Source: Acidobacteriota bacterium (GTDB taxonomy: Bacteria; Acidobacteriota; Aminicenantia; Aminicenantales; Saccharicenantaceae). From it: DNA of 64,000 bases. Location: the NCBI GenBank assembly GCA_028749205.1, contig JAQULR010000002.1, positions 59,644 to 123,643 on the forward strand, read 5' to 3'. The notes under the pieces were generated by a model. That model worked only from the letters and a program-made list of their open reading frames with translations. It searched no databases and was not told the DNA's origin. Each line of letters begins with the position of its first letter. Position 1 is the stretch's first letter. Shown here in pieces: positions 1 through 64,000 of this stretch. The translations under genes were made by a program, and so were the position numbers.

Positions 1-1506
1 TTAATATATGCCCTTGGTGTAGTTCAGCTTTTTGCGGCTTCTAAAGAATTCATAATAAAACTGGGCAAAATCGGTTCCAGCTTTGTCAGATTGGGAGCCA
101 ACAAAGAGGCTCCTGCTATTGGGACTGGTGGCCTGGTTAGTGTCTCCGGGCCTGGAATTTTCCCGGCCTATATCGGAGTTGGCTATATCATCGGTCCTCG
201 GTTGGCTTCCCTGAACTTTGCTGGTGGTGTTCTGGCCTGGGGTCTTTTTGCCCCCCTGTTGATGTATTTTCTCGGGCCTCATCTGGCCGAGCAATTTTAT
301 GGACCGGCAGTGGCTATGTCTCAAGTACCATGGTCAGACCTGGTAATCGACGTTTGGAAATTCATAATCCGGCCGATTGCCGTCGGGGGGATGTTAGTGG
401 GAGCCGGATATACCCTTTTTAAGATGAGGAGAAACCTGTCAGAAGGCATTAAAAGATCCATAAGTGATGTTAAGAAGGCCGCTGGGCAAGCAGAAGCTAC
501 TTCTAGACTTGAAAAAGATCTGAATCCCAGGTTGGTTTTGATTCTGATGGTTATTACAGTAATCCTAATGGTTTTTGTCTACAGGATTTTTACTGGGAGC
601 TATCCACCAGCGATTCTGGCCGCTGTAGTCATGGCCCTGGCCGGTTTCTTTTTTGCTGCTGTTTCAGGCAATCTTGTTGGGACTATAGGTTCTTCCAACA
701 ATCCAATTTCTGGCTTGACATTATCTACCTTGATCATTGCCGGCCTGCTGATGGTTTTAATCGGCGCCAGGGGCACCAGTGGAATTATCGCTGTCCTGGG
801 GGTGGCTTCGGTTGTCTGTGTTTCTTCAGCAGTGGCTGGAGAGATGCTTCAAGATCTTAAAGTCGGTCATATCCTTGGAGGAACCCCCTGGAAGATGCAG
901 GTAGGTGATATTTTAGGGGTTATGGTAGCCTCGTTACTTCTCTATTTTCCTTTAATGATTCTACATGGAGCCTTTACCTTTGGCAGCAAGGAGTTGCCAG
1001 CTCCCCAGGCTGGACTAATGGCCGCTATTACCCAAGGCATAGTCGGTGGAGAAATGGCCTGGCCACTGGTTATAGTTGGAATGCTGATGGGTTTTGCCCT
1101 GATTCTGGTTCGTGTTAGTTCTCCTATGCTGGTGGCTGTGGGCATGTATCTCCCTCTGGAAACTACCTTTGCTATTTTCATGGGTGGAATGATGAAAGGC
1201 CTGCTGGAACGGGCTTCAACCAGGCGACAGCTTAATCCTGCTCAGAAAGCCAGGGTGGAGAATGTGGGTATACTGTTAGCAGCTGGTTTAATTGCCGGAG
1301 AGGCTCTAACCGGCTTGATCCGGGCAGCCTGGAAGTTCTTCTTCTTACAAAATATCGTCAGTAAAGATATTCCTATAATCTTTAAGCACCCAAGTTACCT
1401 GGCAGGTCTGGTAGTTTTAGCCCTAATAGCCTTTTATCTGATATCGGTACCCTTAAAAAATGCCGGAGCTGCCGATGAGCCCCCGCCACCATCAGCAGTT
1501 ATTTAG
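1..1506 (+). CDS. OPT family oligopeptide transporter (5' partial; ORF open to window edge)
   Basis: No stop between position 1 and the annotated Met at 91 in frame 1; polytopic membrane protein with OPT-like helices and Gly-rich motifs; 471+ aa, whereas OPT proteins are ~600-650 aa. Confidence 0.7.
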   Translation, partial: LIYALGVVQLFAASKEFIIKLGKIGSSFVRLGANKEAPAIGTGGLVSVSGPGIFPAYIGVGYIIGPRLASLNFAGGVLAWGLFAPLLMYFLGPHLAEQFYGPAVAMSQVPWSDLVIDVWKFIIRPIAVGGMLVGAGYTLFKMRRNLSEGIKRSISDVKKAAGQAEATSRLEKDLNPRLVLILMVITVILMVFVYRIFTGSYPPAILAAVVMALAGFFFAAVSGNLVGTIGSSNNPISGLTLSTLIIAGLLMVLIGARGTSGIIAVLGVASVVCVSSAVAGEMLQDLKVGHILGGTPWKMQVGDILGVMVASLLLYFPLMILHGAFTFGSKELPAPQAGLMAAITQGIVGGEMAWPLVIVGMLMGFALILVRVSSPMLVAVGMYLPLETTFAIFMGGMMKGLLERASTRRQLNPAQKARVENVGILLAAGLIAGEALTGLIRAAWKFFFLQNIVSKDIPIIFKHPSYLAGLVVLALIAFYLISVPLKNAGAADEPPPPSAVI

Positions 1507-1545
1507 GCCGAATTATTCAGAACAGTTTTTTATGATTTTCCTCAA

Positions 1546-1617
1546 GAATAATCTATCCTGTTATAAAGATAGTAGGTTAAGCTGGTATTAAAGAATTATC
1601 CAGGGCTGCTTGATATC
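1546..1617 (-). repeat. intergenic repeat family, composite/partial copy (inverted 3' module GAATAATCTATC + AATTATCCAGGGCTGCTTGATATC)
   Basis: Matches revcomp of GATAGATTATTC and the AATAATCCAGG-CTGCTTTAT modules of the family consensus. Confidence 0.45.
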
Positions 1618-1676
1618 TGAGTTTTCATAGGTGTCATTGTGTTGTTTTTAGCCGCTTTTTAAATTAAAATAAATGC

Positions 1677-2192
1677 ATGGCAGTACTCGAAATAATAAAA
1701 ATAGGACATCCTGTTCTATCGGTACCAGCCAAGCCTGTGGTGAACATAGATCAAACAATAGTGGAGTTGGCCAGCAACATGGTTAACACCATGCACCAGG
1801 CTCCAGGTATTGGCCTGGCTGCTCCCCAAGTTAATGTCAGCCTCAGGCTGATTACCGTGGATCTATCTGTTGGTGAAAATAAAGATGAGCTTATTGTAAT
1901 GGTGAACCCTGAAATAATTGAGCAAGAAGGAGAACAAAAGGCCGAAGAAGGCTGCCTGTCAGTTCCCGGTATTTATGAAAAAGTGTTAAGACCGGCCCGG
2001 CTGGCTGTTAAGGGCTATAATCTTGATGGTCAGGAGGTCTTGATAGAAGCCCAGGATATTCTGGCTAGAGTTCTTTCTCATGAAATTGATCACCTCCAGG
2101 GCAAACTTTTTGTGGACCGGCTTTCTCCGTTAAAAAGGGAGATGATAAAGAAGCGCCTTAAAAAAGAGCTAGCCAAAGGAACAAATATATGA
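1677..2192 (+). CDS. def: peptide deformylase
   Basis: EGCLSVPG and HEIDHLQG (HEXXH) motifs; 171 aa; immediately upstream of fmt. Confidence 0.92.
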   Translation: MAVLEIIKIGHPVLSVPAKPVVNIDQTIVELASNMVNTMHQAPGIGLAAPQVNVSLRLITVDLSVGENKDELIVMVNPEIIEQEGEQKAEEGCLSVPGIYEKVLRPARLAVKGYNLDGQEVLIEAQDILARVLSHEIDHLQGKLFVDRLSPLKREMIKKRLKKELAKGTNI

Positions 2193-3121
2193 GAATTGTC
2201 TTCTTTGGCAGCCCCTCTATTGCTCTTCCCGTTCTTAGCAACCTTCTAACAGCCGGACATGAAATAAAGCTGGTAGTTTGCCAGCCCGATAAAGCCGCCG
2301 GGCGGGGGAAAAAACTAACTCCTCCAGCCGTGAAAACCTTTGCTCAAGATCATAACCTACCCTGCCTTCAGCCCGAAAAAATCAGACAAGACCAGCAGAT
2401 CTTAGAACAGATTAAAGAAGTCAAGCCAGAGCTTATTGTCGTTGTGGCATATGGCCAGATTATCCCTGCTCCCATTATTAACTTACCACTTTATAAATCG
2501 CTTAATGTCCATTTTTCTCTACTGCCAAGGTACCGAGGGGCAGCCCCGGTTCAGTGGGCGATTTTAAACGGCGAAAGATTTACCGGAGTTACTATCTTTC
2601 AACTGAATGAAAAGATGGATGAAGGGCCAATTCTTAGCCAGGAAATCGTAGAAATATTACCCAGAGAAAATGCCCATGAGCTGGAAATCAGGTTATCACA
2701 TGTCGGAGCTAAACTTCTGGTTAAAACGATAGAAAACCTAAAAAATATTGAACCAAAGGAACAGGACCATTCCCGAGCTTCCTATGCTCCCAAATTAACC
2801 AAAGAACAGGGACAGATTAACTGGCAGGAACCGGCTGAAATAATTGATCGGAAAGTTAGAGCTTTTTTCTCCTGGCCAGGAGCTTATACTTTTTTTAATG
2901 GAAAGAAAATTGAGATAATTTCTGGCTTGGCAACTCAGGGAATTATTCCTGGAGCCAGCCCGGGTGAAATCGTCCAGATCGATAAATCAGGCCTTTATGT
3001 GTGCTGCGGCCAGAGAAGCTTTTATTTGATTGAAAAAGTTAAGCCAGAAGCCAAGAAGGAAATGTCAGCTTATTCCTTTTCACTGGGGGCTAAAATCAAA
3101 CTGGGTTCCAGAATGGGCTGA
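2189..3121 (+). CDS. fmt: methionyl-tRNA formyltransferase
   Basis: MRIVFFGSP N-terminus, formyltransferase fold, 4-nt overlap with def (classic def-fmt operon). Confidence 0.9.
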   Translation: MRIVFFGSPSIALPVLSNLLTAGHEIKLVVCQPDKAAGRGKKLTPPAVKTFAQDHNLPCLQPEKIRQDQQILEQIKEVKPELIVVVAYGQIIPAPIINLPLYKSLNVHFSLLPRYRGAAPVQWAILNGERFTGVTIFQLNEKMDEGPILSQEIVEILPRENAHELEIRLSHVGAKLLVKTIENLKNIEPKEQDHSRASYAPKLTKEQGQINWQEPAEIIDRKVRAFFSWPGAYTFFNGKKIEIISGLATQGIIPGASPGEIVQIDKSGLYVCCGQRSFYLIEKVKPEAKKEMSAYSFSLGAKIKLGSRMG

Positions 3122-3139
3122 TTTCATCTAAGGTAGGCT

Positions 3140-4024
3140 CTATTCTTCAATGATATAGTGAATTGGATTAATAGCTTTGCCATTCAAATGAACTTCATAA
3201 TGAAGATGAGGGCCAAGAGCTTTGCCTGTCTTGCCGACATAACCGATAACCTGTCCTCTTTCGATCTTCTGCCCTGATTTAACAGCATATTTATTAAGAT
3301 GCCAGTAATGAGTAGAAAAACCATTGCCATGGCTGATGGAAACAAAATTGCCCTTGTATTTATCAAATCCTACTTGAACCACTACCCCATTAGCTGTGGC
3401 TACGACCGGATTATTCAGATTAGTAGCTATATCCAGGCCAGAGTGGAAGGCATTCCTTCCGGTATAGGGATCAATCCTGGGCCCAAAGGTAGATGATACC
3501 CAACCCATGGTTGGCCAGATGGTCGGGGTGGTAGCTAAAGTTGTACTTTGATTCTCGAAAAAATGCAGCATATAACTAAGATTCTTTTCAACCGCTTCAG
3601 CCCTCTGTTTTATAGTCTGAATAGCTCCCCGTTCCAGGTTCCTTCTTTGGGGGCTAAGGTCAATTCTCTCCCCCCCACCAAGACCAGGTTCACCTTTCAG
3701 ATTATCTGGTGATTGCACACCGGCCAGAATATTAATCTTTCGAGCATATTCTTCAAAGCTACTGATTCTTTCCTTCATCTGAGCGATAGTATTTTCATAG
3801 GTGATAATCATTTCCTTCTGAGCAGCTACCTCCTGTTGCAGTTCATGATAATCGGCCTTGGTCATAGTCATAGAGAAATAATCTATCAAGAAAAATATAA
3901 AGAAAATAGTAAAAGCTACTCCCGTCCCGATAATCAACCCGACTGCTCTTTTAGGCAAATTTATTGTCCGGAAGCTGGTTTTCCAATTAGGAACTATAAC
4001 AATTGATATAAATTTTTTAGCCAT
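3140..4024 (-). CDS. M23 family metallopeptidase (murein endopeptidase-like) with N-terminal TM anchor and coiled coil
   Basis: C-terminal HxxxD...HLHYEVHLNG LytM/M23 motif; N-terminal hydrophobic segment; coiled-coil middle. Confidence 0.8.
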   Translation of the reverse strand: MAKKFISIVIVPNWKTSFRTINLPKRAVGLIIGTGVAFTIFFIFFLIDYFSMTMTKADYHELQQEVAAQKEMIITYENTIAQMKERISSFEEYARKINILAGVQSPDNLKGEPGLGGGERIDLSPQRRNLERGAIQTIKQRAEAVEKNLSYMLHFFENQSTTLATTPTIWPTMGWVSSTFGPRIDPYTGRNAFHSGLDIATNLNNPVVATANGVVVQVGFDKYKGNFVSISHGNGFSTHYWHLNKYAVKSGQKIERGQVIGYVGKTGKALGPHLHYEVHLNGKAINPIHYIIEE

Positions 4025-4127
4025 CTTTTTTCCTTTTTAATAGCATAGGATAGATCTTTTTGTCAAGCCTCATGGCAAATTCTACTCATTATACTATTGT
4101 CCAGCCTAAATTTGACTATTTCTATTA

Positions 4128-4385
4128 TTATTCAATTACCTTAAAAATTACATCGTGTTCTCTGACAGGCATATCAACCTTGAAAGCAACCTCCTCACCA
4201 TCTATAGCTTCTTCCACCGGTCTGTGTTCTATCTGCATGGATTCAATCTTCTGAAAGAAATCTGTGCTGTGCCCCTTGATATGGATCATATCGCCAATTT
4301 TTAGACCTCTACCGGTAATCTTGGCTACTCCAACCTGAATCCTGGAAAAATAATGAGTTATCCGGCCGACTTCAACCTCCTCCAT
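4128..4385 (-). CDS. small EF-Tu domain-2-like beta-barrel protein (function unknown)
   Basis: 85 aa; GRITHYFSRIQVGVAKIT...GDMIHIKGH pattern resembles translation-factor beta-barrel domain 2; no other domains. Confidence 0.4.
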   Translation of the reverse strand: MEEVEVGRITHYFSRIQVGVAKITGRGLKIGDMIHIKGHSTDFFQKIESMQIEHRPVEEAIDGEEVAFKVDMPVREHDVIFKVIE

Positions 4386-4449
4386 TTTTAACCCTCCTTA
4401 TAAATTTTTCTACAAGATAACAAAAAAATTGAATTTCATCAAACTTTTT

Positions 4450-5229
4450 TTATCCTCCACAGAGAACTGAACCTCCGTTGACATTCAGAATTTCCCCGGT
4501 TATATGGACTGCCAGGTCTGATACCAGGAAAAGGATAGGTCCGGCAATATCCTCAGGCGCTGGTATTCTCTTAAGAGGAATTGATTGCCTAACCTTTTCT
4601 TTGTAAGCAGAATCGCTGAACACTTCCGTACACATATCTGTATCTGCCCAACCTGGAGCTACACAATTAACCCTGATATTGTCTGGAGCTAATTCCACCG
4701 CCAAAGATTTGGTTAGAGAAACTAAGGCCCCTTTACTAGCCGCATAATGAGAATGAAAAGCCTCTCCTCTGACAGCTGCTGTCGAAGCCACGTTGACAAT
4801 CCAGCCTTGTTGGTTTACCTTCATCAGCTGAACTGCGGCATTGGTTACATAATAAACTCCATCCAGGTTAACTGCCATGGTCTCCCGCCAGACTTCTTCT
4901 GGCATATTTCCCATTGCTCCATAGGTCCAAATCCCAGCATTGTTGACCAGGATATCTAGCTGGTTCCAGCGGTTAGCGATTTCATTGACCATCTTCTCAA
5001 CTTGATCTCGCTTAGAAATATCAGCTTGACACAGGAGGCCGTCGCGGCCGAATCCTTCCACTACTTTTTTTACTTCCTGAGCTGCTGGGGAGTTGTCTTT
5101 ATAATGAATAGCAACATCGGCCCCAGCCTCTGCCAGAAGAATAGAAGTGGCCCGACCTATTCCTCTGGCACCACCAGTTATCAAGGCCTTTTTTCCTTCT
5201 AGCTTAATCATCACGCCAGAATGCCTCAT
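4450..5229 (-). CDS. SDR family oxidoreductase (FabG-like 3-oxoacyl reductase)
   Basis: KKALITGGARGIG Rossmann motif, NNAG, YAASKGAL catalytic motif; start chosen at 2nd ATG of ATGATG (GAGGG RBS 5 nt upstream); ORF extends to 5247 and Met at 5211 is also possible. Confidence 0.8.
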   Translation of the reverse strand: MRHSGVMIKLEGKKALITGGARGIGRATSILLAEAGADVAIHYKDNSPAAQEVKKVVEGFGRDGLLCQADISKRDQVEKMVNEIANRWNQLDILVNNAGIWTYGAMGNMPEEVWRETMAVNLDGVYYVTNAAVQLMKVNQQGWIVNVASTAAVRGEAFHSHYAASKGALVSLTKSLAVELAPDNIRVNCVAPGWADTDMCTEVFSDSAYKEKVRQSIPLKRIPAPEDIAGPILFLVSDLAVHITGEILNVNGGSVLCGG

Positions 5230-5239
5230 CATATCCCTC

Positions 5240-7780
5240 TCAGACATAGCTTAAGTTGAAATCTCCCATTTTATGAAATTCAAGATAACGATAAATCTGT
5301 TCAGCCTGGGGTATTACAGTCTCTTGCATTACCTTAAAGTACTTGTCGGCTGAAGGCAGTTGACCATTGACTGCAGCTACTGCTGCTAATTCAGCCGAGC
5401 TTAGATAAACTCTGGCTCCATCACCCATCCGATTGTCAAAATTCCGGGTTGAAGTGGAAATCACTGTAGCTCCAGGCTTAACCCTGGCCTGGTTTCCCAT
5501 GCATAACGAGCAACCCGGTATTTCCACCCTGGCTCCAACCTGGGCAAAGGCCGCAAACAAACCTTCCCTTTTCAGCTGGTTGTAATCCATTTTGGTAGGT
5601 GGAGTAAGCCAGATGCGGGTAGATGGATAACAGGATTTCTCAAAGATTTTGGCGGCGGCTCTGAAATGCCCAATATTGGTCATACAAGAACCGATAAAAA
5701 CTTCATCAATCTTATCTCCAGCCACCCCTGATAACAATCTGACGTCATCCGGATCATTGGGGCAGGCCAGAATAGGTTCTTTAATCTGGCCAAGGTCAAT
5801 ATCTATAACCGCAGCATATTCGGCCTTAGTATCCCTTTTTAGAAGGACGGGATTTTTTATCCAGCTTTCACAAGCCTGGATTCTTTTTTCTAAGCTATCT
5901 GAATCCTGGTAACCCTCTTCTATCATTTTTTTCATTAAGGCCACGTTGCTTTTCAGATATTCCACCACTTTTTCTTCATCTAAAGCAATGACACAGGCGG
6001 CGGCTGACCTTTCGGCCGAGGCATCTGTCAGTTCATAAGCCTGCTCTACAGTCAGGCCTTCCAAGCCCTCAATTTCCAGAATGCGTCCGTTAAAAATATT
6101 CTTCTTTCCCTTTTTAGCTACGGTCAACAGACTCTGCTTGATGGCAAAATAGGGAATAGCATTGACCACGTCCCTTAAAGTTATCCCGGATTTCAACTGT
6201 CCATAAAATCTAACCAAAACTGATTCCGGCATATCTAAAGGCATAAAACCAAGAGCTCCAGCAAAGGCTACCAGCCCTGAACCAGCTGGAAAACTAATAC
6301 CAACTGGAAACCTGGTATGAGAATCTCCACCTGTCCCCACAGTATCAGGCAGAATCAAGCGGTTCAACCAAGAATGAATAACGCCATCTCCGGGTTTGAG
6401 GGCCAGTCCTTTTCTTTCTATAACAAAACTAGCTAAGTCCTGATGCATTTTTACGTCAGTTGGCTTGGGATAGGCAGCAGTATGGCAGAAAGACTGCATG
6501 AACAATTCTGTTTGAAACTCCAAACAGGCAAGCTCCTTAAGTTCATCAGCAGTCATTGGCCCAGTGGTATCCTGCGAACCAACTGTAGTCATTTTTGGTT
6601 CACAGGCCGTGCCAGGTAATATCCCGGGCTGACCACAGGCTTGGCCCAATATTTTCTGAGCCAGAGTAAATCCCTGACCTGGTTTAGGTTCAGGATTTTG
6701 AATCTTAAGAAAAAAGTCAGCCTCTGGCCAACCGAGCTCTTTTCTAGCCCGAGCAGTTAACTGGCGGCCGATTATAAGATTCAGCCGGCCTCCTGCCCTA
6801 AATTCATCTATTATCGTGGCCGGTTTCCAGTCAAATTTAGCTAGTACCTGTCCGTTTTCATCCGTAATGATTCCTTGTCTGGTTTTTATTATTATGACAT
6901 CTCCGGTCTTGAGCTGGCTGACGTCTGCTTGAATAGGCAGCCCTCCAGAGTCCTCGGTTGTATTAAAGAAAATTGGGGCGATTAGCCCACCAATGACTAT
7001 TCCTCCACGTCTTTTGTTAGGTATATAAGGAATGTCTTCACCTATATGCCACATTAGAGAATTACAGGCTGATTTCCTAGAGGAGCCGGTGCCAATTACA
7101 TCTCCAACAAAAGCCACCTTGTAGCCTTCTTCTCTAAATTTTCTTATCACCTCTAAGCCACCAGGAAATCGAGTCTCACCCATACTCAAAGCATGAAGCG
7201 GGATATCAGGGCGGCTCCAGGCATATTTAGCCGGAGATAAGTCATCAGTATTTATTTCTCCGTCAACCTTATAAACCTTAAGCACCAATTCCTCAGGAAG
7301 TTCTGGCCGGGATAGAAACCATTCTCCTTTTGCCCATGATGTCAATACTTCCTTGGCATATTTATTGGTTTTGGAGAGAGCAACGATTTTATCATAAGCA
7401 TTGTAAACAAGTATTATGTACTTTAGGGCATCTGCAGCCAGCTGGGCCAAAGAATCAATCTCCAGCATATTTATAAGAGGGTCCACATTATAGCCGCCCA
7501 CCATAGTGCCTAAAAGGATTACGGCTCTTTCAGGGTTGACCAGGGGAGATTTTTTCCTACCAAGAGCCACTTGGCTTAGCCAACCCGCCTTAACTCTGGC
7601 GGCTTGGTCTACCCCGGGAGGGACTCTCTGCTCTAAAAGATACAAGAGCTCCTGTTCCTTTCCAGAAGGTGGATTTTCCAGAAGCTGACATAACTCTTGA
7701 GTTTCTTGAACCGTCAGAGGAGCGGGGGGAATACCCTGAGTTTCTCTTTCCTTAGCTTTCTGATAATAACTTTCCAGCAT
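5240..7780 (-). CDS. acnB: aconitate hydratase B (bifunctional aconitase 2 / 2-methylisocitrate dehydratase)
   Basis: N-terminus MLESYYQKAKERETQGIPPAPL...NPPSGKE...VPPGVDQAA closely parallels the E. coli AcnB HEAT-like N-domain; 846 aa; AGGAGA RBS. Confidence 0.9.
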   Translation of the reverse strand: MLESYYQKAKERETQGIPPAPLTVQETQELCQLLENPPSGKEQELLYLLEQRVPPGVDQAARVKAGWLSQVALGRKKSPLVNPERAVILLGTMVGGYNVDPLINMLEIDSLAQLAADALKYIILVYNAYDKIVALSKTNKYAKEVLTSWAKGEWFLSRPELPEELVLKVYKVDGEINTDDLSPAKYAWSRPDIPLHALSMGETRFPGGLEVIRKFREEGYKVAFVGDVIGTGSSRKSACNSLMWHIGEDIPYIPNKRRGGIVIGGLIAPIFFNTTEDSGGLPIQADVSQLKTGDVIIIKTRQGIITDENGQVLAKFDWKPATIIDEFRAGGRLNLIIGRQLTARARKELGWPEADFFLKIQNPEPKPGQGFTLAQKILGQACGQPGILPGTACEPKMTTVGSQDTTGPMTADELKELACLEFQTELFMQSFCHTAAYPKPTDVKMHQDLASFVIERKGLALKPGDGVIHSWLNRLILPDTVGTGGDSHTRFPVGISFPAGSGLVAFAGALGFMPLDMPESVLVRFYGQLKSGITLRDVVNAIPYFAIKQSLLTVAKKGKKNIFNGRILEIEGLEGLTVEQAYELTDASAERSAAACVIALDEEKVVEYLKSNVALMKKMIEEGYQDSDSLEKRIQACESWIKNPVLLKRDTKAEYAAVIDIDLGQIKEPILACPNDPDDVRLLSGVAGDKIDEVFIGSCMTNIGHFRAAAKIFEKSCYPSTRIWLTPPTKMDYNQLKREGLFAAFAQVGARVEIPGCSLCMGNQARVKPGATVISTSTRNFDNRMGDGARVYLSSAELAAVAAVNGQLPSADKYFKVMQETVIPQAEQIYRYLEFHKMGDFNLSYV

Positions 7781-7829
7781 GTCATAATCTCCTAAAAATT
7801 AAATTAAAAAGTTTATTAAAAAATCTTAG

Positions 7830-7900
7830 CCTGGATTATTTACAAATAATCCAGGCCAGCCTGCTTTATTCCGGACCTGATAGATTATTCCTGGGGAAAT
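7830..7900 (+). repeat. intergenic repeat family, full copy (CCTGGATTATTT-AC-AAATAATCCAGG + CTGCTTTATTCC + GATAGATTATTC + GGGGAAAT)
   Basis: Perfect 12-nt-arm palindrome 7830-7855 then conserved downstream modules; 50 nt upstream of acnB start. Confidence 0.7.
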
Positions 7901-7938
7901 CATGAACAAAAACCTATCTAAGAAAATCATCTCATGTC

Positions 7939-7999
7939 CCGATTTCCGCTTCGATTTTCGCTTTCGTATCTCTGATCTTACCATGTCTCGATTTTCTTA
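7939..7999 (+). promoter_or_regulatory. cluster of direct repeats CGATTT(T/C)CG in acnB-icd divergent region
   Basis: CCGATTTCCGCTTCGATTTTCGCTTTCG ... CTCGATTTTCTTATC; three to four spaced copies of the same 9-10-mer. Confidence 0.35.
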
Positions 8000-8205
8000 T
8001 CTTATATAGTTCCAATCCGATAAAAAAGCAAGCTGGTTTAATATCTTATGGATTCCTCTTTTTTTTGTCAAAAGAAACTGACCGGGCTTTTCTCCTCAAA
8101 AATTCTTTCGAATATCTTTATCCATCCTTTCCCAGATGTAGATTCACCTAATTACTTATAAATACTCTATATTTAGAGGTATATCCCTTAAGGAGAAAAA
8201 ACAAT

Positions 8206-8240
8206 TGATTTTATGCCCTGGAAATTATAAAATTAATAAC
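8206..8240 (+). promoter_or_regulatory. candidate sigma70-type promoter for icd (TTGATT-N17-TAAAAT)
   Basis: TTGATT at 8206 and TAAAAT 17 nt downstream, ~40 nt upstream of the icd RBS GGAGGT. Confidence 0.35.
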
Positions 8241-8279
8241 CACAATTTTATCTCAAAAAAATAAAATTCAGGAGGTACC

Positions 8280-9482
8280 ATGGAAAACAAAGCGGCTATC
8301 GACAAAGCAAAGGAGCACTTTGGAAAGTTGCTGGAAGCTCAGCTGGAGCGAGTGGAAAAAATAAAGACCGCTCCAGATTGGATTGATTACAGCCAGCTTT
8401 CACCAATCAAAATTGGGATTCTTCCAGGAGATGGAATTGGCCCATTCATCGCGGCTGAAGCTGAGAGAGTTCTTCGCTTTATGCTTGATGAGGATATCAA
8501 AAGCGGTAAAATTTACCTTAAGACAATTGAAGGTTTGACTATTGAAAACCGGGCTAAGCACAACAAGGCCATCCCAGATGATGTTCTTGAAGAAATTAAA
8601 AAGTATCATGTGACCTTAAAAGGACCGACCACTACCCCCAGAAAAGGTGATCCCTGGCCTAATATCGAAAGCTGCAACGTAGCCATGAGAAAGGAGCTCG
8701 ATCTATTTGCCAACGTTAGGCCAGTCAGGGTACCCAATCAGGGCATTGATTGGATTTTTTTCAGAGAAAATACTGAAGACCTCTATGCCCTTGGCCCTTA
8801 TGGAATTGAAGTCGGGCCCGATATTGCTATTGATTTTAAGCTAATAACCTCTCCCGGCTCCGAACGTATTTGCCGGATGGCCTTGGAATATGCTCGGAAG
8901 AATAATAAGACCAAAGTCACCTGCATAACCAAAGCCAATGTAGTTAAAACCACTGATGGCAAATTTCTGGAAGTCTTTTACAACTTAGCCAAGGAATATC
9001 CTGAGCTTCAGGTAGATGATTGGTACATTGATATCATGACTGCTAAGTTGGTCGATGAAAAGAGGCGGCGCGAATTCCAGGTTATGGTCCTGCCTAATCT
9101 CTATGGTGATATTCTTACTGATGAAGCCGCTGAATTCCAGGGTGGTGTAGGTACAGCCGGTGCGGCTAATATCGGCAAGCAGTACGCCATGTTTGAAGCT
9201 ATTCATGGCTCAGCTCCCAGAATGGTAAAGGAAAACCGGGCTATATATGCAGACCCAGCCAGCATGATCCGGGCTGCAGCTATGCTTATAAACCATATCG
9301 GCTACACTGATAAAGCCAAAAAGTTAGAAATGGCCTTGGATATCTGCGGGCAGTATGAAAAGAAGCTGGTTATCACCGGTCGTCCTAATGGAGCCACTGG
9401 AAAAGCCTTTACGGATTATTTGATTGACTGGCTGAACAATCCTAAACTGCAGGAAACCTGGGAGGGTTATGTTAAGGGGTAA
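8280..9482 (+). CDS. icd: isocitrate dehydrogenase (NADP-type, isocitrate/isopropylmalate DH family)
   Basis: NLYGDILTDEAA motif, 400 aa, strong RBS; sits in a TCA cluster. Confidence 0.9.
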   Translation: MENKAAIDKAKEHFGKLLEAQLERVEKIKTAPDWIDYSQLSPIKIGILPGDGIGPFIAAEAERVLRFMLDEDIKSGKIYLKTIEGLTIENRAKHNKAIPDDVLEEIKKYHVTLKGPTTTPRKGDPWPNIESCNVAMRKELDLFANVRPVRVPNQGIDWIFFRENTEDLYALGPYGIEVGPDIAIDFKLITSPGSERICRMALEYARKNNKTKVTCITKANVVKTTDGKFLEVFYNLAKEYPELQVDDWYIDIMTAKLVDEKRRREFQVMVLPNLYGDILTDEAAEFQGGVGTAGAANIGKQYAMFEAIHGSAPRMVKENRAIYADPASMIRAAAMLINHIGYTDKAKKLEMALDICGQYEKKLVITGRPNGATGKAFTDYLIDWLNNPKLQETWEGYVKG

Positions 9483-9584
9483 GAAATCTAAATTCTAAGC
9501 TCAAACGCTAAAGTGCTTATTGAGGGTTTAATCCTCAACTAATAAGATTAAATTTGATAAAAATTTTTGAGGAGGAGTTATAAA

Positions 9585-10517
9585 ATGCGTAAAAAGATAG
9601 CTCTGATCGGAGGCGGTCAGATCGGTCAAATTCTGGCCATGCTGGCCGCTCAGAAAGAACTTGGAGACATCGTCATTCTGGATGTCCCTGATTATGCTAA
9701 GGTATGCCAGGGTAAAGCTCTGGACCTGATGGAAATGGCTCCCCATGGAAATTATGATGCCAACATTACAGCCACCTCTGATTACCAGGATATTGCTGGG
9801 GCTGATGTAGTGATAGTTACTGCCGGAAAACCTCGAGAAGCCGGGATGACCAGAGAAGACTTGCTTAATGTCAACATTAAAATCATCTCTGAGGTAGCCA
9901 AAGGCGTAAAGCAATACGCCCCTAACGCCTTCTGTATCATTGTAACCAACCCGCTTGATGCTATGGTCTATGTCTTCCATAAAGTGACCGGATTCCCCAA
10001 GCATCAGGTTGTTGGCATGGCCGGCACCCTGGACACAGCCCGCTGGAGAGCTTTTATTGCCATGGAATTGGGGGTGTCAGTGGCCGATGTGGCTGGGACT
10101 GTTCTCGGAGGACATGGCCCGGACATGGTCCCTCTCCCTCGGCTGACCACAATTGGTGGAGTCCCCCTTTCGGAAATCGCTACTCCAGAACAGATTGAGA
10201 AACTGATAGCCAGAACCAGAGAAGCCGGAACGGAAATTGTCAAATTGTTTGGAAAAGGTTCTGCCTTTTTCAGCCCAGCCTGGAGCGCCATTGTGATTGC
10301 TGAATCCTACCTCAAGGATAAGCGTCGGGTCCTACCCTGCGCTGCCCTCTGTGAAGGAGAATATGGAATTAACGGCCTGTTCATCGGTGTGCCCTGCCTT
10401 ATCAGCGGGAAAGGTATGGAAAAGATTTTTGAAATTAAACTCACCGATGAAGAAAAAGCTCAGTTTGAAAAAACTATCAGTTCTGTGACTAAAACCGTTT
10501 CTGAGTGCCAGATCTAA
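9585..10517 (+). CDS. mdh: malate dehydrogenase (LDH-like MDH)
   Basis: MRKKIALIGGGQIGQ NAD-binding N-terminus, VTNPLD motif; GGAGGAG RBS 8 nt before the ATG at 9585 (the ORF-track TTG start at 9567 rejected). Confidence 0.9.
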   Translation: MRKKIALIGGGQIGQILAMLAAQKELGDIVILDVPDYAKVCQGKALDLMEMAPHGNYDANITATSDYQDIAGADVVIVTAGKPREAGMTREDLLNVNIKIISEVAKGVKQYAPNAFCIIVTNPLDAMVYVFHKVTGFPKHQVVGMAGTLDTARWRAFIAMELGVSVADVAGTVLGGHGPDMVPLPRLTTIGGVPLSEIATPEQIEKLIARTREAGTEIVKLFGKGSAFFSPAWSAIVIAESYLKDKRRVLPCAALCEGEYGINGLFIGVPCLISGKGMEKIFEIKLTDEEKAQFEKTISSVTKTVSECQI

Positions 10518-10558
10518 ACAAGCAAAAAAATAATTAAAATTCCAGCGGGTAGAGATAA

Positions 10559-10598
10559 AAGAAAACAGGGCCGTTTTAAGCGGCTCTGTTTTCTTTAA
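10559..10598 (+). terminator. rho-independent terminator after mdh
   Basis: AAGAAAACAG / CTGTTTTCTT 10-bp perfect stem around GGCCGTTTTAAGCGGCT loop, followed by a T run. Confidence 0.6.
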
Positions 10599-10774
10599 AC
10601 GTAAAAAGGCTTGAGGAACATCCTGGCAGGGATGAAGTTGAACTAAAAAAGTTCTTGAATGTGAATAAATCAAATATTAAAGCTGGCAATAAAGTTGGCA
10701 AGACTGTTTGATTGCAGAAAATCTTAAAACCGTTTCAACCCCGGGCCTAACCGGGCTTATTTAAGATAATAAAA

Positions 10775-11941
10775 ATGCTCATTCAAGAATATCAAGCCAA
10801 AAGGATTCTTAAAGCCTTGGGAATCCAGACCCCCGAAGGCTACTTAGCTGAATCGCCTGAGCAAATCATAAAAATATGTAAGGCCCTGGGTAGTCCAGCA
10901 GTTCTCAAAGCCCAGATTCTCTCAGGTGGCCGGGGCCAGGCCGGGGGCATACTTTTAGCCAGAGAACCAGAGGAGGCAGAATCATTAGCCAGAAATCTGT
11001 TCGGGAAAAGATTGATAACTTCCCAAACCGGAAACCGTGGATTAGTGGTTAGGAAGATTCTGGTAGAAAAGGCTCTTAACATAAAAAAAGAGTGCTATCT
11101 CGGGTTAGCTGTTGACCGGGAACATGAGACCCTTCTGGCTCTGGTCAGCCGTGAGGGTGGTATCCAAATTGAAGAATTATCCCGCCAGAAGCCTGAGCTT
11201 ATCAAAATAATATCTTTCAACCCTGATGAAGGAATGAGACCATTTCAGGCTCGGCAACTGGCTTATTTTTTGGAACTGGAAGAAGATCTGATTAAACAGT
11301 TAGTATCATTGTTGAGAAACCTTTCCGGATTTTTCATAGAAAAAGACCTTAAGCTTTTAGAGGTGAATCCTTTGGTATTGACTGAAAGCCGGCTCCTGGT
11401 AGCTGCTGATGTCAAAATGGAGTTCGATGATTGCAGTCTGGAGCGGCATCAAGATATCTCCGGGCTACTCGATTTCAGCGATGACTCAGAGGAGGAAATG
11501 GAAGCTAGAAATTTCAAGCTTAACTATTTGAGGATGGAAGGAAACATAGGGTGTCTGGTAAATGGAGCCGGGCTGGCCATGGCTACCATGGATATTATCA
11601 GCCATTTCGGTGGCCAGCCAGCTAATTTTTTGGATATCGGAGGTGGGGTAACTGAAGAAGCTGTCAACAAGGCTTTTGAAATTCTGATTTCGGACGATCG
11701 GGTAACTTCAGCTCTGGTAAATATATTTGGGGGAATTGTCCGCTGCGATTTAGTAGCCAGAGGTGTAGTAAATTGCGCCGAACGGCTTGGGCTTAAAAAG
11801 CCAGTGGTAGTCAGGATGGAAGGAACTAATGTGATTGAAGGCCAGAAGATTTTAAAGGAATCAGGCCTTCCTTTTCATCTGGCTGATGATTTTGAGCAAG
11901 CAGCCAGGCTGGTTGTTTCTTTGAGCGGAAGAGAAAAATGA
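10775..11941 (+). CDS. sucC: succinyl-CoA synthetase beta subunit
   Basis: MLIQEYQAKRIL ATP-grasp N-terminus; 388 aa; 4-nt overlap with sucD. Confidence 0.9.
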   Translation: MLIQEYQAKRILKALGIQTPEGYLAESPEQIIKICKALGSPAVLKAQILSGGRGQAGGILLAREPEEAESLARNLFGKRLITSQTGNRGLVVRKILVEKALNIKKECYLGLAVDREHETLLALVSREGGIQIEELSRQKPELIKIISFNPDEGMRPFQARQLAYFLELEEDLIKQLVSLLRNLSGFFIEKDLKLLEVNPLVLTESRLLVAADVKMEFDDCSLERHQDISGLLDFSDDSEEEMEARNFKLNYLRMEGNIGCLVNGAGLAMATMDIISHFGGQPANFLDIGGGVTEEAVNKAFEILISDDRVTSALVNIFGGIVRCDLVARGVVNCAERLGLKKPVVVRMEGTNVIEGQKILKESGLPFHLADDFEQAARLVVSLSGREK

Positions 11942-12813
11942 GTATCTTGGTTAAAGCCAAGACTAGAATCCTGGTTCAAGGGATAACAGGAAAGGAAGCC
12001 ACTTTTCATACTCAGAGAATGCAAGAATATGGGACCAGAGTCGTGGCTGGGGTAACCCCAGGGAAAGGCGGCCAGAGTCATCTGGGTTTACCAGTCTTCA
12101 ACACTGTCGAGCAAGCCAGAAGCGCTGAGGCTCCTGAGGTTTCGGTAATTTTCGTCCCGCCCCGGGCTGGGGCCGATGCTATTATGGAGGCAGCCGACGC
12201 TGGTATCAAACTGATTGTCTGTATTACTGAAGGAATTCCAGTCATTGATATGCTCAGGGCAAAAGCCTTTCTAAAAAAGACCAATTCCAAACTTATCGGA
12301 CCAAATACCCCTGGGATAATTTCCCCAGGCAAAAGCAAGGTAGGAATAATGCCTGGACACATTCATATTCCAGGCCCTGTTGGCCTGATTTCCCGCTCTG
12401 GCACCCTGACTTATGAAGCTGTTCATCAACTGACCAAGCTGGGAGTCGGTCAATCAACTGCCGTAGGTATCGGGGGGGATTCCATCTGTGGCCTTAAATT
12501 CGCCGAATTACTGGAGATGTTTAGGGAAGACCTCCAGACGAAAGCCCTAATTTTGATTGGAGAAATAGGTGGAACTGCAGAAGAAGAAGCTGCTGGCTAC
12601 CTGAAACAAATCTCTTACCCTAAACCAATTCTGGCTTATGTGGCTGGGGTAACCGCTCCACCGGGCAAGCGGCTCGGACATGCCGGAGCCATAATCGAAG
12701 GAAGCCGGGGGACCGCTCAGGATAAAACAAATTGCCTCAAGGAGGCCGGGGTAAGAATCATCTCAAATCCGGCCCGAATCGGTCAGGAAACAAAAGCTAT
12801 TCTTATAAACTAA
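11938..12813 (+). CDS. sucD: succinyl-CoA synthetase alpha subunit
   Basis: ILVQGITGKEATFHT CoA-binding N-terminus, SRSGTLTYE motif; 291 aa. Confidence 0.9.
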   Translation: MSILVKAKTRILVQGITGKEATFHTQRMQEYGTRVVAGVTPGKGGQSHLGLPVFNTVEQARSAEAPEVSVIFVPPRAGADAIMEAADAGIKLIVCITEGIPVIDMLRAKAFLKKTNSKLIGPNTPGIISPGKSKVGIMPGHIHIPGPVGLISRSGTLTYEAVHQLTKLGVGQSTAVGIGGDSICGLKFAELLEMFREDLQTKALILIGEIGGTAEEEAAGYLKQISYPKPILAYVAGVTAPPGKRLGHAGAIIEGSRGTAQDKTNCLKEAGVRIISNPARIGQETKAILIN

Positions 12814-12958
12814 GCCTGACAGATTTGCTTTCTCCTGAAAGCTGAAGGCTACCAGTTAAGAAGAAAAATCTGGGAATCGCCCGGCTTGATTTATTTGTTC
12901 CCCTTGTTCGATATAAAATGGTAAAATAAAAAAAAGAAAAGGAGAAAAGGAGGGATAA

Positions 12959-13879
12959 ATGAAAAGAGGCAATAATATGACCAGGTTAAGGACCGTGGTA
13001 ATATGGCTAATCCCAATTTTTGGGATCTTAATTCTCTCAGGGTTGTGCCTAAGTACCAGTGCTTTTAATTGGCAGCAGCAGGCAACTCCCCCACCGATAA
13101 TCGTAGAAAATGTCAGAGACAACATCTATTTAGTCAAAGGAGGCTCCGGAGCTAACTGCTATTTCTTAGCTGGAGATAAAACCAATCTTCTTTTCGACGC
13201 CAAAATGAGCCCGGATTCCATGAAGGAAATGCTATCTGAAATCCAGAAAATTTCTCCCCGACCTCTTTCAATGGTTATCCTGACCCACAGCGACGGCGAT
13301 CACACTAATGGTCTGCCAGGTCTTCCAGAAGGTACAAAAATTATATCCCATAAGAAGGCCTTCGAAGAAATGCTCCCCGCAGTTGAAAAAAGCCCTGAGC
13401 TAAAAAAATTCTTGCCTTCAGAGACCTACGAGGACCGGAAAAAGCTCGATTTTGAAGGGACCAAGCTAGAACTCAGGAATTTTGGCCCAGCTCATACCAG
13501 TGGTGATACCATAGCCATTATCCCGACCAGCAAAGTGGCCATAGTCGGAGACCTGGTATTTATCGGCCGGGACCCATTGATCCACCAGCACAAAAATGGG
13601 TCCTTTTATGGACTTATAAAAACCCTGGAATCTCTTCTGGCTTATAAGCCTGAAATTGAATTATTTTTATCAGGCCATGCTGACCCCGTGGGGCGAGAAG
13701 AAGTAATTAGCCTCCTCAATACCCTTAAGCAGACCGAGGCTCGGGTAAGAGAAATGATCCAACAGAACAAGACCTTAGAGGAAATAAAGGCTGCTTTTGG
13801 CCTTCAGCTTACCTCACCCCCACCCCGCCGTCCCCCTTTAGTTGAAATCATCTATCAAGAAATAATGGCAAAAAAATAA
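12959..13879 (+). CDS. secreted/membrane-anchored MBL-fold metallo-hydrolase
   Basis: N-terminal hydrophobic anchor; THSDGDHTNG (HxHxDH) metal-binding motif; GGAGGG RBS. Confidence 0.7.
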   Translation: MKRGNNMTRLRTVVIWLIPIFGILILSGLCLSTSAFNWQQQATPPPIIVENVRDNIYLVKGGSGANCYFLAGDKTNLLFDAKMSPDSMKEMLSEIQKISPRPLSMVILTHSDGDHTNGLPGLPEGTKIISHKKAFEEMLPAVEKSPELKKFLPSETYEDRKKLDFEGTKLELRNFGPAHTSGDTIAIIPTSKVAIVGDLVFIGRDPLIHQHKNGSFYGLIKTLESLLAYKPEIELFLSGHADPVGREEVISLLNTLKQTEARVREMIQQNKTLEEIKAAFGLQLTSPPPRRPPLVEIIYQEIMAKK

Positions 13880-14089
13880 AGCCAGAGAGATAATCAAGAC
13901 TTTTTTGGCTGTTGCTTTTTTGGGCTCAGGCAGATGATTTTAAGACCAGATGGCTTTGCTCGTTTAGGGGTGGCTGAAAAAGAAAAAGAAAGAAGAGTCT
14001 GAAGCCTGCAAAGAGATTTTCCGCTAACTTATACATCGAATGGATTAAAATTAAATGATGTAGTAGCATTAAAAATAAAGGAGGATATC

Positions 14090-14758
14090 ATGAAAAAAGC
14101 TCTTCTAATCATATTGGCATTCTCCCTGGCTATTATGAGTATTAATTGTGCCAGTTGGAGCAAAACGGCCAAGGGAGCAACGGCTGGGGCTGCTGGCGGG
14201 GCCGTAGTTGGAGCCGTAGTGGGTAAGGTTGCCGGTGATACCTTAATTGGTGCCATTACCGGAGCAGCAATTGGCGGGGCCGCAGGTGCTTATATCGGCC
14301 GTCAGATGGACAAGCAGGCTGAAGAAATGAGACGAGACCTCGAAGGAGCCAAAATTGACAGAATTGGCGAGGGTATTAAAATTACTTTTGATTCGGGACT
14401 ACTATTTGACGTCGATAAATACGAACTTCGCCCTGAAAGTAAAGAAAACCTGATTAAGTTGGCGACCATCTTAAATAAGTACCCTGACACTAACATCATA
14501 ATTGAAGGCCATACTGATTCAACAGGTTCCCATGCCTATAACATGACTTTGTCAGAAAACAGGGCTAAAGCTGTGGCTGCCTATCTAGCCACGCAAAACG
14601 TCCAATCATCTAGATTTACTGTGGTGGGCTATGGGCCTGACCAGCCCATTGCTTCCAATGATACTCCTGAAGGCCGGCAATTAAACCGCCGCGTCGATAT
14701 TGGTATAATTGCCAACGAAAAACTTAAAAAAGCCGCTTTAGAGCAAACTGGGAAATAA
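14090..14758 (+). CDS. OmpA-family lipoprotein with glycine-zipper N-domain
   Basis: Lipobox MSINC; Gly/Ala zipper (GAAGGAVVGAVVG); C-terminal OmpA-like peptidoglycan-binding domain (TDSTGSHAYNMTLSENRA). Confidence 0.8.
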   Translation: MKKALLIILAFSLAIMSINCASWSKTAKGATAGAAGGAVVGAVVGKVAGDTLIGAITGAAIGGAAGAYIGRQMDKQAEEMRRDLEGAKIDRIGEGIKITFDSGLLFDVDKYELRPESKENLIKLATILNKYPDTNIIIEGHTDSTGSHAYNMTLSENRAKAVAAYLATQNVQSSRFTVVGYGPDQPIASNDTPEGRQLNRRVDIGIIANEKLKKAALEQTGK

Positions 14759-14801
14759 AATTTGATTAGTTCTTGATAAGAAAGCTTAAGGCTGTTAGTA
14801 G

Positions 14802-14869
14802 CCCGGATTAAGATGAAATAATCCAGGTCAGTTGGCATTATTATCTTGAAGATAGATTAAGTTAATAGG
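14802..14869 (+). repeat. intergenic repeat family copy between convergent gene ends
   Basis: CCCGGATTAAG-ATGA-AATAATCCAGG ... GATAGATTAAG; followed by an (AT)n-like tract at 14905-14932. Confidence 0.6.
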
Positions 14870-14939
14870 CAAGCCAAACTTAAAGCTGGCCAGCAATTCA
14901 AAGCTGTAATATATATTTATATATATATTTCCTCTGTTG

Positions 14940-16631
14940 TTATTTCCAGGGTTTGAAATCTATTAGATCTACAGAAATTGCTTTGTCAACCCGGTAGATA
15001 GAGAAATAATCTCCTACCTCTGGTATCAGTCTGAATTTAAAATAACGAATTAGTCCGTAATCTGATTGAGGTTCAAGCAAACAGGGAATCAAGTTAGCCG
15101 CCGGTTGGGAGCAGGAAATATAAAAATCTCCCCTTTTAATTGCTATTTTCAGAGTTTCAGGCTTAACCTCAAGCCGTTCAGGGGCCAAGTAATCAGCCTT
15201 AGCTGGGACTACCTCTATCGTTTTATAGGCAATAACTTCCTGAGCGGAATCCTTTTCCACCATCTTGACCTGAATTCCATGCTGTAAGAGAACCTCAATC
15301 AAGTCTAATCTGTCCCCAGGAATGATATAGCCTGCCGGTCGGCTGACAGTCAGTCTGGATTCAACCAGGGGAAACCAGTTTTTTACTACTCTGGTTACCA
15401 CTTTCAAATTAGAAGGACCACGATAGGGTTCTAAATCTTCAAAGGTTATATAATCTCCGGCCTTTTTATCAACTTTGAGGATACCTCTAATGGAAGATGA
15501 AGAAGACTCAAAAGCTTTTAGAACCAGTTCTGGCTCTCTGGGGTTTCGAGCATACTGCATTTTTAGATGGATCGAGTCATCGGCAGCTCTTTCCTCAGCC
15601 CGCTTGATGAGATTGGCCCTCTTTTCTCTGACCAGGCTGATAATCTTATCCCCATTGCTGGCCACAATTTCGGCCAGAGCTCTTAGGCCTTCATACTGCC
15701 AGTCAGTTCTGTCCTGAAGAGTTTGAAGGTCATGCCGTGAAGCTCCTTCTTGAATGAACGCCAGGGTTTCATAAATTCCTAAGCTATTCCGGCCATCATT
15801 TAAATCAGTAGTGCTATAGCGTAGCATCATTTCTCTAGTTGCTGTCTGGCCTTCAATTCTGGCTCCGGATGAAGTATCACTTCCCAGTAATTCACGGACT
15901 AAATATTCATGGAAAGCAATCTTCTTCTTTGTTAATTTCTCTTCTATTCCTCTAAGTATTGTCTGCCTTGAATAATCCTGAAGAGCCTGGTTGATGTTCA
16001 GGTTAGAGACGCAGCCTACTGAGACCCGATAATAATCGTCTCCTTTTTCATGGATATCCAGAGTGACTTCAGGTTGATATAAAGAGAAAACCTGGTGAAT
16101 AGCTTTGGTGCTTTCGCCCTCAAGTTTGACATGGTCACGGTTGAGGTCCAGACCGATTTCGTTTTGTCGGACATCATAATAATTTCCGTAAGGATTGGCT
16201 TGAGGAATAATTAGAACGTTGATTTTCTTGAGCAGGGGTTTCAATTCACCAACAGCCAGGTCTCTTAGCAACCTCAGAGCAGCTTCCTTAGCTGATTGTT
16301 CATTACCATGCTGGGAGGCGATGTATAAAACTGTAGCTTTTTTCCGGTTCAGAGCTTCTGGCTCAAGAACTCCCTCCTCTGTCAGAACACAGAGCAGAAG
16401 GTCTCTGGCGGGATAGTTATCAACCTCTTTGGTCCGGCCAATCAGCCTGACCTGTAAAACCTCAGATTTAGCATCTAATAAAGAAATAAACCTGACCACC
16501 TCTTCATACTGGCTGTATTTTACATACCGGCCTTCTTCTGCCGGAGTTTTAATTTGACTGGCGGCTGAAGCCTGCCAGAATCCCATAACCAAAATTATCA
16601 GAAAAATAACGGCTTTTTTCTTAAAAATCAT
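14940..16631 (-). CDS. secreted M14 family zinc carboxypeptidase
   Basis: Signal peptide; IASQHGNEQ (HxxE zinc motif of M14); 563 aa. Confidence 0.7.
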   Translation of the reverse strand: MIFKKKAVIFLIILVMGFWQASAASQIKTPAEEGRYVKYSQYEEVVRFISLLDAKSEVLQVRLIGRTKEVDNYPARDLLLCVLTEEGVLEPEALNRKKATVLYIASQHGNEQSAKEAALRLLRDLAVGELKPLLKKINVLIIPQANPYGNYYDVRQNEIGLDLNRDHVKLEGESTKAIHQVFSLYQPEVTLDIHEKGDDYYRVSVGCVSNLNINQALQDYSRQTILRGIEEKLTKKKIAFHEYLVRELLGSDTSSGARIEGQTATREMMLRYSTTDLNDGRNSLGIYETLAFIQEGASRHDLQTLQDRTDWQYEGLRALAEIVASNGDKIISLVREKRANLIKRAEERAADDSIHLKMQYARNPREPELVLKAFESSSSSIRGILKVDKKAGDYITFEDLEPYRGPSNLKVVTRVVKNWFPLVESRLTVSRPAGYIIPGDRLDLIEVLLQHGIQVKMVEKDSAQEVIAYKTIEVVPAKADYLAPERLEVKPETLKIAIKRGDFYISCSQPAANLIPCLLEPQSDYGLIRYFKFRLIPEVGDYFSIYRVDKAISVDLIDFKPWK

Positions 16632-16667
16632 GTCCTTCTTCCTTTCGTATAAAACTCTTTTGGCTTA

Positions 16668-16710
16668 CCTGGACAAGTCATAAATAATCCAGGTAAACTT
16701 GATTTATTTC
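16668..16710 (+). repeat. intergenic repeat family copy upstream of M14 peptidase gene
   Basis: CCTGGACAAGTCATAAATAATCCAGG + TAAACTTGATTTATTTC. Confidence 0.6.
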
Positions 16711-16775
16711 TTTTTACCAGATGAATATCACCATATATGTTCATATTTGTAGATAATCATAACTTATTATTAAAT

Positions 16776-18050
16776 TTAATTCTCTGACATCTTTTCCTTT
16801 TTGACAACCAATTCTGGTTCAAAAGCCAGATTAATAGTCACCACTTCTCCATTTCTCAAAACTTGAAATTCCACCTCATCTCCCCAGTTGAAACCAGCCA
16901 GAAATATCTTTAGCTCGTTAGGGTCATCAAAATGTTTGTCAGCTACCGAAAGAATAACATCGCCTTTCTTAAATCTCGCCTCTTTAGTTAATGGTTCTTT
17001 AGGATCAGCATTTACTACCAGGTTGCTCAAACCCTCTACCTTTTTCAGGCTAAGGCCAGGAGCTGGGTAATCTGGATAGTCTTTCTTTTTAACACCATAA
17101 ATATAATCAGCCAGCCCTCGGGAGACTTTTAATTTAGAATTTTCCGGAACAACCACTCCAATAACTGTGGCCGAGGGGAGCCGGCTAAGCCGGGAAGCTC
17201 TTAAATTTAATCCTAAATTGTATATCAAATGGCCCGAGCCAGCCAGAACTACCATTCGGCAACCCGTAGTTTCAGCCGCTCTTATCACATTCAGCCCCAT
17301 GGTTTCATCCCAGGCAACCTGAGCTCGATAAAGGCTTTCAAACATAGCTTCCAGGCTGTTTCCTTTCATCTGGGGTGGGATCTCTTCTGACTCAAAAACA
17401 GTTCTGATGAGCAGTCGGTGCTCCTCGTAGTTTAGATCCAGAGGCGGTATCAGCTTCTTTTCTTCTTCACTCATAGCCTGATAGCCCTGTTTCCTGATTT
17501 TAGTGATCAAATCCCTGGGCACATTCAAAGCGAAAACCGGAATTTTCTTTTCTTTAGCCAAATTAAAAATTTTTTGGTAGTAGCCGAAATTAAAATTCCA
17601 GGTAAGGTACCAGTTGATCTGGCGAAGAAACTCTTCTTGACTCAGCTTACCTGCAGCCCAGGAATCAAGGATGGGCTGTAAATCCACCGTAACCTGCTCC
17701 AGCCCTATACCCAGGTTGGGGTCTTGATTATAAAGAGATTTGATAATCCTGACCTGCCAGTCATGCATCTCTTGGTTATCATGAGTTTCGCCCGCATAAA
17801 CCAACCTGACTTTCTTCAGATCCTTAACCATCTGCTCAAACGTAACCACCTTTCCAGAGCGGGCCGAGTAAAGCTGGCCTGCAACCACTTCAAGATACTT
17901 CCCCCGAAGAGCCGGTGGACCGAGGGGAAGAGTCAAGGATTTATCTTGATCTTCAGCCATTAAAACAATAGAAAGGAATACAGTAAGAAAAATGATTCCC
18001 AGCAATTTTCTCTGAATTCGGTTGGTTATTTGCCTGGATTTCCTGGCCAT
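16776..18050 (-). CDS. ChaN/Tiki-family (haem-binding-uptake fold) lipoprotein with C-terminal PDZ domain
   Basis: VYAGETHDNQEMHDWQ matches the ChaN GExHD core; C-terminal GDVILSV...PDZ-like segment; start at Met with GGGAGAAAGAG RBS (ORF track extends to 18083). Confidence 0.6.
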   Translation of the reverse strand: MARKSRQITNRIQRKLLGIIFLTVFLSIVLMAEDQDKSLTLPLGPPALRGKYLEVVAGQLYSARSGKVVTFEQMVKDLKKVRLVYAGETHDNQEMHDWQVRIIKSLYNQDPNLGIGLEQVTVDLQPILDSWAAGKLSQEEFLRQINWYLTWNFNFGYYQKIFNLAKEKKIPVFALNVPRDLITKIRKQGYQAMSEEEKKLIPPLDLNYEEHRLLIRTVFESEEIPPQMKGNSLEAMFESLYRAQVAWDETMGLNVIRAAETTGCRMVVLAGSGHLIYNLGLNLRASRLSRLPSATVIGVVVPENSKLKVSRGLADYIYGVKKKDYPDYPAPGLSLKKVEGLSNLVVNADPKEPLTKEARFKKGDVILSVADKHFDDPNELKIFLAGFNWGDEVEFQVLRNGEVVTINLAFEPELVVKKEKMSEN

Positions 18051-18130
18051 CTCTTTCTCCCTGGAGTTGGTTTGAATAAACATAGTTAATTTAGCTGGTT
18101 CTTAAATTTTATCATTCAGAAATGGCAATC

Positions 18131-19381
18131 TTACTTTAAATCAGGAAATTCAGTCAAAAGACTCTCTAAAGCAAAATTAGCCAGGGATTCCTGAAATCCA
18201 GCTACCTTCTCCGGGCTCTCTCTCTTCCTTTCCCAGATTCTTAGCTGATTCTGTGCTTTTTCCAGAACCTGATTTTCCAGCCCTAATATTTTGTTCAGGA
18301 CACCGTTTCCACCATAAGTTCTAAGCCGGTTGACATTAAGGTATTGACTCATTCTACCGCCTTGATCAGGATAAAGAAAAGCTACCAGTTTACGGGAAAA
18401 GGCATTAAGAGGACTGGTCTTTTCGCCCGGAGCCGAAGCGGCCTCCGGAACCCTCTCTGAATAAGGCCAGACCGGTATGGCCACACTGCTTATCGGCTGG
18501 CCAAGTATTACCCACATGGTAGCCAGGTCAGGCCGGTCAGAAGATGGCGCCCCCTCAAAAACCACAACTGAGGCAGTGCTATTACGATTAATGGTATCAT
18601 TGGTGTTGACATAGAGCGGTCTGGCCGGGTCTTCCGGTAGCTTACAGGATAAGGGATAAGAATGAAGTTTTTCATGGACCAGATCCCTGGCAGCCTGTTG
18701 TAAAATAAACCTAGCATTAAGATCATTGTAAGCCCGGGCTGATTCCGCTAAATGGGACATTCTTTCAAACCGGATAAAGCCCCCACCTTCAAGATAGTCA
18801 GGCGAAGTATAGGAAAAATTTGTCCTGACAATATAACCGAAGGGAGCCACTTTCTTATCATTGGCATCAAAACGGGTGTAATAATCACAGGAAGTCTCAA
18901 AAAAAGAGGCCTCTCCATTAGCATCTATTATCCCGAAGTTAGCTGACAGATCCCATTTTCCTTTTTCTTTCTGGAGAAACTTTTCAAAATCATCAACTGT
19001 GGCGCACTCACCCAGAACCAGCTTCATGAAAACCCCATTATCAGAGCCGCCATCCTTTCTCTCCTTAGCTATCAGATCATCAGCCTGGGAATTCATTATC
19101 GCCAGACCACGGTCATTCAAGCCGGCCCAAATTTCCCGACCTGAAACATCAGCTGAATTAATTAAGCCGATAAAGTTATATTTAGGACCTCTAAAATACA
19201 TTAGTTTGTTCAAAAGGGCAGAAGTATCCCGGTTTTTCCACATCAGGGCCCGGCCATTGCTGGTAGCTTTACCCGAAGCCAAAATCAGGGTGCAAGCTGA
19301 AGCCTCATTCTGAAAGGCCTGGAGAAAAAGAAACAAGGCCATCAAAGTGAAGACTAGAAAATGATTCCTTTTTAGTTTCAT
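18131..19381 (-). CDS. secreted Ntn-hydrolase peptidase, C69 dipeptidase-like
   Basis: Signal peptide then ACTLILASGKATSNGRALMWKNRD, paralleling the C69 N-terminal nucleophile motif CT(T)ILVGK..S.DGS.MIARNED. Confidence 0.6.
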   Translation of the reverse strand: MKLKRNHFLVFTLMALFLFLQAFQNEASACTLILASGKATSNGRALMWKNRDTSALLNKLMYFRGPKYNFIGLINSADVSGREIWAGLNDRGLAIMNSQADDLIAKERKDGGSDNGVFMKLVLGECATVDDFEKFLQKEKGKWDLSANFGIIDANGEASFFETSCDYYTRFDANDKKVAPFGYIVRTNFSYTSPDYLEGGGFIRFERMSHLAESARAYNDLNARFILQQAARDLVHEKLHSYPLSCKLPEDPARPLYVNTNDTINRNSTASVVVFEGAPSSDRPDLATMWVILGQPISSVAIPVWPYSERVPEAASAPGEKTSPLNAFSRKLVAFLYPDQGGRMSQYLNVNRLRTYGGNGVLNKILGLENQVLEKAQNQLRIWERKRESPEKVAGFQESLANFALESLLTEFPDLK

Positions 19382-19432
19382 TTTTAAGTCCTTTTTTTGA
19401 ATTTAAAACTTCTCTTGATCATTGGCTATTAT

Positions 19433-19503
19433 CCTGGATTACGCAGAAATAATCCAGATCAATCTGCTTTATTCCCAACTTGATAGATTATTCTCGGGGA
19501 AAA
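19433..19503 (+). repeat. intergenic repeat family, full copy (~81% identical to the 7830 copy over 70 nt, no gaps)
   Basis: CCTGGATTACGCAGAAATAATCCAGA + CTGCTTTATTCC + TGATAGATTATTC + GGGGAAAA; 52 nt upstream of the C69 peptidase start. Confidence 0.7.
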
Positions 19504-19625
19504 TAAGCTGATTGAAAATCTCGAGACAGGTTCAGTTTTGTGAACGAACCGTATATTATAATCATCCCCCTAAGGAATAAAGATATTTTTAGCTGCTGAT
19601 ATGATTCTTGAAATAAGTACTAAGA

Positions 19626-21719
19626 TTATTCCTCTTCAGGCTTTACTCGGCCTTCTTTTATAGCCTCATTAATTATTTTCTGCTGGATCTGGGCAGGTAC
19701 TTCTTCATAATGAGAGAATTCCATTATAAAGGAGCCTCGGCCGCCAGTTATAGAAGTCAGAGTAGGCTCAAAATCGAGCATTTCTGCCATGGGCACCTGG
19801 GCTTTGAGAATTCTCATATTCCCTTTCTGCTCCATACCCTGAACCCGGCCGCGACGCCCGTTTAGCACTCCCATGATGTCACCCATATAAGTTTCTGGAG
19901 TGTATATCTCTACATTCATTACTGGTTCCAAGAGAGTGGGCTTGGCTTCCTTCATTCCTTTCTTAAAAGCCATCGAGGCCGCGATCTTGAAAGCTATATC
20001 AGAAGAGTCAACTTCATGGTAAGAGCCATCATATAGAATAACCTTAAAATCAACAACCGGATATCCAGCTAAGACCCCTTTTTTTCTGGCCTCCTGTATT
20101 CCCTTTTCAATAGAAGGAATAAAATTCTTGGGGATAGCTCCACCAAATATCTTATCTTCAAAGACAAAATCCTGGCCCCTCGATAAGGGTTCCATTTTGA
20201 TCTTGCAATCACCGTACTGACCGCGACCTCCGGTTTGTTTCTTATATTTGCCCTGGACGTCAGACCTACCCTTGATAGTTTCTCTGTAAGGTATTTTTGG
20301 AGGTTTCAGTTCCACATCAACGTTGAAACGTGTTTTAAGTTTCTCGGTAATTATTCGGACATGAAGTTCTCCATTCCCAGAGATTAAAAGCTGAGCCGTT
20401 TCCGGGTCTCTTTCAATTCTGACTGTAGGGTCTTCTTCTATAATCCGGTGGGTAGCCTGAGAAATCTTATCTTCATCTGCTCGGGTCTTGGGCTCGATGG
20501 CAAAGGAGATGGATGGTTCAGGGAATTTAATGGGCTCAAATTCGATTTCCGCTCCTTTGGCACAGAGAGTATCACCGGTTAAAGTGGATTTTAGCTTAGC
20601 TGTGGCCACAATATCGCCAGCCTTAGCTTCTCCTGCGGGAACCTGCTCCTTTCCCTGAAGGAAAAAGAGCCCGCCCAGCTTCTCATCACATTCCTTAGTA
20701 GTGTTGCTAACAGTAGCATCAGGGCTTATTTTTCCTGAGAAGATCCTCATCAAGGAAATCCGCCCAGTATACTGGTCAGAGAAAGTCTTGAAAACCAAGG
20801 CAGAAAAAGGCTCATTTTCTGTTAGCGGCAAATCCTTTTGCTCCCCTTTTATCTTGGCTTTTATCTGGCCTCTCTCAGCCGGCGAGGGCATAAAATTAAC
20901 CAGGGAATTCAGAATGATCTGGGTGCCAATATTTAGCAGGGCTGAAGCGGCATAAATAGGAAATAAGCGCTGTTCCTTAATACTCTTTCTCAGCCCCATT
21001 AGAAGGTCATCAGCATTCAGCTGACCCTGCTCAAAATATTTTTCCATAAGTTTTTCATCGTTTTCAGCTACTATTTCCACCAGCTGGATATATCTTTTCT
21101 CGGCCTCTTCTTTTAAGTTGTCCGGAATCTCGGTTTCCTTAAATTTTCCGCTTTCATCTTTCTCAAATAGATAAGCTTTCTTGTCTATTAGATCAACAAC
21201 ACCAGAAAAGTCTTTTTCTACTCCAATCGGAATCTGGACTGGTATAGCCTGCCGTCCAAAAAATTGCTGGATTTCCTCAACTGTTCGGCTAAAACTAGCA
21301 TTTTCCCGGTCAAGCTTGTTGATGACCATCATCCTCGGGAGCTTAAATTCCTCCAGCATATCCCAGACTTTCTCCGTACCCACTTCTACCCCAGACACTC
21401 CACAGACAACCACCAGAGCTGAATCAACTGCCCTGAGTGCCGCTCTGGTGTCCCAGAGAAAACTGCTGTATCCTGGTGTATCTATGATATTGATTTTATT
21501 ATCGTTCCATTGAACAAAGCAGGCAGCAGAATTAATAGATATTTTTCTTTCAATTTCTTCTAAAGAATAATCAGTAACGGTATTCCCTTTATCCACTTTG
21601 GTCAGCCGACTGGTCACTCCAGCATCAAATAGAATAGCCGCGGCTAAGGAAGTTTTACCACATGAACCATGACCAACCAAGGCCACATTCCTGAGTTTTT
21701 CTGGGCTATAATCTGACAT
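19626..21719 (-). CDS. elongation factor G paralog (EF-G-like GTPase with His-to-Tyr in DTPGH motif)
   Basis: 697 aa with all five EF-G domains alignable; G1 GHGSCGKTS, G3 IIDTPGY (canonical DTPGH), G4 NKLD, G5 SAL. Confidence 0.85.
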   Translation of the reverse strand: MSDYSPEKLRNVALVGHGSCGKTSLAAAILFDAGVTSRLTKVDKGNTVTDYSLEEIERKISINSAACFVQWNDNKINIIDTPGYSSFLWDTRAALRAVDSALVVVCGVSGVEVGTEKVWDMLEEFKLPRMMVINKLDRENASFSRTVEEIQQFFGRQAIPVQIPIGVEKDFSGVVDLIDKKAYLFEKDESGKFKETEIPDNLKEEAEKRYIQLVEIVAENDEKLMEKYFEQGQLNADDLLMGLRKSIKEQRLFPIYAASALLNIGTQIILNSLVNFMPSPAERGQIKAKIKGEQKDLPLTENEPFSALVFKTFSDQYTGRISLMRIFSGKISPDATVSNTTKECDEKLGGLFFLQGKEQVPAGEAKAGDIVATAKLKSTLTGDTLCAKGAEIEFEPIKFPEPSISFAIEPKTRADEDKISQATHRIIEEDPTVRIERDPETAQLLISGNGELHVRIITEKLKTRFNVDVELKPPKIPYRETIKGRSDVQGKYKKQTGGRGQYGDCKIKMEPLSRGQDFVFEDKIFGGAIPKNFIPSIEKGIQEARKKGVLAGYPVVDFKVILYDGSYHEVDSSDIAFKIAASMAFKKGMKEAKPTLLEPVMNVEIYTPETYMGDIMGVLNGRRGRVQGMEQKGNMRILKAQVPMAEMLDFEPTLTSITGGRGSFIMEFSHYEEVPAQIQQKIINEAIKEGRVKPEEE

Positions 21720-21822
21720 CTTTGTTCCTCCATCACTACTTTTTGTAAAGCCAAGAAAGAATTGCTTGAAAAGGCAGCTTTTATATAATAATAGAAAAAT
21801 CTGATTTACTCAAGATAACCGG

Positions 21823-22746
21823 TCAATTTTTTCGGGACCTTTCTTTTTTAAGCCAGGCCAACAGGTCTGCTGGCAGAGGGCTTTCAAATTCCACTTCCTG
21901 ACCAGATGCCGGGTGCTGGAAGGATAATCTCCAGGCATGGAGGAAAAGTCGTGGACATCCCACCGGATGCCTTTTATTTGAGCGGCCGTAGCGTCTATCC
22001 CCGACAATAGGATGACCGGTAGCCGACAGGTGGACTCTAAGCTGATGAGTTCGGCCAGTTATTGGATTTAAGGCCAAAAAACTGCTATTTTTGAATTCTT
22101 CCAATACCTCATAGTGCGTAAGGGCTATCCTGGGCTTTCTGGTGCTGACTGAAATTTTTTCTCTATGGCGAAGGTGTCTTCCTAAAGGTAAGTCGATCAG
22201 CCCTTTTTTCTCTTTAAATTTTCCCACGGCCAGAGCTAAATAGATTTTTTTTACCCGGCGGTCTTCAAACTGCTGGCGAAGTGACTGATAGGCTGGCTGA
22301 GTTCTTGCTATAATTAGCAGTCCCGAAGTATCTTTATCAAGGCGGTGCACAATACCTGGCCTGTCCGGTGAACCCACCGAAGCTATTTCCGGATAATAAT
22401 ACAGAAGACCGTGAACCAGAGTGCCGGTTCTAATTCCAGCTCCGGGGTGAACTACCAGTCCGTCTGGTTTGTTGATTATCAAAATCTGGGCATCTTCATA
22501 AAGAACTTCTAATTTTACCATCTCTGGTTTTAGTTGGCTTTCAGGCTGCTTCCAGATTCTAACTTCAATTAAATCCCCCCGTCTCAGCTTGTATCCTGGT
22601 TTTGAAAGCTGTTTATTCACCAGAATTTCACCCTCTTCTATGGCCCTCTGGATTTGAGTCCGGGTAAAACTCAGTAACCTGGATTTAAGGAATAGGTCAA
22701 GTCTCTCGTTATCGGCCCTATCTATTAGGAATTTTTTTTCAATCAC
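21823..22746 (-). CDS. rluD: RluA-family 23S rRNA pseudouridine synthase (RluD-like)
   Basis: N-terminal S4 domain; HRLDKDTSGLLIIA catalytic motif; 8-nt overlap with lgt. Confidence 0.85.
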   Translation of the reverse strand: MIEKKFLIDRADNERLDLFLKSRLLSFTRTQIQRAIEEGEILVNKQLSKPGYKLRRGDLIEVRIWKQPESQLKPEMVKLEVLYEDAQILIINKPDGLVVHPGAGIRTGTLVHGLLYYYPEIASVGSPDRPGIVHRLDKDTSGLLIIARTQPAYQSLRQQFEDRRVKKIYLALAVGKFKEKKGLIDLPLGRHLRHREKISVSTRKPRIALTHYEVLEEFKNSSFLALNPITGRTHQLRVHLSATGHPIVGDRRYGRSNKRHPVGCPRLFLHAWRLSFQHPASGQEVEFESPLPADLLAWLKKERSRKN

Positions 22747-23536
22747 TTTTTCTTTTTTTTAATACCAGGTACAAAATAAGACCTGCAGCCAGCCCAACTA
22801 AACAGTAAAATTGAGATAAGGACAAGCTACTGAAGGCTGTCTGCCCCCGAATAAGATAATCCTGAAGGTCATGGTCTCCCCGGAAAAACTCAGTGAAAAA
22901 ACGGATTATCGAATAGTTAATTACATAGAAACAAAAAACCTGACCGGAGAATTTTCTTTTTTTTAAGATGGCTACAAGAATCAAAAAATTTAGAAAATTC
23001 AGGGCAGATTCATAGAGCTGTACCGGGTGTAGAGGAATATTAAGTGGAATACCTGTCAGGCCATGGGCATATTCATTTTGGAAAACTACCGCCCAGGGTT
23101 GAAGACATTCTCGGCCATAACAGCAGCCTGCTGAAAAGCAACCGAGACGGCCAAAGCCATGCCCCAAAGCTATCGCTGGGCCCACCAGGTCAGCAGTTGG
23201 CCACAAAGGGATTTTTTTCTTTCGAAAATAGATTATGGCAAAAATTAAGCCGAAGGTCAGGCCACCCTGGAAAACTCCACCTGACCTGATCAGGGAAAGT
23301 AGCTCCCCCGGATTCTCCAGATAATAGGTTAAATTAGCAAAGAACAGAGTTAATTTTGCCCCAAGAAGAGAAACCAGAATTATCCAGAAGGCAGCATCCA
23401 GCAATTTCCCGGTCTCATATCCTTGTTTTTTTGCCTGGGCATATAAAAACCAGATAGCAGCCCCTACTCCTACCGCCATAAAAAAACCATAGGTGTGAAC
23501 TGTAATCGGACCTATTCGGAAGAGGATTGGGTGCAT
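22739..23536 (-). CDS. lgt: prolipoprotein diacylglyceryl transferase
   Basis: MHPILFRIGPITVHTYGFFMAVG Lgt signature N-terminus, polytopic; adjacent to lspA. Confidence 0.9.
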   Translation of the reverse strand: MHPILFRIGPITVHTYGFFMAVGVGAAIWFLYAQAKKQGYETGKLLDAAFWIILVSLLGAKLTLFFANLTYYLENPGELLSLIRSGGVFQGGLTFGLIFAIIYFRKKKIPLWPTADLVGPAIALGHGFGRLGCFSAGCCYGRECLQPWAVVFQNEYAHGLTGIPLNIPLHPVQLYESALNFLNFLILVAILKKRKFSGQVFCFYVINYSIIRFFTEFFRGDHDLQDYLIRGQTAFSSLSLSQFYCLVGLAAGLILYLVLKKRKSD

Positions 23537-24018
23537 TTTTTCTGACTCCTAAAAACGGAAATAATCAGAATTATAGCCCCTATAGTAATGCAACTATCGG
23601 CTATATTAAAAAAAGGCCAGTGAAAACTACCTACATAAAAATCAATAAAATCAATTACATAACCTCTGATGAGCCGATCGGCGATGTTGCCCATAGCACC
23701 GCTGATAATCAGGGCAAAAGATATTCTTGTCAAAATCATTTCTTTAGGTGTCTTAAGGAAATAATAAGTAATTATGGCAAAGGCCAGGAGGGCTCCAACA
23801 TTCAAGAAGATCAGAGCCAGAGGATTGCTGGTAGTGCTGAGAAAACCAAAAATTGCTCCGCGGTTATGAACCCTGGTCAGATTAAAAAATCCGGGAATGA
23901 TCTGGACTACTTCGTAAAGGCTCAAAGATCTGGCTATTAGATATTTGGTCAGCTGGTCCAGAAACAGCCAGAAAAATATAAAGGCAAAATAAAAAACATT
24001 CTTCTTGGTCACTTTCAT
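23512..24018 (-). CDS. lspA: lipoprotein signal peptidase II
   Basis: NRGAIFGF and FNIADSCITIG motifs; 168 aa; 4-nt overlap with ileS. Confidence 0.9.
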   Translation of the reverse strand: MKVTKKNVFYFAFIFFWLFLDQLTKYLIARSLSLYEVVQIIPGFFNLTRVHNRGAIFGFLSTTSNPLALIFLNVGALLAFAIITYYFLKTPKEMILTRISFALIISGAMGNIADRLIRGYVIDFIDFYVGSFHWPFFNIADSCITIGAIILIISVFRSQKKCTQSSSE

Positions 24019-26804
24019 CTTAAATGTAATTCATCTTTCAGAACCTGGCCACAGCGGGCGCAGACTTCCGGATTATCTGGGTCCTGACCTACACTGGCCG
24101 AGAAATTCCAGCAGCGCTGGCATTTCTGGCCCTCTGCTCGGGTAACAGTCACCGATAGGTTGCTTCCTTCTGCCGACTCAACCTGGACCTCTGAGGCAAT
24201 AAAGATGGTGGTTAAATCTTCTCTAAATTCATCCAGCAGGTCAAAAAGCTCATCTGGAGCCTTAAACATGAGACAGGCTTCCAAAGAATTACCTATCAAT
24301 CTGGTTTCCCTGGCTTTTTCCATTTCTTTCTGAACCAGTTCCCTGACCTCCAACAGCCGATCGACCTTTTTCATAAAGTCTGAAGGTAGCCACAACTGGT
24401 TATCTTCTGGAAAATAACCCAAATGAACTGAATCTTCTTTTCCCTGGAAACTGGGCATATTCTCCCAAACCTCATCAGCGGTGAAGGGTAGAATAGGTGC
24501 CATGAGCTTTATGGTGGTCTCCAGGACTTTGAATATAGCTGTCTGGCCAGAACGGCGGATGGTAGAGCAGGGACCAGAACAGTACATTCGATCCTTGATT
24601 ACATCTAAGTAAAAAGAACTCAGATCAACCGTAAAAAAATTGTAAAGAGAATGAAAGACAATGTGAAATTCGTAATCATCGTAAGCCTTGATAACTCGCT
24701 GCTGTACCTGGCGGCTTTTTTCCAGAATCCAGCGGTCAAGCCAGTGTAATCCCTCTGGTCTAATACTATCTGTATCTGGATTAAAATCATAAAGGTTTCC
24801 CAGCAAAAATCGCCAGGTGTTGCGGATCTTCCGGTAGGCCTCTATCAGCCTCTGAAGAATTTCTTGACCAAAACGAGCATCTTCCTTATAGTTCAGCATG
24901 GCCACCCACAGTCTCAGGATCTCAGCACCATGTTGAGAAATGATCTCTGTAGGTTCAATTACATTACCGAGGGATTTAGACATAGCCCTTCCCTGCTCGT
25001 CAAGGACAAAACCATGGGTTAAGCAGGTCTGGTAAGGTGAACCATTTCTGGCCCCAACCCCAATGACCAGAGAGCTGTTAAACCAGCCCCGATACTGATC
25101 ATGGCCTTCAACATAAATATCTGACGGCCAGGGTAATTCAGGTCTCTTCCCAAGAATACCATGGCTGGCACCTGATTCGAACCAAACATCAAGGATATTA
25201 TGTTCTTTCTGGAAGTTAGAGCCCCCACACTGAGGACATTTCTGCTCGGGCGGCAGAAGCTCTGATACAGATTTTTCAAACCAGGCCCTGGAACCGTATT
25301 CTTCGAAAATATCAGCTACCCGCCTGGTAATCTCCCCGTCAGCCAGGATATAGCCGCAGGTTTGGCAGTAAAAAGCCGGAATAGGCACACCCCAGGACCT
25401 CTGTCTGGAAATACACCAGTCCGGGCGGCTTTGCATCATGTTGGTGATTCTTTCTTCTCCCCAGTAAGGGATCCATCTTATCTTTTTTATTTCTTCGAGC
25501 ACCCGTTGTCGCAACTGGTTTTTGTCCATAGAGATAAACCACTGTTCGGTTGCTCGAAATATTACCGGGCGCTTACATCTCCAGCAGTGAGGATAAGAAT
25601 GGCTGACTTCAGCTTTCTTGAGTAGAGTGCCATCTTTTTCCATATCCTCAATTATTCTGGGGTTGGCTTCAAAAACATTAAGACCGGCATATCTTTCTAC
25701 CTGGGCTAGAAATCTTCCAGCTTCATCCACCGGAGTATAAACATCGAGACCATAGGCTATCCCGGTCAGATAATCTTCATAGCCGTGGCCAGGAGCTGTG
25801 TGAACACAACCTGTTCCATCTTCCAGAGTAACATAATCTGCCAGGACCAAAACCGACTCTCGATCGATGAATGGATGTCGAGCTTTCAGCCCTTCCAGAT
25901 CTCGACCCGGGAAAACGGCCAGTTCCTTATATTGTTCCCATCCAAACTCTTCCGCTATTACCGGCAACAACCTTCTGGCCATGATATAAACTTCCCCTGC
26001 CGACTCGGCAGCCACATACTCATAATCAGGATGAACGGCAATAGCCAGGTTGGCCGGAAGAGTCCAGGGAGTAGTTGTCCAGATTATGATTGAAATTTTT
26101 TTCCCCTGGAGCTGTGGAATTCTCTCTGTCAGGTCAGAAATTAAGGGAAATTTTATATAGATTGAAGGCGAGGTTTTTTCTTTATATTCAATTTCTGCTT
26201 CAGCTAAAGCAGTCTGGCAGTTCAGGCACCAGTGGACCGGCCTTTTGCCTTTATAAATATTACCCGATTCAAAGAAGGCCGCCAGAAACCTCAGGACCTC
26301 TGCTTCATACCCAGGATTCATAGTTAAATATGGCTTTTCCCATTCACCAAAGACACCCAGGCGGATGAATTCTTCTTTCTGAATATCAATAAACTTCAAA
26401 GCGTATTGGCGGCATTCTTCTCTTATTTCAATTACAGAAAGCTCTTTCTTTTTTTCACCCAAAAGCTGATCAACCCTGATTTCAATTGGCAGGCCATGGC
26501 AATCCCAGCCAGGAACGTAAAGGGAAAGGTAGCCTTTCATCGTTCTGGATTTGATAATAAAATCTTTCAGGATCTTGTTCAAAGCAGTTCCCAGATGGAT
26601 GTGCCCATTGGCATATGGTGGCCCATCATGGAGCACATAGGTTGGTCGCCCCTTCCGGCTTTTTATAATCCTTTCATAGAGATTAGTCCTGGTCCACTTT
26701 TCGATTATTTCTGGTTCCCTCTGAGCCAGCTTAGCCTTCATGGGAAATGAAGTCTGGGGCAAATTTAAGGTCTTTTTCAGATCAAGTTGTTCTGACATAA
26801 GCAA
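24015..26804 (-). CDS. ileS: isoleucyl-tRNA synthetase
   Basis: PPYANGHIHLGTALNK (HIGH) and KMSKSLGN motifs, C-terminal zinc-finger cysteines; 929 aa. Confidence 0.95.
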   Translation of the reverse strand: MLMSEQLDLKKTLNLPQTSFPMKAKLAQREPEIIEKWTRTNLYERIIKSRKGRPTYVLHDGPPYANGHIHLGTALNKILKDFIIKSRTMKGYLSLYVPGWDCHGLPIEIRVDQLLGEKKKELSVIEIREECRQYALKFIDIQKEEFIRLGVFGEWEKPYLTMNPGYEAEVLRFLAAFFESGNIYKGKRPVHWCLNCQTALAEAEIEYKEKTSPSIYIKFPLISDLTERIPQLQGKKISIIIWTTTPWTLPANLAIAVHPDYEYVAAESAGEVYIMARRLLPVIAEEFGWEQYKELAVFPGRDLEGLKARHPFIDRESVLVLADYVTLEDGTGCVHTAPGHGYEDYLTGIAYGLDVYTPVDEAGRFLAQVERYAGLNVFEANPRIIEDMEKDGTLLKKAEVSHSYPHCWRCKRPVIFRATEQWFISMDKNQLRQRVLEEIKKIRWIPYWGEERITNMMQSRPDWCISRQRSWGVPIPAFYCQTCGYILADGEITRRVADIFEEYGSRAWFEKSVSELLPPEQKCPQCGGSNFQKEHNILDVWFESGASHGILGKRPELPWPSDIYVEGHDQYRGWFNSSLVIGVGARNGSPYQTCLTHGFVLDEQGRAMSKSLGNVIEPTEIISQHGAEILRLWVAMLNYKEDARFGQEILQRLIEAYRKIRNTWRFLLGNLYDFNPDTDSIRPEGLHWLDRWILEKSRQVQQRVIKAYDDYEFHIVFHSLYNFFTVDLSSFYLDVIKDRMYCSGPCSTIRRSGQTAIFKVLETTIKLMAPILPFTADEVWENMPSFQGKEDSVHLGYFPEDNQLWLPSDFMKKVDRLLEVRELVQKEMEKARETRLIGNSLEACLMFKAPDELFDLLDEFREDLTTIFIASEVQVESAEGSNLSVTVTRAEGQKCQRCWNFSASVGQDPDNPEVCARCGQVLKDELHLR

Positions 26805-26840
26805 TCTCCACTTTGTTAATTAACTTGCCTCTTTTCCTTA

Positions 26841-26865
26841 CCCGATAGATTACTCTCGAGAAATC
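26841..26865 (+). repeat. intergenic repeat family, 3' module only
   Basis: CCCGATAGATTACTCTCGAGAAATC matches the TGATAGATTATTCTCGGGGAAA part; upstream of ileS. Confidence 0.4.
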
Positions 26866-26937
26866 TGTTAATCAACTTAATACTTATTATTAAAGAGGTT
26901 ATTCTAATCTGCAACCGACAAAAGTCAAATTTTCGCT

Positions 26938-28521
26938 TTAATCCTGGCGATAGTGGCAGCCATGGCTTTCAGGATTACCCAGAGCAGCATAAGTTATCAT
27001 CAAGGCAACCTGTAGGCCATGCCTGAGATCGACTATCTCCGGATTCATAGGGGCTTCCTGGTAAAACTTGTCGATTCTATGTTTCAAATACTCCAGGTCG
27101 GCTTTGGCTCTCTCGAGACGTTTGCTGGTTCTGATGATGCCAGCATAATTCCACATGGTGCTTCTGATGGTTGCCCAATCCTGATAAATCAGAGCCGGGT
27201 CAATCCTTTCCTCCCCATTAGGATAGTACCAGGGATGAATCTTACCTGGATCATAAGGCAGTCCTGGTTCAAATTTTGTGGAAATACTTTTAGCAGTCCT
27301 GATCCCCCAGACCAACCCCTCTAAAAGGGAAGTTGAAGCCAGCCGATTGGCTCCATGAACTCCGGTACAGGCTACTTCACCTACCGCATATAAACCTTTT
27401 AAGGAGGTCTGTCCCCAAAGGTCGGTCAAAACACCCCCACAGCAGAAATGAGCCGCTGGGACTACCGGAATTGGCTCCTTAGTGATGTCAATGCCATACT
27501 CCAGGCAGGTTTTATAGATGTAAGGGAATCTTTTCTTAATATTCATCTTAGCATAGCTAGCCAGATCCAGTAGAACAAAGCTGGTATTGGTGTTAATCAT
27601 TTCCTGATAGATAGCTCTGGTCACTTCGTCTCTTGGAGCCAATTCTCTCTGAGGAGTGTATTTTTCCATAAAAGTCCGGCCATCAGTAGTTTTAAGTCTG
27701 GCCCCTTCGCCTCTTACCGATTCAGAAATTAGAAATCCATCAGCTTCTCTAGTAAAAAGCAGAGTCGGGTGAAATTGAATGTATTCCATATTGACTATTC
27801 TGGCTCCAGCTCTGAGAGCCATGGCATAACCCGACCCGATGGTTGATCGCGGGTTAGAAGTAAACTGATAGACAGCACTGCAACCCCCTGTAGCCAGGAC
27901 AGTATACCCCGCCAGAAACTTTTTAACCCTACCAGTTTGGTTATCAAGAACATAGGCTCCGACACAGCGAGGTTCCTGGTAGTAGCTCAGCGGATCTGTA
28001 GAATGGTGGGGCACGGTCAGCAAGTCAACTGCAGTGTGGTTAAAATATAAGTGAACAGAGGGAATTTGTCTGAGTCTGTCGTAAAAGGCCGAGGCAACAG
28101 TCTTGCCAGTAGCATCGGCCACATGGAGAATTCTTCTTCTCGAATGACCACCTTCCAGAGCATAATCTAGCTTTTCTGGTGAAGACCTGGCAAAAGGCAC
28201 TTTAAGGTCATTAATTAAAACCTCGTCGACAGCTTTTTTCCCTTCTTCTACCAACAACTCTACTGACTCTGGATTATTTATCCGGTCACCAGCCTTCAGA
28301 ATATCTTCTTTCAGCAGGGCTGGTTCGTCATCGTCACCAAAAGAAACTATTCCACCTTGGGCCCAATAGGTATTAGAACCCTCAATGTTAGAAGATTTTA
28401 TTACCAGGTTTACCTGGAGACCACGCCGAGCGGCTTCCAGAGCAACAGTAGCTCCAGCAATTCCACAACCGATAATGAGAACGTCAGAATAAAGCTCTTC
28501 CTGGATGGTTTTTTTAGTCAT
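26938..28521 (-). CDS. nadB: L-aspartate oxidase
   Basis: FAD-binding LIIGCGIAGATVALEAA N-terminus, fumarate-reductase/succinate-DH flavoprotein family; 527 aa; directly upstream of nadC. Confidence 0.85.
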   Translation of the reverse strand: MTKKTIQEELYSDVLIIGCGIAGATVALEAARRGLQVNLVIKSSNIEGSNTYWAQGGIVSFGDDDEPALLKEDILKAGDRINNPESVELLVEEGKKAVDEVLINDLKVPFARSSPEKLDYALEGGHSRRRILHVADATGKTVASAFYDRLRQIPSVHLYFNHTAVDLLTVPHHSTDPLSYYQEPRCVGAYVLDNQTGRVKKFLAGYTVLATGGCSAVYQFTSNPRSTIGSGYAMALRAGARIVNMEYIQFHPTLLFTREADGFLISESVRGEGARLKTTDGRTFMEKYTPQRELAPRDEVTRAIYQEMINTNTSFVLLDLASYAKMNIKKRFPYIYKTCLEYGIDITKEPIPVVPAAHFCCGGVLTDLWGQTSLKGLYAVGEVACTGVHGANRLASTSLLEGLVWGIRTAKSISTKFEPGLPYDPGKIHPWYYPNGEERIDPALIYQDWATIRSTMWNYAGIIRTSKRLERAKADLEYLKHRIDKFYQEAPMNPEIVDLRHGLQVALMITYAALGNPESHGCHYRQD

Positions 28522-28530
28522 TTTGATTTC

Positions 28531-29376
28531 TCAAAGAAATTCTAAGGAAATGTCTGCTGATTTAAAGGAATGGGTCAGGGCCCCTACTGAGATAAAATCT
28601 ACTCCGGTAAGCGCTAGAGCTTTAACAGTCCGTAAATTGACTTTTCCAGAAACTTCTAAAAGAACTCTCCCGGCAACCAGTTCAACTGCGGCCTTAATTT
28701 CATTAAGCGACATATTATCCAGCATGATCCAGTCAGCAGTGCCGATTCTTAAGGCCTCTCTAACCTCATCCAGTGAAGCCGCCTCAACTTCAATTTTGAG
28801 ATCAGATCTCCCAGTAGCCTGGAGATATTCTTTAGCTTTTCTTAGGGCCGCTTCTAACCCTCCAGCAATTCTAATATGGTTATCCTTAATCAGTATCATA
28901 TCAGACAGGCTCAGGCGGTGGTTGTGACCTCCTCCCATTTTGACGGCATACTTTTCTAGCTGTCGCCAGCCCGGAGTAGTTTTTCTGGTATCCAGAATTC
29001 TGGCTCTGGTACCTTTGATTTCGTCGACAAATGACTTAGTCAAGGTAGCAATTCCTGAAAGTCGCTGTAAAAAATTCAAGGCAGTCCTTTCAGCAGTAAG
29101 AATAGAAGCTGCCGGCCCCGCAAGCTCTGCCAGAATCTGGCCATCCTGAAATTCGTGGCCATCTTCCATCTTTTTCTTAAATATTATTTTTGGCTCCAGT
29201 CTGGCAAAAACTCTGGCGGCGATATCAACTCCGGCCAGAATTCCCGCCTGTTTGGCTAATAAAACAGCTTCAGCTGGAACCGCCGCTCCAACTATTGCTT
29301 CAGTGGTCAAATCGCCAGAAGGTAAGTCTTCACTTAAAGCCAGGTCAATTAAATGATCAACTTTTTCCCAGTCCAT
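28531..29376 (-). CDS. nadC: nicotinate-nucleotide pyrophosphorylase (quinolinate phosphoribosyltransferase)
   Basis: 281 aa QPRTase-family sequence (DWEKVDHLIDLALSEDLPSGDLTT...) in nadB-nadC arrangement. Confidence 0.9.
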   Translation of the reverse strand: MDWEKVDHLIDLALSEDLPSGDLTTEAIVGAAVPAEAVLLAKQAGILAGVDIAARVFARLEPKIIFKKKMEDGHEFQDGQILAELAGPAASILTAERTALNFLQRLSGIATLTKSFVDEIKGTRARILDTRKTTPGWRQLEKYAVKMGGGHNHRLSLSDMILIKDNHIRIAGGLEAALRKAKEYLQATGRSDLKIEVEAASLDEVREALRIGTADWIMLDNMSLNEIKAAVELVAGRVLLEVSGKVNLRTVKALALTGVDFISVGALTHSFKSADISLEFL

Positions 29377-29453
29377 GATAGATGATTATAGGAATTCGAC
29401 TCGGGCAGGTCAACTTGATTTTATTGAGCCTATCAGATAATCATGGCTGAGAT

Positions 29454-29487
29454 ATTGCCAAATTGGCAATTTTGTGCCAAAATTGCC
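29454..29487. promoter_or_regulatory. overlapping perfect palindromes built from TTGCCAA/TTGGCAA half-sites (candidate operator, nadC-tldD divergent region)
   Basis: ATTGCCAAATTGGCAAT (17-nt perfect palindrome) overlapping GGCAATTTT-GTGCC-AAAATTGCC; 33 nt upstream of tldD start. Confidence 0.4.
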
Positions 29488-29519
29488 TTTAAATTTTCCC
29501 AGGGCAAAGGCTAATCAAA

Positions 29520-30959
29520 ATGACCAATAAAAAAATTAGGGTTAATTTTAGAAAAAAATTATTTCCACTTGAGTGGCCAGAGCTGAAAAAACTCATGGAC
29601 CTGGCACTTTCTAAGGGTGGAGAATTTTCTGACATTTTTTTGGAATACAGGATTTCGCGTTCTGTCCTGATGGAAGAAGATATTATCAAAGAATCCTCGG
29701 AGAACCTTACCCGCGGCCTGGGACTGAGGGTCATAAAAAAAGACCGAACCGGTTATGCATATACCAACGACCTCTCAGATGAAAAGCTCAAACAAGTGGC
29801 TGCCAACGCTGCGGCCATAGCAAATTCGTCCAGGAGTTTTTGCTCCTCAAAGCAGTTCAAAACTCTAAGGCCAGAAAGAGATGTATCTTTAGTCAAGGGC
29901 TTCCCTACCTCCAGGCCTCTAAAGGATAAGCTTGACCTGGTTGAGAAAACCTACAGAGCGGCTCAGAATTTTGACCCAGCTATTAAGAAAATCCAGGTGG
30001 CCTACACAGAATCAAAGCAACAAATCTGGCTGGTTAATTCAGAAGGCTTGTCAGTTTTAGAAGATAGGCCAATGGTCAAAATAGTCGCCATGGTTGTAGC
30101 AGAAAAAAAGGGCCGCAAAGAAGCAGGATTTTCAGGCGGAGGCGGCCGAGTTGGTCTGGATTATTTCTCAAACAATCTTACTCCCGAAAAAATTGGCCGG
30201 GAAGCAGCCTGGGAAGCTATCCAATTGCTGGAGGCGGCTGAAGCCCCGGCTGGTGAGTTTACTGTGGTTCTAGGGCCCGGACATAGCGGCGTTCTTATTC
30301 ATGAGGCAGTCGGTCATTTACTGGAGGCTGATTTTGTCAGGAAAAAAACATCCATACTTTGGGATAAGCTGGGGAAAAAGGTAGGCTCTGAGCAGATTAC
30401 TATATATGACGATCCTACCATCTCGGGTCTAAGGGGTTCGTACAACTTCGATGATGAAGGCACCCCGCCCCAGCCAACTCTATTAATAGAAAAGGGGCAG
30501 GTCAGAGGTTTTCTTCAGGACCTGCTTTCAGCCCAGTTGATGAAATGTCGGCCTACAGGTCACGGACGACGCCAGGATTTTACTAATTGGCCGTTACCCA
30601 GGATGAGTAATACTTACCTTGAGCCCGGAGAATATCAACCCGAGGAAATTATCCGCTCGGTTAAAAAAGGCCTATATGTCAGCCGACTCTCGGGCGGCCA
30701 GGTTGAGGATTCTGGAAAATTTACTTTTTCAGCTTCTTCTGGATACTTGATTGAAAATGGTAAGTTGGGAAGACCTATAAAGCAGGCTACGCTTATAGGA
30801 ACTAATCTGGATATTCTACAGAAAGTAGAAATGGTTGGTTCCGATCTGGAATTTGATTGGCAAACCGGCACCTGTTCAAAGGAGGGTCAGGAAGTTCCTA
30901 TCTCAGATGGTTGTCCTACTATGAAAATCTCAAAGATGACTCTCGGGGGAATTAAATGA
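29520..30959 (+). CDS. tldD: TldD family metalloprotease
   Basis: HEAVGHLLEADF HExxxH motif, 479 aa, overlaps downstream pmbA-like gene by 4 nt. Confidence 0.85.
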   Translation: MTNKKIRVNFRKKLFPLEWPELKKLMDLALSKGGEFSDIFLEYRISRSVLMEEDIIKESSENLTRGLGLRVIKKDRTGYAYTNDLSDEKLKQVAANAAAIANSSRSFCSSKQFKTLRPERDVSLVKGFPTSRPLKDKLDLVEKTYRAAQNFDPAIKKIQVAYTESKQQIWLVNSEGLSVLEDRPMVKIVAMVVAEKKGRKEAGFSGGGGRVGLDYFSNNLTPEKIGREAAWEAIQLLEAAEAPAGEFTVVLGPGHSGVLIHEAVGHLLEADFVRKKTSILWDKLGKKVGSEQITIYDDPTISGLRGSYNFDDEGTPPQPTLLIEKGQVRGFLQDLLSAQLMKCRPTGHGRRQDFTNWPLPRMSNTYLEPGEYQPEEIIRSVKKGLYVSRLSGGQVEDSGKFTFSASSGYLIENGKLGRPIKQATLIGTNLDILQKVEMVGSDLEFDWQTGTCSKEGQEVPISDGCPTMKISKMTLGGIK

Positions 30960-32302
30960 AACCTAAAGATGATACTAATAATCTAAGAAACCTGGCTGAA
31001 AAGATTGTCCATTATGGTAAAAAACAAGGAGCCGAGGAAATAGAAGTTACCCTTTATGATGGCCTGGAATTTAATGTGGATGTCAGACGGGGAAAAATTG
31101 AAAACCTGGTTGAGGCTGGTTCCAGATATTGTTCCCTGAGAGTTTTCAAGGATAAAAAAGCTGCTTCAGCCAGTTCTTCTGACCTAAGACTTCCAGTCCT
31201 CCAGACCTTGGTCAGAAACGCTATAAGGAGAGCTGAGCTAACCCAGCCTGATGAATATGCCGGATTACCTGTTTCAGCCACTTTTAAGGTAAACGAGAAC
31301 TCCCTTAGACTCTATGACCCCGAGATTTCCAGGATGAAGCCTAAAGAAAAAATCAAATTAGCTCGGGCTGCTGAAAAGGTTGCTCTCCAGGATAAACGGA
31401 TCACCAATTCTTTCGGAGCCAGCTTTTTGACCAACGAAATTAAGAGCCTGCTGGTTAATTCCAATGGCTTTGCTGGAGAGTATCGCCAGACTTATTGCAG
31501 TCTGAGCTTGGACCTTCAAGCTGGAAGTGGTGATCAGTTGGTCGAAGATTACTGGTTTTCTGCCAAGAGACATCTTAAAGATCTGGCCTCACCTGAAGAA
31601 GTAGGTAAAAAGGCAGTGGAAAGAACTGTTCGGCAACTTCATCCACGAAAGATTAGAACCCAGAATGTCCCGGTTGTTTTTGAACCCACCATGACTTCCT
31701 GGCTGCTGGCTTTCCTGTTTGCCTGTGTTTCAGGTACCGCTGTCTACCAGAAGACTACTTTCTTAGAAGGAAAGCTTGGTCAGACAATTGGTAACCGCTT
31801 AGTTACAGTAATAGATGATGGACTCCTGCCGGGGAAACTTGGTTCCAGGCCCTTTGACTCAGAAGGCGTTCCAACCCAGAGGACAGTAGTGGTCGAGAAG
31901 GGCTTGCTTCAAAACTATCTTTGTAATACCTATGCTGCCAGAAAACTTAAGTTGGTTCCTACCGGTAATGGGAATGGTCATAGCGTTGTTCCCAATAATT
32001 TTTTTATTGAGCCTGGAACGACAGCTCCAGAAGAAATCGTAAGTTCAACTCAAAAAGGTCTCCTGCTGACCAAAATCATTGGCCATGGTTTAAATCCAGT
32101 AACGGGAGATATCTCCTGCGGCGCTTTTGGCCTTTGGCTTGAAGATGGGGAAATTGCCTATCCAGTTTCAGAGATTACTATCGCTGGAAATCTCGGACGG
32201 ATTCTGAAAAGTATTGAGCTGGTCGGTAATGATCTGCAATTTGAAAGTTCCATCTGTGGCCCAACCATCAAGGTAGCCGAAATGACTGTAGCTGGAATGT
32301 AA
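30956..32302 (+). CDS. pmbA: PmbA/TldE family protein (TldD partner)
   Basis: TldD/PmbA fold without HExxxH, 448 aa, translationally coupled to tldD. Confidence 0.8.
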   Translation: MKPKDDTNNLRNLAEKIVHYGKKQGAEEIEVTLYDGLEFNVDVRRGKIENLVEAGSRYCSLRVFKDKKAASASSSDLRLPVLQTLVRNAIRRAELTQPDEYAGLPVSATFKVNENSLRLYDPEISRMKPKEKIKLARAAEKVALQDKRITNSFGASFLTNEIKSLLVNSNGFAGEYRQTYCSLSLDLQAGSGDQLVEDYWFSAKRHLKDLASPEEVGKKAVERTVRQLHPRKIRTQNVPVVFEPTMTSWLLAFLFACVSGTAVYQKTTFLEGKLGQTIGNRLVTVIDDGLLPGKLGSRPFDSEGVPTQRTVVVEKGLLQNYLCNTYAARKLKLVPTGNGNGHSVVPNNFFIEPGTTAPEEIVSSTQKGLLLTKIIGHGLNPVTGDISCGAFGLWLEDGEIAYPVSEITIAGNLGRILKSIELVGNDLQFESSICGPTIKVAEMTVAGM

Positions 32303-32312
32303 CCAGGCAATT

Positions 32313-32909
32313 TTAATTCTTAATTCTTTGCCCGTAGCGGTTTAGATGGACTACTTCCTCCAGTTTTCGCTTCGGCACATGCAGAACTTCTGTTTCATCT
32401 TTCCAGTATTTAACTGACCCCTTAAAATCTTCTATAACAGGTTTTTCAGCCGGATAACCAAGAGCCAGCACAGAATCAATCAGATATTTTTCCGGGATAT
32501 CCAGTGCATTTCTTAACCTGTCCCGATCTATGGAAATCAGCCAGCAGCTGCCGATGCCCTGGGTGAAAGCTCCCAGGATAATATTTTCAGCTGATGCTCC
32601 AACATCATGCTGATAGCCCTCCTTTCTGATCTCAGTGTTTACCAGGATTACGATATAGGCAGTTGGCTCCTGTCCGGGCTTGGGATTTCCGGCCGGATTT
32701 ATATAAGCTGCCCAGCGAAGGCCAGCAAACACCTTTTGCCTCACTGTCTGATCGTTCACCAGAAGAAATTCCAGGGGTTGAAGATTAGAAGCCGAGGGTG
32801 CCAGGCGCCCTAAATCTGCCAGCTCCAGCAGGATATTAGTCGGAATTTCTTCTGGTTGAAACTGCCGAATAGTTCTCCTGTTTTTAATCAAGGTAAAGAA
32901 ATCTTCCAT
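32313..32909 (-). CDS. nitroreductase family protein (FMN-dependent)
   Basis: RRTIRQFQPEEIP N-terminal nitroreductase motif; 198 aa. Confidence 0.8.
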   Translation of the reverse strand: MEDFFTLIKNRRTIRQFQPEEIPTNILLELADLGRLAPSASNLQPLEFLLVNDQTVRQKVFAGLRWAAYINPAGNPKPGQEPTAYIVILVNTEIRKEGYQHDVGASAENIILGAFTQGIGSCWLISIDRDRLRNALDIPEKYLIDSVLALGYPAEKPVIEDFKGSVKYWKDETEVLHVPKRKLEEVVHLNRYGQRIKN

Positions 32910-32932
32910 TGTGGCCCTCCTCCCTTCTTTTA

Positions 32933-34132
32933 TTATTTAAGGCTCTCGATTCCGGGCTCCGGTGCTTTTATCTTAAAAATAACATTGGCAAAAAGCAAGA
33001 TAATTCCAGCTATTAAGTACATAGATGGCAAACTCACAATTTCTGTCATCCAGCCAAAAAACATTGATCCCAGCCCCATTCCAGCATCAAAAAGCGAATT
33101 ATAAAGGCTGATGGCTAATCCTTTGTTTTCACGGCCCAAGAAATCAATCAGATAAGTACTGAGTGCCGGGAATATCATTCCCTGACCAAGTCCTCCAATA
33201 AAACCGGTGAATAGCAATAATGGCATTGATTTTATCTGGGAAATCAGCAAGAGATTCAAACCAATGATGAGGGCTGACAGAAATACTACCTTCTTTCGGC
33301 CGAAACTGTCTGAAAGACCACCCAGCTTAAACCTGGATAAGATAGCTGCCGCTGAGAAAACTAAAAAAAATGGACCGACTCGCCCCAGGTTCAGGTATTT
33401 GACCAGCAGAGGCATAAAATAAATTATCGCCCCTCTGATGGAACCATGGATGATCGGCATTGACCCGATTATCAGAAGCAGCAGCCAGGAAGACAGGCTT
33501 TTAAATCCCCGGACTGAAGTTTTAGCTTCATCCCGCTCTTCCCTTGGCAGTTCCTTGGTCAGGTTGACCAGGATAAAAGATAGAATTAAAAAAATCAGAC
33601 TGGTGTTAAACAAAGCAGGAAATCCCCAGTGCTTGATAATTTCTTCTCCCAAGGTAGGACCAACAGCGTTAGCCACTAACCCAGCCACCCCGACAATCCC
33701 AATAGACCTGGCTATACTTGGTACCGGAGCCAGGTCAGTACACATAGTGATAGTAGCCGTCATACTAATACCCCAACCGATGCCAGTTAGGGCTCTAAGA
33801 AAAACCGGTAGAGAGCCAGCGTCCTTAACCAGATGAAAAAGAGGTACGACTAAAATAAGAAGACCAATTCCCAGAAGGGAAAATCTCTTGCCACCCCGCC
33901 GATCGATCAGCCTGCCAAAAAAAGGCCTGATGGCAATGGCCGTCAGGCTATGAATTCCCATTATTAAGCCTACCTGACTTCCACGGGGCTCAAACTGCCT
34001 TAAATACAGCGGGAAAATAAAAAATAGGCTGATCGATAAGAACAGAAAAAAATAGGCTAATAAGCCTATGATAAAATCCCGGCTCCAGAGTTTGTTTTGA
34101 CGGCTAAGAGATGGTCTTTGAGGTAGTTTCAT
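32933..34132 (-). CDS. MFS transporter
   Basis: 12 predicted TM helices, GRLIDRRGGKR-type MFS loop motif. Confidence 0.8.
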   Translation of the reverse strand: MKLPQRPSLSRQNKLWSRDFIIGLLAYFFLFLSISLFFIFPLYLRQFEPRGSQVGLIMGIHSLTAIAIRPFFGRLIDRRGGKRFSLLGIGLLILVVPLFHLVKDAGSLPVFLRALTGIGWGISMTATITMCTDLAPVPSIARSIGIVGVAGLVANAVGPTLGEEIIKHWGFPALFNTSLIFLILSFILVNLTKELPREERDEAKTSVRGFKSLSSWLLLLIIGSMPIIHGSIRGAIIYFMPLLVKYLNLGRVGPFFLVFSAAAILSRFKLGGLSDSFGRKKVVFLSALIIGLNLLLISQIKSMPLLLFTGFIGGLGQGMIFPALSTYLIDFLGRENKGLAISLYNSLFDAGMGLGSMFFGWMTEIVSLPSMYLIAGIILLFANVIFKIKAPEPGIESLK

Positions 34133-34175
34133 TTCTGTTATGATTCAACCAGGAATATTCAAAAACACTAATGAT

Positions 34176-34232
34176 CCTAGATTACTCCCAAATAATCCAG
34201 GTTAACCTGCGTTATCAATGCAGGCGATTAAG
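34176..34232 (+). repeat. intergenic repeat family copy upstream of MFS gene
   Basis: CCTAGATTACTCCCAAATAATCCAGG + TTAACCTGCGTTATCAATGCAGG (own hairpin) + CGATTAAG. Confidence 0.6.
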
Positions 34233-34471
34233 AAACATAAAAATATCCTAATTTTGTCTTGATGTAAACAGGGTGCTGGCTGTTGGGGTTAGGGGAAAAT
34301 CTCAAAATAGGGGGATGATTGAAGGAGGGTATCCTTTGACTTTGCCCAGCCAGCAAAGCAAAGCCATATTTATGATATCAGAGTTTTTTAAAAAATCAAA
34401 TGTATGACAAAAAATAATTTAAGGGTCTAAAAATAATGACCACAACTTACTCCTATCCTGTTAGACACCTT

Positions 34472-36319
34472 TTACAATCCTAACTCATTTATTTTTTTGA
34501 TTATTTCTACAAATTCATCAGTTTCAGCCTCAGCATAGGTTTGCTCCAGCTCACTTAAGAGTTTAGCCAGTTTCCAGGCCAGATCAGATTTCAGAGGTTT
34601 CCATACCTGTCGCGGATCCTGGAAGACCTTTGGGTGAAGGTCGCCCACCGGTCGTCCCCGATCATCTTGAGGCAATTCCTGAAAAAGAATTTGGTTGACT
34701 ATAGTTAAAAAATGATCCCGCAAATTAATGAAATACATTAAACTGTAATATTCTTGTAAAAAACACCTTTCACTTAAGGATGCCTGGCTCAGAGCTTGAA
34801 GAAAGCCAGCGGGTGGTTCATAAGTATAGCATTCTTTCATAGCTTGAATGAGTTTATCGGTCTGAGAGACAGCCGCTGGTAGAGCTTCATTTAGATAAAA
34901 TTCCGAAAGCCGCTGTAAATCAAAATCAAAAGACAATTTTTGGCTTTTTTCTTTTCTGGACGACAGAACAAATACTGGTCTGCTGCTGCTAGCCAGATAG
35001 ATCTCTCTTCGATCGAAAAACCCATTACCATCAGTATCAAAATAACGAATTTCTCCGACTGCCGGCATCCCGGCAAAATTGCCTATCGGCAGCCAGCCTT
35101 CCTCTGCCCCGAAAAGATGAATTTTCTGATCAAGCTGGCTGTAATAAAGTTCAACAGAACCATCCAGGTTGTAGGCCACTTCTCTCCGGACATTCCATTT
35201 CTGGATATTGGAGGAAGAACCAGCCAGTTGTCTTCGCTCCCACAGCCAACCTATTCCATGCCCCTCAAATCCTTTAGACTCCGGTTGTCTATCCAGCTTC
35301 TCATCAGGAAATTCTTTCCAGGATAAACCGGCCCTCTGGGCCTGGTATCCTTGGATCTGATCTAAAATCATTTCATAGGGAATTGCCAGAGCTTCTTGAG
35401 GAGGCCTTCTTTTGTCAGAATAGATTCGGAATTCCTCAAGGTTATATTCTTGTTTTCCTTCCAGAACCAGCCCCAGGTCATAATGAAAAGGGTTTTCCAG
35501 GCTATTATTCCGATCAGCATCATAACTTATATCAAGGCTTCCGATGACTGGTCCAGTAGCTTCGTCCTCCAGATTAAAATGAACTACCAGGTCTGTTAAA
35601 CTGTCACTATTAAGGTCAAAGCTGGCTGCCGGACAAATCTCTGCCGGCCACCAGCTTCTTTTTGAGCCTTGGTAGATATTTTTAAAATAAAGCTTTTTAC
35701 CAGAAAAATTCTGGCTAAATCTCTCAGCCATCAAGTCCAGTGGATTTTTAAACTTAATGATTTCACCGATATGCTCAAAATCATAACCAAACCAACCCTT
35801 GACCAGATATCCTCTTTCAAAATACCGAACCTCCATAAAATCCGCCTGACCATCTCCGTTCTCATCCGCATAATCCACCATCAAATCTACCTGACCATCG
35901 CGGTTCAAATCATAAAGATAACAGTCATCATGAAAATCGCCACCGGCTTTAAGGCTGTTATCTCCATCATCATCAATTGTCCAGACCAAAATTTCAGCTT
36001 TAGTTCCTCCGCCAAGATCATAACTTTCAATCCTAACAGCCATCCTGTCTCTGGCTTCGCCACCTTCATCAAGTATCAACGTCTCCCCAGGGCTGAGGTT
36101 CTGGGCTTTCCTCCACCATTTCTTTGACTTTAGGCTGGGCATCCGACCTTGAACCGATAAGGCCGTTGACTTCATCCACCAGGGCCCGTCTCGGCCCTCG
36201 CCAGCCCTTAGAGGTTTACTGCCTGTTTTCCCCTGACCAATAAAGCCTGAAGTGCCTATAATTAGACTGGCAATCAAAACGATAAACAAAAAGGATCGAT
36301 ATCTGTTATTTTTGTTCAT
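34472..36319 (-). CDS. secreted protein with FG-GAP/EF-hand-like Ca-binding DxNxDGxxD repeats (function unknown)
   Basis: Signal peptide; repeated DLNRDGQVD, DENGDGQAD, DLNSDSLTD, DTDGNGFFD motifs; 615 aa. Confidence 0.5.
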   Translation of the reverse strand: MNKNNRYRSFLFIVLIASLIIGTSGFIGQGKTGSKPLRAGEGRDGPWWMKSTALSVQGRMPSLKSKKWWRKAQNLSPGETLILDEGGEARDRMAVRIESYDLGGGTKAEILVWTIDDDGDNSLKAGGDFHDDCYLYDLNRDGQVDLMVDYADENGDGQADFMEVRYFERGYLVKGWFGYDFEHIGEIIKFKNPLDLMAERFSQNFSGKKLYFKNIYQGSKRSWWPAEICPAASFDLNSDSLTDLVVHFNLEDEATGPVIGSLDISYDADRNNSLENPFHYDLGLVLEGKQEYNLEEFRIYSDKRRPPQEALAIPYEMILDQIQGYQAQRAGLSWKEFPDEKLDRQPESKGFEGHGIGWLWERRQLAGSSSNIQKWNVRREVAYNLDGSVELYYSQLDQKIHLFGAEEGWLPIGNFAGMPAVGEIRYFDTDGNGFFDRREIYLASSSRPVFVLSSRKEKSQKLSFDFDLQRLSEFYLNEALPAAVSQTDKLIQAMKECYTYEPPAGFLQALSQASLSERCFLQEYYSLMYFINLRDHFLTIVNQILFQELPQDDRGRPVGDLHPKVFQDPRQVWKPLKSDLAWKLAKLLSELEQTYAEAETDEFVEIIKKINELGL

Positions 36320-36344
36320 TTCAACAAGAAATCACATCTATTAT

Positions 36345-36390
36345 CCAGAATTATTCAAAAATAATCCAGAGTATCTTTCGTTTTTTGGGT
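36345..36390 (+). repeat. intergenic repeat family copy upstream of the Ca-binding secreted protein gene
   Basis: CCAGAATTATTCAAAAATAATCCAGAG; additional GAGATTATTC half-sites at 36431 and 36461. Confidence 0.55.
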
Positions 36391-36666
36391 CAATTGGACT
36401 GAATGTTTATCTGGTAACATTAATTAGCCGAGATTATTCATAAAACTTTCCCTACTCTGAGATTATTATTAATGGTTGAGAAAAAAATGGTAACATCTTT
36501 TATTAGAAAATAATCATAGAATTTTCGGGAAAAATTATGATAATTCTAAGCCTGCCTGAAATCCTGCCATAAAAAACGTAAGTTGATTTATAAAATCCAT
36601 CCAGATAGATTTATATCGTCGAGTGGGGCAAATATTGGTATAATTAACCACCGTGAGGCAGTTTAG

Positions 36667-38079
36667 ATGTATCCTAAGATAATTCAGGCAGTCGAAAGGC
36701 AAATCCGGCCAAAATTAAATCCAGAATTCGACTATCAATTCCTTCCCTTAGGCAAATTTATAGTCTGGTATCGGGATCTAGCCAAAGAAAACTCGGAGAA
36801 GATTAGAATCGGTCTGGAAAGAGAAAATGGCCTTCTGGCCGGCTGGACAGATAAAATCCTTCCTTTATCAGAGGAAACACTGCCTCTAACCCAGGTCTAT
36901 GTTGAAAAATTGATAAAATTTTTACTCTGGCAAAAAGGCGGTTGGAAAATCTATTTCCAGGGCCCCGAGCTAATTTACCAGCACCTTAAAAAACTGTATT
37001 CTTCCCAGGGTCAAAGAGGATTTGATGTCGATTTAATGAGTTCAGTTTACGGAAAACCTTTTGAAGTGATAATGGTTTCAGCCGGTCAGTTTCCTGAAGA
37101 TAGAGAAAGCCATCTTATCCTCGGAGGACACTTAGATGGTTGCCGCCTGGGTTTTGACCTTGGAGCCAGCGATTTTAAGGTAGCCGCAGTTAAGGAAGGT
37201 CAGGTGGTCTTCAGCCAGGAAATCCCCTGGAATCCCCAGGAACAACCTGACCCTTCCTATCATTATCATCATCTTCAGTCTGGACTCAAAGAAGCCGAGA
37301 CTCATTTACCAAAGGTTCAAGCTATCGGAGGAAGTGCCGCTGGAATTTACATTAACAATCAGGTCAAAATCGCCTCTCTCTTTCGAGCAGTTCCAAAAAG
37401 CATTTTTGAAAAAAAAGTAAAAAATCTATTTGTCGAAATGCAGAAAGAATGGGCTGTTCCTTTTGAAATCATCAATGATGGTGAAATCACCGCCCTGGCC
37501 GGTCATCTCAGTCTCAACCGGACAGCCATTCTGGGGATAGCCATGGGTTCAAGTGAAGCCGGAGGTTATTTGAATTCAAAAGGCCATTTACCCGGTTGGC
37601 TGGATGAGCTGGCTTTTGCTCCGGTTGACCTGAATCCAGCGGCCGCTGTGGATGAATGGTCGGGCGATCGGGGCGTAGGGGCCATGTACTTTTCCCAGCA
37701 GGCTGTAAACAAACTGGCTACGACAGCCGGCTTCAGCTTTTCCGGGGCAGAAAACCTTCCGGTTAGACTTAGAAAAATCCAGGGCTTTGCTGAAAAGGGG
37801 AATGACCGGGCTGTCAGGGTTTTTAAAGATCTCGGAATTTATCTGGGATATACCATCCAGCTTTACTCCCTTTTTTATGATTACAGAAATCTGTTGATCC
37901 TGGGCCGGGTAACCTCTGGTCTGGCTGGTGAACTGATCAAACAAGAGGCCGAAAGAGTCCTGATTGAAGAATTTCCTGAATTAAAAGAAAAGATAGAAAT
38001 TCATCTAACCGATGAGAAGGGCCGTCGAGTGGGGCAAGCGGTAGCGGCTGCTACTTTACCAGAGATTAAAAAATCATAA
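36667..38079 (+). CDS. ROK/ASKHA-family sugar kinase homolog with ~150-aa N-terminal domain of unknown function
   Basis: C-terminal ~320 aa has GFDLGASDFKVAAV and INDGEITALAGHL ASKHA-kinase motifs but no ROK Cys zinc motif; unique N-terminal extension; directly upstream of nagB. Confidence 0.55.
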   Translation: MYPKIIQAVERQIRPKLNPEFDYQFLPLGKFIVWYRDLAKENSEKIRIGLERENGLLAGWTDKILPLSEETLPLTQVYVEKLIKFLLWQKGGWKIYFQGPELIYQHLKKLYSSQGQRGFDVDLMSSVYGKPFEVIMVSAGQFPEDRESHLILGGHLDGCRLGFDLGASDFKVAAVKEGQVVFSQEIPWNPQEQPDPSYHYHHLQSGLKEAETHLPKVQAIGGSAAGIYINNQVKIASLFRAVPKSIFEKKVKNLFVEMQKEWAVPFEIINDGEITALAGHLSLNRTAILGIAMGSSEAGGYLNSKGHLPGWLDELAFAPVDLNPAAAVDEWSGDRGVGAMYFSQQAVNKLATTAGFSFSGAENLPVRLRKIQGFAEKGNDRAVRVFKDLGIYLGYTIQLYSLFYDYRNLLILGRVTSGLAGELIKQEAERVLIEEFPELKEKIEIHLTDEKGRRVGQAVAAATLPEIKKS

Positions 38080-38102
38080 TAATAGAAAGGAGAAATCAGT
38101 AG

Positions 38103-38885
38103 ATGGAAATCATAGTTCAGCCTGATAGCCAGAAGGCCAGCTGGTTGGCCGCCAAGCTGATAAAAAAAATTATCCTCGAAAAGCCCCGGCCAGTTATCGG
38201 ATTGGCTACCGGCAATACTCCACTGTTTCTCTATAAATTGCTAATAAAAATGTACCGAGAAGGAAGCCTGGATTTTAGTCGAGTTGTTACCTTCAACCTT
38301 GATGAATATGTCGGACTATCTCCTGGTCACCCCTCCTCCTATCATCATTTTATGTGGGAAAATCTATTTAGCCAAATAAACATTCGACCCGAGAGCGTCC
38401 ATTTTCCAAATGGGCTGGCTGCTGACCTTCAAGCTCATTGCCAAGATTATGAGCAAGAAATTGAAAAGGCTGGAGGAATAGATATTCAGGTTTTGGGTAT
38501 AGGAGTTAACGGTCATATTGGTTATAACGAACCAACTTCATCTCTATCTTCCCGGACAAGAATTGAGATCTTAACTGAGCAGACCAGGAAGAGCAACGCA
38601 GTTTTTTTTGGGAGTAAAGACGAGGTTCCCTTCAAGGCCATTACCATGGGAATCGGGACAATTCTTGAGGCCAGAATCTGTTTGTTAATGGCTTTTGGCC
38701 AGAAAAAAGCCCGGGCTGTGGCTCAGGCTGTGGAAGGTCCTTTAACCGCCATGGTTCCTGCTTCCGCTTTACAACTGCACCCTCAAGCTATTGTCCTGCT
38801 GGACCAGGATGCAACTACTGAGCTGAAGTATCTTGATTACTATAAATGGGTCTATGACCATAAGCCAGAATGGCAAGAATACTAA
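38103..38885 (+). CDS. nagB: glucosamine-6-phosphate deaminase
   Basis: GLATGNTP, DEYVGL motifs of the NagB/6-phosphogluconolactonase family; 260 aa. Confidence 0.9.
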   Translation: MEIIVQPDSQKASWLAAKLIKKIILEKPRPVIGLATGNTPLFLYKLLIKMYREGSLDFSRVVTFNLDEYVGLSPGHPSSYHHFMWENLFSQINIRPESVHFPNGLAADLQAHCQDYEQEIEKAGGIDIQVLGIGVNGHIGYNEPTSSLSSRTRIEILTEQTRKSNAVFFGSKDEVPFKAITMGIGTILEARICLLMAFGQKKARAVAQAVEGPLTAMVPASALQLHPQAIVLLDQDATTELKYLDYYKWVYDHKPEWQEY

Positions 38886-38971
38886 GGATCAGGATCCCAA
38901 CCTGGTATTTTGACTTAATTTTCCAGCCTGTGATATAAGAATTTAATCATAATCTTAATGAGGGCTGGAAA

Positions 38972-40756
38972 ATGAACCTAACCTCGCTTGACTTGATCAT
39001 AATAGTAGTTTCCATAGGTATCTGTTTTTTGCCTCCACTTATCCTCAGCCGCCGGGCCGGCAAGAACACGGCAGAATTTTTTACTTCTGGCCGAGCAGCC
39101 CCCTGGTGGTTGATTGGCATCTCGATGGTTGCCACCACCTTCAGCACCGACACCCCAAACCTGGTTACCAATATTGTTCGGAATGATGGGGTCGCTGGCA
39201 ATTGGGTCTGGTGGGCTTTTCTGCTGACCGGAATGATGACAGTATTTTTTTACGCCCGATTATGGAGAAGGTCCCAGGTCCTGACTGACCTGGAATTCTA
39301 TGAGCTTAGATATTCTGGTAAACCAGCTTCATTTGTCCGCGGTTTTAGAGCTATTTATTTGGGTCTCTTATTCAACTGTGTGATTATGGCTTCAGTCAAT
39401 CTAGCCGCAGCCAAGATAGCCAATGTCATCCTGGGCTGGCCTATGGCCAAAACCCTGATTTTCTGCGGTATCATTAACGTAACTTTTGCCGCTCTGGCCG
39501 GGCTCTGGGGAGTCTTAGTAGTTGATTTGATTCAGTTCGGCATAGCCATGACCGGGGCGATTTCGGCAGCCGTTTTCGCTCTTAAGCAGCCAGAAATAGG
39601 CGGTCTTTCAGGTTTATTCCAGAAACTCGATGCCCAGTCCATAAGCCTGTTGCCTGATTTTGGAAACTGGACGATTGCCCTATCAATATTCATCATACCA
39701 ATAGCCATCCAGTGGTGGTCTGTTTGGTATCCTGGAGCTGAACCCGGAGGAGGCAGCTACATTGCTCAGAGGATGCTGGCCGCCAAAAGTGAAAAGGACG
39801 CTTTGTCTGGGACTCTGTTTTTTAACTTCGCTCATTATGCTCTGAGACCCTGGCCCTGGATTTTGGTCGCCCTGTGTTCTTTCATCATTTACCCTGAACT
39901 TATAGACATTCAGAAAGCTTTTCCCGCAGTTGACCCCAAACTAATTGGGAATGATATGGCTTATCCGGCGATGCTCAGATTTCTGCCGCCAGGTTTTCTG
40001 GGAATCATGGTAGCCGGGATGCTGGCAGCTTATGTCTCCACCCTGGTGACTCATCTGAACTGGGGTAGTTCTTATCTGGTCCATGATTTTTACCGCCGTT
40101 TCATCAAAAAGGGAGCTGATGAAAAACATTACGTAACTGCCGGTAGAGTGATGACCGTCATTCTGATGATTCTAGCTTGCTTGCTAACTTTTATTCTGGA
40201 ATCAGCTAAAGCCAGTTTTGACCTGATGCTATCCATAGGAGCTGGAACCGGGCTGATTTATCTGCTACGCTGGTTTTGGTGGCGAATAAATGCCTGGTCA
40301 GAGATAGCCGCCATGGCCAGTTCTTTTTCAGTTGCAGTATATTTCTTTATCAAAGGGAAGTTGGGTAATCCTGTTCCCCAGCATATCTCGTTATTGGTGA
40401 CTATTGCCTTTACCACAGTTATTTGGCTGGCTGTTACCTATTTGACCAAACCGGTTAAAAAAGAAAAATTGATTTCTTTCTATAAGTTAGTCAAGCCGGC
40501 CGGCCCCGGCTGGAAAAAGATCCGAGCTGAATCAGGGTTGGATAGCTCTCCTGATAGCCTGACGTTGTCTTTTACTGGCTGGATTACTGGCTGCCTGTTC
40601 GTTTATTCAGCCCTGTTCGGTACAGGAGCTTACATCTATGGCCATATTTCTCTGGCTATTTTCTGGACAGGCCTTTTTGTCATCTCAACCTTTTTCCTGA
40701 TAAGAATAATCAAGAAAATTTGGGCAGAGGCTTCGAGTAAAACCTCAAATAACTAA
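38972..40756 (+). CDS. sodium:solute symporter (SSF) family transporter
   Basis: 13-14 TM helices, SSS-family architecture; 594 aa; in a sugar-utilisation operon. Confidence 0.85.
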   Translation: MNLTSLDLIIIVVSIGICFLPPLILSRRAGKNTAEFFTSGRAAPWWLIGISMVATTFSTDTPNLVTNIVRNDGVAGNWVWWAFLLTGMMTVFFYARLWRRSQVLTDLEFYELRYSGKPASFVRGFRAIYLGLLFNCVIMASVNLAAAKIANVILGWPMAKTLIFCGIINVTFAALAGLWGVLVVDLIQFGIAMTGAISAAVFALKQPEIGGLSGLFQKLDAQSISLLPDFGNWTIALSIFIIPIAIQWWSVWYPGAEPGGGSYIAQRMLAAKSEKDALSGTLFFNFAHYALRPWPWILVALCSFIIYPELIDIQKAFPAVDPKLIGNDMAYPAMLRFLPPGFLGIMVAGMLAAYVSTLVTHLNWGSSYLVHDFYRRFIKKGADEKHYVTAGRVMTVILMILACLLTFILESAKASFDLMLSIGAGTGLIYLLRWFWWRINAWSEIAAMASSFSVAVYFFIKGKLGNPVPQHISLLVTIAFTTVIWLAVTYLTKPVKKEKLISFYKLVKPAGPGWKKIRAESGLDSSPDSLTLSFTGWITGCLFVYSALFGTGAYIYGHISLAIFWTGLFVISTFFLIRIIKKIWAEASSKTSNN

Positions 40757-40758
40757 AG

Positions 40759-42273
40759 ATGGAAGCTAAACTTTACGCCTTAGGTCTTGACTCTGGCACC
40801 CAGGGAACTAAGGTCTTGGTGGTAGAGATAGAATCAGGAAAGGTTGAAGCCAGAAGCTATAGTCCTCATAAAATGATTTCCGGGCTCCAGCCGGGTGAAT
40901 CAGAACAGCATCCCCGAGACTGGATTGAAGCTGCAGACAGGGCAATAGATGAAGCCGTAAAGACAGCTGGAATAAAGCCAGAAGCTGTAGTCTGCCTGGG
41001 AATTTCTGCTCAGCAGCACGGATTTGTACCCTTAGATAAAGAGTTCCAACCAATACGACCAGCCAAACTCTGGAATGACACCTCCACCATTGAAGAAACA
41101 GAAGAAATAATCAGAGCTCTGGGGGGAAAAGAGGCCTTTATAGAAAAACTGGGGATTAATCTGGCAGTGGGTTATACCGCTTCAAAAATCCTTTGGTTAA
41201 AAAAGCATGAACCGGAAAATTATAACCGACTCTATCTGGTTCTTTTGCCTCATAATTATTTAAATCTTTATTTAACTGGCCAAGCCCAAATGGAATATGG
41301 AGATGCTTCTGGAACTGGTCTAATGGACATTAGAAAACGATGCTGGCATCAAGAAGCTCTTAAAACTATCGACCCCAGTTTAAAGGAAAAACTACCCCCA
41401 ATAAGTCATCCGGCTGAACCAGTGGGATATATAAGGGATAAGATTGCTCAAAAATTCGGCTTCGGCCGAGTTCTGGTCTCAGCTGGCGGTGGTGACAACA
41501 TGATGGCCGCCATTGGGACCGGTAATGTTGTGACAGGAATCGGAACTGTAAGTCTGGGAACTTCAGGAACAGTCTTTTTTTATTCGCCAGAGGCTTTGAT
41601 TGATCCCGAGGGAGAAATTGCTGCCTTTTGTGATAGCACCGGAGGCTGGCTTCCCCTGCTTTGTACTATGAATGTCACCAACGTCACCGAACTTTTCAAA
41701 AAATTGCTCAACCTGAGTAATGAAGAACTGGAAAAGCTAATAAAAGATTCTGAACCAGGAGCAGCGGGATTAATTTTTTTGCCTTTTATAGATGGGGAGA
41801 GAGTCCCAACTCTCCCCAAAGCTTCAGCTGTTTTATTTGGCTTAAACCGCCTTAATTTTAACCGCACTAACCTCGCCAGAGCCATAGTCGAGGGGACAAT
41901 TTTAAATCTGGGATACGGCTTATCCAGGATGAAATCTTTAGGCCTTAGAGCCGAAGAATTCCGGGCCACTGGTGGTGGAGCTCGAAGTCAGGCCTGGCTG
42001 CAGATAGTGGCTGATATCTTTGTCAGTCCGGTAGTTACCGTGAAAGAACCAGAATCAGCAGCTTATGGGGCTGCTCTTCAAGCGATCTGGTGTTACCTGA
42101 AGGAGAAAAGAGCCAGAATAGGTTTGGACGAATTAACTAAAAAACTTGTCAAGAAAGAGGCTCCAACTATTATTCCAAATTATAAAAATTCAGATCTTTA
42201 TCAGGAACTTCAGAGCAGGTTCAATTCTCTATGGCAGAGCCTTTTTCAGAATTCGAGGGATTCCGCTAATTAA
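40759..42273 (+). CDS. FGGY-family carbohydrate kinase (xylulokinase/glycerol-kinase-like)
   Basis: N-terminal LGLDSGTQGTKV and C-terminal GGGARS motifs typical of FGGY kinases; 504 aa. Confidence 0.8.
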   Translation: MEAKLYALGLDSGTQGTKVLVVEIESGKVEARSYSPHKMISGLQPGESEQHPRDWIEAADRAIDEAVKTAGIKPEAVVCLGISAQQHGFVPLDKEFQPIRPAKLWNDTSTIEETEEIIRALGGKEAFIEKLGINLAVGYTASKILWLKKHEPENYNRLYLVLLPHNYLNLYLTGQAQMEYGDASGTGLMDIRKRCWHQEALKTIDPSLKEKLPPISHPAEPVGYIRDKIAQKFGFGRVLVSAGGGDNMMAAIGTGNVVTGIGTVSLGTSGTVFFYSPEALIDPEGEIAAFCDSTGGWLPLLCTMNVTNVTELFKKLLNLSNEELEKLIKDSEPGAAGLIFLPFIDGERVPTLPKASAVLFGLNRLNFNRTNLARAIVEGTILNLGYGLSRMKSLGLRAEEFRATGGGARSQAWLQIVADIFVSPVVTVKEPESAAYGAALQAIWCYLKEKRARIGLDELTKKLVKKEAPTIIPNYKNSDLYQELQSRFNSLWQSLFQNSRDSAN

Positions 42274-42343
42274 GCCGCTTTACTCACTTCTAGACAGATC
42301 TTTTTAGGCAGAGGCTGGCCGGTTAGGCCCAGGCTTTAAGTCT

Positions 42344-43906
42344 TTAATGCTTGTGTAAGTCTTTGTGCATTATTTTCCGAAGCAAGACTTTTTGATCTTC
42401 AGAAGACAATGAGGATAATTGCTGACTCAAATTATCATCCTCCTCTGCTTCCAGCATCCTAATCACATACTCAATTATACTGGATGGAAAGACCAGCTCC
42501 CGTTCATAAAGATCTCTTTTTTCCCTAAGAATTTGAGCCGAGGCCTGACAGCTTCCCGGCAGTTGTCTTAGGCTTTCCAGCAATTTTTTATCTCGGAAGA
42601 TATTTCCACTAACGTATAGTTTATTGGCCAGTTCCAGGGCCTCTTTTCCCCAGAGATCAGCGGTCTCAGGGTTAAGGCCCCAATCGGCAGCCATAGTCAA
42701 ACCAGCCAGGAAAAGGTGAATTAGAGCGTTTCCATCAGCTGTTCTCAACTCGACAGTTTGCCGACTTTCAGGAAGGGAAAAAGGCTCTGTTTCCTCCGGG
42801 TTAACTATAGTTGATAGATTACAGACCTTAGTCCAGCCCAAAGGAACTCTGATCATGGCACTGCGGTTTAGGTCACTCCAGCATATCCTGGTTGGAGCTT
42901 CTTGATTAGGGACAAGCCTTAAATATGAGGAAGCTACAGTGTTACCAAAGGCTGTAAGAGAATCAGAGTAATGGCAGAGGCCGCCTATGAGTTGCCGAGC
43001 TTCCCGGCTTAAGCTGCCATCCGACCCGGTCATGATGTTGTGATTTTTACGCCTTAGTTCCAGATGAAAATGAAGACCGTTTCCAGCAATCCCTTCTTCA
43101 ATTTTAGGAGTAAAGGTGACCACCATGCCATGCCTAAAAGCAACATTCCTTATTATCCATTTAGCCAGTATCAGATGGTTGCCGCAATCTTCAACTATTT
43201 CTGGCAGGAACTCTATCTCCATCTGTTCTGCTTTCTTGCCCTTGATTTCTGCTATCTCACTTTCAATTTTATCCAGATAACCAACTTCACTATGAGCATA
43301 CTTTACCGCTCCGCATATCTGGGCTATTAATCTGACCATTTCATCTAAAACATAGCCAGTTTTGAAAAAAGGTGATGAGGAATGATAACCTCGTTGTTTC
43401 TGAGCAGGATAGATGTCCGGCAGGTCACTACATAGATAGAATTCCAGCTCACCCAGAGCTCGTAGTTCCATTCCGGTATGCTTTTTAAACGTTTGATGAG
43501 CCCGAATCAAAATATTATCCACCGCAAAGCGAATTGGCACCCCTTCGTTGTCCAGAAACCGGCAGATAAAATCCAGGCTTTTGTCATCAAACGGATTTAA
43601 GAAGGCCGAACTAAAAGCCGGAACCACATACAGATCTGATAACCCAGCATCTACCAGTCCTTTGTAGAGGGAAGAGCCATCTACTCTCTCCCCTTCAGCC
43701 AAGATGGTTTCAGCTTGAACGGCATCAGTTACCGGTATTTTTAACTCTTTGAGTTTACTATCAAGACCAACATAGTGAAAGGTAATCTTATCCAGTTCTC
43801 TTTCCTCAATTATTTTCAAGAAATCCTGTCTCCTAAAATCTTGGGGTTCTTTATCCAGCAGAGCAGAAACTGGATTACTTAGAGAAAAAACTTTTTTTAA
43901 GACCAT
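42344..43906 (-). CDS. glutamine synthetase family protein (type I-like catalytic domain, divergent, C-terminal extension)
   Basis: GNGLHFHLE (cf. GSGMHCH), RLVPNQEAPTRICWSDLNRSAMIRVP (cf. GS RLVPGYEAP...NRSAxIR), N-terminal beta-grasp; 520 aa. Confidence 0.7.
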   Translation of the reverse strand: MVLKKVFSLSNPVSALLDKEPQDFRRQDFLKIIEERELDKITFHYVGLDSKLKELKIPVTDAVQAETILAEGERVDGSSLYKGLVDAGLSDLYVVPAFSSAFLNPFDDKSLDFICRFLDNEGVPIRFAVDNILIRAHQTFKKHTGMELRALGELEFYLCSDLPDIYPAQKQRGYHSSSPFFKTGYVLDEMVRLIAQICGAVKYAHSEVGYLDKIESEIAEIKGKKAEQMEIEFLPEIVEDCGNHLILAKWIIRNVAFRHGMVVTFTPKIEEGIAGNGLHFHLELRRKNHNIMTGSDGSLSREARQLIGGLCHYSDSLTAFGNTVASSYLRLVPNQEAPTRICWSDLNRSAMIRVPLGWTKVCNLSTIVNPEETEPFSLPESRQTVELRTADGNALIHLFLAGLTMAADWGLNPETADLWGKEALELANKLYVSGNIFRDKKLLESLRQLPGSCQASAQILREKRDLYERELVFPSSIIEYVIRMLEAEEDDNLSQQLSSLSSEDQKVLLRKIMHKDLHKH

Positions 43907-43952
43907 GATAACCTATCCTTTTAAATTTAATTATTTTTCTAAGTTTTATTAT

Positions 43953-44018
43953 CCCGAATTAATCACCAATAATCCAGTTAAACCTGCTTTATTCCTCTTC
44001 ACCATAAAGAAATCAGGG
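43953..44018 (+). repeat. intergenic repeat family copy upstream of the GS-family gene
   Basis: CCCGAATTAATCACCAATAATCCAGT + TAAACCTGCTTTATTCC + ...GAAATCAGGGAC. Confidence 0.6.
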
Positions 44019-44113
44019 ACAAGAACCGATTATATAAAATCATCTCAGACTCCATATTTTTTTAACGATGATGGAAAATATCATGACCGGTTTAGTTTTA
44101 TTTATAATTGAGT

Positions 44114-45463
44114 TTAATATAAAAGAAAAGGCTTCCGAAGTTTTTCGAATTCTTTAAGACCTGATTCAAGGCTTTTAACAATCTCTTCCGGGGAAAGACC
44201 AGACTGGAGGGCCTGTCTGATTTCAGAATTACCCATAATTTTGTCGAAATATTCAGGATGAAAATTAAAGTCATCCGGATACCTATCCAAAACTGTTCTA
44301 ATTATCCAGAGGGTAGTTAAAAAAGGAGCAAAAGAATCTCGGTCGGTTATATGCAGCTGGCAGCCGCCACACAACTGACCCTGAAATTTGGAAAAGCTTG
44401 GCGTAAACCAGGCTTCTCGGAAGATGACACCGGGCAAGCCAAGCTGGTTGAGTTTCTCAGAGAGCTCATGGCCATCTATCCAGGGAGCGCCAAAAAGTTC
44501 AAAAGGCCTGGTAGTTCCTCGGCCTTCTGAGATATTAGTTCCTTCAAGATAGACCTGCCCGGGATAAACTGTGGCTGTCTCCAGAGTTGGCATATTCGGT
44601 GAAGGCATCACCCAGGGCAATCCTGTCTGGTCAAACCACATCTCTCTCTTCCATCCTTCTACTGGGATGACCGTTAAACCAACCTTTTTTCCCAAAAACC
44701 TATCGTTAAATAAATTGGCCAGCTCGCCAGCCGTCATTCCATGCCGAAGTGGGATAGGATAAAGGCCAACAAAAGAGCTGAAGTCTGGATATTTCAGTAT
44801 GGCTCCTTCTAAAAATAGCCCGTTAATTGGATTAGGCCGGTCCAGCACTATGAAATCAATCCCCAGCTCAGCACAGGCTTCCATGGCGTAAGCCATGGTG
44901 GCGATATAAGTATAAACCCTGGTTCCCACATCTTGAATATCAAAAATCATCACCTCAATTTCTTCTATCATATTCTTTTCTGGAACCTTACCAGTTATCT
45001 GGGTATCAAAAGATCTCATGTAGTCATCAATATTCTTCAACATTCCTGGGTGTGGTCTTAAGGACTGTCCATAAAGGCTGAAAACTGGAAGCTGATATTT
45101 ATCATCAAAATAGAAAGGCACATATTCTCCAGCCTGAGCATTTCCTCTAATCCCGTGTTCAGGTCCATAGAGAGCCACTAGATCGACTTCAGGGGTAACC
45201 TGAAGCAGGCTGGTGGTTGATTTCAATTGTGAATCAACTCCTGAAGGATTGGTAATTAAGCCAACCCTCTTGCCACCGACCAAGTCCAGGTGTTTTTCTA
45301 TAAATACTTCTACGCCTGGTCTTACCTCGGCCTCTCTGGAGACTGGTGATTCCTCCAGCTTTCCTTTTTGGCAGGAGGTCAGAAAAAAACATCCTAAAAT
45401 TATTCCCAGCAAAACTATAAATACCCGCAAGAAAGTTTTTCTCAAAGATAAATCACCAGGCAT
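44114..45463 (-). CDS. DUF1343 family lipoprotein (NamZ-like exo-beta-N-acetylmuramidase family)
   Basis: Lipobox LTSC; RVGLITNPSGVD ... LYGPEHGIRG motif characteristic of DUF1343/NamZ. Confidence 0.6.
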   Translation of the reverse strand: MPGDLSLRKTFLRVFIVLLGIILGCFFLTSCQKGKLEESPVSREAEVRPGVEVFIEKHLDLVGGKRVGLITNPSGVDSQLKSTTSLLQVTPEVDLVALYGPEHGIRGNAQAGEYVPFYFDDKYQLPVFSLYGQSLRPHPGMLKNIDDYMRSFDTQITGKVPEKNMIEEIEVMIFDIQDVGTRVYTYIATMAYAMEACAELGIDFIVLDRPNPINGLFLEGAILKYPDFSSFVGLYPIPLRHGMTAGELANLFNDRFLGKKVGLTVIPVEGWKREMWFDQTGLPWVMPSPNMPTLETATVYPGQVYLEGTNISEGRGTTRPFELFGAPWIDGHELSEKLNQLGLPGVIFREAWFTPSFSKFQGQLCGGCQLHITDRDSFAPFLTTLWIIRTVLDRYPDDFNFHPEYFDKIMGNSEIRQALQSGLSPEEIVKSLESGLKEFEKLRKPFLLY

Positions 45464-45496
45464 TCGATCCTCCCTCTAATTAACCGGTAATATTAG

Positions 45497-45520
45497 CCTG
45501 GGATTATTTATATAATCAAT
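45497..45520 (+). repeat. intergenic repeat family, left-arm partial copy upstream of NamZ-like gene
   Basis: CCTGGGATTATTTATATAATC. Confidence 0.35.
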
Positions 45521-45686
45521 GATATCTAAAGGCAAGAGAAAGATGTTGTTTTAGAATAGATTACCAATTTCCATCTAATATATTACCTAGATAGCTATTA
45601 TCCTTCTTTTACCATGGCTTGATATTCAGGGCGGGCTAATAATAAAATCATAATTGACCTCAATAAAATAGGAAGAGAGGTGCTCT

Positions 45687-48362
45687 ATGTTAGCAGAAAG
45701 ATATTTTGGGAAAAAATTCATATTTCTATTAATAAGTCTCATCAGTATAATTCTGCTGGCCTCAAGCTGCAGCCGCCGAGAGCACTTTCTTAATGATAAG
45801 GCCTATCGACGCCTGGTCCATAACCAGTACCTGAATAGAGCTAGAGCGGCCAGTGGCCGTGACCAAGAACTTTTTTCAGTCATGAAAAAACCTTTAAGTC
45901 TTGAAGAAAAAGAAGCTCTGGAGTTTCTATATGCCTTTATGCCTCTCAGTGACTTGGCCAATCTGGACGGTGAATATTATCTGGAACAGGTCAGAATAGC
46001 TCTGGAGGCCAGGAGATATTTCAGCTGGGGGGAGAAAATTCCCGAAGTTATCTTTCGTCATTTCGTTTTGCCCTATAGGGTTAATAATGAAAACCCTGAC
46101 CGGGCTCGGAGGATTTTTTTCGATGAGCTGAAAAACCGGATAAAAGGGCTCGATATGTATCAGGCTGCTCTGGAGGTTAACCACTGGTGCCATGAAAAGG
46201 TAACCTACCAACCCACCGATGAAAGAACCTCTGCCCCGCTGGCTACAGTTAAAACCGCCTATGGCCGGTGTGGAGAAGAATCAACATTTACAGTCGCGGC
46301 TCTCAGAGCAGTCAGCATCCCAGCCCGCCAGGTATATACACCCCGCTGGGCCCATATCGATGATAATCATGCCTGGGTTGAAGTCTGGGTTGATGGCCGC
46401 TGGTACTATCTTGGAGCCTGTGAACCTGAGCCTGAATTAAATATGGGCTGGTTTACCGGGCCAGCTAAGAGAGCTATGATGGTAGATACTACAGTCTACG
46501 GTCAATATAGTGGTCTGGAAGAAACACTTCAGAAGACAGACCTCTATACCAGAATTAATCAGCTCCCAATTTACGCCCCAACAACTACTCTGAAGGTAGA
46601 GGTTAGAGGTACCAACGGCCTCCCGGTTGCCGGAGCTAATGTAGATTTTTGCCTTTATAATTATGCAGAGTTTTATCCTATAGCTACTAAAACTACAGAC
46701 CAAGAAGGACAGACTTCTTTAGTTACTGGTCTGGGAGACATGATTGTTCAAGCCTATAAAGATCACCTGTTCACCTGGGCTAAAGTGACAGCTGGAACCA
46801 CAGAAACATTGAGGTTGACCCTGGCTGAACCTGATTTTTCGCCAAAAGAAATTGACCTCGATATCATACCTCCAGTCGTCCGAAGTGTTGAGTCTCCGGA
46901 TCCGGCCAAAGTTGAAGAAAATAACCGCCGCTTGCGTCTTGAAGACACCATTCGTCAGGCCTATGAGGCTTCTTTTATAAACCGGGATATAGCCCGAATC
47001 TTTTTTAGGGAAAAAGGCTTGCCTGAACAGCCAACCTGGGATTACTTGGAAACCAGTCGCGGCAACTGGCCAGAAATTTTAGATTATCTTTCTGCCTTGA
47101 AACCGGAAGAATTCAAAACCGGGCTTGGTCTGCTTGGTGTGGTCACTGAAAAAGATTTGCGGGATACCCGGGCCGAAATTTTTCTCGATCATCTCCGCCA
47201 GACACCTGAAAGGCCTAAAGATATGGACGAAAATATCTTTTGGAATTATGTCCTTTCTCCCAGAATAGGTCGAGAGCTTCTCAGTTCCTGGCGAGGTTAT
47301 TTAAGAGACAAATTTACCGAGGGTGAGATTTCTGAATTCAAAAGTCAACCCGAGAGTATTGCTGACTGGATAAAAGCCAACCTGAAGCTGGATACCAGCA
47401 ATTATTATCACGTTCCTTTATTGCCTCAGGGAGCTATGCAATTGGGCCGAGCTGATATCTACTCAATGAAGATTCTATTTGTGGCCATAGCCCGGACCCT
47501 GGGCATCCCTGCCAAAATTAACCCCGTTACGCAAAGACCGTGCTATTTTGACGGAGACGAATGGCCAGAAGTAATTTTTGAGACTGAAGATGGAATAACT
47601 GAAGTCCCGAAAAAATCCTGGCTAAAGATTTTTTATCATCCTCTGGAAGATCTTAAGCAACCTATTTATTCCAATCATTTTACATTAGCCAGGTTTACTC
47701 AGGGTAAATACCGAACTCTTGGATATGGTCACACGCCCTCTCTCAAATCATTCCCTGCTGAGCTTCAGGTTGATTCAGGTCATTATCTACTGGTAACTGG
47801 AAACCGCCAGCCCGATGGAAGCGTCCTGGCAAAGCTGAAATTTTTCGAGGTTCTGGCTGAACAGTCTGCAGAAATTCAGTTAACTTTAAGAACCAGTTTT
47901 CAGGAGCCAGCTGTCTCAGGCCAATTTACTACCGAAGCAGTCGTCTATGATCTCGACAGAGAAACTGGCCTTAACCTAACTGCTCTGACAGCTAACAGAA
48001 GTTTTATAATAGTTTTGATAGACCCAGATAAAGAGCCCACCAAACATCTGATGGAAGAAATTCAGGCCTTAGGAGACCAATTTTCTAAGTGGCCAGGTCT
48101 GGTCATAATTGCTGTGGCTAGAGACAGAATTCCTGAAGGCTTCAATCAGGACCTTTACCCAAAGCTACCTTCTTCCTCCAGGCTGGTTTATGATTCTGAT
48201 GCCGGACTTTACCAGTCGCTCACTCAAGCTCTGAAAAAGAAACAGCTTAGCTTGCCAGTGGTCATTTCTTGCCGTTCCAATGGTGATATTATTTTTTATT
48301 CTGAGGGATATCACCTTGGAACAGGAGAACAACTAGTCAAAACTCTCTTATGGCTGAACTAG
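45687..48362 (+). CDS. large lipoprotein with transglutaminase-like cysteine protease core
   Basis: Lipobox LASSC; YGRCGEESTF (Cys), HAWVEV (His), Asp downstream = transglutaminase-like catalytic triad; 891 aa. Confidence 0.65.
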   Translation: MLAERYFGKKFIFLLISLISIILLASSCSRREHFLNDKAYRRLVHNQYLNRARAASGRDQELFSVMKKPLSLEEKEALEFLYAFMPLSDLANLDGEYYLEQVRIALEARRYFSWGEKIPEVIFRHFVLPYRVNNENPDRARRIFFDELKNRIKGLDMYQAALEVNHWCHEKVTYQPTDERTSAPLATVKTAYGRCGEESTFTVAALRAVSIPARQVYTPRWAHIDDNHAWVEVWVDGRWYYLGACEPEPELNMGWFTGPAKRAMMVDTTVYGQYSGLEETLQKTDLYTRINQLPIYAPTTTLKVEVRGTNGLPVAGANVDFCLYNYAEFYPIATKTTDQEGQTSLVTGLGDMIVQAYKDHLFTWAKVTAGTTETLRLTLAEPDFSPKEIDLDIIPPVVRSVESPDPAKVEENNRRLRLEDTIRQAYEASFINRDIARIFFREKGLPEQPTWDYLETSRGNWPEILDYLSALKPEEFKTGLGLLGVVTEKDLRDTRAEIFLDHLRQTPERPKDMDENIFWNYVLSPRIGRELLSSWRGYLRDKFTEGEISEFKSQPESIADWIKANLKLDTSNYYHVPLLPQGAMQLGRADIYSMKILFVAIARTLGIPAKINPVTQRPCYFDGDEWPEVIFETEDGITEVPKKSWLKIFYHPLEDLKQPIYSNHFTLARFTQGKYRTLGYGHTPSLKSFPAELQVDSGHYLLVTGNRQPDGSVLAKLKFFEVLAEQSAEIQLTLRTSFQEPAVSGQFTTEAVVYDLDRETGLNLTALTANRSFIIVLIDPDKEPTKHLMEEIQALGDQFSKWPGLVIIAVARDRIPEGFNQDLYPKLPSSSRLVYDSDAGLYQSLTQALKKKQLSLPVVISCRSNGDIIFYSEGYHLGTGEQLVKTLLWLN

Positions 48363-48416
48363 GTTCCAGAAGCTGAAATAAGAACAATTTATCAGATTGG
48401 CCATCAGGCAGTTTGA

Positions 48417-48448
48417 CCTGGATTATTTATGAGTATGAGTAATCTAGA
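48417..48448 (+). repeat. intergenic repeat family, palindrome-only variant
   Basis: CCTGGATTATTT-ATGAGTATGAGT-AATCTAGA (right arm = revcomp of the CTAGATTACT variant); second CCAGGATTATAT at 48486. Confidence 0.5.
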
Positions 48449-48539
48449 TTTAAAAAATACAGGCTGTGGCTGGCAGTGGAATAGCCAGGATTATATAATA
48501 TTTATGAAGTAGAAAAACTTAAAATCTGTTAATAGACCA

Positions 48540-49232
48540 ATGGCTGGAAAGTTTACCCTTGAATTACTCCAGGAATCCTTACCGTCACTACTCAAAGGTG
48601 AAAAACCCGGCCTGAGCACCCAGCTGAAGTTAAGCCCAATGCCTCCCCCTTCAATTTTAACTTTTCGGGATGTTTGGCCTTCATGCTTAAGAGCTGCTGT
48701 TCTTTTGTTACTTTACTCAAGGCATCGAGCACCCTATCTGGTATTTATCCGCAGGAGCAGCCAGGGCAATCACCACCAAAATCAAATATCCTTCCCAGGA
48801 GGACAGATAAACGAGCCCGAATCAGTTGAAGAAGCGGCTATAAGAGAAACTCAAGAAGAAATTGGCCTTAATATCGACAATATCTTGGTAGCCGGTGAGC
48901 TTACACCCCTGTATGTTCAAACCAGCAATTACTGTATTTTCCCAGTGGTCGCAATTACCAGAAGAAAACCGGTCTTTATTCCAAATGCAGTCGAGGTAGC
49001 TGAAGTTATAGAAGTTCCTCTGGCACATCTGATGGAAAGACAAAACTTAAAACAGGAAGTCTGGACACTTCGAGGCCAGGAGATGCTGGTGCCTTACTAT
49101 CAATACGGAGAACATAAAATCTGGGGAGCCACTGCTATGATTCTGGCTGAATTTCTGGAAATATTGACTCGGATTATCCATAGCCCAATAGATTATTCTC
49201 AGGGAAAATCTAGGAAGCTTAGGAAAACTTAG
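48540..49232 (+). CDS. Nudix hydrolase, CoA pyrophosphatase-like
   Basis: Nudix box GGQINEPESVEEAAIRETQEEIGL; upstream FPGG/SRH pattern as in NudL-type CoA pyrophosphatases. Confidence 0.75.
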   Translation: MAGKFTLELLQESLPSLLKGEKPGLSTQLKLSPMPPPSILTFRDVWPSCLRAAVLLLLYSRHRAPYLVFIRRSSQGNHHQNQISFPGGQINEPESVEEAAIRETQEEIGLNIDNILVAGELTPLYVQTSNYCIFPVVAITRRKPVFIPNAVEVAEVIEVPLAHLMERQNLKQEVWTLRGQEMLVPYYQYGEHKIWGATAMILAEFLEILTRIIHSPIDYSQGKSRKLRKT

Positions 49233-49356
49233 GAAATGATATAATTTTCTTAATGGGGTTTTCGCCTCTTATTTGTCTTGATATGAATTTTTTATTGTCT
49301 CCCTGAGTTTCCCGTGGAATAATCTGAAATATTGAAATAATTTTATGGAGGTTTCA

Positions 49357-49557
49357 ATGCCGCTTATTGAAATACACCTTTTGCAAGGTAGAAGCAAGGA
49401 ACAGAAGAAAGCCCTGTTAGAAGCAGTAACCAGAGCTGTCCAAGAATCCATCCAGGCTGCCCCGGAAACCATCAGAGTCTGGATACAAGAATTCCCACCA
49501 GATGAATTTATGACAGCCGGCATCCTGGCTTCAGAAAGAAACAAAAAGAAGCTATAA
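49357..49557 (+). CDS. 4-oxalocrotonate tautomerase family enzyme
   Basis: MPLIEIHLLQGRS (catalytic Pro1 after Met) ; 66 aa; GGAGG RBS 7 nt upstream of this ATG (the ORF-track start at 49345 rejected). Confidence 0.7.
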   Translation: MPLIEIHLLQGRSKEQKKALLEAVTRAVQESIQAAPETIRVWIQEFPPDEFMTAGILASERNKKKL

Positions 49558-49778
49558 AACTCGGGACCTTTTAGCTCTCTATTAATAGCATAAATCCTCG
49601 GAGGGTAGTTTTCCTAAAATAATACGAACTGCTCCCCCGTTCTTTTTATATAACAGGTATGCCGCCAGAAAAAATAACAGTGGCAAGAGCCACTGCCAGA
49701 AAACCACCTGTTGTCCTGATGTTTTCTTGTCTCTATAGCTTCCCCGGCAGCCTGCCTGTTTTATTGAATTATCAAGCC

Positions 49779-52531
49779 CTAATAATTCAGATAAAAAGTA
49801 AGAGCAAAGGTCCTGGGTGGAGCATAGGAGGTTGGCATCATGTAGGTAGGCTGATCACCCCGAACATCAACTCTTAGGGCAGTCTGCATATCAAACAAAT
49901 TCATCATTCTGGCTTCAATCATCCCTCTAAATTTGCCCAGCGGGATTTCATAGGTAAGCTGCAAGTCGCAATTAACCCAGGTTTTTAATCGATGAGAGCC
50001 AGCTTTTTCCAGATAACGAAAATAATTCCCGTAATAATCCATACCTCGTTTTTCCCATGGAGCTCCACTCTGAACTCTTAGATAGCCACCCAGGCTGAAC
50101 CTTTTGGCAAATTCCCAGGTACCGAAGACTTTCAGGACATGGGACCTATCGCCAGACAGAAGTCCTTCCCTATTGGGATCACTCAGGTAAAGCCCTGGAG
50201 CATCCTCAATATAAGAAGAAGCATAAAAGAGCGCCGTTCCAGCCTGATAGTCGAGGTCCCAATTGCCTGCCAGACGGCTCCAGGTATAGGACAGGTTAAA
50301 AGACCAGCGATCAGCATACTGCCTTTTTAATTCAAAGGTTACCGCTTTATAAGTTCTTTTGGCTTGGCCAGCATAAAAATCAACAAAGTCTGCCTGTGGG
50401 ATGAGTGCCTGTATTTCTGGTGGCAAATTCTGCCATGACATTAACTGACCATCAAGGTTACCATAGACATAGCTGGATGGGCTGGTTTCACGGTTGCGAG
50501 TCGGGAAATCTTCAATAACATGTTTAAAATAGCGGTAGTCACCCCAGAGTTCAAAAGTCCAGTGACTATTTAACGGACGGCTATAGCCAACCACGAACTC
50601 ATCGGTATAAGTCGGTTTTAAATCAGGCAAAATAATTTTACCAGTTTCGTTGCCCTGAATGACGGTGGCCAGAATAGTTCCGTCTGCCTGAGCAATGTAA
50701 GCATCTGTTCTGTAAATTCGGATTGGAGCAGCAGCTCTGGCAATTGAGCGGTTATCCATATTGTTATAGCGCCCGAAACTGGCAAATATCTTATCTCTAG
50801 CTTTCAAGCTGGGTGTAAATGTAAAGCCTATTCTTGGCTGGATCTCTTTATCAAAATTGAAAGTCAAGAAAGTGTGCTTCTGGTCAGTTTTGCTGCTAAA
50901 CTCATCCCGGTTAGCCAGCAAGCCAAGTGTTAAGGTAAAGCGCTCGCCAATGGTGACATTATCCTGAAGAAAGAGGCCATAAGTCCGCCCGCGAGAATCC
51001 TGAGCCGGCTGCTCTGAATAATAGCGAGCTCTGAACGCATCCTGACCGCCATAGGTGGTGGTAATGATGCTGCCCCAGCCGTTGGCCAAACGATCCAGAT
51101 ATTCGCCGCCATCATCATAGCTAAAGCCGACCTTTATCACATGGGAACGACCGGTAAAATCGAGATATTTGGTCAGAACTAACTTAAATTCATCCCGGAA
51201 GAAGTTCTGGGTATTATATTCAGAAGCGGCACCCACATACTGGCCAGAAGCCGTCGCTCCACCCCCAATATAACCGGTCGCCGTTCTAAAATAACCCATA
51301 GTCCACGGCTCAAGATAATTGAATGGTTCAGGTAAATAACCCAGTTCAGTTATTGGCAAGCTGGAGTAATTTTCTTTGACATGATCATATTTTGCCTCCA
51401 GCAGGGTTGATTGATTAATTGTCCAGACCCACGAAGCATAGATGATTCTTGATAGGCCATCCCCGTTGAGGGCTACTGTTGGATGAGAATTTACTCCAAC
51501 CCCGGTATTCTTTTCAGTGTAATCGTTATTCCTAATACTTACAGCAAACAAATGGGCCCGCCAGGGATTGGCAGTAATTTTGGCGAACAATTCAGTCGAA
51601 TTAGTTTTAGCATCAGGCACAGGACCGAGGTTATTTATTCGGCCAGTAGTCTTGGAATAAGGTAAATTTGCCGAGACATACCACCAGACTTTATCTTTTA
51701 TTATCGGACCCCCCAACCCTATAGAGGGAGTATACTGATCATATTTGGTAACTAAACTCGGGTCATGACTTTTCCAGGTAAAGTCAGCAGGATGAAGGAT
51801 AAAACGGAGAGTTCCAGATACTTTATTTGAGCCCGACCTGGTGATGGCATTAGTCACCATACCAGCGGCCCGCCCGAATTCAGCGCTAATGCCTCCCCTT
51901 TTTATGTTAACTTCCTGAATATCCATTTCGGAAAAATTGGCGCCCAGATATCCATAAAAGGGATTGGTAATATTGGAGCCATCATAAAGATAGACATTAT
52001 CCTGCTTATTACCGCCTGCATTGGGAGCAAAATCGCGGTTATCAGCTACCCCTGGGGCCAGTTGAAAAAGAGAAGAATAAGAACGTCCGAGAGGTAATTT
52101 CTGGACTATCTCAGATACCCAGTTAGATGAGACTTCAGTCGACTTCAGGTCAATTACTGGGGTAGCAGCTATGACCGTAACTTCCTCGTAAATTTTTCCA
52201 ATAGGCTGCAAGACGGCATTAACATAAGTCTGACGGTCAACTGCCACCACTACTTGAGCTGTAAAATCGATCATTTCGGGATGAGTTACCACCAGGGAAT
52301 ACTGGCCGGGTGGCAGTGCTTGAAACAGGAAGCCGCCGTCTTTTCCGGTAATAAACTCCCTGCCGAGTGGCAAAGGCTTTCCAGAAATGACAACCGTAGC
52401 CCCTTCCAGAATCTGGCCATCAGCACTTTTTGCCACCCCGCGAACTGAACCTCTTTCCTGGGCCAGACCCTGAACAGAGGCCAGGAATAGAACTAACGAT
52501 ACTATAAAGATGATTTTAAGATTTTTAGGCA
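49779..52531 (-). CDS. TonB-dependent receptor-like outer membrane protein with N-terminal carboxypeptidase-regulatory-like domain
   Basis: Signal peptide, CarboxypepD_reg-like beta-sandwich (GSVRGVAKSADGQ...), plug and long beta-barrel, aromatic C-terminus; start at ATG with GGAGGG RBS (ORF track extends to 52607). Confidence 0.75.
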
Positions 52532-52592
52532 TCTTGCCCTCCTTATAGCACCATCCAATTTTGATTAAACTTCCCTTCCAGTCCTTAAAACT

Positions 52593-52619
52593 AATTATAT
52601 TTGTCATTTTTTTAAGTCA
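52593..52619 (-). promoter_or_regulatory. candidate promoter for the first TBDR gene (TTGACT-N15-TATAAT on minus strand)
   Basis: Perfect -35 and -10 hexamers but short 15-nt spacer; ~75 nt upstream of the start codon. Confidence 0.3.
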
Positions 52620-52910
52620 ATAAAAATAGTTGTTAGACCTGCATTATTCATAAAACTTAACAAGTCTTGAGATTTCGAATCATCATATGTAGGGAGATTT
52701 GGACATGATACGATCTTCCTATGCATCACAAAGTCCAGGGATTTAGCTTAGGAATGAATGGTAAATTTTGATAATTTTTCGGTGTGGGGTTCTGCTTACT
52801 GTATAAGAAGCAGATAGTACACTTTAGCCTGTAGAGGCTCCGACTAAATTGGCCAGTATGCTAAATTTTCATCGAGAATGATCTATCGAGCCTGGGATAA
52901 AGTAGGTTTA

Positions 52911-52936
52911 TCTGGATTATTTATAAATACTCTAGG
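52911..52936 (+). repeat. intergenic repeat family, palindrome-only variant between the two TBDR genes
   Basis: TCTGGATTATTT-AT-AAATACTCTAGG; the ATAAATACTCTA 12-mer recurs at 8150. Confidence 0.5.
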
Positions 52937-53103
52937 TGATATAAGTTTTTGTCTTTATATATTTCTTAAGCCTCCTTGATGATTGCCCCAAATCCACTTT
53001 TCAGATGCAGAATCCAGGATTGCCATGTTAATTTGACAACTTCTTTGGCCACTTTGTTACAAAAATAAGACTCTAAACAGAATTCTTTTCTTTTTCATTC
53101 GCC

Positions 53104-53139
53104 AAAAAAAGAGCCTCTTACTTTTCAGGAAGAGGCTCC
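53104..53139 (-). terminator. rho-independent terminator of the second TBDR gene
   Basis: Perfect 9-bp stem GAGCCTCTT/AAGAGGCTC with 11-nt loop, followed on the minus strand by a 7-T run. Confidence 0.65.
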
Positions 53140-53169
53140 AGAAAGATTTGCGTGAACTTCTAATCAGTC

Positions 53170-56100
53170 TCAGAAAGAAAACCGGAATCCAAGTCGCATT
53201 GACCAGGTCCCAAACCGTGTCGCCCACTGGCCAAAGGCCGGATGCGGGTCTCCATATTCTTGGGCCCATTGTTGATAGTTCTCAGCCAGAGTGCCGTCGA
53301 GAATTTCTTCATCATCGGCCCAAATCGAGGTTCTGTTAAGGTCAGTATTTTTGCTCTGGATAGTCTTGGTGTTGGTTACATTGTTAATCTGCAGATTTAT
53401 AGCAGCTGTATATTTACCAGCCAGTTTCAGGGCATACTCCAGAAAAATATCAGCCCAGAAAGTAAACGGCAACCGCCCAATATCGGCCCTATTTTCTGGA
53501 TAAATGTATCTGTTGTTCATACGCAGATTGGTAGTCAAGGGAAGTCCGCTACGACCGTAGGCAGTCAATCCTACTGTTAAGCCAAAGGGGAAAACATAAG
53601 AACCGTAGGCCTTGAAATAATGGGTTCGGTCATGAGGCATTGGACCTTTAAGCACATTGCCATAGACATCGTAGGCCATGAACCAATCATCATAATAAAG
53701 AGTAACATTAGGAGCGTTTCGTCCATCTTCATCTGCACTGCTTAAGCCAGAATAGTTACCTTGAACCCGACTTAAGGTATAGTTGATGCCACCCATCCAG
53801 TTATCACTGAATCTTTTTTCCAGAGACAGGTTCATACCATAGTAATCTCTCTTAGCTTTAGGGACTGGCCAATACTCATCGGCAAACTTACCCCCCTCAG
53901 AGATTGGACGGGAATACCCATAACCAGGGTTGGTAATGTAAAAAATTTCTTGAAGGGTCTCATCAACCCATTCCAGAGCTCCAACGTCTTCTATTGTCCG
54001 GATCAGATGTTTATAGACCAGCCTGGCCGACAAAGATAGGTGCTCAGTCAGTTTTTTTTCTGCCCCGAAGGACAGTTCACTCTGAGCTGCTGGTTTAAGG
54101 TCAGGGTCAATTCGGTCAAAAGAAGGTGGCAGGTAATCAAGAGTTCCAGCATAGGTATTATTATATTCCTGGCTTTCTCTGTCATCCCGCACGCCGCTTG
54201 CCCCAATCTTAGTCCAATCAGGATCTTGAAGAGCATAGAAATCTCTTTTGTGCTTCCATCCGCCAAAACTCAACACCGCTATGTAAAGCTTCATAACATC
54301 ATAGTAGATCCCATAACTGGCGAACAGCTTCAGGTTGGAATCCCCAAAGACGTCATAAACTACACCGATCCTGGGAGCAATTTTGTCAGTGAATTTGAAA
54401 TTAACAGGCTTTTTAATGTCAGCATACATCGGGTCATCGGTAAACGAGGGTATATATTCATTTTCAGCCCTGACTCCAAAATTTAAGGTCAGCCGATTTT
54501 TGATGGTCCAAGAATCCTGCAGGTAGAGGGCCCAGTTATTGCTTCTGGCATTCCAGACCCCACCGTAAGGGGCAGTCCAACCGCTACGAATATAGTAATA
54601 ACCATACTGACCATAGTATTCACTCGATGGATCTGCACCCACTCCGACGGGGAATCCAAGGGCATTGGAAGTGCGGTTCCAATATAGATAGACTCTGGGA
54701 TATGGTGAAAAATCGAGAACATCTTCATGGAGCTGGATGAATTGAACGCCAGCTTTCCAAGCATGCTCACCCATCCAGGTGAGATAATAGGTAGCATCGA
54801 GATTGGCACTGATTTTTTCATAGAGTCTTTTTTGTGTCTCCATATAGGTTCCGGAATCGGTCCAGTAGGCATAATGCAAAAGATCTGGATTTTCCTGGAA
54901 GAAAGGGTCATCTTCAAAAACATAGTTGGAAGTATAATAATAAAAGGTGGTGTGAGGAGGTGGCTGAATCCGCTGATTAGTGGTGTTCTGTCTGTGCCAG
55001 CCGGCCCGCAGACTTATGAGAAAATTATTACTCGTAGAATAATCAGCACTGAAAGAAGTGGAGTGGTCAGGATAGTCATAACCTTCTTTAAACCATTCGT
55101 AATCGTATGAAGATGTCCCGCCAATTGAGGGGATAGCTCCACGATATTTATAAAAATTATTGACGAAACTGGCTGAAAGCCGTAAGCCCTGAATTGGGGC
55201 GGCTGTAATCTTGAATGACCCGTTGTAATAAACATCCTTATTGCTGAAATGATAAAAAGGACCCTCCCTGGAATTAAAATCACGCAGAGCAATAGTTTGG
55301 CCGTAAATAGGATTAAAAGCAGCAAAGAACCAAAAACGATCCTTTAAGATGTATCCACCAAGGCTGACTGCAGCTTCCAGTCTGTAATAGTTATCTCGTT
55401 TTTTGCCCCCATCAAAATACAAGTCATCCTGATTGACATATTCATACACATCAACATCATAAGGATTTTGCCTGAGATAATCTCTGGTTTTGCCCTGCAT
55501 CCAGGTTTTGTTGTTTTCATAATAAGTAATCAAATCTCCGTGGAAGACATTACCACCGGACCTGGTAATAACATTTACCACCCCGCCCATCGAGCCGCCG
55601 AATTCAGCGTTATAGCCAGAGGCCACCACCTTAACTTCGTCTATCAATTCAAGAACAACATTTTGAGCTCTGGTTCCAACATGAATGCTGGTAACGTCAG
55701 TACCATCTACATGCCAGACATTTTCAGCACCCGAAGCTCCATCCATAGAATAACCTCCGACCTTGCTTTCATACTGAACCCCGGGGACGATGCTAATTAA
55801 AGAATCAAAACTGCGACCACGCGGCAAAGCCATGAACGTTTCTTTATTCATTACCTGCCCTTTAACCGTGGTTTTCACATCGATTAGCGGCGCCTCCCCA
55901 ATAACAGTGACTTCTTCCTCAACTGCTGCTGGCTCCAGGGTTATGTTTAAAATTAAGGTCTGAGACAGCTCAAGATATATATCCTTCCTGACTATTCTCT
56001 TAAAACCAGGAAGGCTGAAGGTTATTTCGTAAGTTCCTGATGGCAAAGCCAGAAGACGATAAACTCCGTTGCCATCAGTTACGGCCGTAGCCCTGCCGAC

Positions 56101-56262
56101 TAGCTTCGGGCTGGTGGCCTCAACATTTACTCCGGGCAGTGAATTACCCTGATCATCTACCACTCGGCCTGAGATTATGCCTTCTGGCATTATCTGACCC
56201 AGGGACAATCCGGCAGTCAGGAGTAATAAAAAAACAAAAACCAAAGGACAAATCTTTTTCAT
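53170..56262 (-). CDS. TonB-dependent receptor-like outer membrane protein with N-terminal carboxypeptidase-regulatory-like domain
   Basis: Signal peptide, CarboxypepD_reg domain (ISGRVVDDQGNSLPGVNVE), plug, barrel, terminal ...FRFSF; AAGGAGGAA RBS; 1030 aa. Confidence 0.75.
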   Translation of the reverse strand: MKKICPLVFVFLLLLTAGLSLGQIMPEGIISGRVVDDQGNSLPGVNVEATSPKLVGRATAVTDGNGVYRLLALPSGTYEITFSLPGFKRIVRKDIYLELSQTLILNITLEPAAVEEEVTVIGEAPLIDVKTTVKGQVMNKETFMALPRGRSFDSLISIVPGVQYESKVGGYSMDGASGAENVWHVDGTDVTSIHVGTRAQNVVLELIDEVKVVASGYNAEFGGSMGGVVNVITRSGGNVFHGDLITYYENNKTWMQGKTRDYLRQNPYDVDVYEYVNQDDLYFDGGKKRDNYYRLEAAVSLGGYILKDRFWFFAAFNPIYGQTIALRDFNSREGPFYHFSNKDVYYNGSFKITAAPIQGLRLSASFVNNFYKYRGAIPSIGGTSSYDYEWFKEGYDYPDHSTSFSADYSTSNNFLISLRAGWHRQNTTNQRIQPPPHTTFYYYTSNYVFEDDPFFQENPDLLHYAYWTDSGTYMETQKRLYEKISANLDATYYLTWMGEHAWKAGVQFIQLHEDVLDFSPYPRVYLYWNRTSNALGFPVGVGADPSSEYYGQYGYYYIRSGWTAPYGGVWNARSNNWALYLQDSWTIKNRLTLNFGVRAENEYIPSFTDDPMYADIKKPVNFKFTDKIAPRIGVVYDVFGDSNLKLFASYGIYYDVMKLYIAVLSFGGWKHKRDFYALQDPDWTKIGASGVRDDRESQEYNNTYAGTLDYLPPSFDRIDPDLKPAAQSELSFGAEKKLTEHLSLSARLVYKHLIRTIEDVGALEWVDETLQEIFYITNPGYGYSRPISEGGKFADEYWPVPKAKRDYYGMNLSLEKRFSDNWMGGINYTLSRVQGNYSGLSSADEDGRNAPNVTLYYDDWFMAYDVYGNVLKGPMPHDRTHYFKAYGSYVFPFGLTVGLTAYGRSGLPLTTNLRMNNRYIYPENRADIGRLPFTFWADIFLEYALKLAGKYTAAINLQINNVTNTKTIQSKNTDLNRTSIWADDEEILDGTLAENYQQWAQEYGDPHPAFGQWATRFGTWSMRLGFRFSF

Positions 56263-56858
56263 TTGCTTAGTTCCTCCTTTTTTTAGGATGCCCTCAACCT
56301 GGAGGAGTTTTAATCCTCCTGCCGATAACTTTAATTAAAACTATCTTAGCCAACAACTCATTCTTTCTCCTTTTTGCTTAGTCTCACACTTTTACCCTTT
56401 TTAGGATAAGCATATCTCTAACTATAAAAACTTGTCAAGAAAAATTATTTCTCTTTGGATCATCGCATCCACCATATAGTCGGGGCATATAAACTCCAAA
56501 AAATAAAAAACTCCCTTTCTTCGCGAGGATTGACATCTTTTGGAAAATCAAAATTTTATGGACTGAAATAAAGCCGCTAAATTAAGCTTGGTTATTCATA
56601 AATAATCCTCCAACAATCCAAGTGGGCAACAATCTGTTTCAGACGTTGTAACGAATTCTGATATTTTTAATCGTTAAAATTATCAAACTTGAAGCCCTGA
56701 CAATTTTAATCTCTGGGCAGGTTAAAAGCGAATTTTCGGCCCAAGCTAACACCGGTAAATTGCTTCTATTGTAAAAGGGAGAAGCAAGCACAGAAAGCTT
56801 ATAAAGATCTTCCTTTCATCCTGGGCAAAAATATAGAACCCCTTCCTCTCTGGGTGAA

Positions 56859-56944
56859 TGCCGGAGGAGGGAGTCGAACCCACACCCGAAATGAATCGGA
56901 CTGGATTTTGAGTCCAGCGCGTCTGCCTATTCCGCCACTCCGGC
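56859..56944 (-). tRNA. tRNA-Leu (anticodon CAA)
   Basis: 86-nt cloverleaf: acceptor GCCGGAG/CTCCGGC, anticodon stem CTGGA/TCCAG with loop CTCAAAA, long variable arm (CCGA...TCGG), TTCGACT T-loop; CCA not encoded. Confidence 0.85.
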
Positions 56945-57253
56945 AAACAAAAGGCTAATAAACTATAAATAAATCGTCAGACTTTTTCAAGATTGCCCGC
57001 AGGGGATTTAAGCAGTTAATTCTATTAGATGATCTCTTTTTAGCAAGCATCGTATTTTCAGAAAATGCCTTTTATTCTAACTCCAGCGGGGGCAGATGAC
57101 CAAGAGGCAGGGAATTGGCCTGCTTATGCCTCTACCATTGAATATAATCAGACCTGGATGCCTTCCAAAGGCCGGAGAGAGATATAATTCCTAAGGTTAA
57201 TGAATTTGCTCCCGTTCATTGCCATTATCCTCCCTCTCTGCTATATATCTGTT

Positions 57254-57868
57254 ATGCCGACTGAAAAAAGACTGAACAAGATAGTTTCGGTTCTTTCCAG
57301 GCGCCAGCCCGACCTTCGAGTGGTTCTGGAAGATGTTACCATAGCTCATAATGCCAGTGCTGTGGCCAGGACCTGTGAAGCAGTCGGAGTCCTGAATTTA
57401 CACCTTATCTCAAGAGAGCCAGAAAAGGTTGTTTTTAACGAAGCTATTTCTACCAGAGCCGAAAAATGGCTAAATCTCATTTTCCATAACACGACCGAGG
57501 AATGCTTATCGTCCTTCAAGGAAAAGGGATATAGAATAGCGGTTACCTCTCTATCCGGAAAAACTATCCCCTATACTGAAATTGATTATTGCCAGCCAAT
57601 GGCCATTGTTTTCGGGAATGAATCTATGGGAGCTTCCAAACAGGCAGTTTCTCTGGCCGATTATGCCATTCAAATACCAATGGTCGGAATGGTGCAAAGC
57701 CTGAATCTTTCAGTTTCAGTTGGAATCATACTTTATGAGGCTTTCCGGCAGCGGCGGGAAAGAGGTTTTTATTCAACCTGCCGCCTCGAATCTGAGGAAT
57801 ATGACCGGTTTCTGAAAGATTGGCTCCGCAACCTTAAATCCCGCCAGCCTTTTAATCAGAAGAAATAA
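57254..57868 (+). CDS. trmH: tRNA (guanosine-2'-O)-methyltransferase, SpoU/TrmH family
   Basis: SVLSRRQPDLRVVLEDV...HNASAVARTCEAVGV parallels the E. coli TrmH N-terminus; start by homology, but the upstream in-frame ATG at 57200 cannot be excluded. Confidence 0.75.
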   Translation: MPTEKRLNKIVSVLSRRQPDLRVVLEDVTIAHNASAVARTCEAVGVLNLHLISREPEKVVFNEAISTRAEKWLNLIFHNTTEECLSSFKEKGYRIAVTSLSGKTIPYTEIDYCQPMAIVFGNESMGASKQAVSLADYAIQIPMVGMVQSLNLSVSVGIILYEAFRQRRERGFYSTCRLESEEYDRFLKDWLRNLKSRQPFNQKK

Positions 57869-57893
57869 AAAGGGCGAGGTTTTCACCCCGCCC
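57861..57893 (-). terminator. candidate terminator between convergent trmH and HtrA-like genes
   Basis: GGGCGAGG / CCCCGCCC imperfect GC stem with TTTTCA loop; T run on the minus-strand side. Confidence 0.4.
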
Positions 57894-57916
57894 GTATGAA
57901 GAATGGAGCAGGTCCT

Positions 57917-59593
57917 TCAGATTCTTCTCATTGAATCAAAGTAAAATAAGTTAAGGTTTCGGCCGGCTTTAGTCAGCTTTTCTGTTAACTCTTTAGTTTT
58001 TTCCCCAACCTCTGATTGAAGATTAGCCAAGGTTTCCTTATAGGCTTCCAGTTGTTGCTTATTTTTTTCCAACCATTCTTTCTGCCATTCCTTCATTTCT
58101 TGATAATAATTCCTGGCGACCTCCTTGGTTTCTTCTGTAAACTTTTCCACTCTAAGCCAGCCTCTTCTTTCTTCTTCTGCTACTTCTACTTCAACCTTCA
58201 GCTTCTTTTTATCTCTGATTATGTCCAGAGAGAGCCTTTCTCCTTTTTTCTTTTTCTGAATCAAGTCAGTTAGATCTTCTATAGTTTCTACCCGTTTTCC
58301 ATCAGCCGATACAATCACATCGCCCACCTTCAGTCCAGCTTTTTCGGCTGGACTCCCAGGATTAATTCTGGAAATCAACAGTCCCCGACCGTCAAGAACC
58401 CCAAAATACCTGGAAAGCTCTGGGTTGAGCTGCTCCAGATAAACTCCGATAAATCTGTACTGTTCAACTACATCTCCGAATTTAAATCTCTCAGCTTCAG
58501 TAAACCTGGGTAATTCTGGCATGGGGGGTAATGCCGGCATCCGGCGGAATAAATCTGGAAATCTCAATTCCAGCTCTCGTCGGGCTTCTTCTTCTGGGAC
58601 TGCCCCCAGCTTTATTTTAATGTTCTGAATCTGGCCTTGTCTTTCTATGGTCAGATTTATTGTGGTGCCTGGCTGGCGATTTCTAATTTCAGAAACTAAT
58701 TGATCAGAGGATCGGATGTCTTCACCGTCTATTTTAAGTATTATGTCGCCTATTTTTAAATTAACCAGTTCAGCCGGGCTTTTATCTTCAACAAAGGTAA
58801 TAACCACCCGGCCATCCCTGTCTTCGGCTATGGAGACACCCAGCCAACCACGTTCCACGCGACCTTTGGTCTTGATTTCCTGGAAGACATGCTTTACCAG
58901 TTCTACCGGCATTGCCATAGCCATGCCGGCGGCCGGAGCTTCAGCTTGACTCAAAACATAGCCGGCAGCAGTAGCTTCCCTGTCTCTGAAACGGAAAACT
59001 ATCGGCCTGTCTTCTAAATATACTCCACGCAACAGACCAACCAGCCGGCCCTTTTCATCAAGAATCGGTGCACCGCTCATCCCTGGCGTAACCCAGAGAT
59101 TCAGCCGCAAACGATCTTTAGCCACAGCACTCACTATTCCCTGAGTCACTGTTATCCCGGCATCAGAAGCCAAGCCAAGAGCACAAATCCAGGATCCAGG
59201 ACTCAAATCCTTAGCCGAGCCGCTACTAATAGCTGGAAGTTTTCCGCCCTTAAACTGAAGGATAGCTATCCTGGTTTCAGGATCAAAACCCAGAAAATCT
59301 GCTTGGTACTGATTACCACCACTATCTATCACCACAAGTTTCTCATCTCTGGGAGATATCAGAGCCGTAGTAGCTATATAACCTTCTTTATCTATAACTA
59401 CACCAGTAGCTACTCTTTTGAATCCGTTTCTAACTTCAACTCTGACCACCGACGGAGAGGCTTTCTTGACAACTTCAGTAGCATCACGATCAGCTGCTAA
59501 AATTGAACCCGGATTGGCCAGACCAAATAATAATGCACAGATTAATATCAGGTAAGTTAATCCTAACCTGAAAATCTTAATCTTGTCTTTCAT
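57917..59593 (-). CDS. HtrA/DegP-like trypsin-fold protein with two PDZ domains, catalytic His absent (probably non-proteolytic)
   Basis: Signal/anchor; trypsin-like domain with GMSGAP Ser motif and Asp, but no His anywhere in the ~170-aa protease domain; two PDZ-like segments; K/E-rich coiled-coil C-terminus. Confidence 0.7.
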   Translation of the reverse strand: MKDKIKIFRLGLTYLILICALLFGLANPGSILAADRDATEVVKKASPSVVRVEVRNGFKRVATGVVIDKEGYIATTALISPRDEKLVVIDSGGNQYQADFLGFDPETRIAILQFKGGKLPAISSGSAKDLSPGSWICALGLASDAGITVTQGIVSAVAKDRLRLNLWVTPGMSGAPILDEKGRLVGLLRGVYLEDRPIVFRFRDREATAAGYVLSQAEAPAAGMAMAMPVELVKHVFQEIKTKGRVERGWLGVSIAEDRDGRVVITFVEDKSPAELVNLKIGDIILKIDGEDIRSSDQLVSEIRNRQPGTTINLTIERQGQIQNIKIKLGAVPEEEARRELELRFPDLFRRMPALPPMPELPRFTEAERFKFGDVVEQYRFIGVYLEQLNPELSRYFGVLDGRGLLISRINPGSPAEKAGLKVGDVIVSADGKRVETIEDLTDLIQKKKKGERLSLDIIRDKKKLKVEVEVAEEERRGWLRVEKFTEETKEVARNYYQEMKEWQKEWLEKNKQQLEAYKETLANLQSEVGEKTKELTEKLTKAGRNLNLFYFDSMRRI

Positions 59594-59604
59594 TGCTAAC
59601 CTCC

Positions 59605-59979
59605 TCAGTATCTAACCTGTTGGACCCAATTATCAGATACCTGCTCCAGGATAAAAACTGTCTGAATTTCATCATTTGACCGGCGCATTTCCTGTCTTAA
59701 GTCTAAGGGCTCAACCAGATGAATCGCCTGGTCTTGAGAAGCCTCTTGAGCCATTTCAATCAAGGAGGACTCTTCCAGAGAACTCGGCTTTCTGGCAGAA
59801 GGAGAAAAAATTATTAACCCGATAATAATCAAAGTTGTCGCTCCTGCTAAACTGAATTCTAATTTCCGCAGCTTTACTCTCTTTTCTCTATTCCTCTTTA
59901 ATCTGGTCAGAACCGACTGTTCAAAGTCTGGCGGGGCTACGACTTGATTGAGCTGGCTGAGATATTTTTGGTCATCCAT
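59605..59979 (-). CDS. putative single-pass anti-sigma factor
   Basis: 124 aa, one TM helix (LAGATTLIIIGLIIF), immediately downstream of an ECF sigma gene. Confidence 0.45.
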   Translation of the reverse strand: MDDQKYLSQLNQVVAPPDFEQSVLTRLKRNREKRVKLRKLEFSLAGATTLIIIGLIIFSPSARKPSSLEESSLIEMAQEASQDQAIHLVEPLDLRQEMRRSNDEIQTVFILEQVSDNWVQQVRY

Positions 59980-59992
59980 CTAAGCTCTCCAC

Positions 59993-60601
59993 TTAATATA
60001 AGTCAAGTTTTTCCTCTTCCGTTTCATTTTCAGTTCCCTTACCTCGATTTTTTATCTGTTTTCCCTCCTCGAGCCTGAGTCTTAGATATTCTCTTCCTCG
60101 GCTAATTCTGGCCTTGACAGTTCCAACCGGCAATTTCAACAGCTCAGCTATCTCTTCCTGAGAAAAGCCTTCTACATCTTTCAGGATAACCGGAATCCGG
60201 TATCGGACATGAAGCTTACTTAGAGCTATCCTGATATTTCGCATCAGGCCCGGGTCGACACCGTCCTTAGAATAGCTGCCAGAGGCATATTCGTTGTTTA
60301 TTTCTTCCAAGGGAACTGTGGCTCTCCTTCTAATTTTTTTCTTCTCAGTCTTAGCTAAATTAGCAGCTATGGAATATATCCAGGCAGAAACCGGAGCAAT
60401 TGGCCGGTATTTTTTGGCCTTGAAATAAACCCGGCAAAAAGTCTCCTGAGCCAGGTCAATTGCTACTTGGTAATCGCCTGTTGCTTGATAAAGAAAATTG
60501 ACTATCCGGTCTTTATATAAGGTCATAAGCTGGCAGAAGGCGGCTTCATCCCCTCTTTGTACTTTCTCCATGAGTGCCTGCTCATCCATCTTCTTATCCA
60601 T
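59993..60601 (-). CDS. RNA polymerase ECF-type sigma-70 factor
   Basis: Sigma70 region 2 and region 4 (ILKDVEGFSQEEIAELLKLPVGTVKARISRG); start uncertain (ORF open to 60691). Confidence 0.8.
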   Translation of the reverse strand: MDKKMDEQALMEKVQRGDEAAFCQLMTLYKDRIVNFLYQATGDYQVAIDLAQETFCRVYFKAKKYRPIAPVSAWIYSIAANLAKTEKKKIRRRATVPLEEINNEYASGSYSKDGVDPGLMRNIRIALSKLHVRYRIPVILKDVEGFSQEEIAELLKLPVGTVKARISRGREYLRLRLEEGKQIKNRGKGTENETEEEKLDLY

Positions 60602-60728
60602 TAACCACCTGCATTGAATAAAGTTGCATCTTGACAGTACTCCCTTAATAATATAGCTAACCTTATGGATGTCAAAGCCCGGAACCGGCAACCAGTTGGA
60701 GGCCCGTTGTCTATATCAAGAAGCTTAA

Positions 60729-60755
60729 GGGAACTTTTTTACTCAAAATTCCGTC
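60729..60755 (+). promoter_or_regulatory. ECF-sigma-type promoter GGGAAC-N17-CGTC upstream of the second sigma gene
   Basis: GGGAAC at 60729-60734 and CGTC at 60752-60755, ~17 nt before the GTG start at 60772; matches the sigmaE/sigmaW-type AAC...CGT architecture. Confidence 0.5.
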
Positions 60756-60771
60756 TATCAGGATAGATTGC

Positions 60772-61326
60772 GTGGAAATACAAGAAATCATAAAAAATTG
60801 CCTCCAGGGAGAAAATGGAGCCTGGAAAATGTTAGTTGACCTTTACTCGAAAAAGATATTTAACCTGGCCTACCAGTTCTCTAGTAGCCCTCAGGAGGCA
60901 GAAGACCTGACTCAGGAGATATTTTTGAAGCTTTACCAGGTCCTGGATAAATATGATTTTGAACGCGATTTTACTGCCTGGTTTCTAACACTGGCCAGAA
61001 ACTATCTGATCGATGAAATCCGAAGAACTAGAAAAGAGAGGTCAAATCGGGCTGATTTTGAAGAAGCAGTCTTGATTGCTGCTGAATCCGACAGTCCGGA
61101 AATTAAATATTTAGGTCAGGAAAAAGGCCAACTGATCAGGTTGGCTTTACAGCAACTTTCTCCTGAATTAAGAATAGTCCTGGTTTTAAGGGAACTTGAA
61201 GGTTTCAGCTATGAAGAAATTGCTTCCCAGTTAAAACTTCCCCTTGGAACAGTCAAAAGCCGAGTTAACAGGGGGAAAATTCAAATTGCTCAGGCTATCC
61301 TGGAAAAAGCCGGAGGCCAATTATGA
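60772..61326 (+). CDS. RNA polymerase ECF-type sigma-70 factor (GTG start)
   Basis: Region 2 (DLTQEIFLKLYQVL..FTAWFLTLARN) and region 4 (LRELEGFSYEEIASQLKLPLGTVKSRVNRG); 4-nt overlap with anti-sigma gene. Confidence 0.85.
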   Translation: MEIQEIIKNCLQGENGAWKMLVDLYSKKIFNLAYQFSSSPQEAEDLTQEIFLKLYQVLDKYDFERDFTAWFLTLARNYLIDEIRRTRKERSNRADFEEAVLIAAESDSPEIKYLGQEKGQLIRLALQQLSPELRIVLVLRELEGFSYEEIASQLKLPLGTVKSRVNRGKIQIAQAILEKAGGQL

Positions 61327-61856
61327 AGTGCCAGGAAGCACGTTTTCTTTTTACCTCTTATCTTGAGGGCAGCCTGAAATCCAAGAAAAAAAATGAGCTC
61401 GAAGCCCATCTGGCTCATTGTTCTGAATGTTCCAAACTCTTGGGAATGGTTGATAATCTCTCTCAGGAATTAAGAAACCTGCCAGATCTGGAGCCATCAT
61501 CTACACTCATTAATCAACTCTACCTGATCCCACAGAAAGCCTCCGCCCGGCAAAAAATCTTTGAAAAAAAGAAGCTTTTTAGCTGGAAATTCTGGCTCAT
61601 CCCAGCCTTTCAACCTGTCTTAGCTTCGCTGACTGTGGTTTTAATCGGTTTATCGCTAATATTTTTCACCTCTCCCGGGAAAAGCTTCAGAAAAACTGTA
61701 AATCTCGAGCTCCACCGCACCTACAGCTTAGCTCAGAAAACTCTGGTTAAGGTTGGAATCCTCAAGGACAAAATTGATGGTTACCGTGAAAACTTTATAG
61801 CTTCTTTTGAGGCTAAAAATCTTTATAAATCCGAAAACCATAAAGCGGAGGATTAA
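61323..61856 (+). CDS. anti-sigma factor with zf-HC2 zinc finger and one TM helix
   Basis: HLAHCSECSKLL motif near N-terminus, single TM (LASLTVVLIGLSLIFF). Confidence 0.7.
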   Translation: MKCQEARFLFTSYLEGSLKSKKKNELEAHLAHCSECSKLLGMVDNLSQELRNLPDLEPSSTLINQLYLIPQKASARQKIFEKKKLFSWKFWLIPAFQPVLASLTVVLIGLSLIFFTSPGKSFRKTVNLELHRTYSLAQKTLVKVGILKDKIDGYRENFIASFEAKNLYKSENHKAED

Positions 61857-61857
61857 A

Positions 61858-62361
61858 TTGGAAGAAAAAATCAAAATTGAAAAAAAACCGGCCAAGTCAC
61901 CCGTTCTAGCAGGGATATTTTCTGCGATCTTCCCGGGAACCGGGGCTATTTATAATGGAAACTACCTTAAAGGTATTTTATTTATCATTATTTTTGCTGG
62001 CCTGGTATCTATTCAGGGCCGAGGTGGCCAACCGTTTGTCGCTATCCTTCTGGCAGGATTCTATTTTTTTCAGATCATAGATGCTGTAAATGAAGCCAAT
62101 AAAATTTCGGCTATCAGTCAAGCCGGAACTAACACCAAGACTTCAACCTCATTGGAAGTTGAGGCTGAAATATCTCAACCTGCTGGTTCAATCTCGTGGG
62201 GAATAATCCTCATTCTTTTGGGTGGCTTATTCCTGCTGGCTAATTTTGAGGTCATTAATTATGACGATTTAATCAGATACTGGCCTCTGATTCTTGTTGG
62301 TCTAGGCTTAAAGTTGCTGGCGGATTATTATTCTGGCAAAAAATTTAGCAAAAAATCTTGA
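61858..62361 (+). CDS. small membrane protein: TM2-like N-terminal motif plus LiaF/DUF5668-like TM hairpin
   Basis: TTG start with GGAGGA RBS right after the anti-sigma stop (the ORF-track ATG at 61807 would overlap 50 nt); SAIFPGTGAIYNG...KGILF motif; C-terminal WGIILILLGGLFLLAN...WPLILVGLG repeated in next ORF. Confidence 0.5.
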   Translation: MEEKIKIEKKPAKSPVLAGIFSAIFPGTGAIYNGNYLKGILFIIIFAGLVSIQGRGGQPFVAILLAGFYFFQIIDAVNEANKISAISQAGTNTKTSTSLEVEAEISQPAGSISWGIILILLGGLFLLANFEVINYDDLIRYWPLILVGLGLKLLADYYSGKKFSKKS

Positions 62362-62371
62362 GGAGGAAAGA

Positions 62372-62623
62372 ATGTCCAAAAAACATAGAGAGAATCTCAT
62401 CTGGGGTATTGTTCTAGTAGTTTTAGGTGGAATTTTCTTGCTGGAAAATATAGGAATTCCTGCCTGGCGATTTATTTGGAGACTCTGGCCTCTGATCCTG
62501 ATTTTTTGGGGAGCTTCCAAACTTTACTACGGACTTAAGGCTAATAAAAACCAGCCAGAAAAGAAAGAATCAAGCATAACTCAGGCAGAAGTGGTAGACG
62601 AGGATAGAAAAGATGAGGCCTAA
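62372..62623 (+). CDS. small membrane protein with LiaF/DUF5668-like TM hairpin
   Basis: WGIVLVVLGGIFLLEN...WPLILIFWG, paralogous to the C-terminus of the preceding ORF; GGAGG RBS. Confidence 0.5.
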   Translation: MSKKHRENLIWGIVLVVLGGIFLLENIGIPAWRFIWRLWPLILIFWGASKLYYGLKANKNQPEKKESSITQAEVVDEDRKDEA

Positions 62624-63908
62624 GGAAATTGTTTTACTCCTTCTTATCATCCTAATAGGAGTCAGTTTTTATTATCTGGAAGACCTGAGAGTCAGAGTTG
62701 AGGACTGGGATATTGATTTCCCTTTTGAGGGAAGCTCCTTTATTTTTGAAGAACAGATAACCGAACAGCCGGTCCCAATCTTAGAAATTATCAACAGCCA
62801 TGGCAGTGTTCAAGTTGAAGGAACCGACAGCTCGGAAATAATAATTATCTTAGAAAAAAAAGTCTGGCAAAAAAATGAAGGCCAGGCCAGAGAAATTGCT
62901 GAGGAAATAAAGCTCCTAAAAACCAGAGAAGCTGACCGGCTGGTTATAACCACTAATCAGGAAAGCTTCAAAAAAAAGAGATTCACTACCAGTTTCAGGG
63001 TTAGACTACCAAAAGAAACTGCAATCCAGGTTAAAAATTCCTTTGGGCCAGTTCGTATATCTGGTGTCGAGAGAGTAAATCTCAACAACCCTCACGGGCA
63101 GGTTGATCTTCTGGAAATCTCAGGCCCGGCCAAGGTGGTTAACTCTTTTGAGAAGTTGTCGTTAATTGATATTGGTGGAGAATGCCAGGTAGAAACTAAA
63201 CATTCCTCAGCTATTCTTAGTCGGATCGATGGAGCCGTCAAGATAGATTGTTCTCATGAAGATTTAGAGCTTTTCGACCTGAAAAGCTCTTTAAGCTTGA
63301 ATTCTCAACATACCAGAATCAAAGCTGCCAGGATTGCTGGTCCGTCTGAGATTGTAAGTAGCTATGAACTAATCACTCTGAATCAGTCTGGACCAGCGGT
63401 TATAAAAAGCCACCATTGCCCTGTGGAAATTGTAGAATTAGAAGGTGACTTGGAGCTCAAAACCACTTATGAAAGAATAAGACTCGAAAAAATAAAAGGG
63501 AATCTGAAAATAGAGGGTAAGAGTTCTAGAATTGAATTAGACGGCTTGGAAGCTGAAAAGATTCAGATTGATAACTCTTATGAGCCAGTTAAACTCGAGA
63601 ACTTTAGGGGTCAACTCGATCTGCGTCAGAAGCATGCTGACATTATTTTAAGCCCGGTCAGCCTTGATTTCCCAATAACTGTCACCAATGAATACGGAGA
63701 TACCGATTTTTATTGGCCTAAAAATCAGATTGCCAATCTGGAAGCCGAGACTAAGGGCGGAGAAATACACTGGGAACTTCCTTTTTCTCCCGATCAAAAC
63801 TTCACTAATAGTAAGGCCATGGTTAAAGTTTTTACTGGAGCTGAAAACCGACCAAAAATCAGACTGATAACCACTTATGGTCATATCCGTTTTCTGAACA
63901 AAGAATAG
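62613..63908 (+). CDS. DUF4097-like (putative adhesin / LiaF C-terminal-type beta-helix) membrane-anchored protein
   Basis: N-terminal TM anchor, then many short repeated beta-strand units (VxIxxxxGxVxxE-like) typical of DUF4097; 11-nt overlap with the upstream gene. Confidence 0.5.
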   Translation: MRPKEIVLLLLIILIGVSFYYLEDLRVRVEDWDIDFPFEGSSFIFEEQITEQPVPILEIINSHGSVQVEGTDSSEIIIILEKKVWQKNEGQAREIAEEIKLLKTREADRLVITTNQESFKKKRFTTSFRVRLPKETAIQVKNSFGPVRISGVERVNLNNPHGQVDLLEISGPAKVVNSFEKLSLIDIGGECQVETKHSSAILSRIDGAVKIDCSHEDLELFDLKSSLSLNSQHTRIKAARIAGPSEIVSSYELITLNQSGPAVIKSHHCPVEIVELEGDLELKTTYERIRLEKIKGNLKIEGKSSRIELDGLEAEKIQIDNSYEPVKLENFRGQLDLRQKHADIILSPVSLDFPITVTNEYGDTDFYWPKNQIANLEAETKGGEIHWELPFSPDQNFTNSKAMVKVFTGAENRPKIRLITTYGHIRFLNKE

Positions 63909-64000
63909 TTAAGGTATCCGAGGGCCAAGGCTTCAGCTAACGAACTGGTAGCAAACAGAAACCTTCACCTTAACCCGGCGAGAATTCTTCCTTTACTCTG

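Follow-up and report, generated by a model that had tools for sequence, protein, structure and literature searches.

Related Bacterial Repeats

The Correia elements (CREE/NEMIS) of Neisseria are bacterial MITEs that duplicate a TA at their target. The repeat family described here was found in a 64-kb stretch of DNA (the window) from an uncultured host of the Aminicenantes (Acidobacteriota), and it resembles the Correia elements in several respects. Both are short and non-coding with many dispersed copies, both hold terminal inverted repeats that give a long hairpin when transcribed, and both reside at AT-rich targets near genes with which they are often co-transcribed. Size variants arise through internal deletion, and promoter-like sequences can be carried in both cases. 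However, there is no sequence similarity between the two, and the duplication in the present family is apparently 7-8 bp in length as opposed to TA. An additional terminal palindrome, a back-to-back repeat pair, is present at one end only, and the element therefore has polarity. This palindrome end shows a strong bias towards the start codon of the adjacent gene, a further difference from the Correia elements.

REP sequences, typically located 3′ of genes, generate no target duplication and are accompanied by a linked RAYT gene. Together with BIMEs and REPINs, they are mobilised by RAYTs (PMC8049555). The present family shares with them short intergenic palindromes in alternating orientation with hundreds of copies per genome, the last by extrapolation. 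In contrast to REPs, it has direct repeats at two resolved inserts and a preference for the 5′ side of genes. The IS1595 family has a subgroup with ends of the type CcTGATT. An apparent duplication of approximately 8 bp at an AT-rich target is seen at two sites in the present family, and the termini of the element, beginning CCTGGATT, would resemble such ends. Direct repeats of 8 bp are documented for ISApl4, a member of the IS1595 family (PMC12561309). An IS1595-family insertion sequence is a possible parent and may serve as a lead.

A survey of “putative mobile promoters”, in which the Correia elements also get mention, revealed that some such cases are insertion sequences or repeats (PMC3575422). 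The likeness lies in near-identical non-coding sequence upstream of non-homologous genes, which is also what a sequence-only reading of the window had noted. The term describes a class and not a mechanism, and promoter activity in the present family is predicted only. As a type of bacterial repeat the element is ordinary, but a literature search found no description of this Aminicenantes repeat family.

The Repeat Family in the Window

A sequence-only reading of the window had pointed to two stretches, 7830-7900 (within copy A) and 19433-19503 (within copy B), as a gapless match of about 81% over 70 nt. This is borne out by alignment, with 13 mismatches in 70 positions and 14 in 71, leaving 57 of 71 positions identical (80%). 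The best score of the 71-mer in 30 random 64-kb windows, generated by a first-order Markov model, is 34-38 of 71. The flanks of the two stretches are unrelated, as had been stated. The description of the stretches as two full-length copies has to be revised on both counts. A third copy of the same module is located at 52866-52936 on the minus strand, with 54 of 71 positions identical to copy B, and palindrome pattern, profile searches and repeat finding place at least 10 copies of the family in the window. The end of copy A is at 8040 and that of copy B near 19553. The 70-nt stretches are the proximal module common to a 212-nt and a 122-nt element and not complete copies.

The palindrome pattern occurs at 8 sites in the window against an expectation of 0.01. 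Hairpins are positioned near 1604(-), 7830, 14802, 16668, 19433, 34176, 36345, 43953, 48441(-) and 52936(-). The copies span 45-307 nt, are intergenic and contain no ORF. With part lengths summed against 6.3 kb of intergenic DNA, the family makes up approximately 20% of the intergenic DNA of the window. At a density of about one copy per 6-10 kb, extrapolation to a genome of 3-4 Mb yields several hundred copies. The G+C content of the window is 43.6%. A relation to HIP1, or a cyanobacterial origin, is excluded by the count of 0 HIP1 sites (GCGATCGC) in the window.

Anatomy and Fold of the Element

The anatomy is written on the window plus strand, as for copies A and B. One variable base precedes the terminal palindrome, which measures 26 nt and consists of CCTGGATTATT, a spacer of 3-5 nt and AATAATCCAGG. 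It is followed by 4-6 nt, the repeat CCTGCTTTATTCC, 5 nt, and then TGATAGATTATTC and CGGGGAAAAT. The repeat CCTGCTTTATTCC forms an inner inverted pair with GAATAATGCAGGTTTA, and the arms of this pair are similar to those of the palindrome; the consensus of the inverted repeats is CCTG[G/C][A/T]TTATTC versus GAATAAT[G/C]CAGG. The complete element has a conserved block, TGATAGATTATTC-GGGGAAAAT. Its interior, GGGACACGAACCGATTT...CATGTCCCGATTTTCTTATCAATGATAATTGAAAATCTCGAGACATGTTCAGTTTTATGAATAAT, reads GGGACACGAACCGATTTAAGAAAATCGTATCATGTCCCGATTTTCTTATCAATGATAATTGAAAATCTCGAGACATGTTCAGTTTTATGAATAATGCAGGTTTA and is deleted to a varying extent among the copies. The distal GAATAATGCAGG is an inverted copy of both the proximal CCTGCTTTATTC and the palindrome arm CCTGGATTATT. 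The outermost ends form an imperfect inverted pair, because TTTA is added at one end and the palindrome at the other, with the palindrome lying outside the best inverted repeat.

Copy A is a long form of 212 nt (7829-8040, plus strand) in the 5′ leader of acnB. Its hairpin occupies 7829-7856, and the inner inverted repeats at 7857-7878 and 8014-8037 are paired in the fold of the leader, where a pairing of approximately 22 nt joins the distal end to the proximal repeat (z = -3.7). Copy B is a short form of about 122 nt (19432-19553, plus strand; nhmmer 19433-19552, E 5e-26), and its interior is some 90 nt shorter than in the long copies. It comprises the hairpin at 19433-19458, the inner repeat CTGCTTTATTCC at 19464-19475, TGATAGATTATTC/GGGGAAAA at 19481-19503 and the distal module GATTGAAAATCTCGAGACAGGTTCAGTTTTGTGAACGAACCG at 19510-19551. 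A copy of about 157 nt (43952-44108, plus strand) occupies the greater part of the DNA from the NamZ stop codon to the start of a glutamine-synthetase-like gene, with 47 nt from the hairpin to the ATG of the latter. Additional similarity to copy A is found here, at 44009-44047 against 7896-7934.

The longest copy, about 307 nt (52630-52936, minus strand), directs its distal end, and not its hairpin, towards a TonB-dependent receptor gene. It contains an additional internal segment of about 146 nt (52719-52864). Extra segments of 106-146 nt are present in this copy and in both copies of the metagenome contig L066, at 585-690 and about 1576-1689, where the similarity was seen by tblastx. This segment is possibly a small repeat in its own right that is nested within the element. 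At the other extreme, a minimal copy (34176-34224, plus strand) consists of the hairpin followed by CCTGCGTTATCAATGCAGG, in which the inner repeats are joined and the interior is deleted; it lies 44 nt from the start of an MFS transporter gene.

The remaining copies are degenerate, apart from a short copy at 14802-14877. The copy at 36345-36400 (plus strand) lies 26 nt from the start of a 615-aa gene and that at 16668-16715 (plus strand), which is also short, lies 37 nt from the start of an M14 carboxypeptidase gene. On the minus strand, the copy at 48380-48441 has its hairpin end towards a plus-strand NUDIX gene, at about 99 nt from the start, and the copy at 1531-1618 likewise faces a plus-strand gene that starts at 1677. 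The short copy at 14802-14877 (plus strand) is one of the exceptions in placement, as it resides in the convergent gap between an OmpA-like gene and the M14 gene and faces no gene start. It was also observed that an inverted distal-module fragment (36421-36508, minus strand) adjoins the 36345 copy in the gap between the divergent 615-aa and 470-aa genes. This arrangement looks as if two elements had been inserted tail to tail.

Filled and Empty Sites

The two stretches had been placed by the sequence-only reading upstream of unrelated genes, acnB and a C69 peptidase. The location relative to two minus-strand genes and the identity of acnB both stand, but the second gene is not of the C69 family. 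Located at 18131-19381 on the minus strand, it encodes 416 aa, matches Pfam PF03417 and is named “C45 family peptidase” at its source, by which it is assigned as a C45/AAT-family peptidase of the acyl-CoA:6-APA acyltransferase type. The hairpin end of copy B is 52 nt from its start codon.

The gene downstream of copy A, acnB (aconitate hydratase 2; 5240-7780, minus strand), starts 50 nt from the hairpin end. Its predicted ancestral promoter, TTGACA-17-TAAGAT, is at 8043-8071 on the minus strand, scores 10/12 and is conserved in five relatives. Copy A begins 2 nt past the -10 hexamer and lies wholly ahead of the ribosome-binding site, which puts the entire element in the acnB leader. The distance from promoter to ATG is about 265-290 nt in the window versus about 55-70 nt in the five relatives. 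In the closest of these compared (L093, AcnB 93% identical), TTGACA-17-TAAGAT is followed by 53 nt, the Shine-Dalgarno sequence AGGAG and the ATG with no insert, and the acnB leader of the window is approximately 212 nt longer than in this relative. Four further syntenic loci (L019-L022, AcnB 78-87% identical) hold no copy in 22 kb each, and their acnB promoter, TTGACA-17-TAAGAT with TAAACT in L019, is 55-70 nt from the ATG. In the window, acnB is divergent from an icd-mdh-sucC-sucD cluster (5240-13879 for the whole region), and this order of TCA-cycle genes is kept in all Aminicenantes loci that were examined. The AcnB homologue P0002 of L019 (10001-12772) is annotated with 923 aa. As the usual Shine-Dalgarno sequence and ATG lie 231 nt past the called start, its N-terminal extension is probably a gene-calling error.

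Similar comparisons can be made at other sites. The gene order EF-G / C45 / ChaN-PDZ / M14 / OmpA is shared by the window and a Saccharicenans locus (L095), which is without copies at the sites of 19433, 16668 and 14802. A second relative (L094, C45 gene 89% identical) is uninformative for the site of copy B, as its contig begins inside the gene. In total, six syntenic loci of relatives are without a copy, and the full-length HMM found no match in L019-L022, L093, L095, L099 or L101. The reading had proposed a comparison of orthologous regions for presence or absence, and relatives indeed carry no copy in the orthologous intergenic DNA at acnB, C45, M14 and OmpA.

Polymorphism was also found among closely related strains. 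A copy of about 215 nt is directly upstream of the desulfoferrodoxin-fprA (dfx-fprA) genes in L092, L074 and L086. The dfx site is empty in L099, L100 and L101, with an adjacent gene that is 97% nucleotide-identical to that of the filled strains. The presence and absence of the element at orthologous sites decides for a mobile unit. A second indel of about 130 nt distinguishes filled and empty Saccharicenans strains (L092, about 4755-4885, versus L099), with copies of a roughly 18-nt direct repeat, ATT(T)ATTCACCTTAGTTA, on either side. This indel is possibly a different small insertion or duplication.

These comparisons bear on the two explanations that the sequence-only reading had offered. 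The empty orthologous sites speak for duplication of a mobile unit, as do the two filled/empty comparisons, in which inserts of about 212-215 nt are bounded by short direct repeats. That the duplication was “recent” holds in relative terms only: copies within the window are 20-30% divergent, but the Saccharicenans insertion is polymorphic among strains that are 97% identical in the flanking gene. Purifying selection on a composite regulatory site shared by the two promoters fails because relatives lack copies at the same sites, and this was the comparison by which the reading itself had proposed to judge the question. Its remark that the repeat is more than an operator half-site was correct.

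The element is short (below about 600 bp) and non-coding, dispersed with unrelated flanks, furnished with inverted repeats and polymorphic in its insertion, as is characteristic of MITEs. It is thus most likely a MITE-like, non-coding, non-autonomous transposon family and not a conserved regulatory site.

Junctions and Target Duplication

On either side of copy A lie AAATCTTA (7821-7828) and ATATCTTA (8041-8048), which form a direct repeat with 7 of 8 positions identical, and the distal repeat is overlapped by the acnB -10 box. On the gene strand the flanks read TAAGATTT and TAAGATAT, with TAAGAT[A/T]T in common, and the empty site of L093 carries a single TAAGATAA. At the dfx site, the insert of L092 lies between GTTAAAATAT and TAAATATAAAGGAGG, and the empty strains read GTTAAAATATAAAAAACACAAAGGAGG. 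The direct repeat is here TAAAATAT/TAAATAT, i.e., TAAA(A)TAT, with a length of about 7 bp. An additional 9-nt indel at the L092/L099 junction was called unrelated. The element spans N-CCTGG to CAGGTTTA at both resolved sites.

A check for target-site duplications, also suggested by the earlier reading, therefore gave a divided outcome. Both resolved inserts have direct repeats of 7-8 bp at their edges, in AT-rich sequence similar to a -10 box, but four other copies, the ends of which are less certain, have no clean repeat, so that clean repeats are found at 2 of about 6 copies with both ends placeable. For this reason the duplication is graded as probable and not as proven, and its length of 6-8 bp is insecure given the AT-rich context and boundaries that were chosen post hoc. 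A duplication of TTA or TA suits some copies and was set aside because the two resolved sites point to 7-8 bp. A DDE transposase would be consistent with a duplication of approximately 8 bp.

The junctions also weigh on the possibility of a REP/REPIN-type or IS200/IS605-derived palindromic element that is moved as single-stranded DNA by a Y1 enzyme (RAYT/TnpA). In favour of such an origin are the imperfect but conserved palindrome (about 26 nt), frequently with TTA/GTAG-like bases before it, and related 11-mers in alternating orientation as in BIMEs. Yet Y1 elements make no direct repeats, which flank the two resolved inserts. IS200/IS605-derived elements lack inverted terminal repeats and insert strand-specifically 3′ of a fixed tetranucleotide, whereas in the present family clear inverted repeats bound a variable interior. 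In addition, orientation tracks the neighbouring gene and not one DNA strand, and no RAYT gene was seen in the part of the genome examined. A Y1-mobilised origin is accordingly quite improbable.

Placement Relative to Genes

In 8 of the 10 window copies the palindrome end is directed towards a start codon less than 100 nt away (26-99 nt). Under random placement and orientation in the intergenic DNA of the window, the chance of this is 0.23 per copy, and 8 of 10 corresponds to P = 2.5e-4. Outside the window, most copies show the same placement, namely those of L092, L066a, L084, L026 and L090b, with L090a and the groES copy of L098 as exceptions. A tally of orientation only gives 13 versus 4 (p = 0.05). 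Since the two minus-oriented window copies that obey the rule face plus-strand genes, the bias follows the genes and not the replication strand, and a replication-strand bias of the IS200/IS605 kind was rejected on the same grounds.

A bias of this strength in position and orientation is not what is usually seen in a purely selfish MITE, and the element could have a cellular role. A rival explanation would be a composite regulatory site (an operator with a promoter, or a leader) under purifying selection in one regulon, for example of peptide and nitrogen or TCA-cycle genes, with a dimeric regulator bound to the palindrome. In its favour are the palindrome with 12-bp arms at 26-52 nt from start codons, in fixed orientation, and the presence of acnB, a GlnA-like gene and several peptidase genes downstream. 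Against this, five to six relatives have their own conserved promoter at the orthologous position and no copy of the site, which is also polymorphic among near-identical strains. Some copies are found within a convergent gap, in reverse orientation or ahead of the groES promoter and CIRCE, and deletions of varying extent affect the interior. The genes downstream are of mixed function and include acnB and the GlnA-like gene, M14, C45 and S58 peptidases, an MFS transporter, NUDIX, deformylase and dfx-fprA. It is very unlikely that the family is a regulon of this kind, though secondary co-option of an element as a regulatory site may have occurred.

The reverse-oriented groES copy in L098 is positioned upstream of the gene’s own TTGACA promoter and CIRCE operator. 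In this groES-groEL operon (6029-6120), which belongs to the same species as the window, the canonical TTGACA promoter is followed by a CIRCE-like inverted repeat, TTAGCACTC-N9-GACTGCTAA.

Promoter, Terminator and RNA Readings

A consensus scan revealed promoter-like sequences directed towards the palindrome end in some long copies. These are TTGATA-17-TACGAT in L066a and TTAATA-17-TATGAT in L090a, both with a TG before the -10 hexamer. Weaker versions are present in L092 and copy A, and copy B is without this part of the element. An internal promoter in some long copies is thus possible on the strength of the consensus matches. Several other signals were considered at the hairpin and rejected. 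A sigma-54 -24/-12 site has its spacing off by one and the GC is not conserved, a FliA site would have far too long a spacing, and the Bacteroidota -33/-7 motif is absent. A hybrid sigma-70 promoter with its -35 in the hairpin (TGGATT, 3/6) was rejected on reading the sequence.

Combined with the placement bias, the promoter-like matches would allow the element to be a mobile leader/promoter cassette. It would target -10-like AT-rich sequences, insert or survive only with its palindrome end gene-ward, supply an internal sigma-70-type promoter (TTGATA-17-TACGAT) and present a palindrome near the ribosome-binding site that a host or transposase-derived protein could bind. This proposal is unlikely, but if it were true, hundreds of unrelated genes for the TCA cycle, glutamine synthetase, peptidases and oxidative stress would be under shared control in one Aminicenantes lineage.

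The hairpin has also been considered as part of a structured cis-regulatory RNA, i.e., a riboswitch-like leader or attenuator, or of a small-RNA gene family. The copies in the 5′ leaders of acnB and dfx are suitably located, the leader of copy A and copy B fold better than shuffled sequence (z = -3.7 and -2.2, respectively), and the hairpin with its T-rich flank is terminator-like in copy A and L066a. The folding excess is not decisive, as it is expected of any element with inverted repeats. The sequence is conserved rather than the pairing: changes in the outer palindrome arm (CCCGG, CCTAG, CCAGA, CCCGA, CCTTG) are uncompensated in the inner arm, and pairing as such is therefore not under selection. 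The conservation of AAATAATCCAG in the inner arm is in part ascertainment, since the search patterns contained AAATAATCCAG. Furthermore, Rfam 15 gave no family match at the gathering score or at E <= 5, the T-run is unconserved, the interior is dispensable, and reverse-oriented and non-leader copies exist. An RNA function as the basis of the family is highly doubtful.

An intrinsic terminator was likewise rejected as a feature of the family, since copy A and L066a are the only copies with a T-run after the hairpin. The copy A palindrome (7827-7858, minus strand), followed by AGATTTTTTA, has an intrinsic-terminator-like score, and this T-run is absent in copy B. The site in copy A could attenuate acnB in this strain. 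The only Rfam match in the window is an 86-nt tRNA gene at 56859-56944 on the minus strand, which is probably of the long-variable-arm type given its length.

Proposed Mode of Transposition and Its Consequences

For the MITE-like family, it is proposed that a DDE-type transposase, supplied in trans, would move the element by a cut-or-copy and paste process with an 8-bp staggered cut. The parent element would be bounded by CCTGGATTATT ... AATAATGCAGGTTTA. No transposase gene with these ends was found in the approximately 130 kb of the species that was examined. Its preferred targets would be AT-rich and of the TAARAT type, similar to a -10 box, and such sequences are frequent in promoters and leaders. 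The orientation bias would most likely result from this target preference together with selection against the orientation that blocks expression. In the case of acnB, transcription would now proceed through a strongly folded leader that is about 212 nt longer, or would start from the promoter-like site within the element.

For annotation, such repeats should be masked or labelled as mobile, and not as operators, riboswitches or terminators. They break metagenomic assemblies and reshape 5′ leaders. The bias in position and orientation at gene starts provides a testable case of the possible rewiring of expression by a MITE in an uncultured phylum.

Distribution Beyond the Window

A pattern scan of metagenome contigs returned 70 stretches, of which only about 8 were confirmed by the profile. 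The confirmed contigs are L026, L066, L084, L090 and L074/L086/L092. The window (JAQVFQ010000002) and L084 (contig 11, JAQVFQ010000011) belong to the same MAG, GCA_033348515.1, and further copies are present on contigs JAQVFQ010000011, L098, L066 and L090. L026 encodes a protein listed by NCBI in Acidobacteriota MAGs, and L066 and L090 share the sample Ga0265295 with L026 and L084. It would appear that L026, L066 and L090 are of the same species as the window. The FprA protein of L092 falls in a cluster named Ca. Saccharicenans sp., and the AcnB homologues are assigned to Acidobacteriota, Ca. Aminicenantes and Ca. Saccharicenans.

Among GTDB representative genomes, which evidently do not include the source species, a pattern scan with AATAATCCAGNNNNNNCTGCKTTAT gave 15 single matches in unrelated taxa, which is the chance level. 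Matches in a scan of viral contigs were also at the chance level only, and blastn of the full element against plasmids gave no match. The best explanation is that the family is specific to some Aminicenantes lineages.

Partial and simple forms have also been found. The simple form CCTGGATTATTC...GAATAATGTAGG is located at 12170-12233 of L098. Distal modules with no recognisable palindrome end occur at 5729-5796 of L096 and at 20766-20837 of L098, and these may be truncated elements or members of a sister family with one end in common.

Follow-up and report, generated by a model that had tools for sequence, protein, structure and literature searches.

An Aminicenantes EF-G2 of the EFG II subfamily carrying tyrosine at the position of the switch II catalytic histidine

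The window analysed here, a 64-kb stretch of DNA considered as a whole, carries on its minus strand a gene for a relative of elongation factor G (EF-G). The open reading frame (19626..21719) encodes a protein of 697 amino acids followed by a stop codon, which aligns end to end with EF-G, as the original prediction had stated. Its translation, its best family model (NF009381), its Pfam domains and a set of signature residues identify it as an EF-G2 of the EFG II subfamily (see below). The frame starts with an ATG, and a GGAGG ribosome-binding site is located 7 nt upstream, within the 103-bp spacer that separates the gene from rluD (21720..21822, minus strand). This spacer also contains a single promoter-like match, TTGAGT-17-TATTAT (21813..21785). 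It is a mere match to the consensus and does not constitute evidence for a promoter, because the promoter and terminator scan of the region gave match counts no higher than in shuffled sequence.

Upstream of the EF-G2 gene and in the same orientation lies the block ileS-lspA-lgt-rluD (21823..26804, minus strand), whose members were identified with Pfam: ileS (24015..26804), lspA (23512..24018), lgt (22739..23536) and, immediately next to the EF-G2 gene, rluD (21823..22746), all on the minus strand. The synteny of this block is conserved, the same gene order and strand being found in most of the Aminicenantes loci examined, and in Aminicenantes the EF-G2 gene forms the end of a conserved nadB-ileS-lspA-lgt-rluD cluster. 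Downstream, we found three genes whose products have signal-peptide-like N-termini, namely an AAT/C45-like protein, a ChaN-PDZ protein and an M14 carboxypeptidase. The str-operon context rpsL-rpsG-fusA-tuf is absent around the gene. A location outside the str operon and near secreted-peptidase-like genes, as noted earlier, is thus a correct description of the neighbourhood.

All five EF-G domains were matched by Pfam, each well above the cut-off. The G domain, including the G' insertion, covers residues 8-279 (20883..21698, minus strand as for all the following features; PF00009). It is followed by domain II (residues 304-387, 20559..20810; PF22042 and PF03144), domain III (residues 399-472, 20304..20525; PF14492), domain IV (residues 474-593, 19941..20300; PF03764) and domain V (residues 596-681, 19677..19934; PF00679). 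The two loops at the tip of domain IV, GGRGQYG (20211..20231) and YHEVDSS (20001..20021), are intact. In the G domain, G1 or P-loop reads GHGSCGKTS (residues 16-24, 21648..21674), switch I or G2 reads ERKISI (residues 57-62, 21534..21551), G3 in switch II reads DTPGY (residues 80-84, 21468..21482), G4, which confers guanine specificity, reads NKLD (residues 134-137, 21309..21320) and G5 reads SAL (residues 259-261, 20937..20945). Each of these readings had been given correctly from the letters alone. The P-loop had further been called degenerate, which it is not: it differs from AHIDAGKT at variable positions only and conforms to the Walker A pattern GxxxxGK[ST]. With DTPG (DxxG), NKLD (NKxD) and SAL (SAx), the pattern expected for nucleotide binding is complete. 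Moreover, the P-loop His17 and the acidic motif of G' are preserved, and switch I is of a relaxed type, with Ser61 instead of the Mg-coordinating Thr of RGITI and with its Arg and its gate Ile retained.

The codon of Tyr84 (TAC, 21468..21470) occupies the position of the catalytic histidine. Phmmer aligned residues 3-684 of the protein with residues 6-689 of Thermus thermophilus EF-G, without any gap across G1-G3, so DTPGY faces DTPGH and Tyr84 corresponds to its His; an alignment shift that would place a His at the catalytic position is ruled out by the same gapless stretch. With blastp, the two proteins are 44% identical over 683 residues. Conservation of the tyrosine had been proposed as a check, and the residue is indeed conserved. 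Among the 120 closest database homologues (74-100% identity) all but one, which has Phe, carry Tyr, and every full-length Aminicenantes orthologue found in 80 genome loci has it too. The homologues also conserve G1, G3 and G4, with NK[LM]D in 119 of the 120. A sequencing error or a strain quirk is excluded by this conservation. The histidine normally placed by the sarcin-ricin loop is therefore absent, and its absence is conserved. In a wider sample, made of the best 150 representatives of 50%-identity clusters, the position is held by Y in 66, F in 32, D in 12, H in 8, L in 7 and A in 5, with a few other residues in the remainder; only six of the eight His-bearing representatives are canonical EF-Gs.

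EFG II, or EF-G2, is a known and widespread subfamily described by Margus, Remm and Tenson in 2011 (PMC3150367), for which Gly16, Leu25 and a relaxed switch I with Ser are standard traits. That paper describes G3 solely as DxPG, the lost histidine passing without comment, and its main text does not mention Acidobacteriota or Aminicenantes. All six type I signature residues that separate EFG II from EFG I are present in our protein (G16, L25, S61, T291, G333 and K352 in the numbering of 1WDT, with Lys or Arg accepted at 352): Gly16 opens G1, Leu25 directly follows it, Gly333 and Lys352 fall within the domain II stretch and Thr291 just upstream of it. In the six canonical sequences of the alignment, the corresponding residues are A, T, T, I/V, A and G, except that the Dictyoglomus EF-G has Leu at position 25. 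Seven conserved positions of type II were also tested (D216, V250, L264, K471, K472, E513 and G603). Five are identical, and the two conservative differences, V250I and L264I, involve an Ile also seen in other members. ERKISI is an RxxSI-type variant, in agreement with the relaxed G2 of the subfamily, and G1, G3, G4 and G5 are kept. None of the canonical EFG I hallmarks AHIDAGKTT, RGITI and DTPGH is found, the corresponding stretches being GHGSCGKTS, RKISI and DTPGY.

Profile models and a distance tree place the protein on the same side. Among the NCBIfam models, NF009381 ranks first (962.5 bits) and outscores the EF-G model TIGR00484 (739.6 bits), although the cut-off of the latter (659.4) is exceeded. 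Thermus EF-G2, too, scores best with NF009381 (809.6 bits), whereas the order is reversed for the canonical Dictyoglomus EF-G (TIGR00484, 1148.8; NF009381, 869.6). The score with NF058620, the model for the EF-G2 of Bacteroidota, is 614.6 for a cut-off of 1000, which puts the protein outside that clade; with NF009377, built for the actinobacterial type of EF-G2, it is 612.1 for a cut-off of 890. In a neighbour-joining tree of 153 sequences, a distance method only and run without spdEFG1/2 and Tet references, the EF-Gs with AHIDAGKT and DTPGH split from all others with a bootstrap of 100/100, and the non-canonical side holds our protein together with the EF-G2s of Thermus and Bacteroides. The placement among EF-G families that had been suggested as a check thus falls on the EFG II side by signatures, tree and family model alike. 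Taken together, these data make it almost certain that the gene is an ordinary Aminicenantes (Acidobacteriota) orthologue of EF-G2. In the EFG II branch the norm is a Tyr in place of His, accompanied by changes in the P-loop and switch I; the finding is real and not new. The original prediction was right to see a non-canonical relative of EF-G but overlooked this subfamily.

Compared with canonical EF-G (fusA; T. thermophilus, 1DAR), the protein shares the 44% identity from end to end, the five domains and domain IV loops of the same type, but AHIDAGKTT, RGITI, DTPGH and the domain II signatures are all altered, the rpsL-rpsG-fusA-tuf context is lacking and the 100/100 split lies between them. 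With EFG II as defined by Margus and co-workers (PMC3150367), it has in common the six type I signatures and the Ser-containing relaxed switch I, the intact G1, G3, G4 and G5, the acidic region of G', a G domain less conserved than domains IV-V and a gene outside the str operon; the conservative V250I and L264I are the differences. Thermus EF-G2 (1WDT/2DY1; Connell et al. 2007) also has Tyr after DxPG, its sequence in 1WDT reading VGHAGSGKTTL and DAPGY, and it shares with our protein a GHxxxGKTxL-type P-loop, the five-domain fold, the domain IV loops and NF009381. However, the identity is only 38%, the Thermus protein has 32 residues fewer, its switch I (LHRTTV) is more divergent than ERKISI and it has Val instead of Thr at position 291.

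The Bacteroides thetaiotaomicron EF-G2 (7UVP/8DMF; Han et al. 2023), whose motifs we took from the sequence in PDB 7UVP, likewise falls on the EFG II side of the tree, has no catalytic His and keeps the overall architecture of EF-G. It is 36% identical to our protein and differs by a Ser instead of Tyr (DCPGS), by G1 (LGSSGSGKT) and G2 (YGYSV), and by a domain IV region about 20 residues longer, with the tip motifs GGAGQFG and KMHPVDSN. In Mycobacterium smegmatis EF-G2 (9K0Z/9K10), a non-essential paralog also encoded outside the str operon, Tyr98 (as given in the preprint) replaces the catalytic His (His88 in EF-G1), just as Tyr does here. Its P-loop is GPSGG, none of the canonical residues is left in its switch I and its G4 has changed, whereas our protein keeps His17, the Arg and Ile of switch I and NKLD and is thus more canonical-looking. 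The same can be said relative to all three characterised EF-G2s, from Thermus, Mycobacterium and Bacteroides. Judged by sequence, our protein is not close to any characterised EF-G2, being nearer to Thermus EF-G1 (44%) than to Thermus EF-G2 (38%) or Bacteroides EF-G2 (36%).

By these features, the protein is a complete five-domain translational GTPase of the EFG II type. It is predicted to bind guanine nucleotides, because it retains G1, DxPG, NKxD, SAx and the Mg-coordinating Ser of switch I, and to dock in the factor-binding site of the ribosome as EF-G does, since the acidic helix of G' and the tip loops GGRGQYG and YHEVDSS are preserved. The canonical route to hydrolysis, in which the sarcin-ricin loop and the switch II His act via a hydrophobic gate between P-loop and switch I, would be closed, because Tyr stands in the place of the His and the P-loop has Gly where its gate Ile would be. 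Its action would then be driven by GTP binding and not by a fast hydrolysis triggered by the ribosome, by analogy with the B. thetaiotaomicron and, in part, the M. smegmatis EF-G2. The former is reported to lack GTPase activity and, under carbon limitation, to support translocation that does not require GTP hydrolysis. The latter is stress-specific, has minimal ribosome-dependent GTPase activity, does not recycle ribosomes and binds non-ratcheted 70S; in the same organism, the H88Y substitution in EF-G1 nearly abolishes GTPase activity (preprint). Most probably, the Aminicenantes protein would serve as an auxiliary, slow translocase or as a translation factor for times of stress, beside a canonical EF-G. 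Overall, an EFG II orthologue with an auxiliary role that depends on GTP binding is the explanation that we favour, with a probability of roughly 60%. The more specific mechanism of an auxiliary translocase with low GTPase activity is put forward tentatively, at slightly under even odds. The data establish family membership, motif states, conservation, synteny and purifying selection; nucleotide and ribosome binding, the low GTPase activity, the role in the cell and the existence of a canonical fusA are inferred. An impaired ribosome-stimulated hydrolysis, as originally predicted, is thus plausible but not safe: it fits the mycobacterial and Bacteroides proteins and does not fit that of Thermus. 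A non-ribosomal function, which had also been envisaged, is without support.

Loss of the GTPase cannot be deduced from the Tyr alone, because Thermus EF-G2, with the same residue, still hydrolyses GTP. The main competitor to our reading, with perhaps one chance in four, is in fact that the Aminicenantes protein behaves as its Thermus counterpart, i.e. as a second, weaker translocase that hydrolyses GTP through an alternative catalysis, with both a ribosome-stimulated and a raised intrinsic activity. Thermus EF-G2, with DAPGY and GHAGSGKTTL, is reported to be a ribosome-dependent GTPase active in translocation and poly(Phe) synthesis, and Gly16 has been linked to a higher intrinsic GTPase activity (PMC3150367). 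The shared best model, NF009381, points in the same direction, as do the retained P-loop His, switch I Arg and Ile and acidic helix of G'. However, this does not sit well with the effect of H88Y in mycobacterial EF-G, with the inactivity of the M. smegmatis EF-G2 that carries Tyr98, or with the reported absence of GTPase activity in the Bacteroides protein. Moreover, members of the clade have variously Y, F, K, D, L or A at this position, and this variation argues against a conserved catalytic role of the side chain.

Aminicenantes live in energy-limited, anoxic habitats, a setting that would suit a stress factor of the Mycobacterium type, one that would regulate or protect non-rotated 70S ribosomes and neither translocate nor recycle. 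The Tyr98-bearing mycobacterial protein, stress-specific and found on non-ratcheted 70S with minimal GTPase and no recycling activity, is the precedent. We consider such a function unlikely here: GGRGQYG, critical for translocation, is kept with both glycines, together with YHEVDSS; the P-loop GHGSC is much nearer to the canonical one than GPSGG; and the neighbours are co-oriented housekeeping genes, with no recognisable stress locus among them.

Paralogs of EF-G are known to divide labour, and the product of the adjoining rluD modifies helix 69, which belongs to the bridge broken during ribosome recycling. A dedicated recycling factor acting with RRF, like the EF-G2 of Borrelia (spdEFG2) or of mitochondria, nevertheless seems very improbable. 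These specialists belong to other subfamilies, which retain the catalytic His (His145 in mitochondrial EF-G2) and the GTPase, and mitochondrial EF-G2 lacks the loop I glycine that our protein retains. In addition, our protein has the EFG II signature residues, and the M. smegmatis protein, itself on the EFG II side, is unable to recycle.

Slightly less probable still is that the protein is the sole or main EF-G of the organism, with no paralog, and that Aminicenantes might lack a canonical fusA. The term paralog in the original prediction presupposes such a fusA at another place in the genome. When the 64-kb window was searched by tblastn with the EF-G2 protein, only its own gene was matched and no second EF-G; each of the 80 related Aminicenantes loci gave one EF-G match and no canonical fusA; and among the matches listed in a scan of genome contigs for canonical fusA, only EF-G2 orthologues were present. 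A literature search combining Aminicenantes and elongation factor G found nothing. The score above the TIGR00484 equivalog cut-off (739.6 against 659.4) and the housekeeping genes around the locus are also in line with a sole EF-G. On the other hand, the DNA examined represents only about 2% of a genome, and canonical fusA sits in the str operon, a region outside the sampled loci. An example is provided by a canonical protein, P0238 (locus L081), encoded in an rpoBC-rpsL-rpsG-fusA-tuf-S10 operon of an assembly with 34% GC; the canonical EF-Gs among the best 150 representatives come from Dictyoglomus, Gluconobacter or sources without a name. Furthermore, the single-EF-G genomes among 305 were all of the EFG I type, without exception (PMC3150367), and the characterised EF-G2s all coexist with an EF-G1. 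If true, a sole EF-G of this type would mean a natural lineage carrying out bulk translation without the universal switch II histidine. In a milder form, a canonical fusA is present and EF-G2 might be expressed constitutively, saving energy as a translocase independent of hydrolysis, in a lineage adapted to the energy-starved subsurface.

Tyrosine in this protein is no anomaly, since a very large EF-G2 clade normally has a residue other than His here, in most cases Tyr or Phe. On its own the finding matters little; it adds one more natural variant, opens no new line of attack, and brings Aminicenantes and Acidobacteriota, with a conserved gene neighbourhood, to the lineages carrying this clade. 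The broader question is how EF-G2 functions without the catalytic His, and why the Thermus protein still hydrolyses GTP and those of Mycobacterium and Bacteroides do not; this bears on translation at low energy.

A ribosomal protection protein like Tet(M) or Tet(O) and a decaying pseudogene or sequencing error can both be dismissed: in favour of the former, our protein is a general EF-G-like GTPase encoded outside the str operon, but Tet proteins retain DTPGH and the Tet-type model NF012153 (tet_protect) scores 326.4 bits for a cut-off of 775, and the latter is ruled out by an intact reading frame, by a Tyr conserved across hundreds of orthologues and by a dN far below dS. Between EF-G2 orthologues, dN ranges from 0.08 to 0.19 with synonymous sites saturated, so that dN/dS is to be read as an upper bound. 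The gene is under strong purifying selection, and its G domain evolves at roughly double the rate of domains II-V.

The EF-G2 gene (19626..21719, minus strand) starts with an ATG, with a GGAGG located 7 nt 5' of it, and encodes a protein of 697 residues. Translation gave VGHGSCGKTS at G1, ERKISI at switch I/G2, IIDTPGYSSF at G3/switch II, NKLD at G4 and AASAL at G5. All five EF-G domains were matched in Pfam, and phmmer aligned residues 3-684 with T. thermophilus EF-G over its residues 6-689 (44% identity), which bears out the long ORF and motifs of the original prediction. Because this alignment is gap-free across G1-G3, Tyr84 (codon TAC, 21468..21470, minus strand) falls precisely at the position of the DTPGH histidine and is not the product of an alignment shift. 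The P-loop had also been called degenerate; this description does not hold, as the GxxxxGK[ST] pattern is complete and the departures from AHIDAGKT are confined to variable positions. The sequence preserves the nucleotide-binding motifs, including the Mg-coordinating Ser and the Asp of DxxG. Also kept are His17 in the P-loop, Arg and Ile in switch I, EKLMEKYFE as the acidic G' motif, and the domain IV tip loops (GGRGQYG with both glycines, and YHEVDSS). The canonical catalytic elements that are lost are the switch II His, replaced by Tyr, and the P-loop gate Ile, replaced by Gly.

The features that first drew attention to this protein are published hallmarks of the EFG II (EF-G2) subfamily, a known and very large group of which it is a regular member. 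Margus et al. 2011 (PMC3150367) describe, for EFG II, a P-loop with Gly16 for Ala and Leu25 for Thr, a relaxed G2 motif with Ser for the Mg-coordinating Thr, the domain II residues Thr291, Gly333 and Lys352, and seven further conserved positions. We aligned the protein with EF-G2 (PDB 1WDT) and EF-G1 of T. thermophilus and with another 144 sequences, of which 139 were cluster representatives and 5 were close homologues. It carries 6/6 type I signature residues and 5/7 type II residues, the remaining two being Ile in place of Val/Leu. In the six canonical sequences of the alignment, EFG I residues occupy these positions, except for a Leu at position 25 in Dictyoglomus EF-G. In a neighbour-joining tree of 153 sequences and 686 trimmed columns, these six AHIDAGKT/DTPGH sequences were split from all others in 100/100 bootstrap replicates, and the other side holds our protein with the Thermus and Bacteroides EF-G2s. 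Its best NCBIfam model is NF009381 (962.5 bits, against 739.6 for the EF-G equivalog TIGR00484), as for Thermus EF-G2 (809.6 bits), whereas the order is reversed for the canonical Dictyoglomus EF-G (TIGR00484 1148.8, NF009381 869.6). Signature residues, tree and model ranking thus agree with the non-canonical status proposed originally. The protein scores below the cut-offs of the EF-G2 clade models NF058620 (Bacteroidota) and NF009377 (actinobacterial type).

The absence of the catalytic histidine is normal for EFG II members. On G3, the Margus paper states only that DxPG is conserved and leaves the histidine undiscussed (PMC3150367); a 2026 mycobacterial preprint does discuss it, and in M. 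smegmatis EF-G2 the same residue as here, Tyr98, replaces His88. Thermus EF-G2 likewise has Tyr (LLDAPGYGDF), whereas B. thetaiotaomicron EF-G2 (PDB 7UVP) has Ser (IIDCPGSDDF). When 1.84 billion cluster representatives were searched exhaustively with HMMER, this position was, among the best 150 matches, occupied by Y (66), F (32), D (12), H (8), L (7) or A (5), and more rarely by S, N, E, V, G, T or I. Only six of the eight His-bearing representatives are canonical EF-Gs. The other two, P0157 and P0158, fall on the tree's EFG II side and keep His after DxPG (DCPGHTDF and DTPGHPNY) with non-canonical P-loops (AGQRGCGKT and IGTFGSGKT); this could be a retention or a reversion and might help to date the histidine loss. 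Another representative, P0228 (1040 aa), has a canonical EF-G (RGITI, DTPGHVDF) behind an N-terminal extension of ∼348 residues, which could reflect a fusion or an artefact of gene calling.

The window derives from an Aminicenantes MAG, Ca. Saccharicenans-like, of the Acidobacteriota. An identical protein stands in the database as 'elongation factor G [Acidobacteriota bacterium]'; the next-best matches (82-86% identity) belong to Ca. Saccharicenans. D[TSC]PG is followed by Tyr in 119 of the 120 closest homologues (74-100% identity) and by Phe in one, with GxxxxGK[ST] and NK[LM]D conserved among them. Every full-length Aminicenantes orthologue in the 80 loci examined, drawn from GTDB species representatives, also has Tyr, so the substitution is conserved; Tyr84 can be put down neither to an error nor to a peculiarity of the strain. 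In remoter relatives from the Acidobacteriota, at 52-58% identity, the position holds Tyr, Phe or even Lys. The residue varies by lineage (loci L051, L054, L055, L056 and L064; L014, L017, L020-L031 and others): some Terriglobia-type relatives have Lys (DTPGKGVF) and many have Phe, and in many Aminicenantes the Thr of DTPG is Cys (DCPGY). Compared with orthologues, dN is 0.08-0.19 with saturated synonymous sites, indicating strong purifying selection; the G domain evolves ∼2-fold faster than domains II-V. The saturation reflects the markedly different GC contents of close orthologous regions (43.6% in the window versus 53-55% in Ca. Saccharicenans loci at 85% protein identity, L001-L012).

The intact motifs and tip loops, together with the lost His and gate Ile, suggest that the protein would bind GTP and occupy the EF-G site on the ribosome, that its domain IV would enter the decoding centre, and that the His/sarcin-ricin-loop mechanism would be closed to it. 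Impaired GTP hydrolysis had been read from the tyrosine; this does not follow from Tyr alone, and the EF-G2 precedents are mixed. H88Y in EF-G1 nearly abolishes GTPase activity, and Bacteroides EF-G2 is reported to translocate without GTP hydrolysis. Thermus EF-G2, with the same Tyr, is by contrast reported to be active in ribosome-dependent GTP hydrolysis and in translocation. M. smegmatis EF-G2 shows a minimal level of ribosome-dependent GTP hydrolysis and no ribosome recycling, binds the non-rotated 70S and is termed stress-specific. On these precedents we tentatively favour (probability about 0.45) an auxiliary translocase, slow and poor at hydrolysis, whose action would rely on GTP binding. 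A Thermus-type EF-G2 that hydrolyses GTP is rather unlikely, although Thermus EF-G2 shares the Tyr and the best model. A stress regulator without translocation, as the mycobacterial protein might suggest, is less likely still, the tip loops being intact. Unlikely too are a recycling specialist, given the mycobacterial result, an artefact, given the conservation, and a Tet-like protein; the protein scores below the cut-off of the Tet protection model.

That it is the sole EF-G is also unlikely: among 305 genomes, those with a single EF-G have the EFG I type in every case (PMC3150367), and EF-G1 accompanies every characterised EF-G2. These observations give a strong prior for a canonical copy in the source genome, and the status of 'paralog' is inferred. 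The 64-kb window holds no second EF-G gene; the canonical fusA of the source genome was not located, the genome-collection scan matching only EF-G2 orthologues (among them L012, 22 kb of the complete Aminicenantes chromosome OY969586.1), and none of the canonical EF-Gs retrieved is attributable to this genome. The gene would gain in interest only if Aminicenantes lacked a canonical fusA, which is highly improbable.

Upstream of the EF-G2 gene and on the same strand lie ileS, lspA, lgt and rluD, separated from its start by a 103-bp spacer. Three co-oriented genes with signal-peptide-like N-termini follow 244 bp downstream (14940-19381, minus strand). One product is AAT/C45-like and carries a lipobox-like site, ASAC, another belongs to the ChaN/Tiki superfamily and contains a PDZ domain, and the third is M14 carboxypeptidase-like; the latter two are kept downstream in many Aminicenantes loci. 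Promoter- and terminator-like matches did not exceed their frequency in shuffled sequence and give no evidence on operon structure. The order nadB-ileS-lspA-lgt-rluD-EFG2 is kept in most Aminicenantes loci. In three distant Acidobacteriota loci (L053 10001-13827, L068 785-4842 and L069 3196-7298), the gene again adjoins lgt and rluD in a different order, both being downstream, whereas rluD is upstream in Aminicenantes (window 21823-23536). RluD modifies helix 69 of 23S rRNA. This recurrent adjacency might be functional or housekeeping synteny only.

Elsewhere the window encodes housekeeping and central-metabolism functions: def-fmt, aconitase B, IDH, MDH, sucCD, nadC-nadB, TldD/PmbA, glutamine synthetase and TonB-type outer-membrane proteins. 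The mechanical start of ileS (24015-26804, minus strand) is a TTG giving 'LLMSEQ...'; translation probably begins at an ATG two codons further downstream. Two large ORFs, 34472-36319 (minus strand, 615 aa) and 36667-38079 (plus strand, 470 aa), matched nothing in Pfam at E <= 1e-3. Two large, adjacent outer-membrane proteins of 942 and 1030 aa (49779-56262, minus strand) each combine an N-terminal CarboxypepD_reg domain with a TonB-dependent-receptor-like barrel.

Follow-up and report, generated by a model that had tools for sequence, protein, structure and literature searches.

A 26-nt palindrome that recurs between the genes of an Acidobacteriota bacterium raises the question of what kind of sequence it is: a site embedded in promoters and read by a regulator, or part of a dispersed element of the REP type. 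Both options were kept in the original prediction, which was made for the window, i.e. the whole stretch of 64,000 nucleotides analysed here. This window, which has a GC content of 43.6%, matched contig JAQVFQ010000002.1 of the MAG GCA_033348515.1 at 100% identity along 21 kb, and the closest relatives of its proteins were annotated as Candidatus Saccharicenans or Aminicenantes (OP8). Its gene map was derived from a list of open reading frames and from Pfam scans. A search of the literature on inverted repeats in Aminicenantes found no paper.

The repeat itself is real and non-random. With at most one mismatch allowed, AAATAATCCAG had 17 matches in the window, compared with 2.9 +/- 1.6 in shuffled sequences, and a repeat search of the window returned a 45-nt family of seven members, including 34171-34215. 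Profiles were built for the left and the right parts of the repeat, the left one from long copies. At E<0.01, the left-end profile detected 11 copies in the window, and a twelfth, the degenerate NamZ-proximal copy 45495-45522, was read by eye. All 12 were intergenic, in a window where intergenic DNA makes up 10.9% of the sequence. Two exact matches to the core lying inside genes (28269 and 30156) were set aside as chance occurrences, their flanks having no similarity to the repeat.

As a unit, the palindrome was real and incomplete, since it makes up only ~28 nt, on the left, of a repeat that can reach ~300 nt. It consists of two inverted copies of a 13-nt unit, ACCTGSWTTATTC (consensus ACCTG[G/C][A/T]TTATTC), that form the left end of a modular, non-coding repeat whose architecture was drawn from alignments of eight, and of six, long copies. 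Following an AT-rich flank, the left end carries the unit in forward orientation (outer arm, ACCTGGATTATTC in the aligned copies), a loop of 2-8 nt, the unit inverted (inner arm, AAATAATCCAGGT), and the unit forward again (ACCTGCTTTATTC). Module B, (ACC)TGATAGATTATTCTCGGGGAAAAT in the aligned copies, holds a variant of the unit, ACCTG-ATA-GATTATTC. An internal inverted repeat, GGGACAYGAACCGATTT ... ATCATGTCCCGATTTTC (or, in another notation, GAAAAT..GGGACAYGA / TCATGTCCCGATTTTC), encloses 0-170 variable nt, and module C, TTGAAAATCTCGAGACATGTTCAGTTTTAT, precedes the far right end, where the 13-nt unit occurs once more in inverted form (GAATAATGCAGGT). The unit is thus found 4-5 times per element, and the termini form the pair ACCTGSWTTATTC...GAATAATSCAGGT. 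At the level of the consensus, the left terminus ACCTGGATTATTCACAAA agrees with the reverse complement of the right end, ACCTGCATTATTCATAAA, at ~16/19 positions, and the terminal consensus ACCTGSATTATTCAYAAA had 11 matches for 0.23 expected, one of them perfect (Table 1). RNAalifold also paired ACCTGCTTTATTC with GAATAATGCAGGT in the six long copies.

Full-length copies range from 130 to 310 nt, and the similarity to copies on other contigs runs far past the 26 nt: window positions 52943-52637 with locus L035 over 308 nt, and 7826-8001 with L052 over 176 nt. Copies reduced to the left end are numerous (34175, 16666, 14799, 36343 and 48447). The long copies have no conserved ORF, their stop-free stretches being at most 50 aa and not common to copies. 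Copies of one genome diverge by 15-35%, so that no recent burst took place, a point against the MITE-like reading given below. The loop of some metagenome copies resembles a DnaA box (TTATTCACA/TTATCCACA), a resemblance that is not conserved in the window copies and was considered a coincidence.

Table 1. Copies and fragments of the repeat in the window, listed by position.
Feature	Coordinates	Strand	Composition and gene context
Degenerate copy, left end and module B	1535..1606	-	E=8e-07; faces the plus-strand start of peptide deformylase (def) at 70 nt
Long copy in the divergent acnB/icd spacer	7827..8038	+	Left E=7e-23, right E=5e-07; outer arm to acnB ATG, 49 nt; perfect 12+12 palindrome, unit CTGCTTTATTCC, module B TGATAGATTATTC..GGGGAAAT; internal inverted repeats present; right end degenerate
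Short copy	14799..14860	+	In the spacer where the OmpA-like and M14 genes converge
Short left-end copy	16666..16710	+	Precedes the M14 peptidase gene (start at 16631) by 36 nt
Left end, module B and right module C (TTGAAAATCTCGAGACAGGTTCAGTTTTGTGAA)	19430..19551	+	Internal inverted-repeat segment deleted; between the EF-G stop codon and the C45/AAT-family peptidase gene, 51 nt upstream of the latter
Module-B-only fragment (GATAGATTACTCTCGAGAAATC)	26832..26863	+	Upstream of ileS
Extra degenerate unit ACCAGGAATATTCAAAAA	34148..34165	+	Flanked by the MFS start codon and the palindrome; differs from the terminal-unit consensus by 3 mismatches
Copy of the original prediction	34175..34216	+	Left end only, E=6.8e-09; 43 nt upstream of the MFS start (34132, minus strand); outer arm CCTAGATTA, loop 5 nt, inner arm AAATAATCCAGG, third unit AACCTGCGTTATC
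Short left-end copy	36343..36374	+	Divergent spacer; 25 nt upstream of the gene for a 615-aa EF-hand-like protein
Degenerate right-end fragment	36427..36495	-	In the spacer of copy 36343; right-end profile E=1.1; terminal-unit match 36427-36444
Left and right modules	43950..44113	+	Precedes the glutamine-synthetase-like gene by 46 nt; NamZ stop codon directly at the right end
Degenerate palindrome (CCTGGGATTATTT/ATATAATCAATG)	45495..45522	+	33 nt upstream of the NamZ start; the decayed arm is the inner arm
Longer-loop copy	48381..48447	-	Palindromic end faces the plus-strand NUDIX start at 92 nt
Module-B-only fragment (ATAGATTATTCTCAGGGAAAAT)	49174..49213	+	Inside the 3' end of the NUDIX ORF
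Full-length copy (~303 nt)	52636..52938	-	Left palindrome 52910-52938; right terminal unit 52637-52654, an exact match to the terminal consensus; right end precedes the start (52607) of the TonB-dependent receptor gene by 28 nt
Degenerate copy	56560..56608	-	E=0.0018; between tRNA-Leu and the second TonB-dependent receptor gene; faces no gene start

The 12 copies do not share one chromosomal orientation, and the earlier statement that all full copies read on the plus strand was wrong. Eight lie on the plus strand (7827, 14799, 16666, 19430, 34175, 36343, 43950 and 45495) and four on the minus strand (1606, 48447, 52938 and 56608); minus-strand copies of AAATAATCCAG are exact at 48418-48428 and 52912-52922, and degenerate at ~1586 and 56596. 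Because the minus-strand copies 1606 and 48447 face the plus-strand genes def and NUDIX, orientation follows the adjacent gene and not the chromosome; the apparent single-strand orientation is merely a local run of minus-strand genes. An orientation linked to replication was likewise unsupported by this 8:4 split and by the GC skew, which tracks gene strand and revealed no replichore switch in the window.

The spacing relative to genes, by comparison, came out about as had been claimed. The distances measured to the minus-strand start codons of acnB, the M14 and C45/AAT-family peptidases, MFS, the EF-hand-like protein, the GS-like protein and NamZ are given in Table 1, the C45/AAT-family peptidase being the one formerly named C69. 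The palindromic end faces a start codon located 25-92 nt away in 9 of the 12 copies. When each copy was placed at random, and in random orientation, inside its own spacer, a start codon was faced within 52 nt by a mean of 2.3 copies, compared with 7 of the 12 observed (P=0.002); extending the limit to 92 nt gave 3.7 random versus 9 observed copies (P=0.0009). The same start-facing geometry, at 22-45 nt, was recognised by eye from printed flanks and ORF starts in 6 of 10 copies outside the window. Copies whose palindromic end does not face a gene start also occur (14799, the left end of 52938, 56608, and L035 1465), and the first of these lies, as previously reported, between convergent gene ends. 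The genes found beside the copies are functionally unrelated.

Database scans indicated that the repeat has a narrow distribution. In a contig collection holding one genome per species, which evidently contains neither the source genome nor element-bearing relatives, the exact pattern returned 10 singleton matches scattered in unrelated phyla, a number of the order that chance would give (~4 estimated). Scanning viral contigs gave two single-match loci, one of them the contig of L047, where the match has no palindrome. True copies, with the palindrome and downstream modules, were identified in metagenomes, at loci L016, L035, L045 and L050 (one sample), and further copies at L038, L046 and L052. 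These metagenome copies are 66-83% identical and lie beside unrelated genes, on contigs that have no genes in common with the window. Another 18 kb from the genome of the window (L060 and L061) yielded a single palindrome, which precedes a bactofilin gene by 28 nt, and a single right-end fragment. Copies are therefore dispersed at unrelated loci, with 12 in 64 kb and others at L016, L035, L045/L064, L050 and L052.

Relatives of the source organism were reached through homologues of the C45/AAT-family peptidase (74-76% identity; L053, L054, L055, L057, L058 and L059) and through the M28 peptidase encoded beside the L045 copy (L065 and L066, 76-80% identity; L064, 99%). A closer relative, L056 (89% identical), has no coverage of the spacer. 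No copy was detected by the profiles in eight relatives' loci (L053-L055, L057-L059, L065 and L066), which represent ~145 kb of syntenic DNA. Locus L064, from the same organism as L045, had the expected copy together with a right-end fragment, and this organism is the second one known to carry the repeat. In the relatives, the orthologous spacers upstream of the AAT, M14, acnB and M28-neighbour genes were element-free, most of them being shorter, often by far. The M14/OmpA spacer measures 4 nt in L054 and L055 versus 181 nt in the window, the acnB/icd spacer 186 nt in L057 versus 499 nt in the window, and the M28 peptidase spacer 128-141 nt in relatives versus 409 nt; these are comparisons between species (~74-80% amino-acid identity), with spacers too diverged for clean empty sites. 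A sequence that is restricted to one lineage and accompanies different genes in different genomes argues for a mobile or dispersed repeat rather than an ancestral operator.

Taken together, the palindrome is probably the left terminus of a non-autonomous, lineage-restricted dispersed repeat of the MITE type. Features shared with MITEs include terminal inverted repeats, a small size with no coding capacity, and dispersed copies, as well as presence or absence at orthologous sites, the latter observed at inter-species distance only. The repeated 13-nt units would be recognised by a DNA-binding protein, in the simplest case a transposase whose gene lies elsewhere in the genome, and the element would have spread through the AT-rich intergenic DNA of one Saccharicenans-related lineage. 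Copies would have been retained, or inserted, where a terminus precedes a start codon by 22-52 nt, a position from which the left end may complete or replace the sigma-70-type promoter of the adjacent gene. The window ORFs that were scanned revealed no transposase domain or parent IS. The flanks are AT-rich and of low complexity, and the longest word common to the left and right flanks averaged 4.6 nt for cognate and 4.2 nt for non-cognate pairs, so that a target-site duplication could not be told from chance in this comparison. The suggestion of a REP-like or mobile element thus held in its general form, with inverted ends, unrelated loci and absence from sister genomes, and failed in the REP-like detail: the stem is AT-rich, the copies lie mostly upstream of genes, and only 1 of 12 is terminator-like. 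The palindrome upstream of genes is no new kind of regulatory site; it resembles known small mobile elements.

The position of the left end close to start codons raises the issue of promoters. Since the gap between arm and ATG is only 22-52 nt, the adjacent gene must be served by a promoter that overlaps the element, is contained in it or is located past it. A -10-like hexamer, defined as at least 4/6 matches to TATAAT with A2 and T6 required and a start 0-3 nt outward of the terminal arm, abuts this arm at 11 of 17 gene-facing ends. The background was 16% at all intergenic positions and 17% at 20-55 nt upstream of element-free genes, which corresponds to P values of ~1e-5 and 2e-5, respectively. 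The hexamers are TATAAT in L060, GATAAT at three ends, and TAGAAT, TAAAAT or TAATAT at others. Five left ends face no gene start, and none of them passed the test (Fisher P=0.011), although two carry AT-rich words of a similar kind. With the inner arm, TGGATT comes to lie 17-18 nt before the hexamer; read outward, the left terminus takes the form of TGGATT, 17-18 nt, and a (T/G)A(T/A)AAT-like hexamer at the junction between element and flank. It is on account of this layout that the end may supply a promoter, TGGATT being a weak match (3/6 to TTGACA) as the proposed -35. The flanking -10-like words at the two ends of the element are inverted relative to each other, so that they may either belong to the element itself or result from a preference for certain targets.

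Canonical sigma-70 promoters exist in this organism, as illustrated by those of tRNA-Leu (TTGAAA-17-TATAGT) and of the H+-PPase (TTGACA-17-TGT-TAGATT). The latter is kept between L064 and L066, and its extended -10 word is the same as that of module B. A generic scan for sigma-70 promoters and terminators found nothing consistent at the copies, and the single terminator-like signal, a hairpin followed by a T-run, belongs to copy 7827. Inspected by eye in the aligned copies, the sequence did not appear to fit the sigma-54, ECF or Bacteroidetes-type promoter consensus. Overall, the element end plausibly contributes promoter elements for the adjacent gene. The promoter-embedded site put forward earlier remains plausible because of its promoter-proximal position, which is real, and the abutting -10-like hexamer; for a conserved operator regulon, no evidence was found in relatives.

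This bears on a first alternative, in which a dimeric regulator of the host would bind CTGGATTATTT-N5-AATAATCCAG over the -35 and spacer region and control a large regulon, the repeat being only a vehicle. Besides the fact that the palindrome precedes start codons by 25-52 nt and is directly followed by a -10-like hexamer, this model could account for the 4-5 occurrences of the 13-nt unit in each element, reminiscent of arrayed protein-binding sites, and for an inner half-site that is almost invariant while its partner and the loop vary. Changes numbered 9 in the inner arm, which is nearly invariant, and 28 in the outer arm, a contrast that is inflated because the copies were found through the conserved core; copy 45495 has the opposite pattern. 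This uneven conservation, a point against the MITE-like reading, hints at constraint in situ on a putative binding site instead of neutral decay. The inner arm is, however, as intact in copies that do not face genes as in gene-facing ones, and promoter use does not explain its conservation, since the non-promoter copies are equally conserved. Furthermore, none of the sister genomes examined has the site in front of the corresponding genes, some copies face no gene start, the adjacent genes have unrelated functions, and no candidate regulator was identified. The genomes compared here provide no evidence of a conserved operator regulon, the site appearing to be missing upstream of the same genes in relatives, and we regard an operator or alternative promoter of this kind as unlikely.

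A second alternative, considered quite unlikely, is an element of the REP/REPIN or PATE type that would move as single-stranded DNA, its subterminal hairpin being read by an HUH (Y1) transposase such as RAYT or the TnpA of IS200/IS605. Like REP/REPIN (RAYT) and the IS200/IS605-derived PATEs, the present copies are intergenic, contain a short hairpin-forming palindrome and have no obvious target duplication. The hairpin has a delta-G of -5 to -17 kcal/mol, compared with about -1 to -2 for shuffled sequences, a short T/A-rich word (TTA, TAT or CTA) is found before the CCTGG of the outer arm, and strong conservation affects the arm of one strand only. REP sequences are nonetheless typically located at the 3' ends of genes, and REP/RAYT systems have a GTAG-type REP head. 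Here, GC-richness and a position at 3' ends or between convergent genes were not found: the stem is AT-rich (CCTGGATTATT) and without such a head, a single copy of the 12 is located between converging genes, and most are upstream of genes, with 9 of 12 facing a start codon. Both termini are inverted copies of one unit, unlike the ends of IS200/IS605-type elements, the 8:4 orientation reveals no replication-strand bias, and no RAYT or TnpA was detected in the window ORFs scanned.

A function of the hairpin at the RNA level, either in a 5'-UTR or intercistronic region (as stabiliser, processing site, terminator or insulator) or through an sRNA produced from module B, is very unlikely. In its favour, 10 of 12 asymmetric copies have a hairpin whose reverse-strand version, corresponding to the sense RNA of the gene downstream, is the more stable one. 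In module B, an extended -10 word (TGATAGATT) leads into a long inverted repeat with a T-rich tail behind it, L060 has a canonical promoter upstream of the palindrome, and copy 7827 scores as terminator-like. Yet among 17 copies of the palindrome, in which 152 of 187 Watson-Crick pairs are kept, no compensatory double change was found in the stem, and the RNAalifold covariation term for the whole element was a penalty (+3.1 kcal/mol, six long copies). Mismatches in the stem comprise 17 C.A and 4 G.U. Transitions generate C.A at 7 of 11 sites of the variable arm, an expectation of 64%, for an observed 73% among the changes derived from this arm. The strand asymmetry was dropped as evidence for RNA because it is predicted by the T/G-rich composition of the variable arm, as is the wobble asymmetry. 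Searches of Rfam, at the gathering threshold and at E<=1, gave no family match to the repeat, only tRNA-Leu and chance matches; moreover, a T-run follows the hairpin in only 1 of 12 copies, and both orientations relative to flanking genes occur.

A very improbable extension of the operator model is that of a co-opted, portable promoter-operator cassette, in which the -35/-10 of the left end and a palindrome bound by one protein, perhaps a domesticated transposase, would wire unrelated genes into one regulon; dozens to hundreds of genes of this Aminicenantes lineage might then belong to a single repeat-borne regulon, and the near-invariant inner half-site, amid 15-35% divergence, would be the footprint of the putative binding.

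Returning to the MITE-like repeat, several well-described systems provide points of comparison. An outward -35-like word in the terminus, combined with a -10 at or near the junction, is documented for IS-end hybrid promoters and for MITEAba12 and QMITE1 (PMC10969869; PMC6382973; PMC5896051). The layout predicted here is similar, with the difference that cases such as MITEAba12 and QMITE1 have an identified parent IS, experimental promoter data, or both, whereas the present one is known from its sequence.

Judged by analogy, the known system that the element works most like is the Correia repeat of Neisseria (CREE/NEMIS). Both are non-coding, 100-300 nt in length, bounded by inverted repeats, and occur in many intergenic copies, mostly immediately upstream of genes. 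In Correia elements, one or both termini give rise to sigma-70-type promoters (PMC2649163; PMC10969869), and other prokaryotic MITEs are likewise documented to carry sigma-70-like promoters and to lie directly in front of genes (PMC10969869, PMC2649163). Such promoter creation is the mechanism proposed here, by analogy, for the positional bias. The two systems nevertheless differ in several respects: their sequences are unrelated, the present host belongs to the Aminicenantes/Acidobacteriota, the promoter role is predicted, and no TA duplication was seen. The left end additionally carries an extra inverted terminal unit and internal units, making an unusual three-to-four-unit end. The IHF consensus WATCAANNNNTTR, a Correia criterion, matched the window twice and in neither case inside a copy.

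Mosaic elements offer another comparison. ERIC/IRU and BIME sequences are strictly intergenic and modular, have inner indels between inverted segments, and are found in either orientation. ERIC is a single imperfect palindrome of ~127 nt, and BIMEs are GC-rich REP arrays, usually downstream of genes. These mosaics (reviewed in PMC2229807 and PMC3184786) are comparable to the present repeat in their modular size variants, their intergenic location and their occurrence in both orientations to genes; they differ in sequence, and from the AT-rich stems and the bias toward gene starts observed here.

If the MITE-like reading is correct, Correia-like mobile promoters would exist in an uncultured phylum, with consequences for promoter prediction, operon calls and the assembly of Aminicenantes MAGs, in which repeats break contigs. 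No new mechanism is revealed, and the value of the repeat would lie in its correct annotation and in a testable example of repeat-driven promoter rewiring. About 19% of the intergenic DNA of the window (~1.3 of 6.9 kb) would then be repeat-derived, and an element end would lie 25-51 nt upstream of the start codon in half of the minus-strand genes of the window that have an upstream spacer of at least 60 nt.

Module B, the internal segment of the repeat located to the right of its left-end units, was also found in the window as isolated fragments that lack the palindrome (see the table below). Given its position at the end of the NUDIX ORF, one of these fragments raises the possibility that repeat-derived sequence encodes the C-terminus of the NUDIX protein. 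In two copies of the repeat, including one in the metagenome contig L052, an ATG was observed at Shine-Dalgarno distance from module B's G-rich tail (GGGGAAATC / GAGGAAAAG), an arrangement suggesting that expression may be fed from the inner side of the element as well.

Module-B fragments and start codons associated with module B
Feature	Location	Context
Isolated fragment GATAGATTAYTCTC..GAAA, without palindrome	window 26832-26863	~45 nt upstream of ileS
Isolated fragment GATAGATTAYTCTC..GAAA, without palindrome	window 49174-49213	inside the NUDIX ORF, in its final ~20 codons
ATG behind G-rich tail	window 7902-8009	starts a 35-aa ORF inside the element
ATG behind G-rich tail	L052 1920-2327	starts a 135-aa gene

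The canonical promoter TTGAAA-17-TATAGT found upstream of tRNA-Leu(CAA) (window 56858-56945, minus strand; region to ~57000) shows that standard sigma-70 signals are in use in the window's organism. A TTGACA-17-TAGATT promoter with a TG extension precedes the H+-pyrophosphatase gene both in L064 (~12030-12070), from the same organism as L045, a metagenome contig carrying the repeat, and in L066 (~14240-14280), a relative's locus devoid of repeat copies. This promoter was kept in both loci, the rest of their spacers being unalignable, and module B contains a match to its extended -10 word. At the 43950 copy, the right end of the element directly adjoins the NamZ stop codon (window 44110-44116). 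Since the terminal TTAATAT word overlaps this stop codon, the AT-rich flank at this end is native gene sequence lying outside the element.

In some metagenome copies (L052 4380-4405; L035 1455-1480), the outer arm and loop of the left-end palindrome read TTATCCACA or TTATTCACA, a perfect match to the DnaA-box consensus TTATNCACA; this resemblance is probably a coincidence, because the word is not conserved among window copies. Two further palindromes were noticed. The spacer upstream of sucC contains a 39-nt near-perfect palindrome (10558-10596; 87% self-complementary) that is unrelated to the repeat family and whose sole Rfam match, to a miRNA model, was far sub-threshold and due to chance. 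The other, atatatatttatatatatat (14908-14929), is composed of A/T only and occurs immediately to the right of the 14799 copy, in the spacer where the OmpA-like and M14 genes converge.

The window assembly is more complete than the GenBank MAG of the same organism: it fills a 100-N scaffold gap (L060 2350-2449) with 694 nt of real sequence (window 59477-60170), holding the HtrA end, an ORF of 124 aa and a portion of an ECF sigma gene, and it spans a contig break at ~55.4 kb, beyond which the window is located on a different GenBank contig. Run SRR28875812 was the source of both L003 and L064, and two distinct element-bearing Aminicenantes populations, the window's species and the one represented by L045 and L064, occur together in this sample.

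Follow-up and report, generated by a model that had tools for sequence, protein, structure and literature searches.

Why should a sigma operon keep an HtrA that has lost the means to cut? HtrA proteases and ECF sigma/anti-sigma pairs form the textbook envelope-stress system, and to our knowledge the HtrA partner works by cutting in every case that has been studied. The stretch of DNA analysed here (64,000 nucleotides, referred to as the window) encodes an HtrA-like protein in the same cluster as an ECF sigma factor, and an initial annotation of the locus had concluded that this protein could form no catalytic triad. The features that bear on this question are collected in Table 1.

Table 1. 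Features of the HtrA-like/sigma locus, with positions in the window; residue numbers are those of the protein concerned.
Feature	Position	Strand	Remark
HtrA-like pseudoprotease gene	57917..59593	(-)	ATG-to-stop ORF, 558 aa
Signal peptide or membrane anchor (predicted), residues 1-34	59492..59593	(-)	hydrophobic helix 2-24 in model
Trypsin-fold domain without triad, residues 40-232	58898..59476	(-)	alignment column mapping
L78, His column	59360-59362	(-)	canonical TNNH replaced by TTAL
R108, Asp column	59270-59272	(-)	alignment to HtrAs
S173, Ser column, in GMSGAP	59075-59077	(-)	alignment to HtrAs
L2-position insertion, residues 191-222, ExxPxVFxFRDRExxGxGYVxSxAEAP	58928..59023	(-)	about 22 family-specific residues
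PDZ domain 1, residues 243-335, loop R248-G-W-L-G252	58589..58867	(-)	Pfam PDZ_2
PDZ domain 2, residues 378-475, loop R-F-I382-G383-V	58169..58462	(-)	Pfam
K/E-rich helical, coiled-coil-like C-terminal extension, residues 476-548	57950..58168	(-)	AF2 helices, composition
HtrA-like C-terminus ...M-R-R-I-COOH, consensus [RK][RK][IV]-COOH	57920..57931	(-)	
Small protein with one TM helix, 124 aa, candidate for a minimal anti-sigma factor and tether	59605..59979	(-)	between sigma and HtrA-like genes
Cytoplasmic motif V-x-A-P-P-x-F-E-x-x-V-[LM]-x-x-L, residues 12-27, then basic stretch	59899..59946	(-)	
TM helix of small protein, about residues 40-60	59800..59862	(-)	sequence, AF2 helix
Periplasmic C-terminal module (predicted), residues 87-124, P[IV]xExxDYxxExR...T[IV][YF]ILEQVS[DE]x5[IV]x[YF]-COOH	59608..59721	(-)	
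Terminal V-R-Y of small protein	59608-59616	(-)	
ECF (group 4) sigma gene	59993..60589	(-)	conserved start ATG-GAT-GAG at 60589, 198 aa
ECF-type promoter-like motif TGCAAC-N17-GTTAA	60601..60628	(-)	ends about 12 nt before sigma ATG

The HtrA-like protein and its catalytic columns

A Pfam search of the HtrA-like protein, proposed in the initial annotation, recovered Trypsin_2 at residues 62-187 (E 3.9e-20) and both of the PDZ domains described there (about residues 250-329 and 407-460). Solved HtrAs matched the protein down to E 1e-34 (phmmer), and DegQ, DegP and HtrA were the top structural matches of its model (E about 1e-30, Foldseek), in which the trypsin-fold core of the monomer has a pLDDT of 70-92. 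It scored 217 bits with TIGR02037 (Do/DegP; cut-off 416) and 163 with the DegS model TIGR02038 (cut-off 423), and no paralogue of the gene was found within the 64-kb window. The hydrophobic N-terminus is kept across the alignment, contains no lipobox, and is predicted to be a Sec signal or anchor. Canonical HtrAs are without the insertion at the L2 position, of which distant triad-less relatives carry an altered form; Y192, P197, F200 and F202 within it are invariant and R203, E206, G209 and G211 at least 90 % conserved, and its pLDDT in the monomer model is about 33. The Lys/Glu-rich coiled-coil C-terminus that had been described was also recovered: K, E, R and Q make up 45 % of the last 83 residues, and the AF2 model has two long helices there (487-510 and 512-547, pLDDT about 62-73). 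This extension is variable in sequence, yet found clade-wide and in distant relatives.

Conservation was assessed in 120 database orthologues (clusters) of 45-100 % identity, together with about 40 genome loci. Of the 120 orthologues, 95 end in I or V, with RRI, RRV, KRI, RKI and RKV as the dominant endings, and 10 end in C following a hydrophobic residue.

The state of the triad was read from alignment with canonical HtrAs obtained in a representative search (hmmalign), in which R108 occupies the column of the catalytic Asp; in the phmmer alignments with solved HtrAs, S-D-L-A-V of Helicobacter pylori HtrA and the DegP-like S-D-V-A-V likewise fall on T-R-I-A-I of the query. The initial annotation had held that the catalytic Asp survives. 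This has to be corrected, as D104, four residues upstream, is the conserved non-catalytic Asp of D-x-x-[ST]-D. Its other statements on the active site stand: the protease domain is free of His (the sole His of the entire 558-aa protein, H235, lies past it), the serine of the GMSGAP motif is present as S173, and with L78 and R108 in the His and Asp columns no Ser-His-Asp triad can form. Two of the three triad residues are therefore lost, not one; and since only S173 is kept, the protein is a non-peptidase homologue, outside the MEROPS S1C enzymes. By alignment and model, it has the DegP/DegQ fold without the catalytic His and Asp.

The His-less state proved to be conserved. TTAL[IV]SP is invariant (120/120 orthologues), and position 108 is R in 52, Q in 34, H in 25, N in 5, G in 2 and Y in 1, but never D. 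No other His of the protease-like domain is conserved, 49 of the 120 having none at all, and an intact triad was found in none of them. G171, G174 and P176 are invariant and S173 is kept in 117/120; the three full-length natural orthologues with S173A keep all other motifs and an RRV C-terminus, and distant relatives that share the architecture have A, P, M, T, V or I in the Ser column. Going by these substitutions, some orthologues can do without the nucleophile Ser. The PDZ domains are constrained as well, with G249, W250 and G252 of PDZ1 invariant (R248 also, in a 24-sequence set), L299, E302, I303 and R304 of its alpha-B at least 90 % conserved, and G383, G424, D425 and L441 of PDZ2 invariant. 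Judged by this pattern of columns, the loss of the triad in this family is ancient and under purifying selection, and is not decay.

The sigma gene, the small membrane protein and the promoter-like motif

The product of the sigma gene matched Sigma70_r2 (5e-11) and Sigma70_r4_2 (7e-15) in Pfam and TIGR02937, sigma70-ECF, in NCBIfam (70.7 bits, cut-off 42.9). Its mechanical ORF extends to a TTG at 60691 (59993-60691); counted from the conserved ATG it has the form of ECF group 4, with sigma-2 and sigma-4 domains only and about 200 aa, and we assign it to that group by sequence. Orthologues with 54-80 % identity occupy the same position in all loci. The order ECF sigma, small single-pass protein, HtrA-like is found in all of the approximately 40 Aminicenantia loci with enough flank, and again in the two nearest outgroups (34-35 % identity). 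Junctions between the three genes overlap or span 10-15 nt and each gene has its own Shine-Dalgarno sequence: in the window, the small-protein gene starts 13 nt past the sigma stop codon with its own GGAG, and the HtrA-like GAGGAGG overlaps the small-protein stop, with a gap of 11 nt.

An unbiased k-mer search yielded the bipartite motif TGCAAC-N16-18-GTT(T/A)A upstream of the sigma gene. In the window TGCAAC-N17-GTTAA is the sole match (0.16 expected); when one-nucleotide variants are counted, 40/40 orthologous upstream regions have the motif at an identical offset, with a spacer that varies in sequence, and the strict form is present at that spot in 34 of 39 loci, against a background at unrelated loci of 0.33 per 10 kb. 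Auto-regulated promoters of ECF sigma factors carry an 'AAC' -35 element and a short -10 element, and the sigma factor encoded here may recognise the motif. A classic GGAAC...CGT ECF promoter was looked for upstream of the sigma gene and is absent. No additional TGCAAC-type motif that could mark a regulon was found in the 64-kb window, and further matches across the loci were few and near background, none being recurrent and none preceding the HtrA-like gene. As read from gene order and motif, the three genes are closely packed and conserved as one unit, with a single ECF-type promoter motif in front. The minus-strand order sigma, anti-sigma, HtrA-like given in the initial annotation is thus upheld as gene order, conserved class-wide with tight junctions; what did not hold was a recognisable anti-sigma factor.

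The 124-aa protein that had been given this name belongs to no described family by our searches: neither it nor 27 family members had a Pfam or NCBIfam match, and its database orthologues are all annotated 'hypothetical protein'. An orthologue of 108-149 aa lies between the sigma and HtrA-like genes in every locus. Its placement fits a class I anti-sigma factor, being encoded directly downstream of an ECF sigma gene and single-pass with a predicted N-in topology; the class I anti-sigma domain (four helices, about 70-90 residues) was undetected by profile, and the cytoplasmic part comprises only about 39 residues. The N-in, C-out topology is suggested by the basic residues before the TM helix (positive-inside rule). 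A15, P16, F19 and V23 of the cytoplasmic motif are invariant or at least 90 % conserved, and the motif recurs in outgroup loci L085 and L086. Among solved structures, the small-protein profile found its best match in helix 4 of RsiW, the anti-sigma-W factor of Bacillus subtilis (5wuq_C), residues 49-78 of which (...VEAPADFTANVMAKLPKEKK) align with VxAPPxFExxVLxxL and the basic stretch before the TM helix at a marginal E = 0.055. The zinc-binding anti-sigma domain of RsiW is complete, with about 80 residues; the 124-aa protein would be the equivalent of its last helix only.

Modelled alone (AF2), the small protein consists of a short N-terminal helix, the TM helix and a disordered linker, with a continuous helix over residues 19-58 (pLDDT 82-89). 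The C-terminal module is modelled with low confidence (pLDDT about 50), and the helical call there is untrustworthy. L111 and E112 are invariant in this module, and the final residues are tightly constrained: in 41/41 loci the protein ends in Y or F with I, V or L at -2, and [IV]-x-Y is the ending of 27 of 28 database orthologues.

Candidate PDZ ligands and functions

The conserved [IV]-x-[YF]-COOH, a free hydrophobic-x-aromatic carboxy-terminus, has the form of the C-terminal ligands of HtrA-type PDZ domains, such as the YxF ends of OMPs. PDZ1 of the HtrA-like protein aligns with the PDZ1 region of DegP and MucD and with the PDZ of AlgW; PDZ2 is 35 % identical to it and found its best solved matches in DegP residues 265-355 (which are PDZ1; E = 1e-18) and the DegS PDZ. 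By these alignments both domains are of the peptide-binding DegP-PDZ1/DegS type, with the carboxylate loops kept, and neither is a DegP PDZ2. The end of the small protein also resembles local OMP termini, as the two OMP beta-barrels encoded in the window end in F-S-F and L-N-Y (...RFSF and ...YLNY). Covariation between the tail and the HtrA-like protein (31 pairs) was unusable, because the signal follows nothing but the division of the sequences into the Saccharicenans subclade and all others. According to the DegS paradigm, anti-sigma proteolysis begins when OMP C-termini are sensed by a PDZ domain (PMC8103513). The PDZ-ligand-like tail and the peptide-type PDZ domains favour a PDZ-based binding role for the HtrA-like protein too.

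Given that two of the triad residues are lost, yet the gene is conserved together with a sigma gene and a neighbour with a PDZ-ligand-like tail, the triad-less HtrA is probably a sensor or shield that takes part in envelope-stress signalling without cutting. Our preferred reading, to which we give roughly even chances, is that the pseudoprotease holds the tail of the anti-sigma factor, the three genes forming a self-regulated envelope-signalling module that works by binding and not by cutting. The short cytoplasmic N-terminus of the small protein would sequester the sigma factor, while its periplasmic tail, on a flexible linker, would be held by the pseudoprotease: [IV]-x-[YF]-COOH would occupy a PDZ groove and the YILEQVS strand might sit in the inert substrate cleft with its retained oxyanion-hole glycines. 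Such a hold would protect the anti-sigma factor from a putative genuine site-1 or site-2 protease, much as RseB does for RseA. When unassembled OMPs, whose C-termini are similar, accumulate, they would compete for the PDZ domains; release of the tail would lead to degradation of the anti-sigma factor, and the freed sigma factor would induce the operon from its own promoter. Substrate-like binding would also, speculatively, explain why S173 and the oxyanion-hole glycines are retained in most orthologues.

A more specific version of this scheme, tentative and less likely than not, would make the module an equivalent of DegS that works without proteolysis: sensing would be separated from cutting, and envelope stress would be read by competitive exchange of PDZ ligands. 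Here the [IV]-x-[YF]-COOH of the anti-sigma factor, held by the dead HtrA, would be a built-in mimic of the OMP beta-signal; the second PDZ domain may hold the protein's own [RK][RK][IV]-COOH as an auto-ligand or oligomerisation latch; and unassembled OMP C-termini would displace the PDZ ligands, leaving the anti-sigma factor unshielded for a generic protease.

The HtrA-like protein might instead be an output of the regulon only, a periplasmic holdase or chaperone under sigma control with no say over the sigma factor, the small-protein tail then having another use, perhaps as a degron that a real protease recognises. Protease-dead DegP retains chaperone activity, and the preserved substrate cleft and two peptide-binding-type PDZ domains would suit a client-binding chaperone. 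Distant triad-less relatives of the same architecture occur away from any sigma gene, so a non-catalytic job such as that of a holdase can stand alone and may be sigma-independent. Moreover, regulons of the sigma-E type classically include htrA genes (PMC8103513). We nevertheless think this account rather unlikely, as it leaves unexplained the strict synteny directly 3' of the small-protein gene in every Aminicenantia genome and two outgroups, makes an odd coincidence of the invariant PDZ-ligand-like C-terminus on the adjacent product, and would sit poorly with the lack of a separate promoter motif before the HtrA-like gene.

That the protein is still a protease, using Ser173 and a non-canonical general base (a residue of the L2 insertion, or position 108 where it is His, in 25/120) as a dedicated site-1 protease for the neighbouring anti-sigma factor, activated through its PDZ domains like DegS or AlgW, we consider improbable. 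The prevalence of Ser173 (117/120) and the invariant G-x-S-G-x-P oxyanion-hole motif would suit it, the more so as the pseudoprotease MamO has lost Gly193, and the operon logic matches DegS/RseA and AlgW/MucA; the Q-V-S of the small-protein tail recalls what we take to be the Val-Ser site-1 cut of RseA. Set against these are a His column that is invariantly Leu, an Asp column that is never acidic, a domain with no other conserved His (and none whatever in 49/120), three natural orthologues with Ala at the nucleophile that are otherwise intact, and free substitution of the Ser column in distant relatives; nor are we aware of any chymotrypsin-fold enzyme that works with Ser only or with Ser and Arg. 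Lastly, a decaying pseudogene, or a His missing through an assembly error or through the frameshift or sequencing error that the initial annotation had allowed for, has nothing in its favour except the absent triad and practically no chance of being right, being refuted by a 558-aa frame that is intact here and unbroken in all orthologues, by an identical protein in public data (P0001), by the same triad-less motifs and many invariant columns in 120 orthologue clusters and about 40 loci at 45-70 % identity, and by domains that are modelled confidently.

A whole class of uncultured bacteria, the Aminicenantia, thus keeps a non-cutting HtrA within a sigma operon. Our literature search found no triad-less HtrA linked to an ECF sigma operon and no case from Aminicenantes, and the main text of the ECF re-classification paper mentions neither PDZ, trypsin nor HtrA. 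If the binding model is true, HtrA/PDZ scaffolds can be converted from enzymes to anti-sigma receptors or shields; many entries named 'serine protease Do' or 'PDZ domain-containing protein' would gain a function and a correct annotation; and a very short type of anti-sigma factor, overlooked by current profiles, would be defined. The DegS-counterpart version, if true, would add a new link from the folding state of OMPs to an ECF sigma factor, and assign a first function to the widespread triad-less HtrA homologues. Were the protein only a holdase, it would be a clean natural case of HtrA chaperone activity apart from protease activity.

Comparison with known systems

Two gene clusters in which an HtrA homologue accompanies an ECF sigma/anti-sigma pair are known, MucD in algU-mucABCD of Pseudomonas aeruginosa and htrA (Rv1223) in sigE-rseA-htrA of Mycobacterium tuberculosis. 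The locus described here is alike in this respect, and the crystal structure of MucD (8k2y) was among the best structural matches of the HtrA-like protein. However, the triads of MucD and Rv1223 are intact, and both proteins are understood to act by degradation, a chemistry not available here; in the Pseudomonas cluster, mucB and mucC also separate the MucD gene from that of the anti-sigma factor. The three-gene logic proposed for this locus is shared with CnrH/CnrY/CnrX of Cupriavidus metallidurans, in which an ECF sigma factor is paired with a very short class II anti-sigma factor and a periplasmic sensor touches the periplasmic end of the latter, although CnrX is a small helical metal sensor and not an HtrA/PDZ protein, and the searches with the small protein brought up no similarity to CnrY.

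The working principle that we propose for the HtrA-like protein is that of RseB and MucB, periplasmic proteins encoded beside the anti-sigma gene which block site-1 cleavage until a stress ligand displaces them (PMC8103513). RseB differs in having an unrelated fold, neither trypsin nor PDZ, and in being displaced by lipopolysaccharide intermediates instead of C-terminal peptides.

For loss of catalysis within the HtrA fold, the closest parallels are MamO and LimO of magnetotactic bacteria, HtrA/trypsin-2 pseudoproteases with a degenerate triad and non-catalytic roles that include control of a partner's proteolysis (PMC4794232). A degenerate triad maintained by selection, as in MamO, is what the HtrA-like columns show as well. 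The details otherwise differ. MamO retains His and Asp but has Thr in place of Ser, lacks Gly193, and carries a di-His metal site, a bulky L1 Trp and a TauE transporter fusion. In the present protein it is His and Asp that are missing, and Ser remains along with the two glycines of the oxyanion hole (G174, and G171 as the counterpart of Gly193, never vary); the domain is His-free with no His for a metal, and its partners are the sigma factor and the small membrane protein. With the hallmarks of MamO absent, the HtrA-like pseudoprotease is, on its sequence, of independent origin and not a MamO relative.

Close functional relatives would be DegS/RseA/sigma-E of Escherichia coli and AlgW/MucA/AlgU of Pseudomonas, in which, as proposed here, hydrophobic-x-aromatic C-termini are read by a membrane-associated, PDZ-bearing HtrA that governs the single-pass anti-sigma factor of an ECF sigma factor. 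The protease-like domain and PDZ1 superimpose on DegS and AlgW with a TM of about 0.7-0.77. Whereas DegS and AlgW have an active Ser-His-Asp and one PDZ domain and are encoded outside the sigma operon, the present protein lacks the triad and has two PDZ1-type domains and a coiled coil; and the PDZ-ligand-like C-terminus is found on the anti-sigma-like protein itself, not only on OMPs.

Domain structure and loss of the catalytic triad

The open reading frame of the HtrA-like protein and the domains given to it in the initial annotation were borne out. Pfam placed a Trypsin_2 domain at residues 62–187 (E 3.9e-20), followed by a pair of PDZ domains (residues ~250–329 and 407–460), and the C-terminus described as Lys/Glu-rich is 45 % K/E/R/Q over its final 83 residues, predicted by AF2 as two long helices. 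The AF2 model, built on a 96-sequence alignment, had a mean pLDDT of 74; the protease core and both PDZ domains were confident (10-residue blocks 70–93) and the linker between the PDZ domains had low pLDDT. The top solved-structure matches of the model in Foldseek were DegQ, DegP and H. pylori HtrA (E ~1e-30), with its protease–PDZ1 part also matched by MucD, DegS, AlgW and M. tuberculosis PepD (TM ~0.7–0.79). Against the curated family models for DegP, DegS and Do, the protein scores far under the cut-off in every case.

Alignments to solved HtrAs placed the TNNH histidine on a TTA-L segment and the catalytic Asp of S-D-[LV]-A-V on Arg108 in T-R-I-A-I. Gapless alignment with canonical HtrAs from the representative search (hmmalign) gave the same mapping, with His at L78, Asp at R108 and Ser at S173, so that the triad has lost two of its three residues. 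The initial annotation held the Asp to be kept, but the residue seen was D104, a conserved non-catalytic Asp four residues upstream of the Asp column. It was right that the GMSGAP serine motif is present and that the protease domain has no His, the lone histidine of the protein, H235, lying beyond it. Lacking the defining triad, the protein does not belong to the S1C peptidases in the enzymatic sense.

Database searching returned an identical protein in an Acidobacteriota MAG, together with another 119 clusters at 45–71 % identity, those with names all being Aminicenantes or Candidatus Saccharicenans. Across these 120 orthologues T75, A77, L78 and P81 are invariant, T76 is kept in 119 and S80 in 117; residue 108 (59270–59272, minus strand) is R in 52, Q in 34, H in 25, N in 5, G in 2 and Y in 1, and never Asp. 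G171, G174 and P176 are likewise invariant and S173 is retained in 117; the other three are full-length, have Ala for S173 and keep all the other family motifs, including the RRV C-terminus. No His occurs anywhere in the protease-like domain of 49 orthologues, and the others have 1–3 at non-triad positions. The His at the former Asp column in 25 of the 120 leaves a small door open to unusual chemistry in a subset.

When a single genome of each species was scanned, 39 Aminicenantia loci turned up at 41–65 % identity, below which identity falls sharply to ≤28 %, the level of ordinary HtrAs of other phyla. Searching 1.84 billion cluster representatives exhaustively yielded wider relatives at 26–35 % identity, full-length (500–590 aa) and of the same architecture. 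These have neither the His nor the Asp, any of A, P, M, T, V and I can stand in the Ser column, and a long insertion occupies the same loop. A large family at 26–32 % identity (proteins P0133, P0134, P0136, P0139, P0144 and ~40 other representatives; also loci L084 and L088) shares this degeneration, carries K/E-rich tails and an L2-loop insertion of the form GFxxxPDYxFKDH...LCYAxP and, where annotated, is called 'serine protease Do'. Catalysis was therefore lost before the Aminicenantia clade and the loss has since been maintained; judged from these alignments, the pattern marks a pseudoenzyme whose function is under selection.

Other HtrA-like lineages in the representative search are degenerate in different ways, namely proteins P0181 (from Polarisedimenticolia), P0202, P0219, P0221, P0234 and P0267, and a second set, P0166 (from Planctomycetota), P0180, P0227 and P0237. 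Among such lineages one group is without His, Asp and Ser (e.g. TPGAGGGP) and another has PGSFGG; the triad seems to have been lost repeatedly among PDZ-bearing trypsin-2 proteins.

Aligned alone, each PDZ domain matched best the PDZ1 region of DegP (residues ~265–355) and the single PDZ of DegS and AlgW; DegP PDZ2 aligned with neither in these separate searches. The two domains share 35 % identity, and their carboxylate-binding loops (R248-G-W-L-G252 in PDZ1; R-F-I382-G383-V in PDZ2) and alpha-B helices are conserved. A strongly conserved insertion occupies the position of the short L2 loop of canonical HtrAs. Its pLDDT is ~33 despite this conservation, and it may be ordered only in an oligomer or upon ligand binding. 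Of the 120 orthologues, 95 have I or V as their final residue and this end, together with two PDZ1-type domains, suggests, speculatively, a second and internal ligand, either an auto-ligand in cis or an oligomerisation latch between subunits.

Features of the HtrA-like locus and its surroundings
Feature	Position	Strand	Remarks
Two tandem large CarboxypepD_reg + OMP beta-barrel genes	49779-52607 and 53170-56262	-	TonB-dependent-receptor-like; ends ...YLNY and ...RFSF
tRNA-Leu (CAA)	56858-56945	-	
SpoU-family RNA methyltransferase gene	57200-57868	+	convergent to, downstream of HtrA-like gene
HtrA-like gene	57917-59593	-	ATG-to-stop ORF, 558 codons
C-terminus of HtrA-like protein	57920-57931 (residues 555-558)	-	[RK][RK][IV]-COOH, conserved after sequence-variable coiled coil
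Family-specific insertion, ~22 residues	58928-59023 (residues ~191-222)	-	ExxPxVFxFRDRExxGxGYVxSxAEAP
Small-protein gene	59605-59979	-	
ECF-type promoter-like motif	60601-60628	-	TGCAAC-N17-GTTAA; sole copy in 64-kb window; 0.16 expected
Second, divergent ECF module	60772-63908	+	5 genes
Sigma factor, second module	60772-61326	+	
zf-HC2 anti-sigma factor, second module	61323-61856	+	
Two LiaI/LiaF-TM proteins, second module	61807-62361 and 62372-62623	+	
DUF4097 'toastrack' protein, second module	62613-63908	+	

The operon, its promoter-like motif and its surroundings

The gene of the 124-aa small protein and an ECF sigma gene lie directly upstream of the HtrA-like gene on the same strand, with junctions of 13 nt and 11 nt in the window and a Shine–Dalgarno sequence at each gene. 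The order sigma, anti-sigma, HtrA-like reported initially for the minus strand thus holds, and is kept in all of the ~40 Aminicenantia loci whose flanks are long enough to show it, among which the sigma and small-protein genes frequently overlap; the anti-sigma label found no family behind it, the small protein matching none in Pfam or NCBIfam. The trio also occurs in the two nearest outgroups (34–35 % identity). It is absent from the two loci checked in a more distant 28–30 % group (L084 and L088), where no sigma gene is adjacent and the HtrA-like gene comes after a gene for a Tricorn protease in one locus and after a radical-SAM gene in the other.

Of 40 regions preceding the sigma gene, 32 contained TGCAAC in an unbiased k-mer search; when aligned, all 40 carry [TC]G[CAT]AAC-N16-18-GTT[TAC] at a fixed offset with a variable spacer, and this conserved bipartite motif stops ~12 nt before the conserved ATG-GAT-GAG start of the sigma gene. 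Its background in unrelated loci is 0.33 per 10 kb. The motif resembles the auto-regulated promoters that ECF sigma operons typically have, and with it the likely sigma start moves to 60589, giving 198 aa. The GTTAA −10-like element ends only ~12 nt from this start codon, with no clear Shine–Dalgarno sequence (60589–60628, minus strand), so that the leader of the sigma mRNA may be very short or missing altogether; Shine–Dalgarno sequences are strong at the small-protein and HtrA-like genes.

The divergent second sigma gene occurs in roughly half of the orthologous loci, and the complete five-gene module was seen only in close relatives (L001/L002), which sets the second module apart from the conserved trio. 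The SpoU methyltransferase gene is convergent in essentially every orthologous locus, including that on a 4-Mb contig (L003); its synteny is conserved, yet it has no obvious functional link to the trio. A mechanical ORF at 56746–56946 (minus strand) overlaps tRNA-Leu (CAA) and was rejected as spurious. Ten MAG loci labelled 'uncultured Eubacteriales' or 'Terriglobales' carry an Aminicenantia-type trio at 45–53 % identity (L011, L019, L020, L021, L023, L025, L030, L032, L038 and L040), and these labels are probably wrong. In four MAGs (L034, L037, L038 and L040) the HtrA-like gene is in two ORFs, most likely through assembly or sequencing frameshifts, although these could be real disruptions.

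The small membrane protein

The 28 database orthologues of the small protein are all labelled 'hypothetical protein'. An alignment of 41 loci resolved five segments: a presumably cytoplasmic N-terminus of ~39 residues that carries the motif VxAPPxFExxVLxxL; a run of basic residues; a single TM helix; a linker, variable and 20–50 residues long; and a conserved C-terminal module, P[IV]xExxDYxxExR...T[IV][YF]ILEQVS[DE]x5[IV]x[YF]-COOH. Tyr or Phe is last, with Ile, Val or Leu at −2, in 41/41 loci, and 27 of the 28 database orthologues end in [IV]-x-Y (the exception is on a 1-kb contig). The two OMP beta-barrel proteins of the window end in ...RFSF and ...YLNY, and the small-protein tail therefore has the same form as local OMP C-termini. 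The best solved-structure match of the small-protein profile, a marginal one (E = 0.055), was to the anti-sigma-W factor RsiW, over its final helix and the segment just before the membrane. Modelled alone with AF2, the juxtamembrane and TM helix was confident, the linker disordered and the C-terminal module unreliable, a picture compatible with, but no proof of, a segment that orders upon binding.

A putative mechanism and its relation to known systems

Our overall reading, in which confidence is evenly balanced, is that the tail of a minimal anti-sigma factor may be held and shielded by a pseudoprotease and freed by OMP C-termini. The small protein would bind sigma through its N-terminus, and its periplasmic tail would be held in a PDZ groove of the pseudoprotease; the inert yet preserved substrate cleft may also help to hold the tail because its oxyanion-hole glycines, unlike those of MamO, are kept. 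Holding would shield the tail from a real protease and, under stress, OMP C-termini would compete for the PDZ domains and release it. As a model of the trio, such competitive PDZ-ligand exchange is put forward tentatively, as less likely than not.

Alternatively, the HtrA-like protein could be purely an output holdase, a reading supported by the distant relatives without a sigma neighbour; we consider it rather unlikely, since the gene always lies next to that of a protein whose end resembles a PDZ ligand. It is improbable that the protein is still catalytically active through an unusual base: retention of the oxyanion hole and of Ser173 speaks for this, but the His column is an invariant Leu, no His is conserved at all, S173A orthologues occur naturally and the Ser column is free in distant relatives. 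A pseudogene or artefact, including the recent pseudogenising change considered at the outset, is refuted by the identical MAG protein and by a triad-less state shared by 120 sequences.

In E. coli, the DegS PDZ binds the YxF C-termini of unassembled OMPs, activating cleavage of the anti-sigma factor RseA; RseA is shielded by RseB until RseB is displaced, and RseP and ClpXP complete its proteolysis (PMC8103513). A trio with a shielded anti-sigma tail has the same cast as the DegS/RseA system, but its HtrA cannot cut and would work like a DegS/RseB hybrid. HtrA homologues are also found inside the sigma/anti-sigma clusters algU-mucABCD (MucD) and sigE-rseA-htrA (Rv1223, M. tuberculosis), as is the HtrA-like protein in its own. 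The small protein recalls CnrY/CnrX, in which a very short anti-sigma factor has a separate periplasmic partner.

The HtrA pseudoprotease already characterised in bacteria is MamO, which has Thr for Ser, has lost Gly193 and carries a di-His metal site (PMC4794232). The degeneration pattern, architecture and partners of the HtrA-like protein are all different, and its origin as a pseudoprotease is therefore independent. We found no paper describing a module of sigma, small protein and HtrA-like protein; by comparison with these systems, what is new is an HtrA-derived pseudoenzyme wired into an ECF operon across a whole class, the partner of which is an undescribed minimal anti-sigma-like protein bearing a dedicated PDZ-ligand-like tail.
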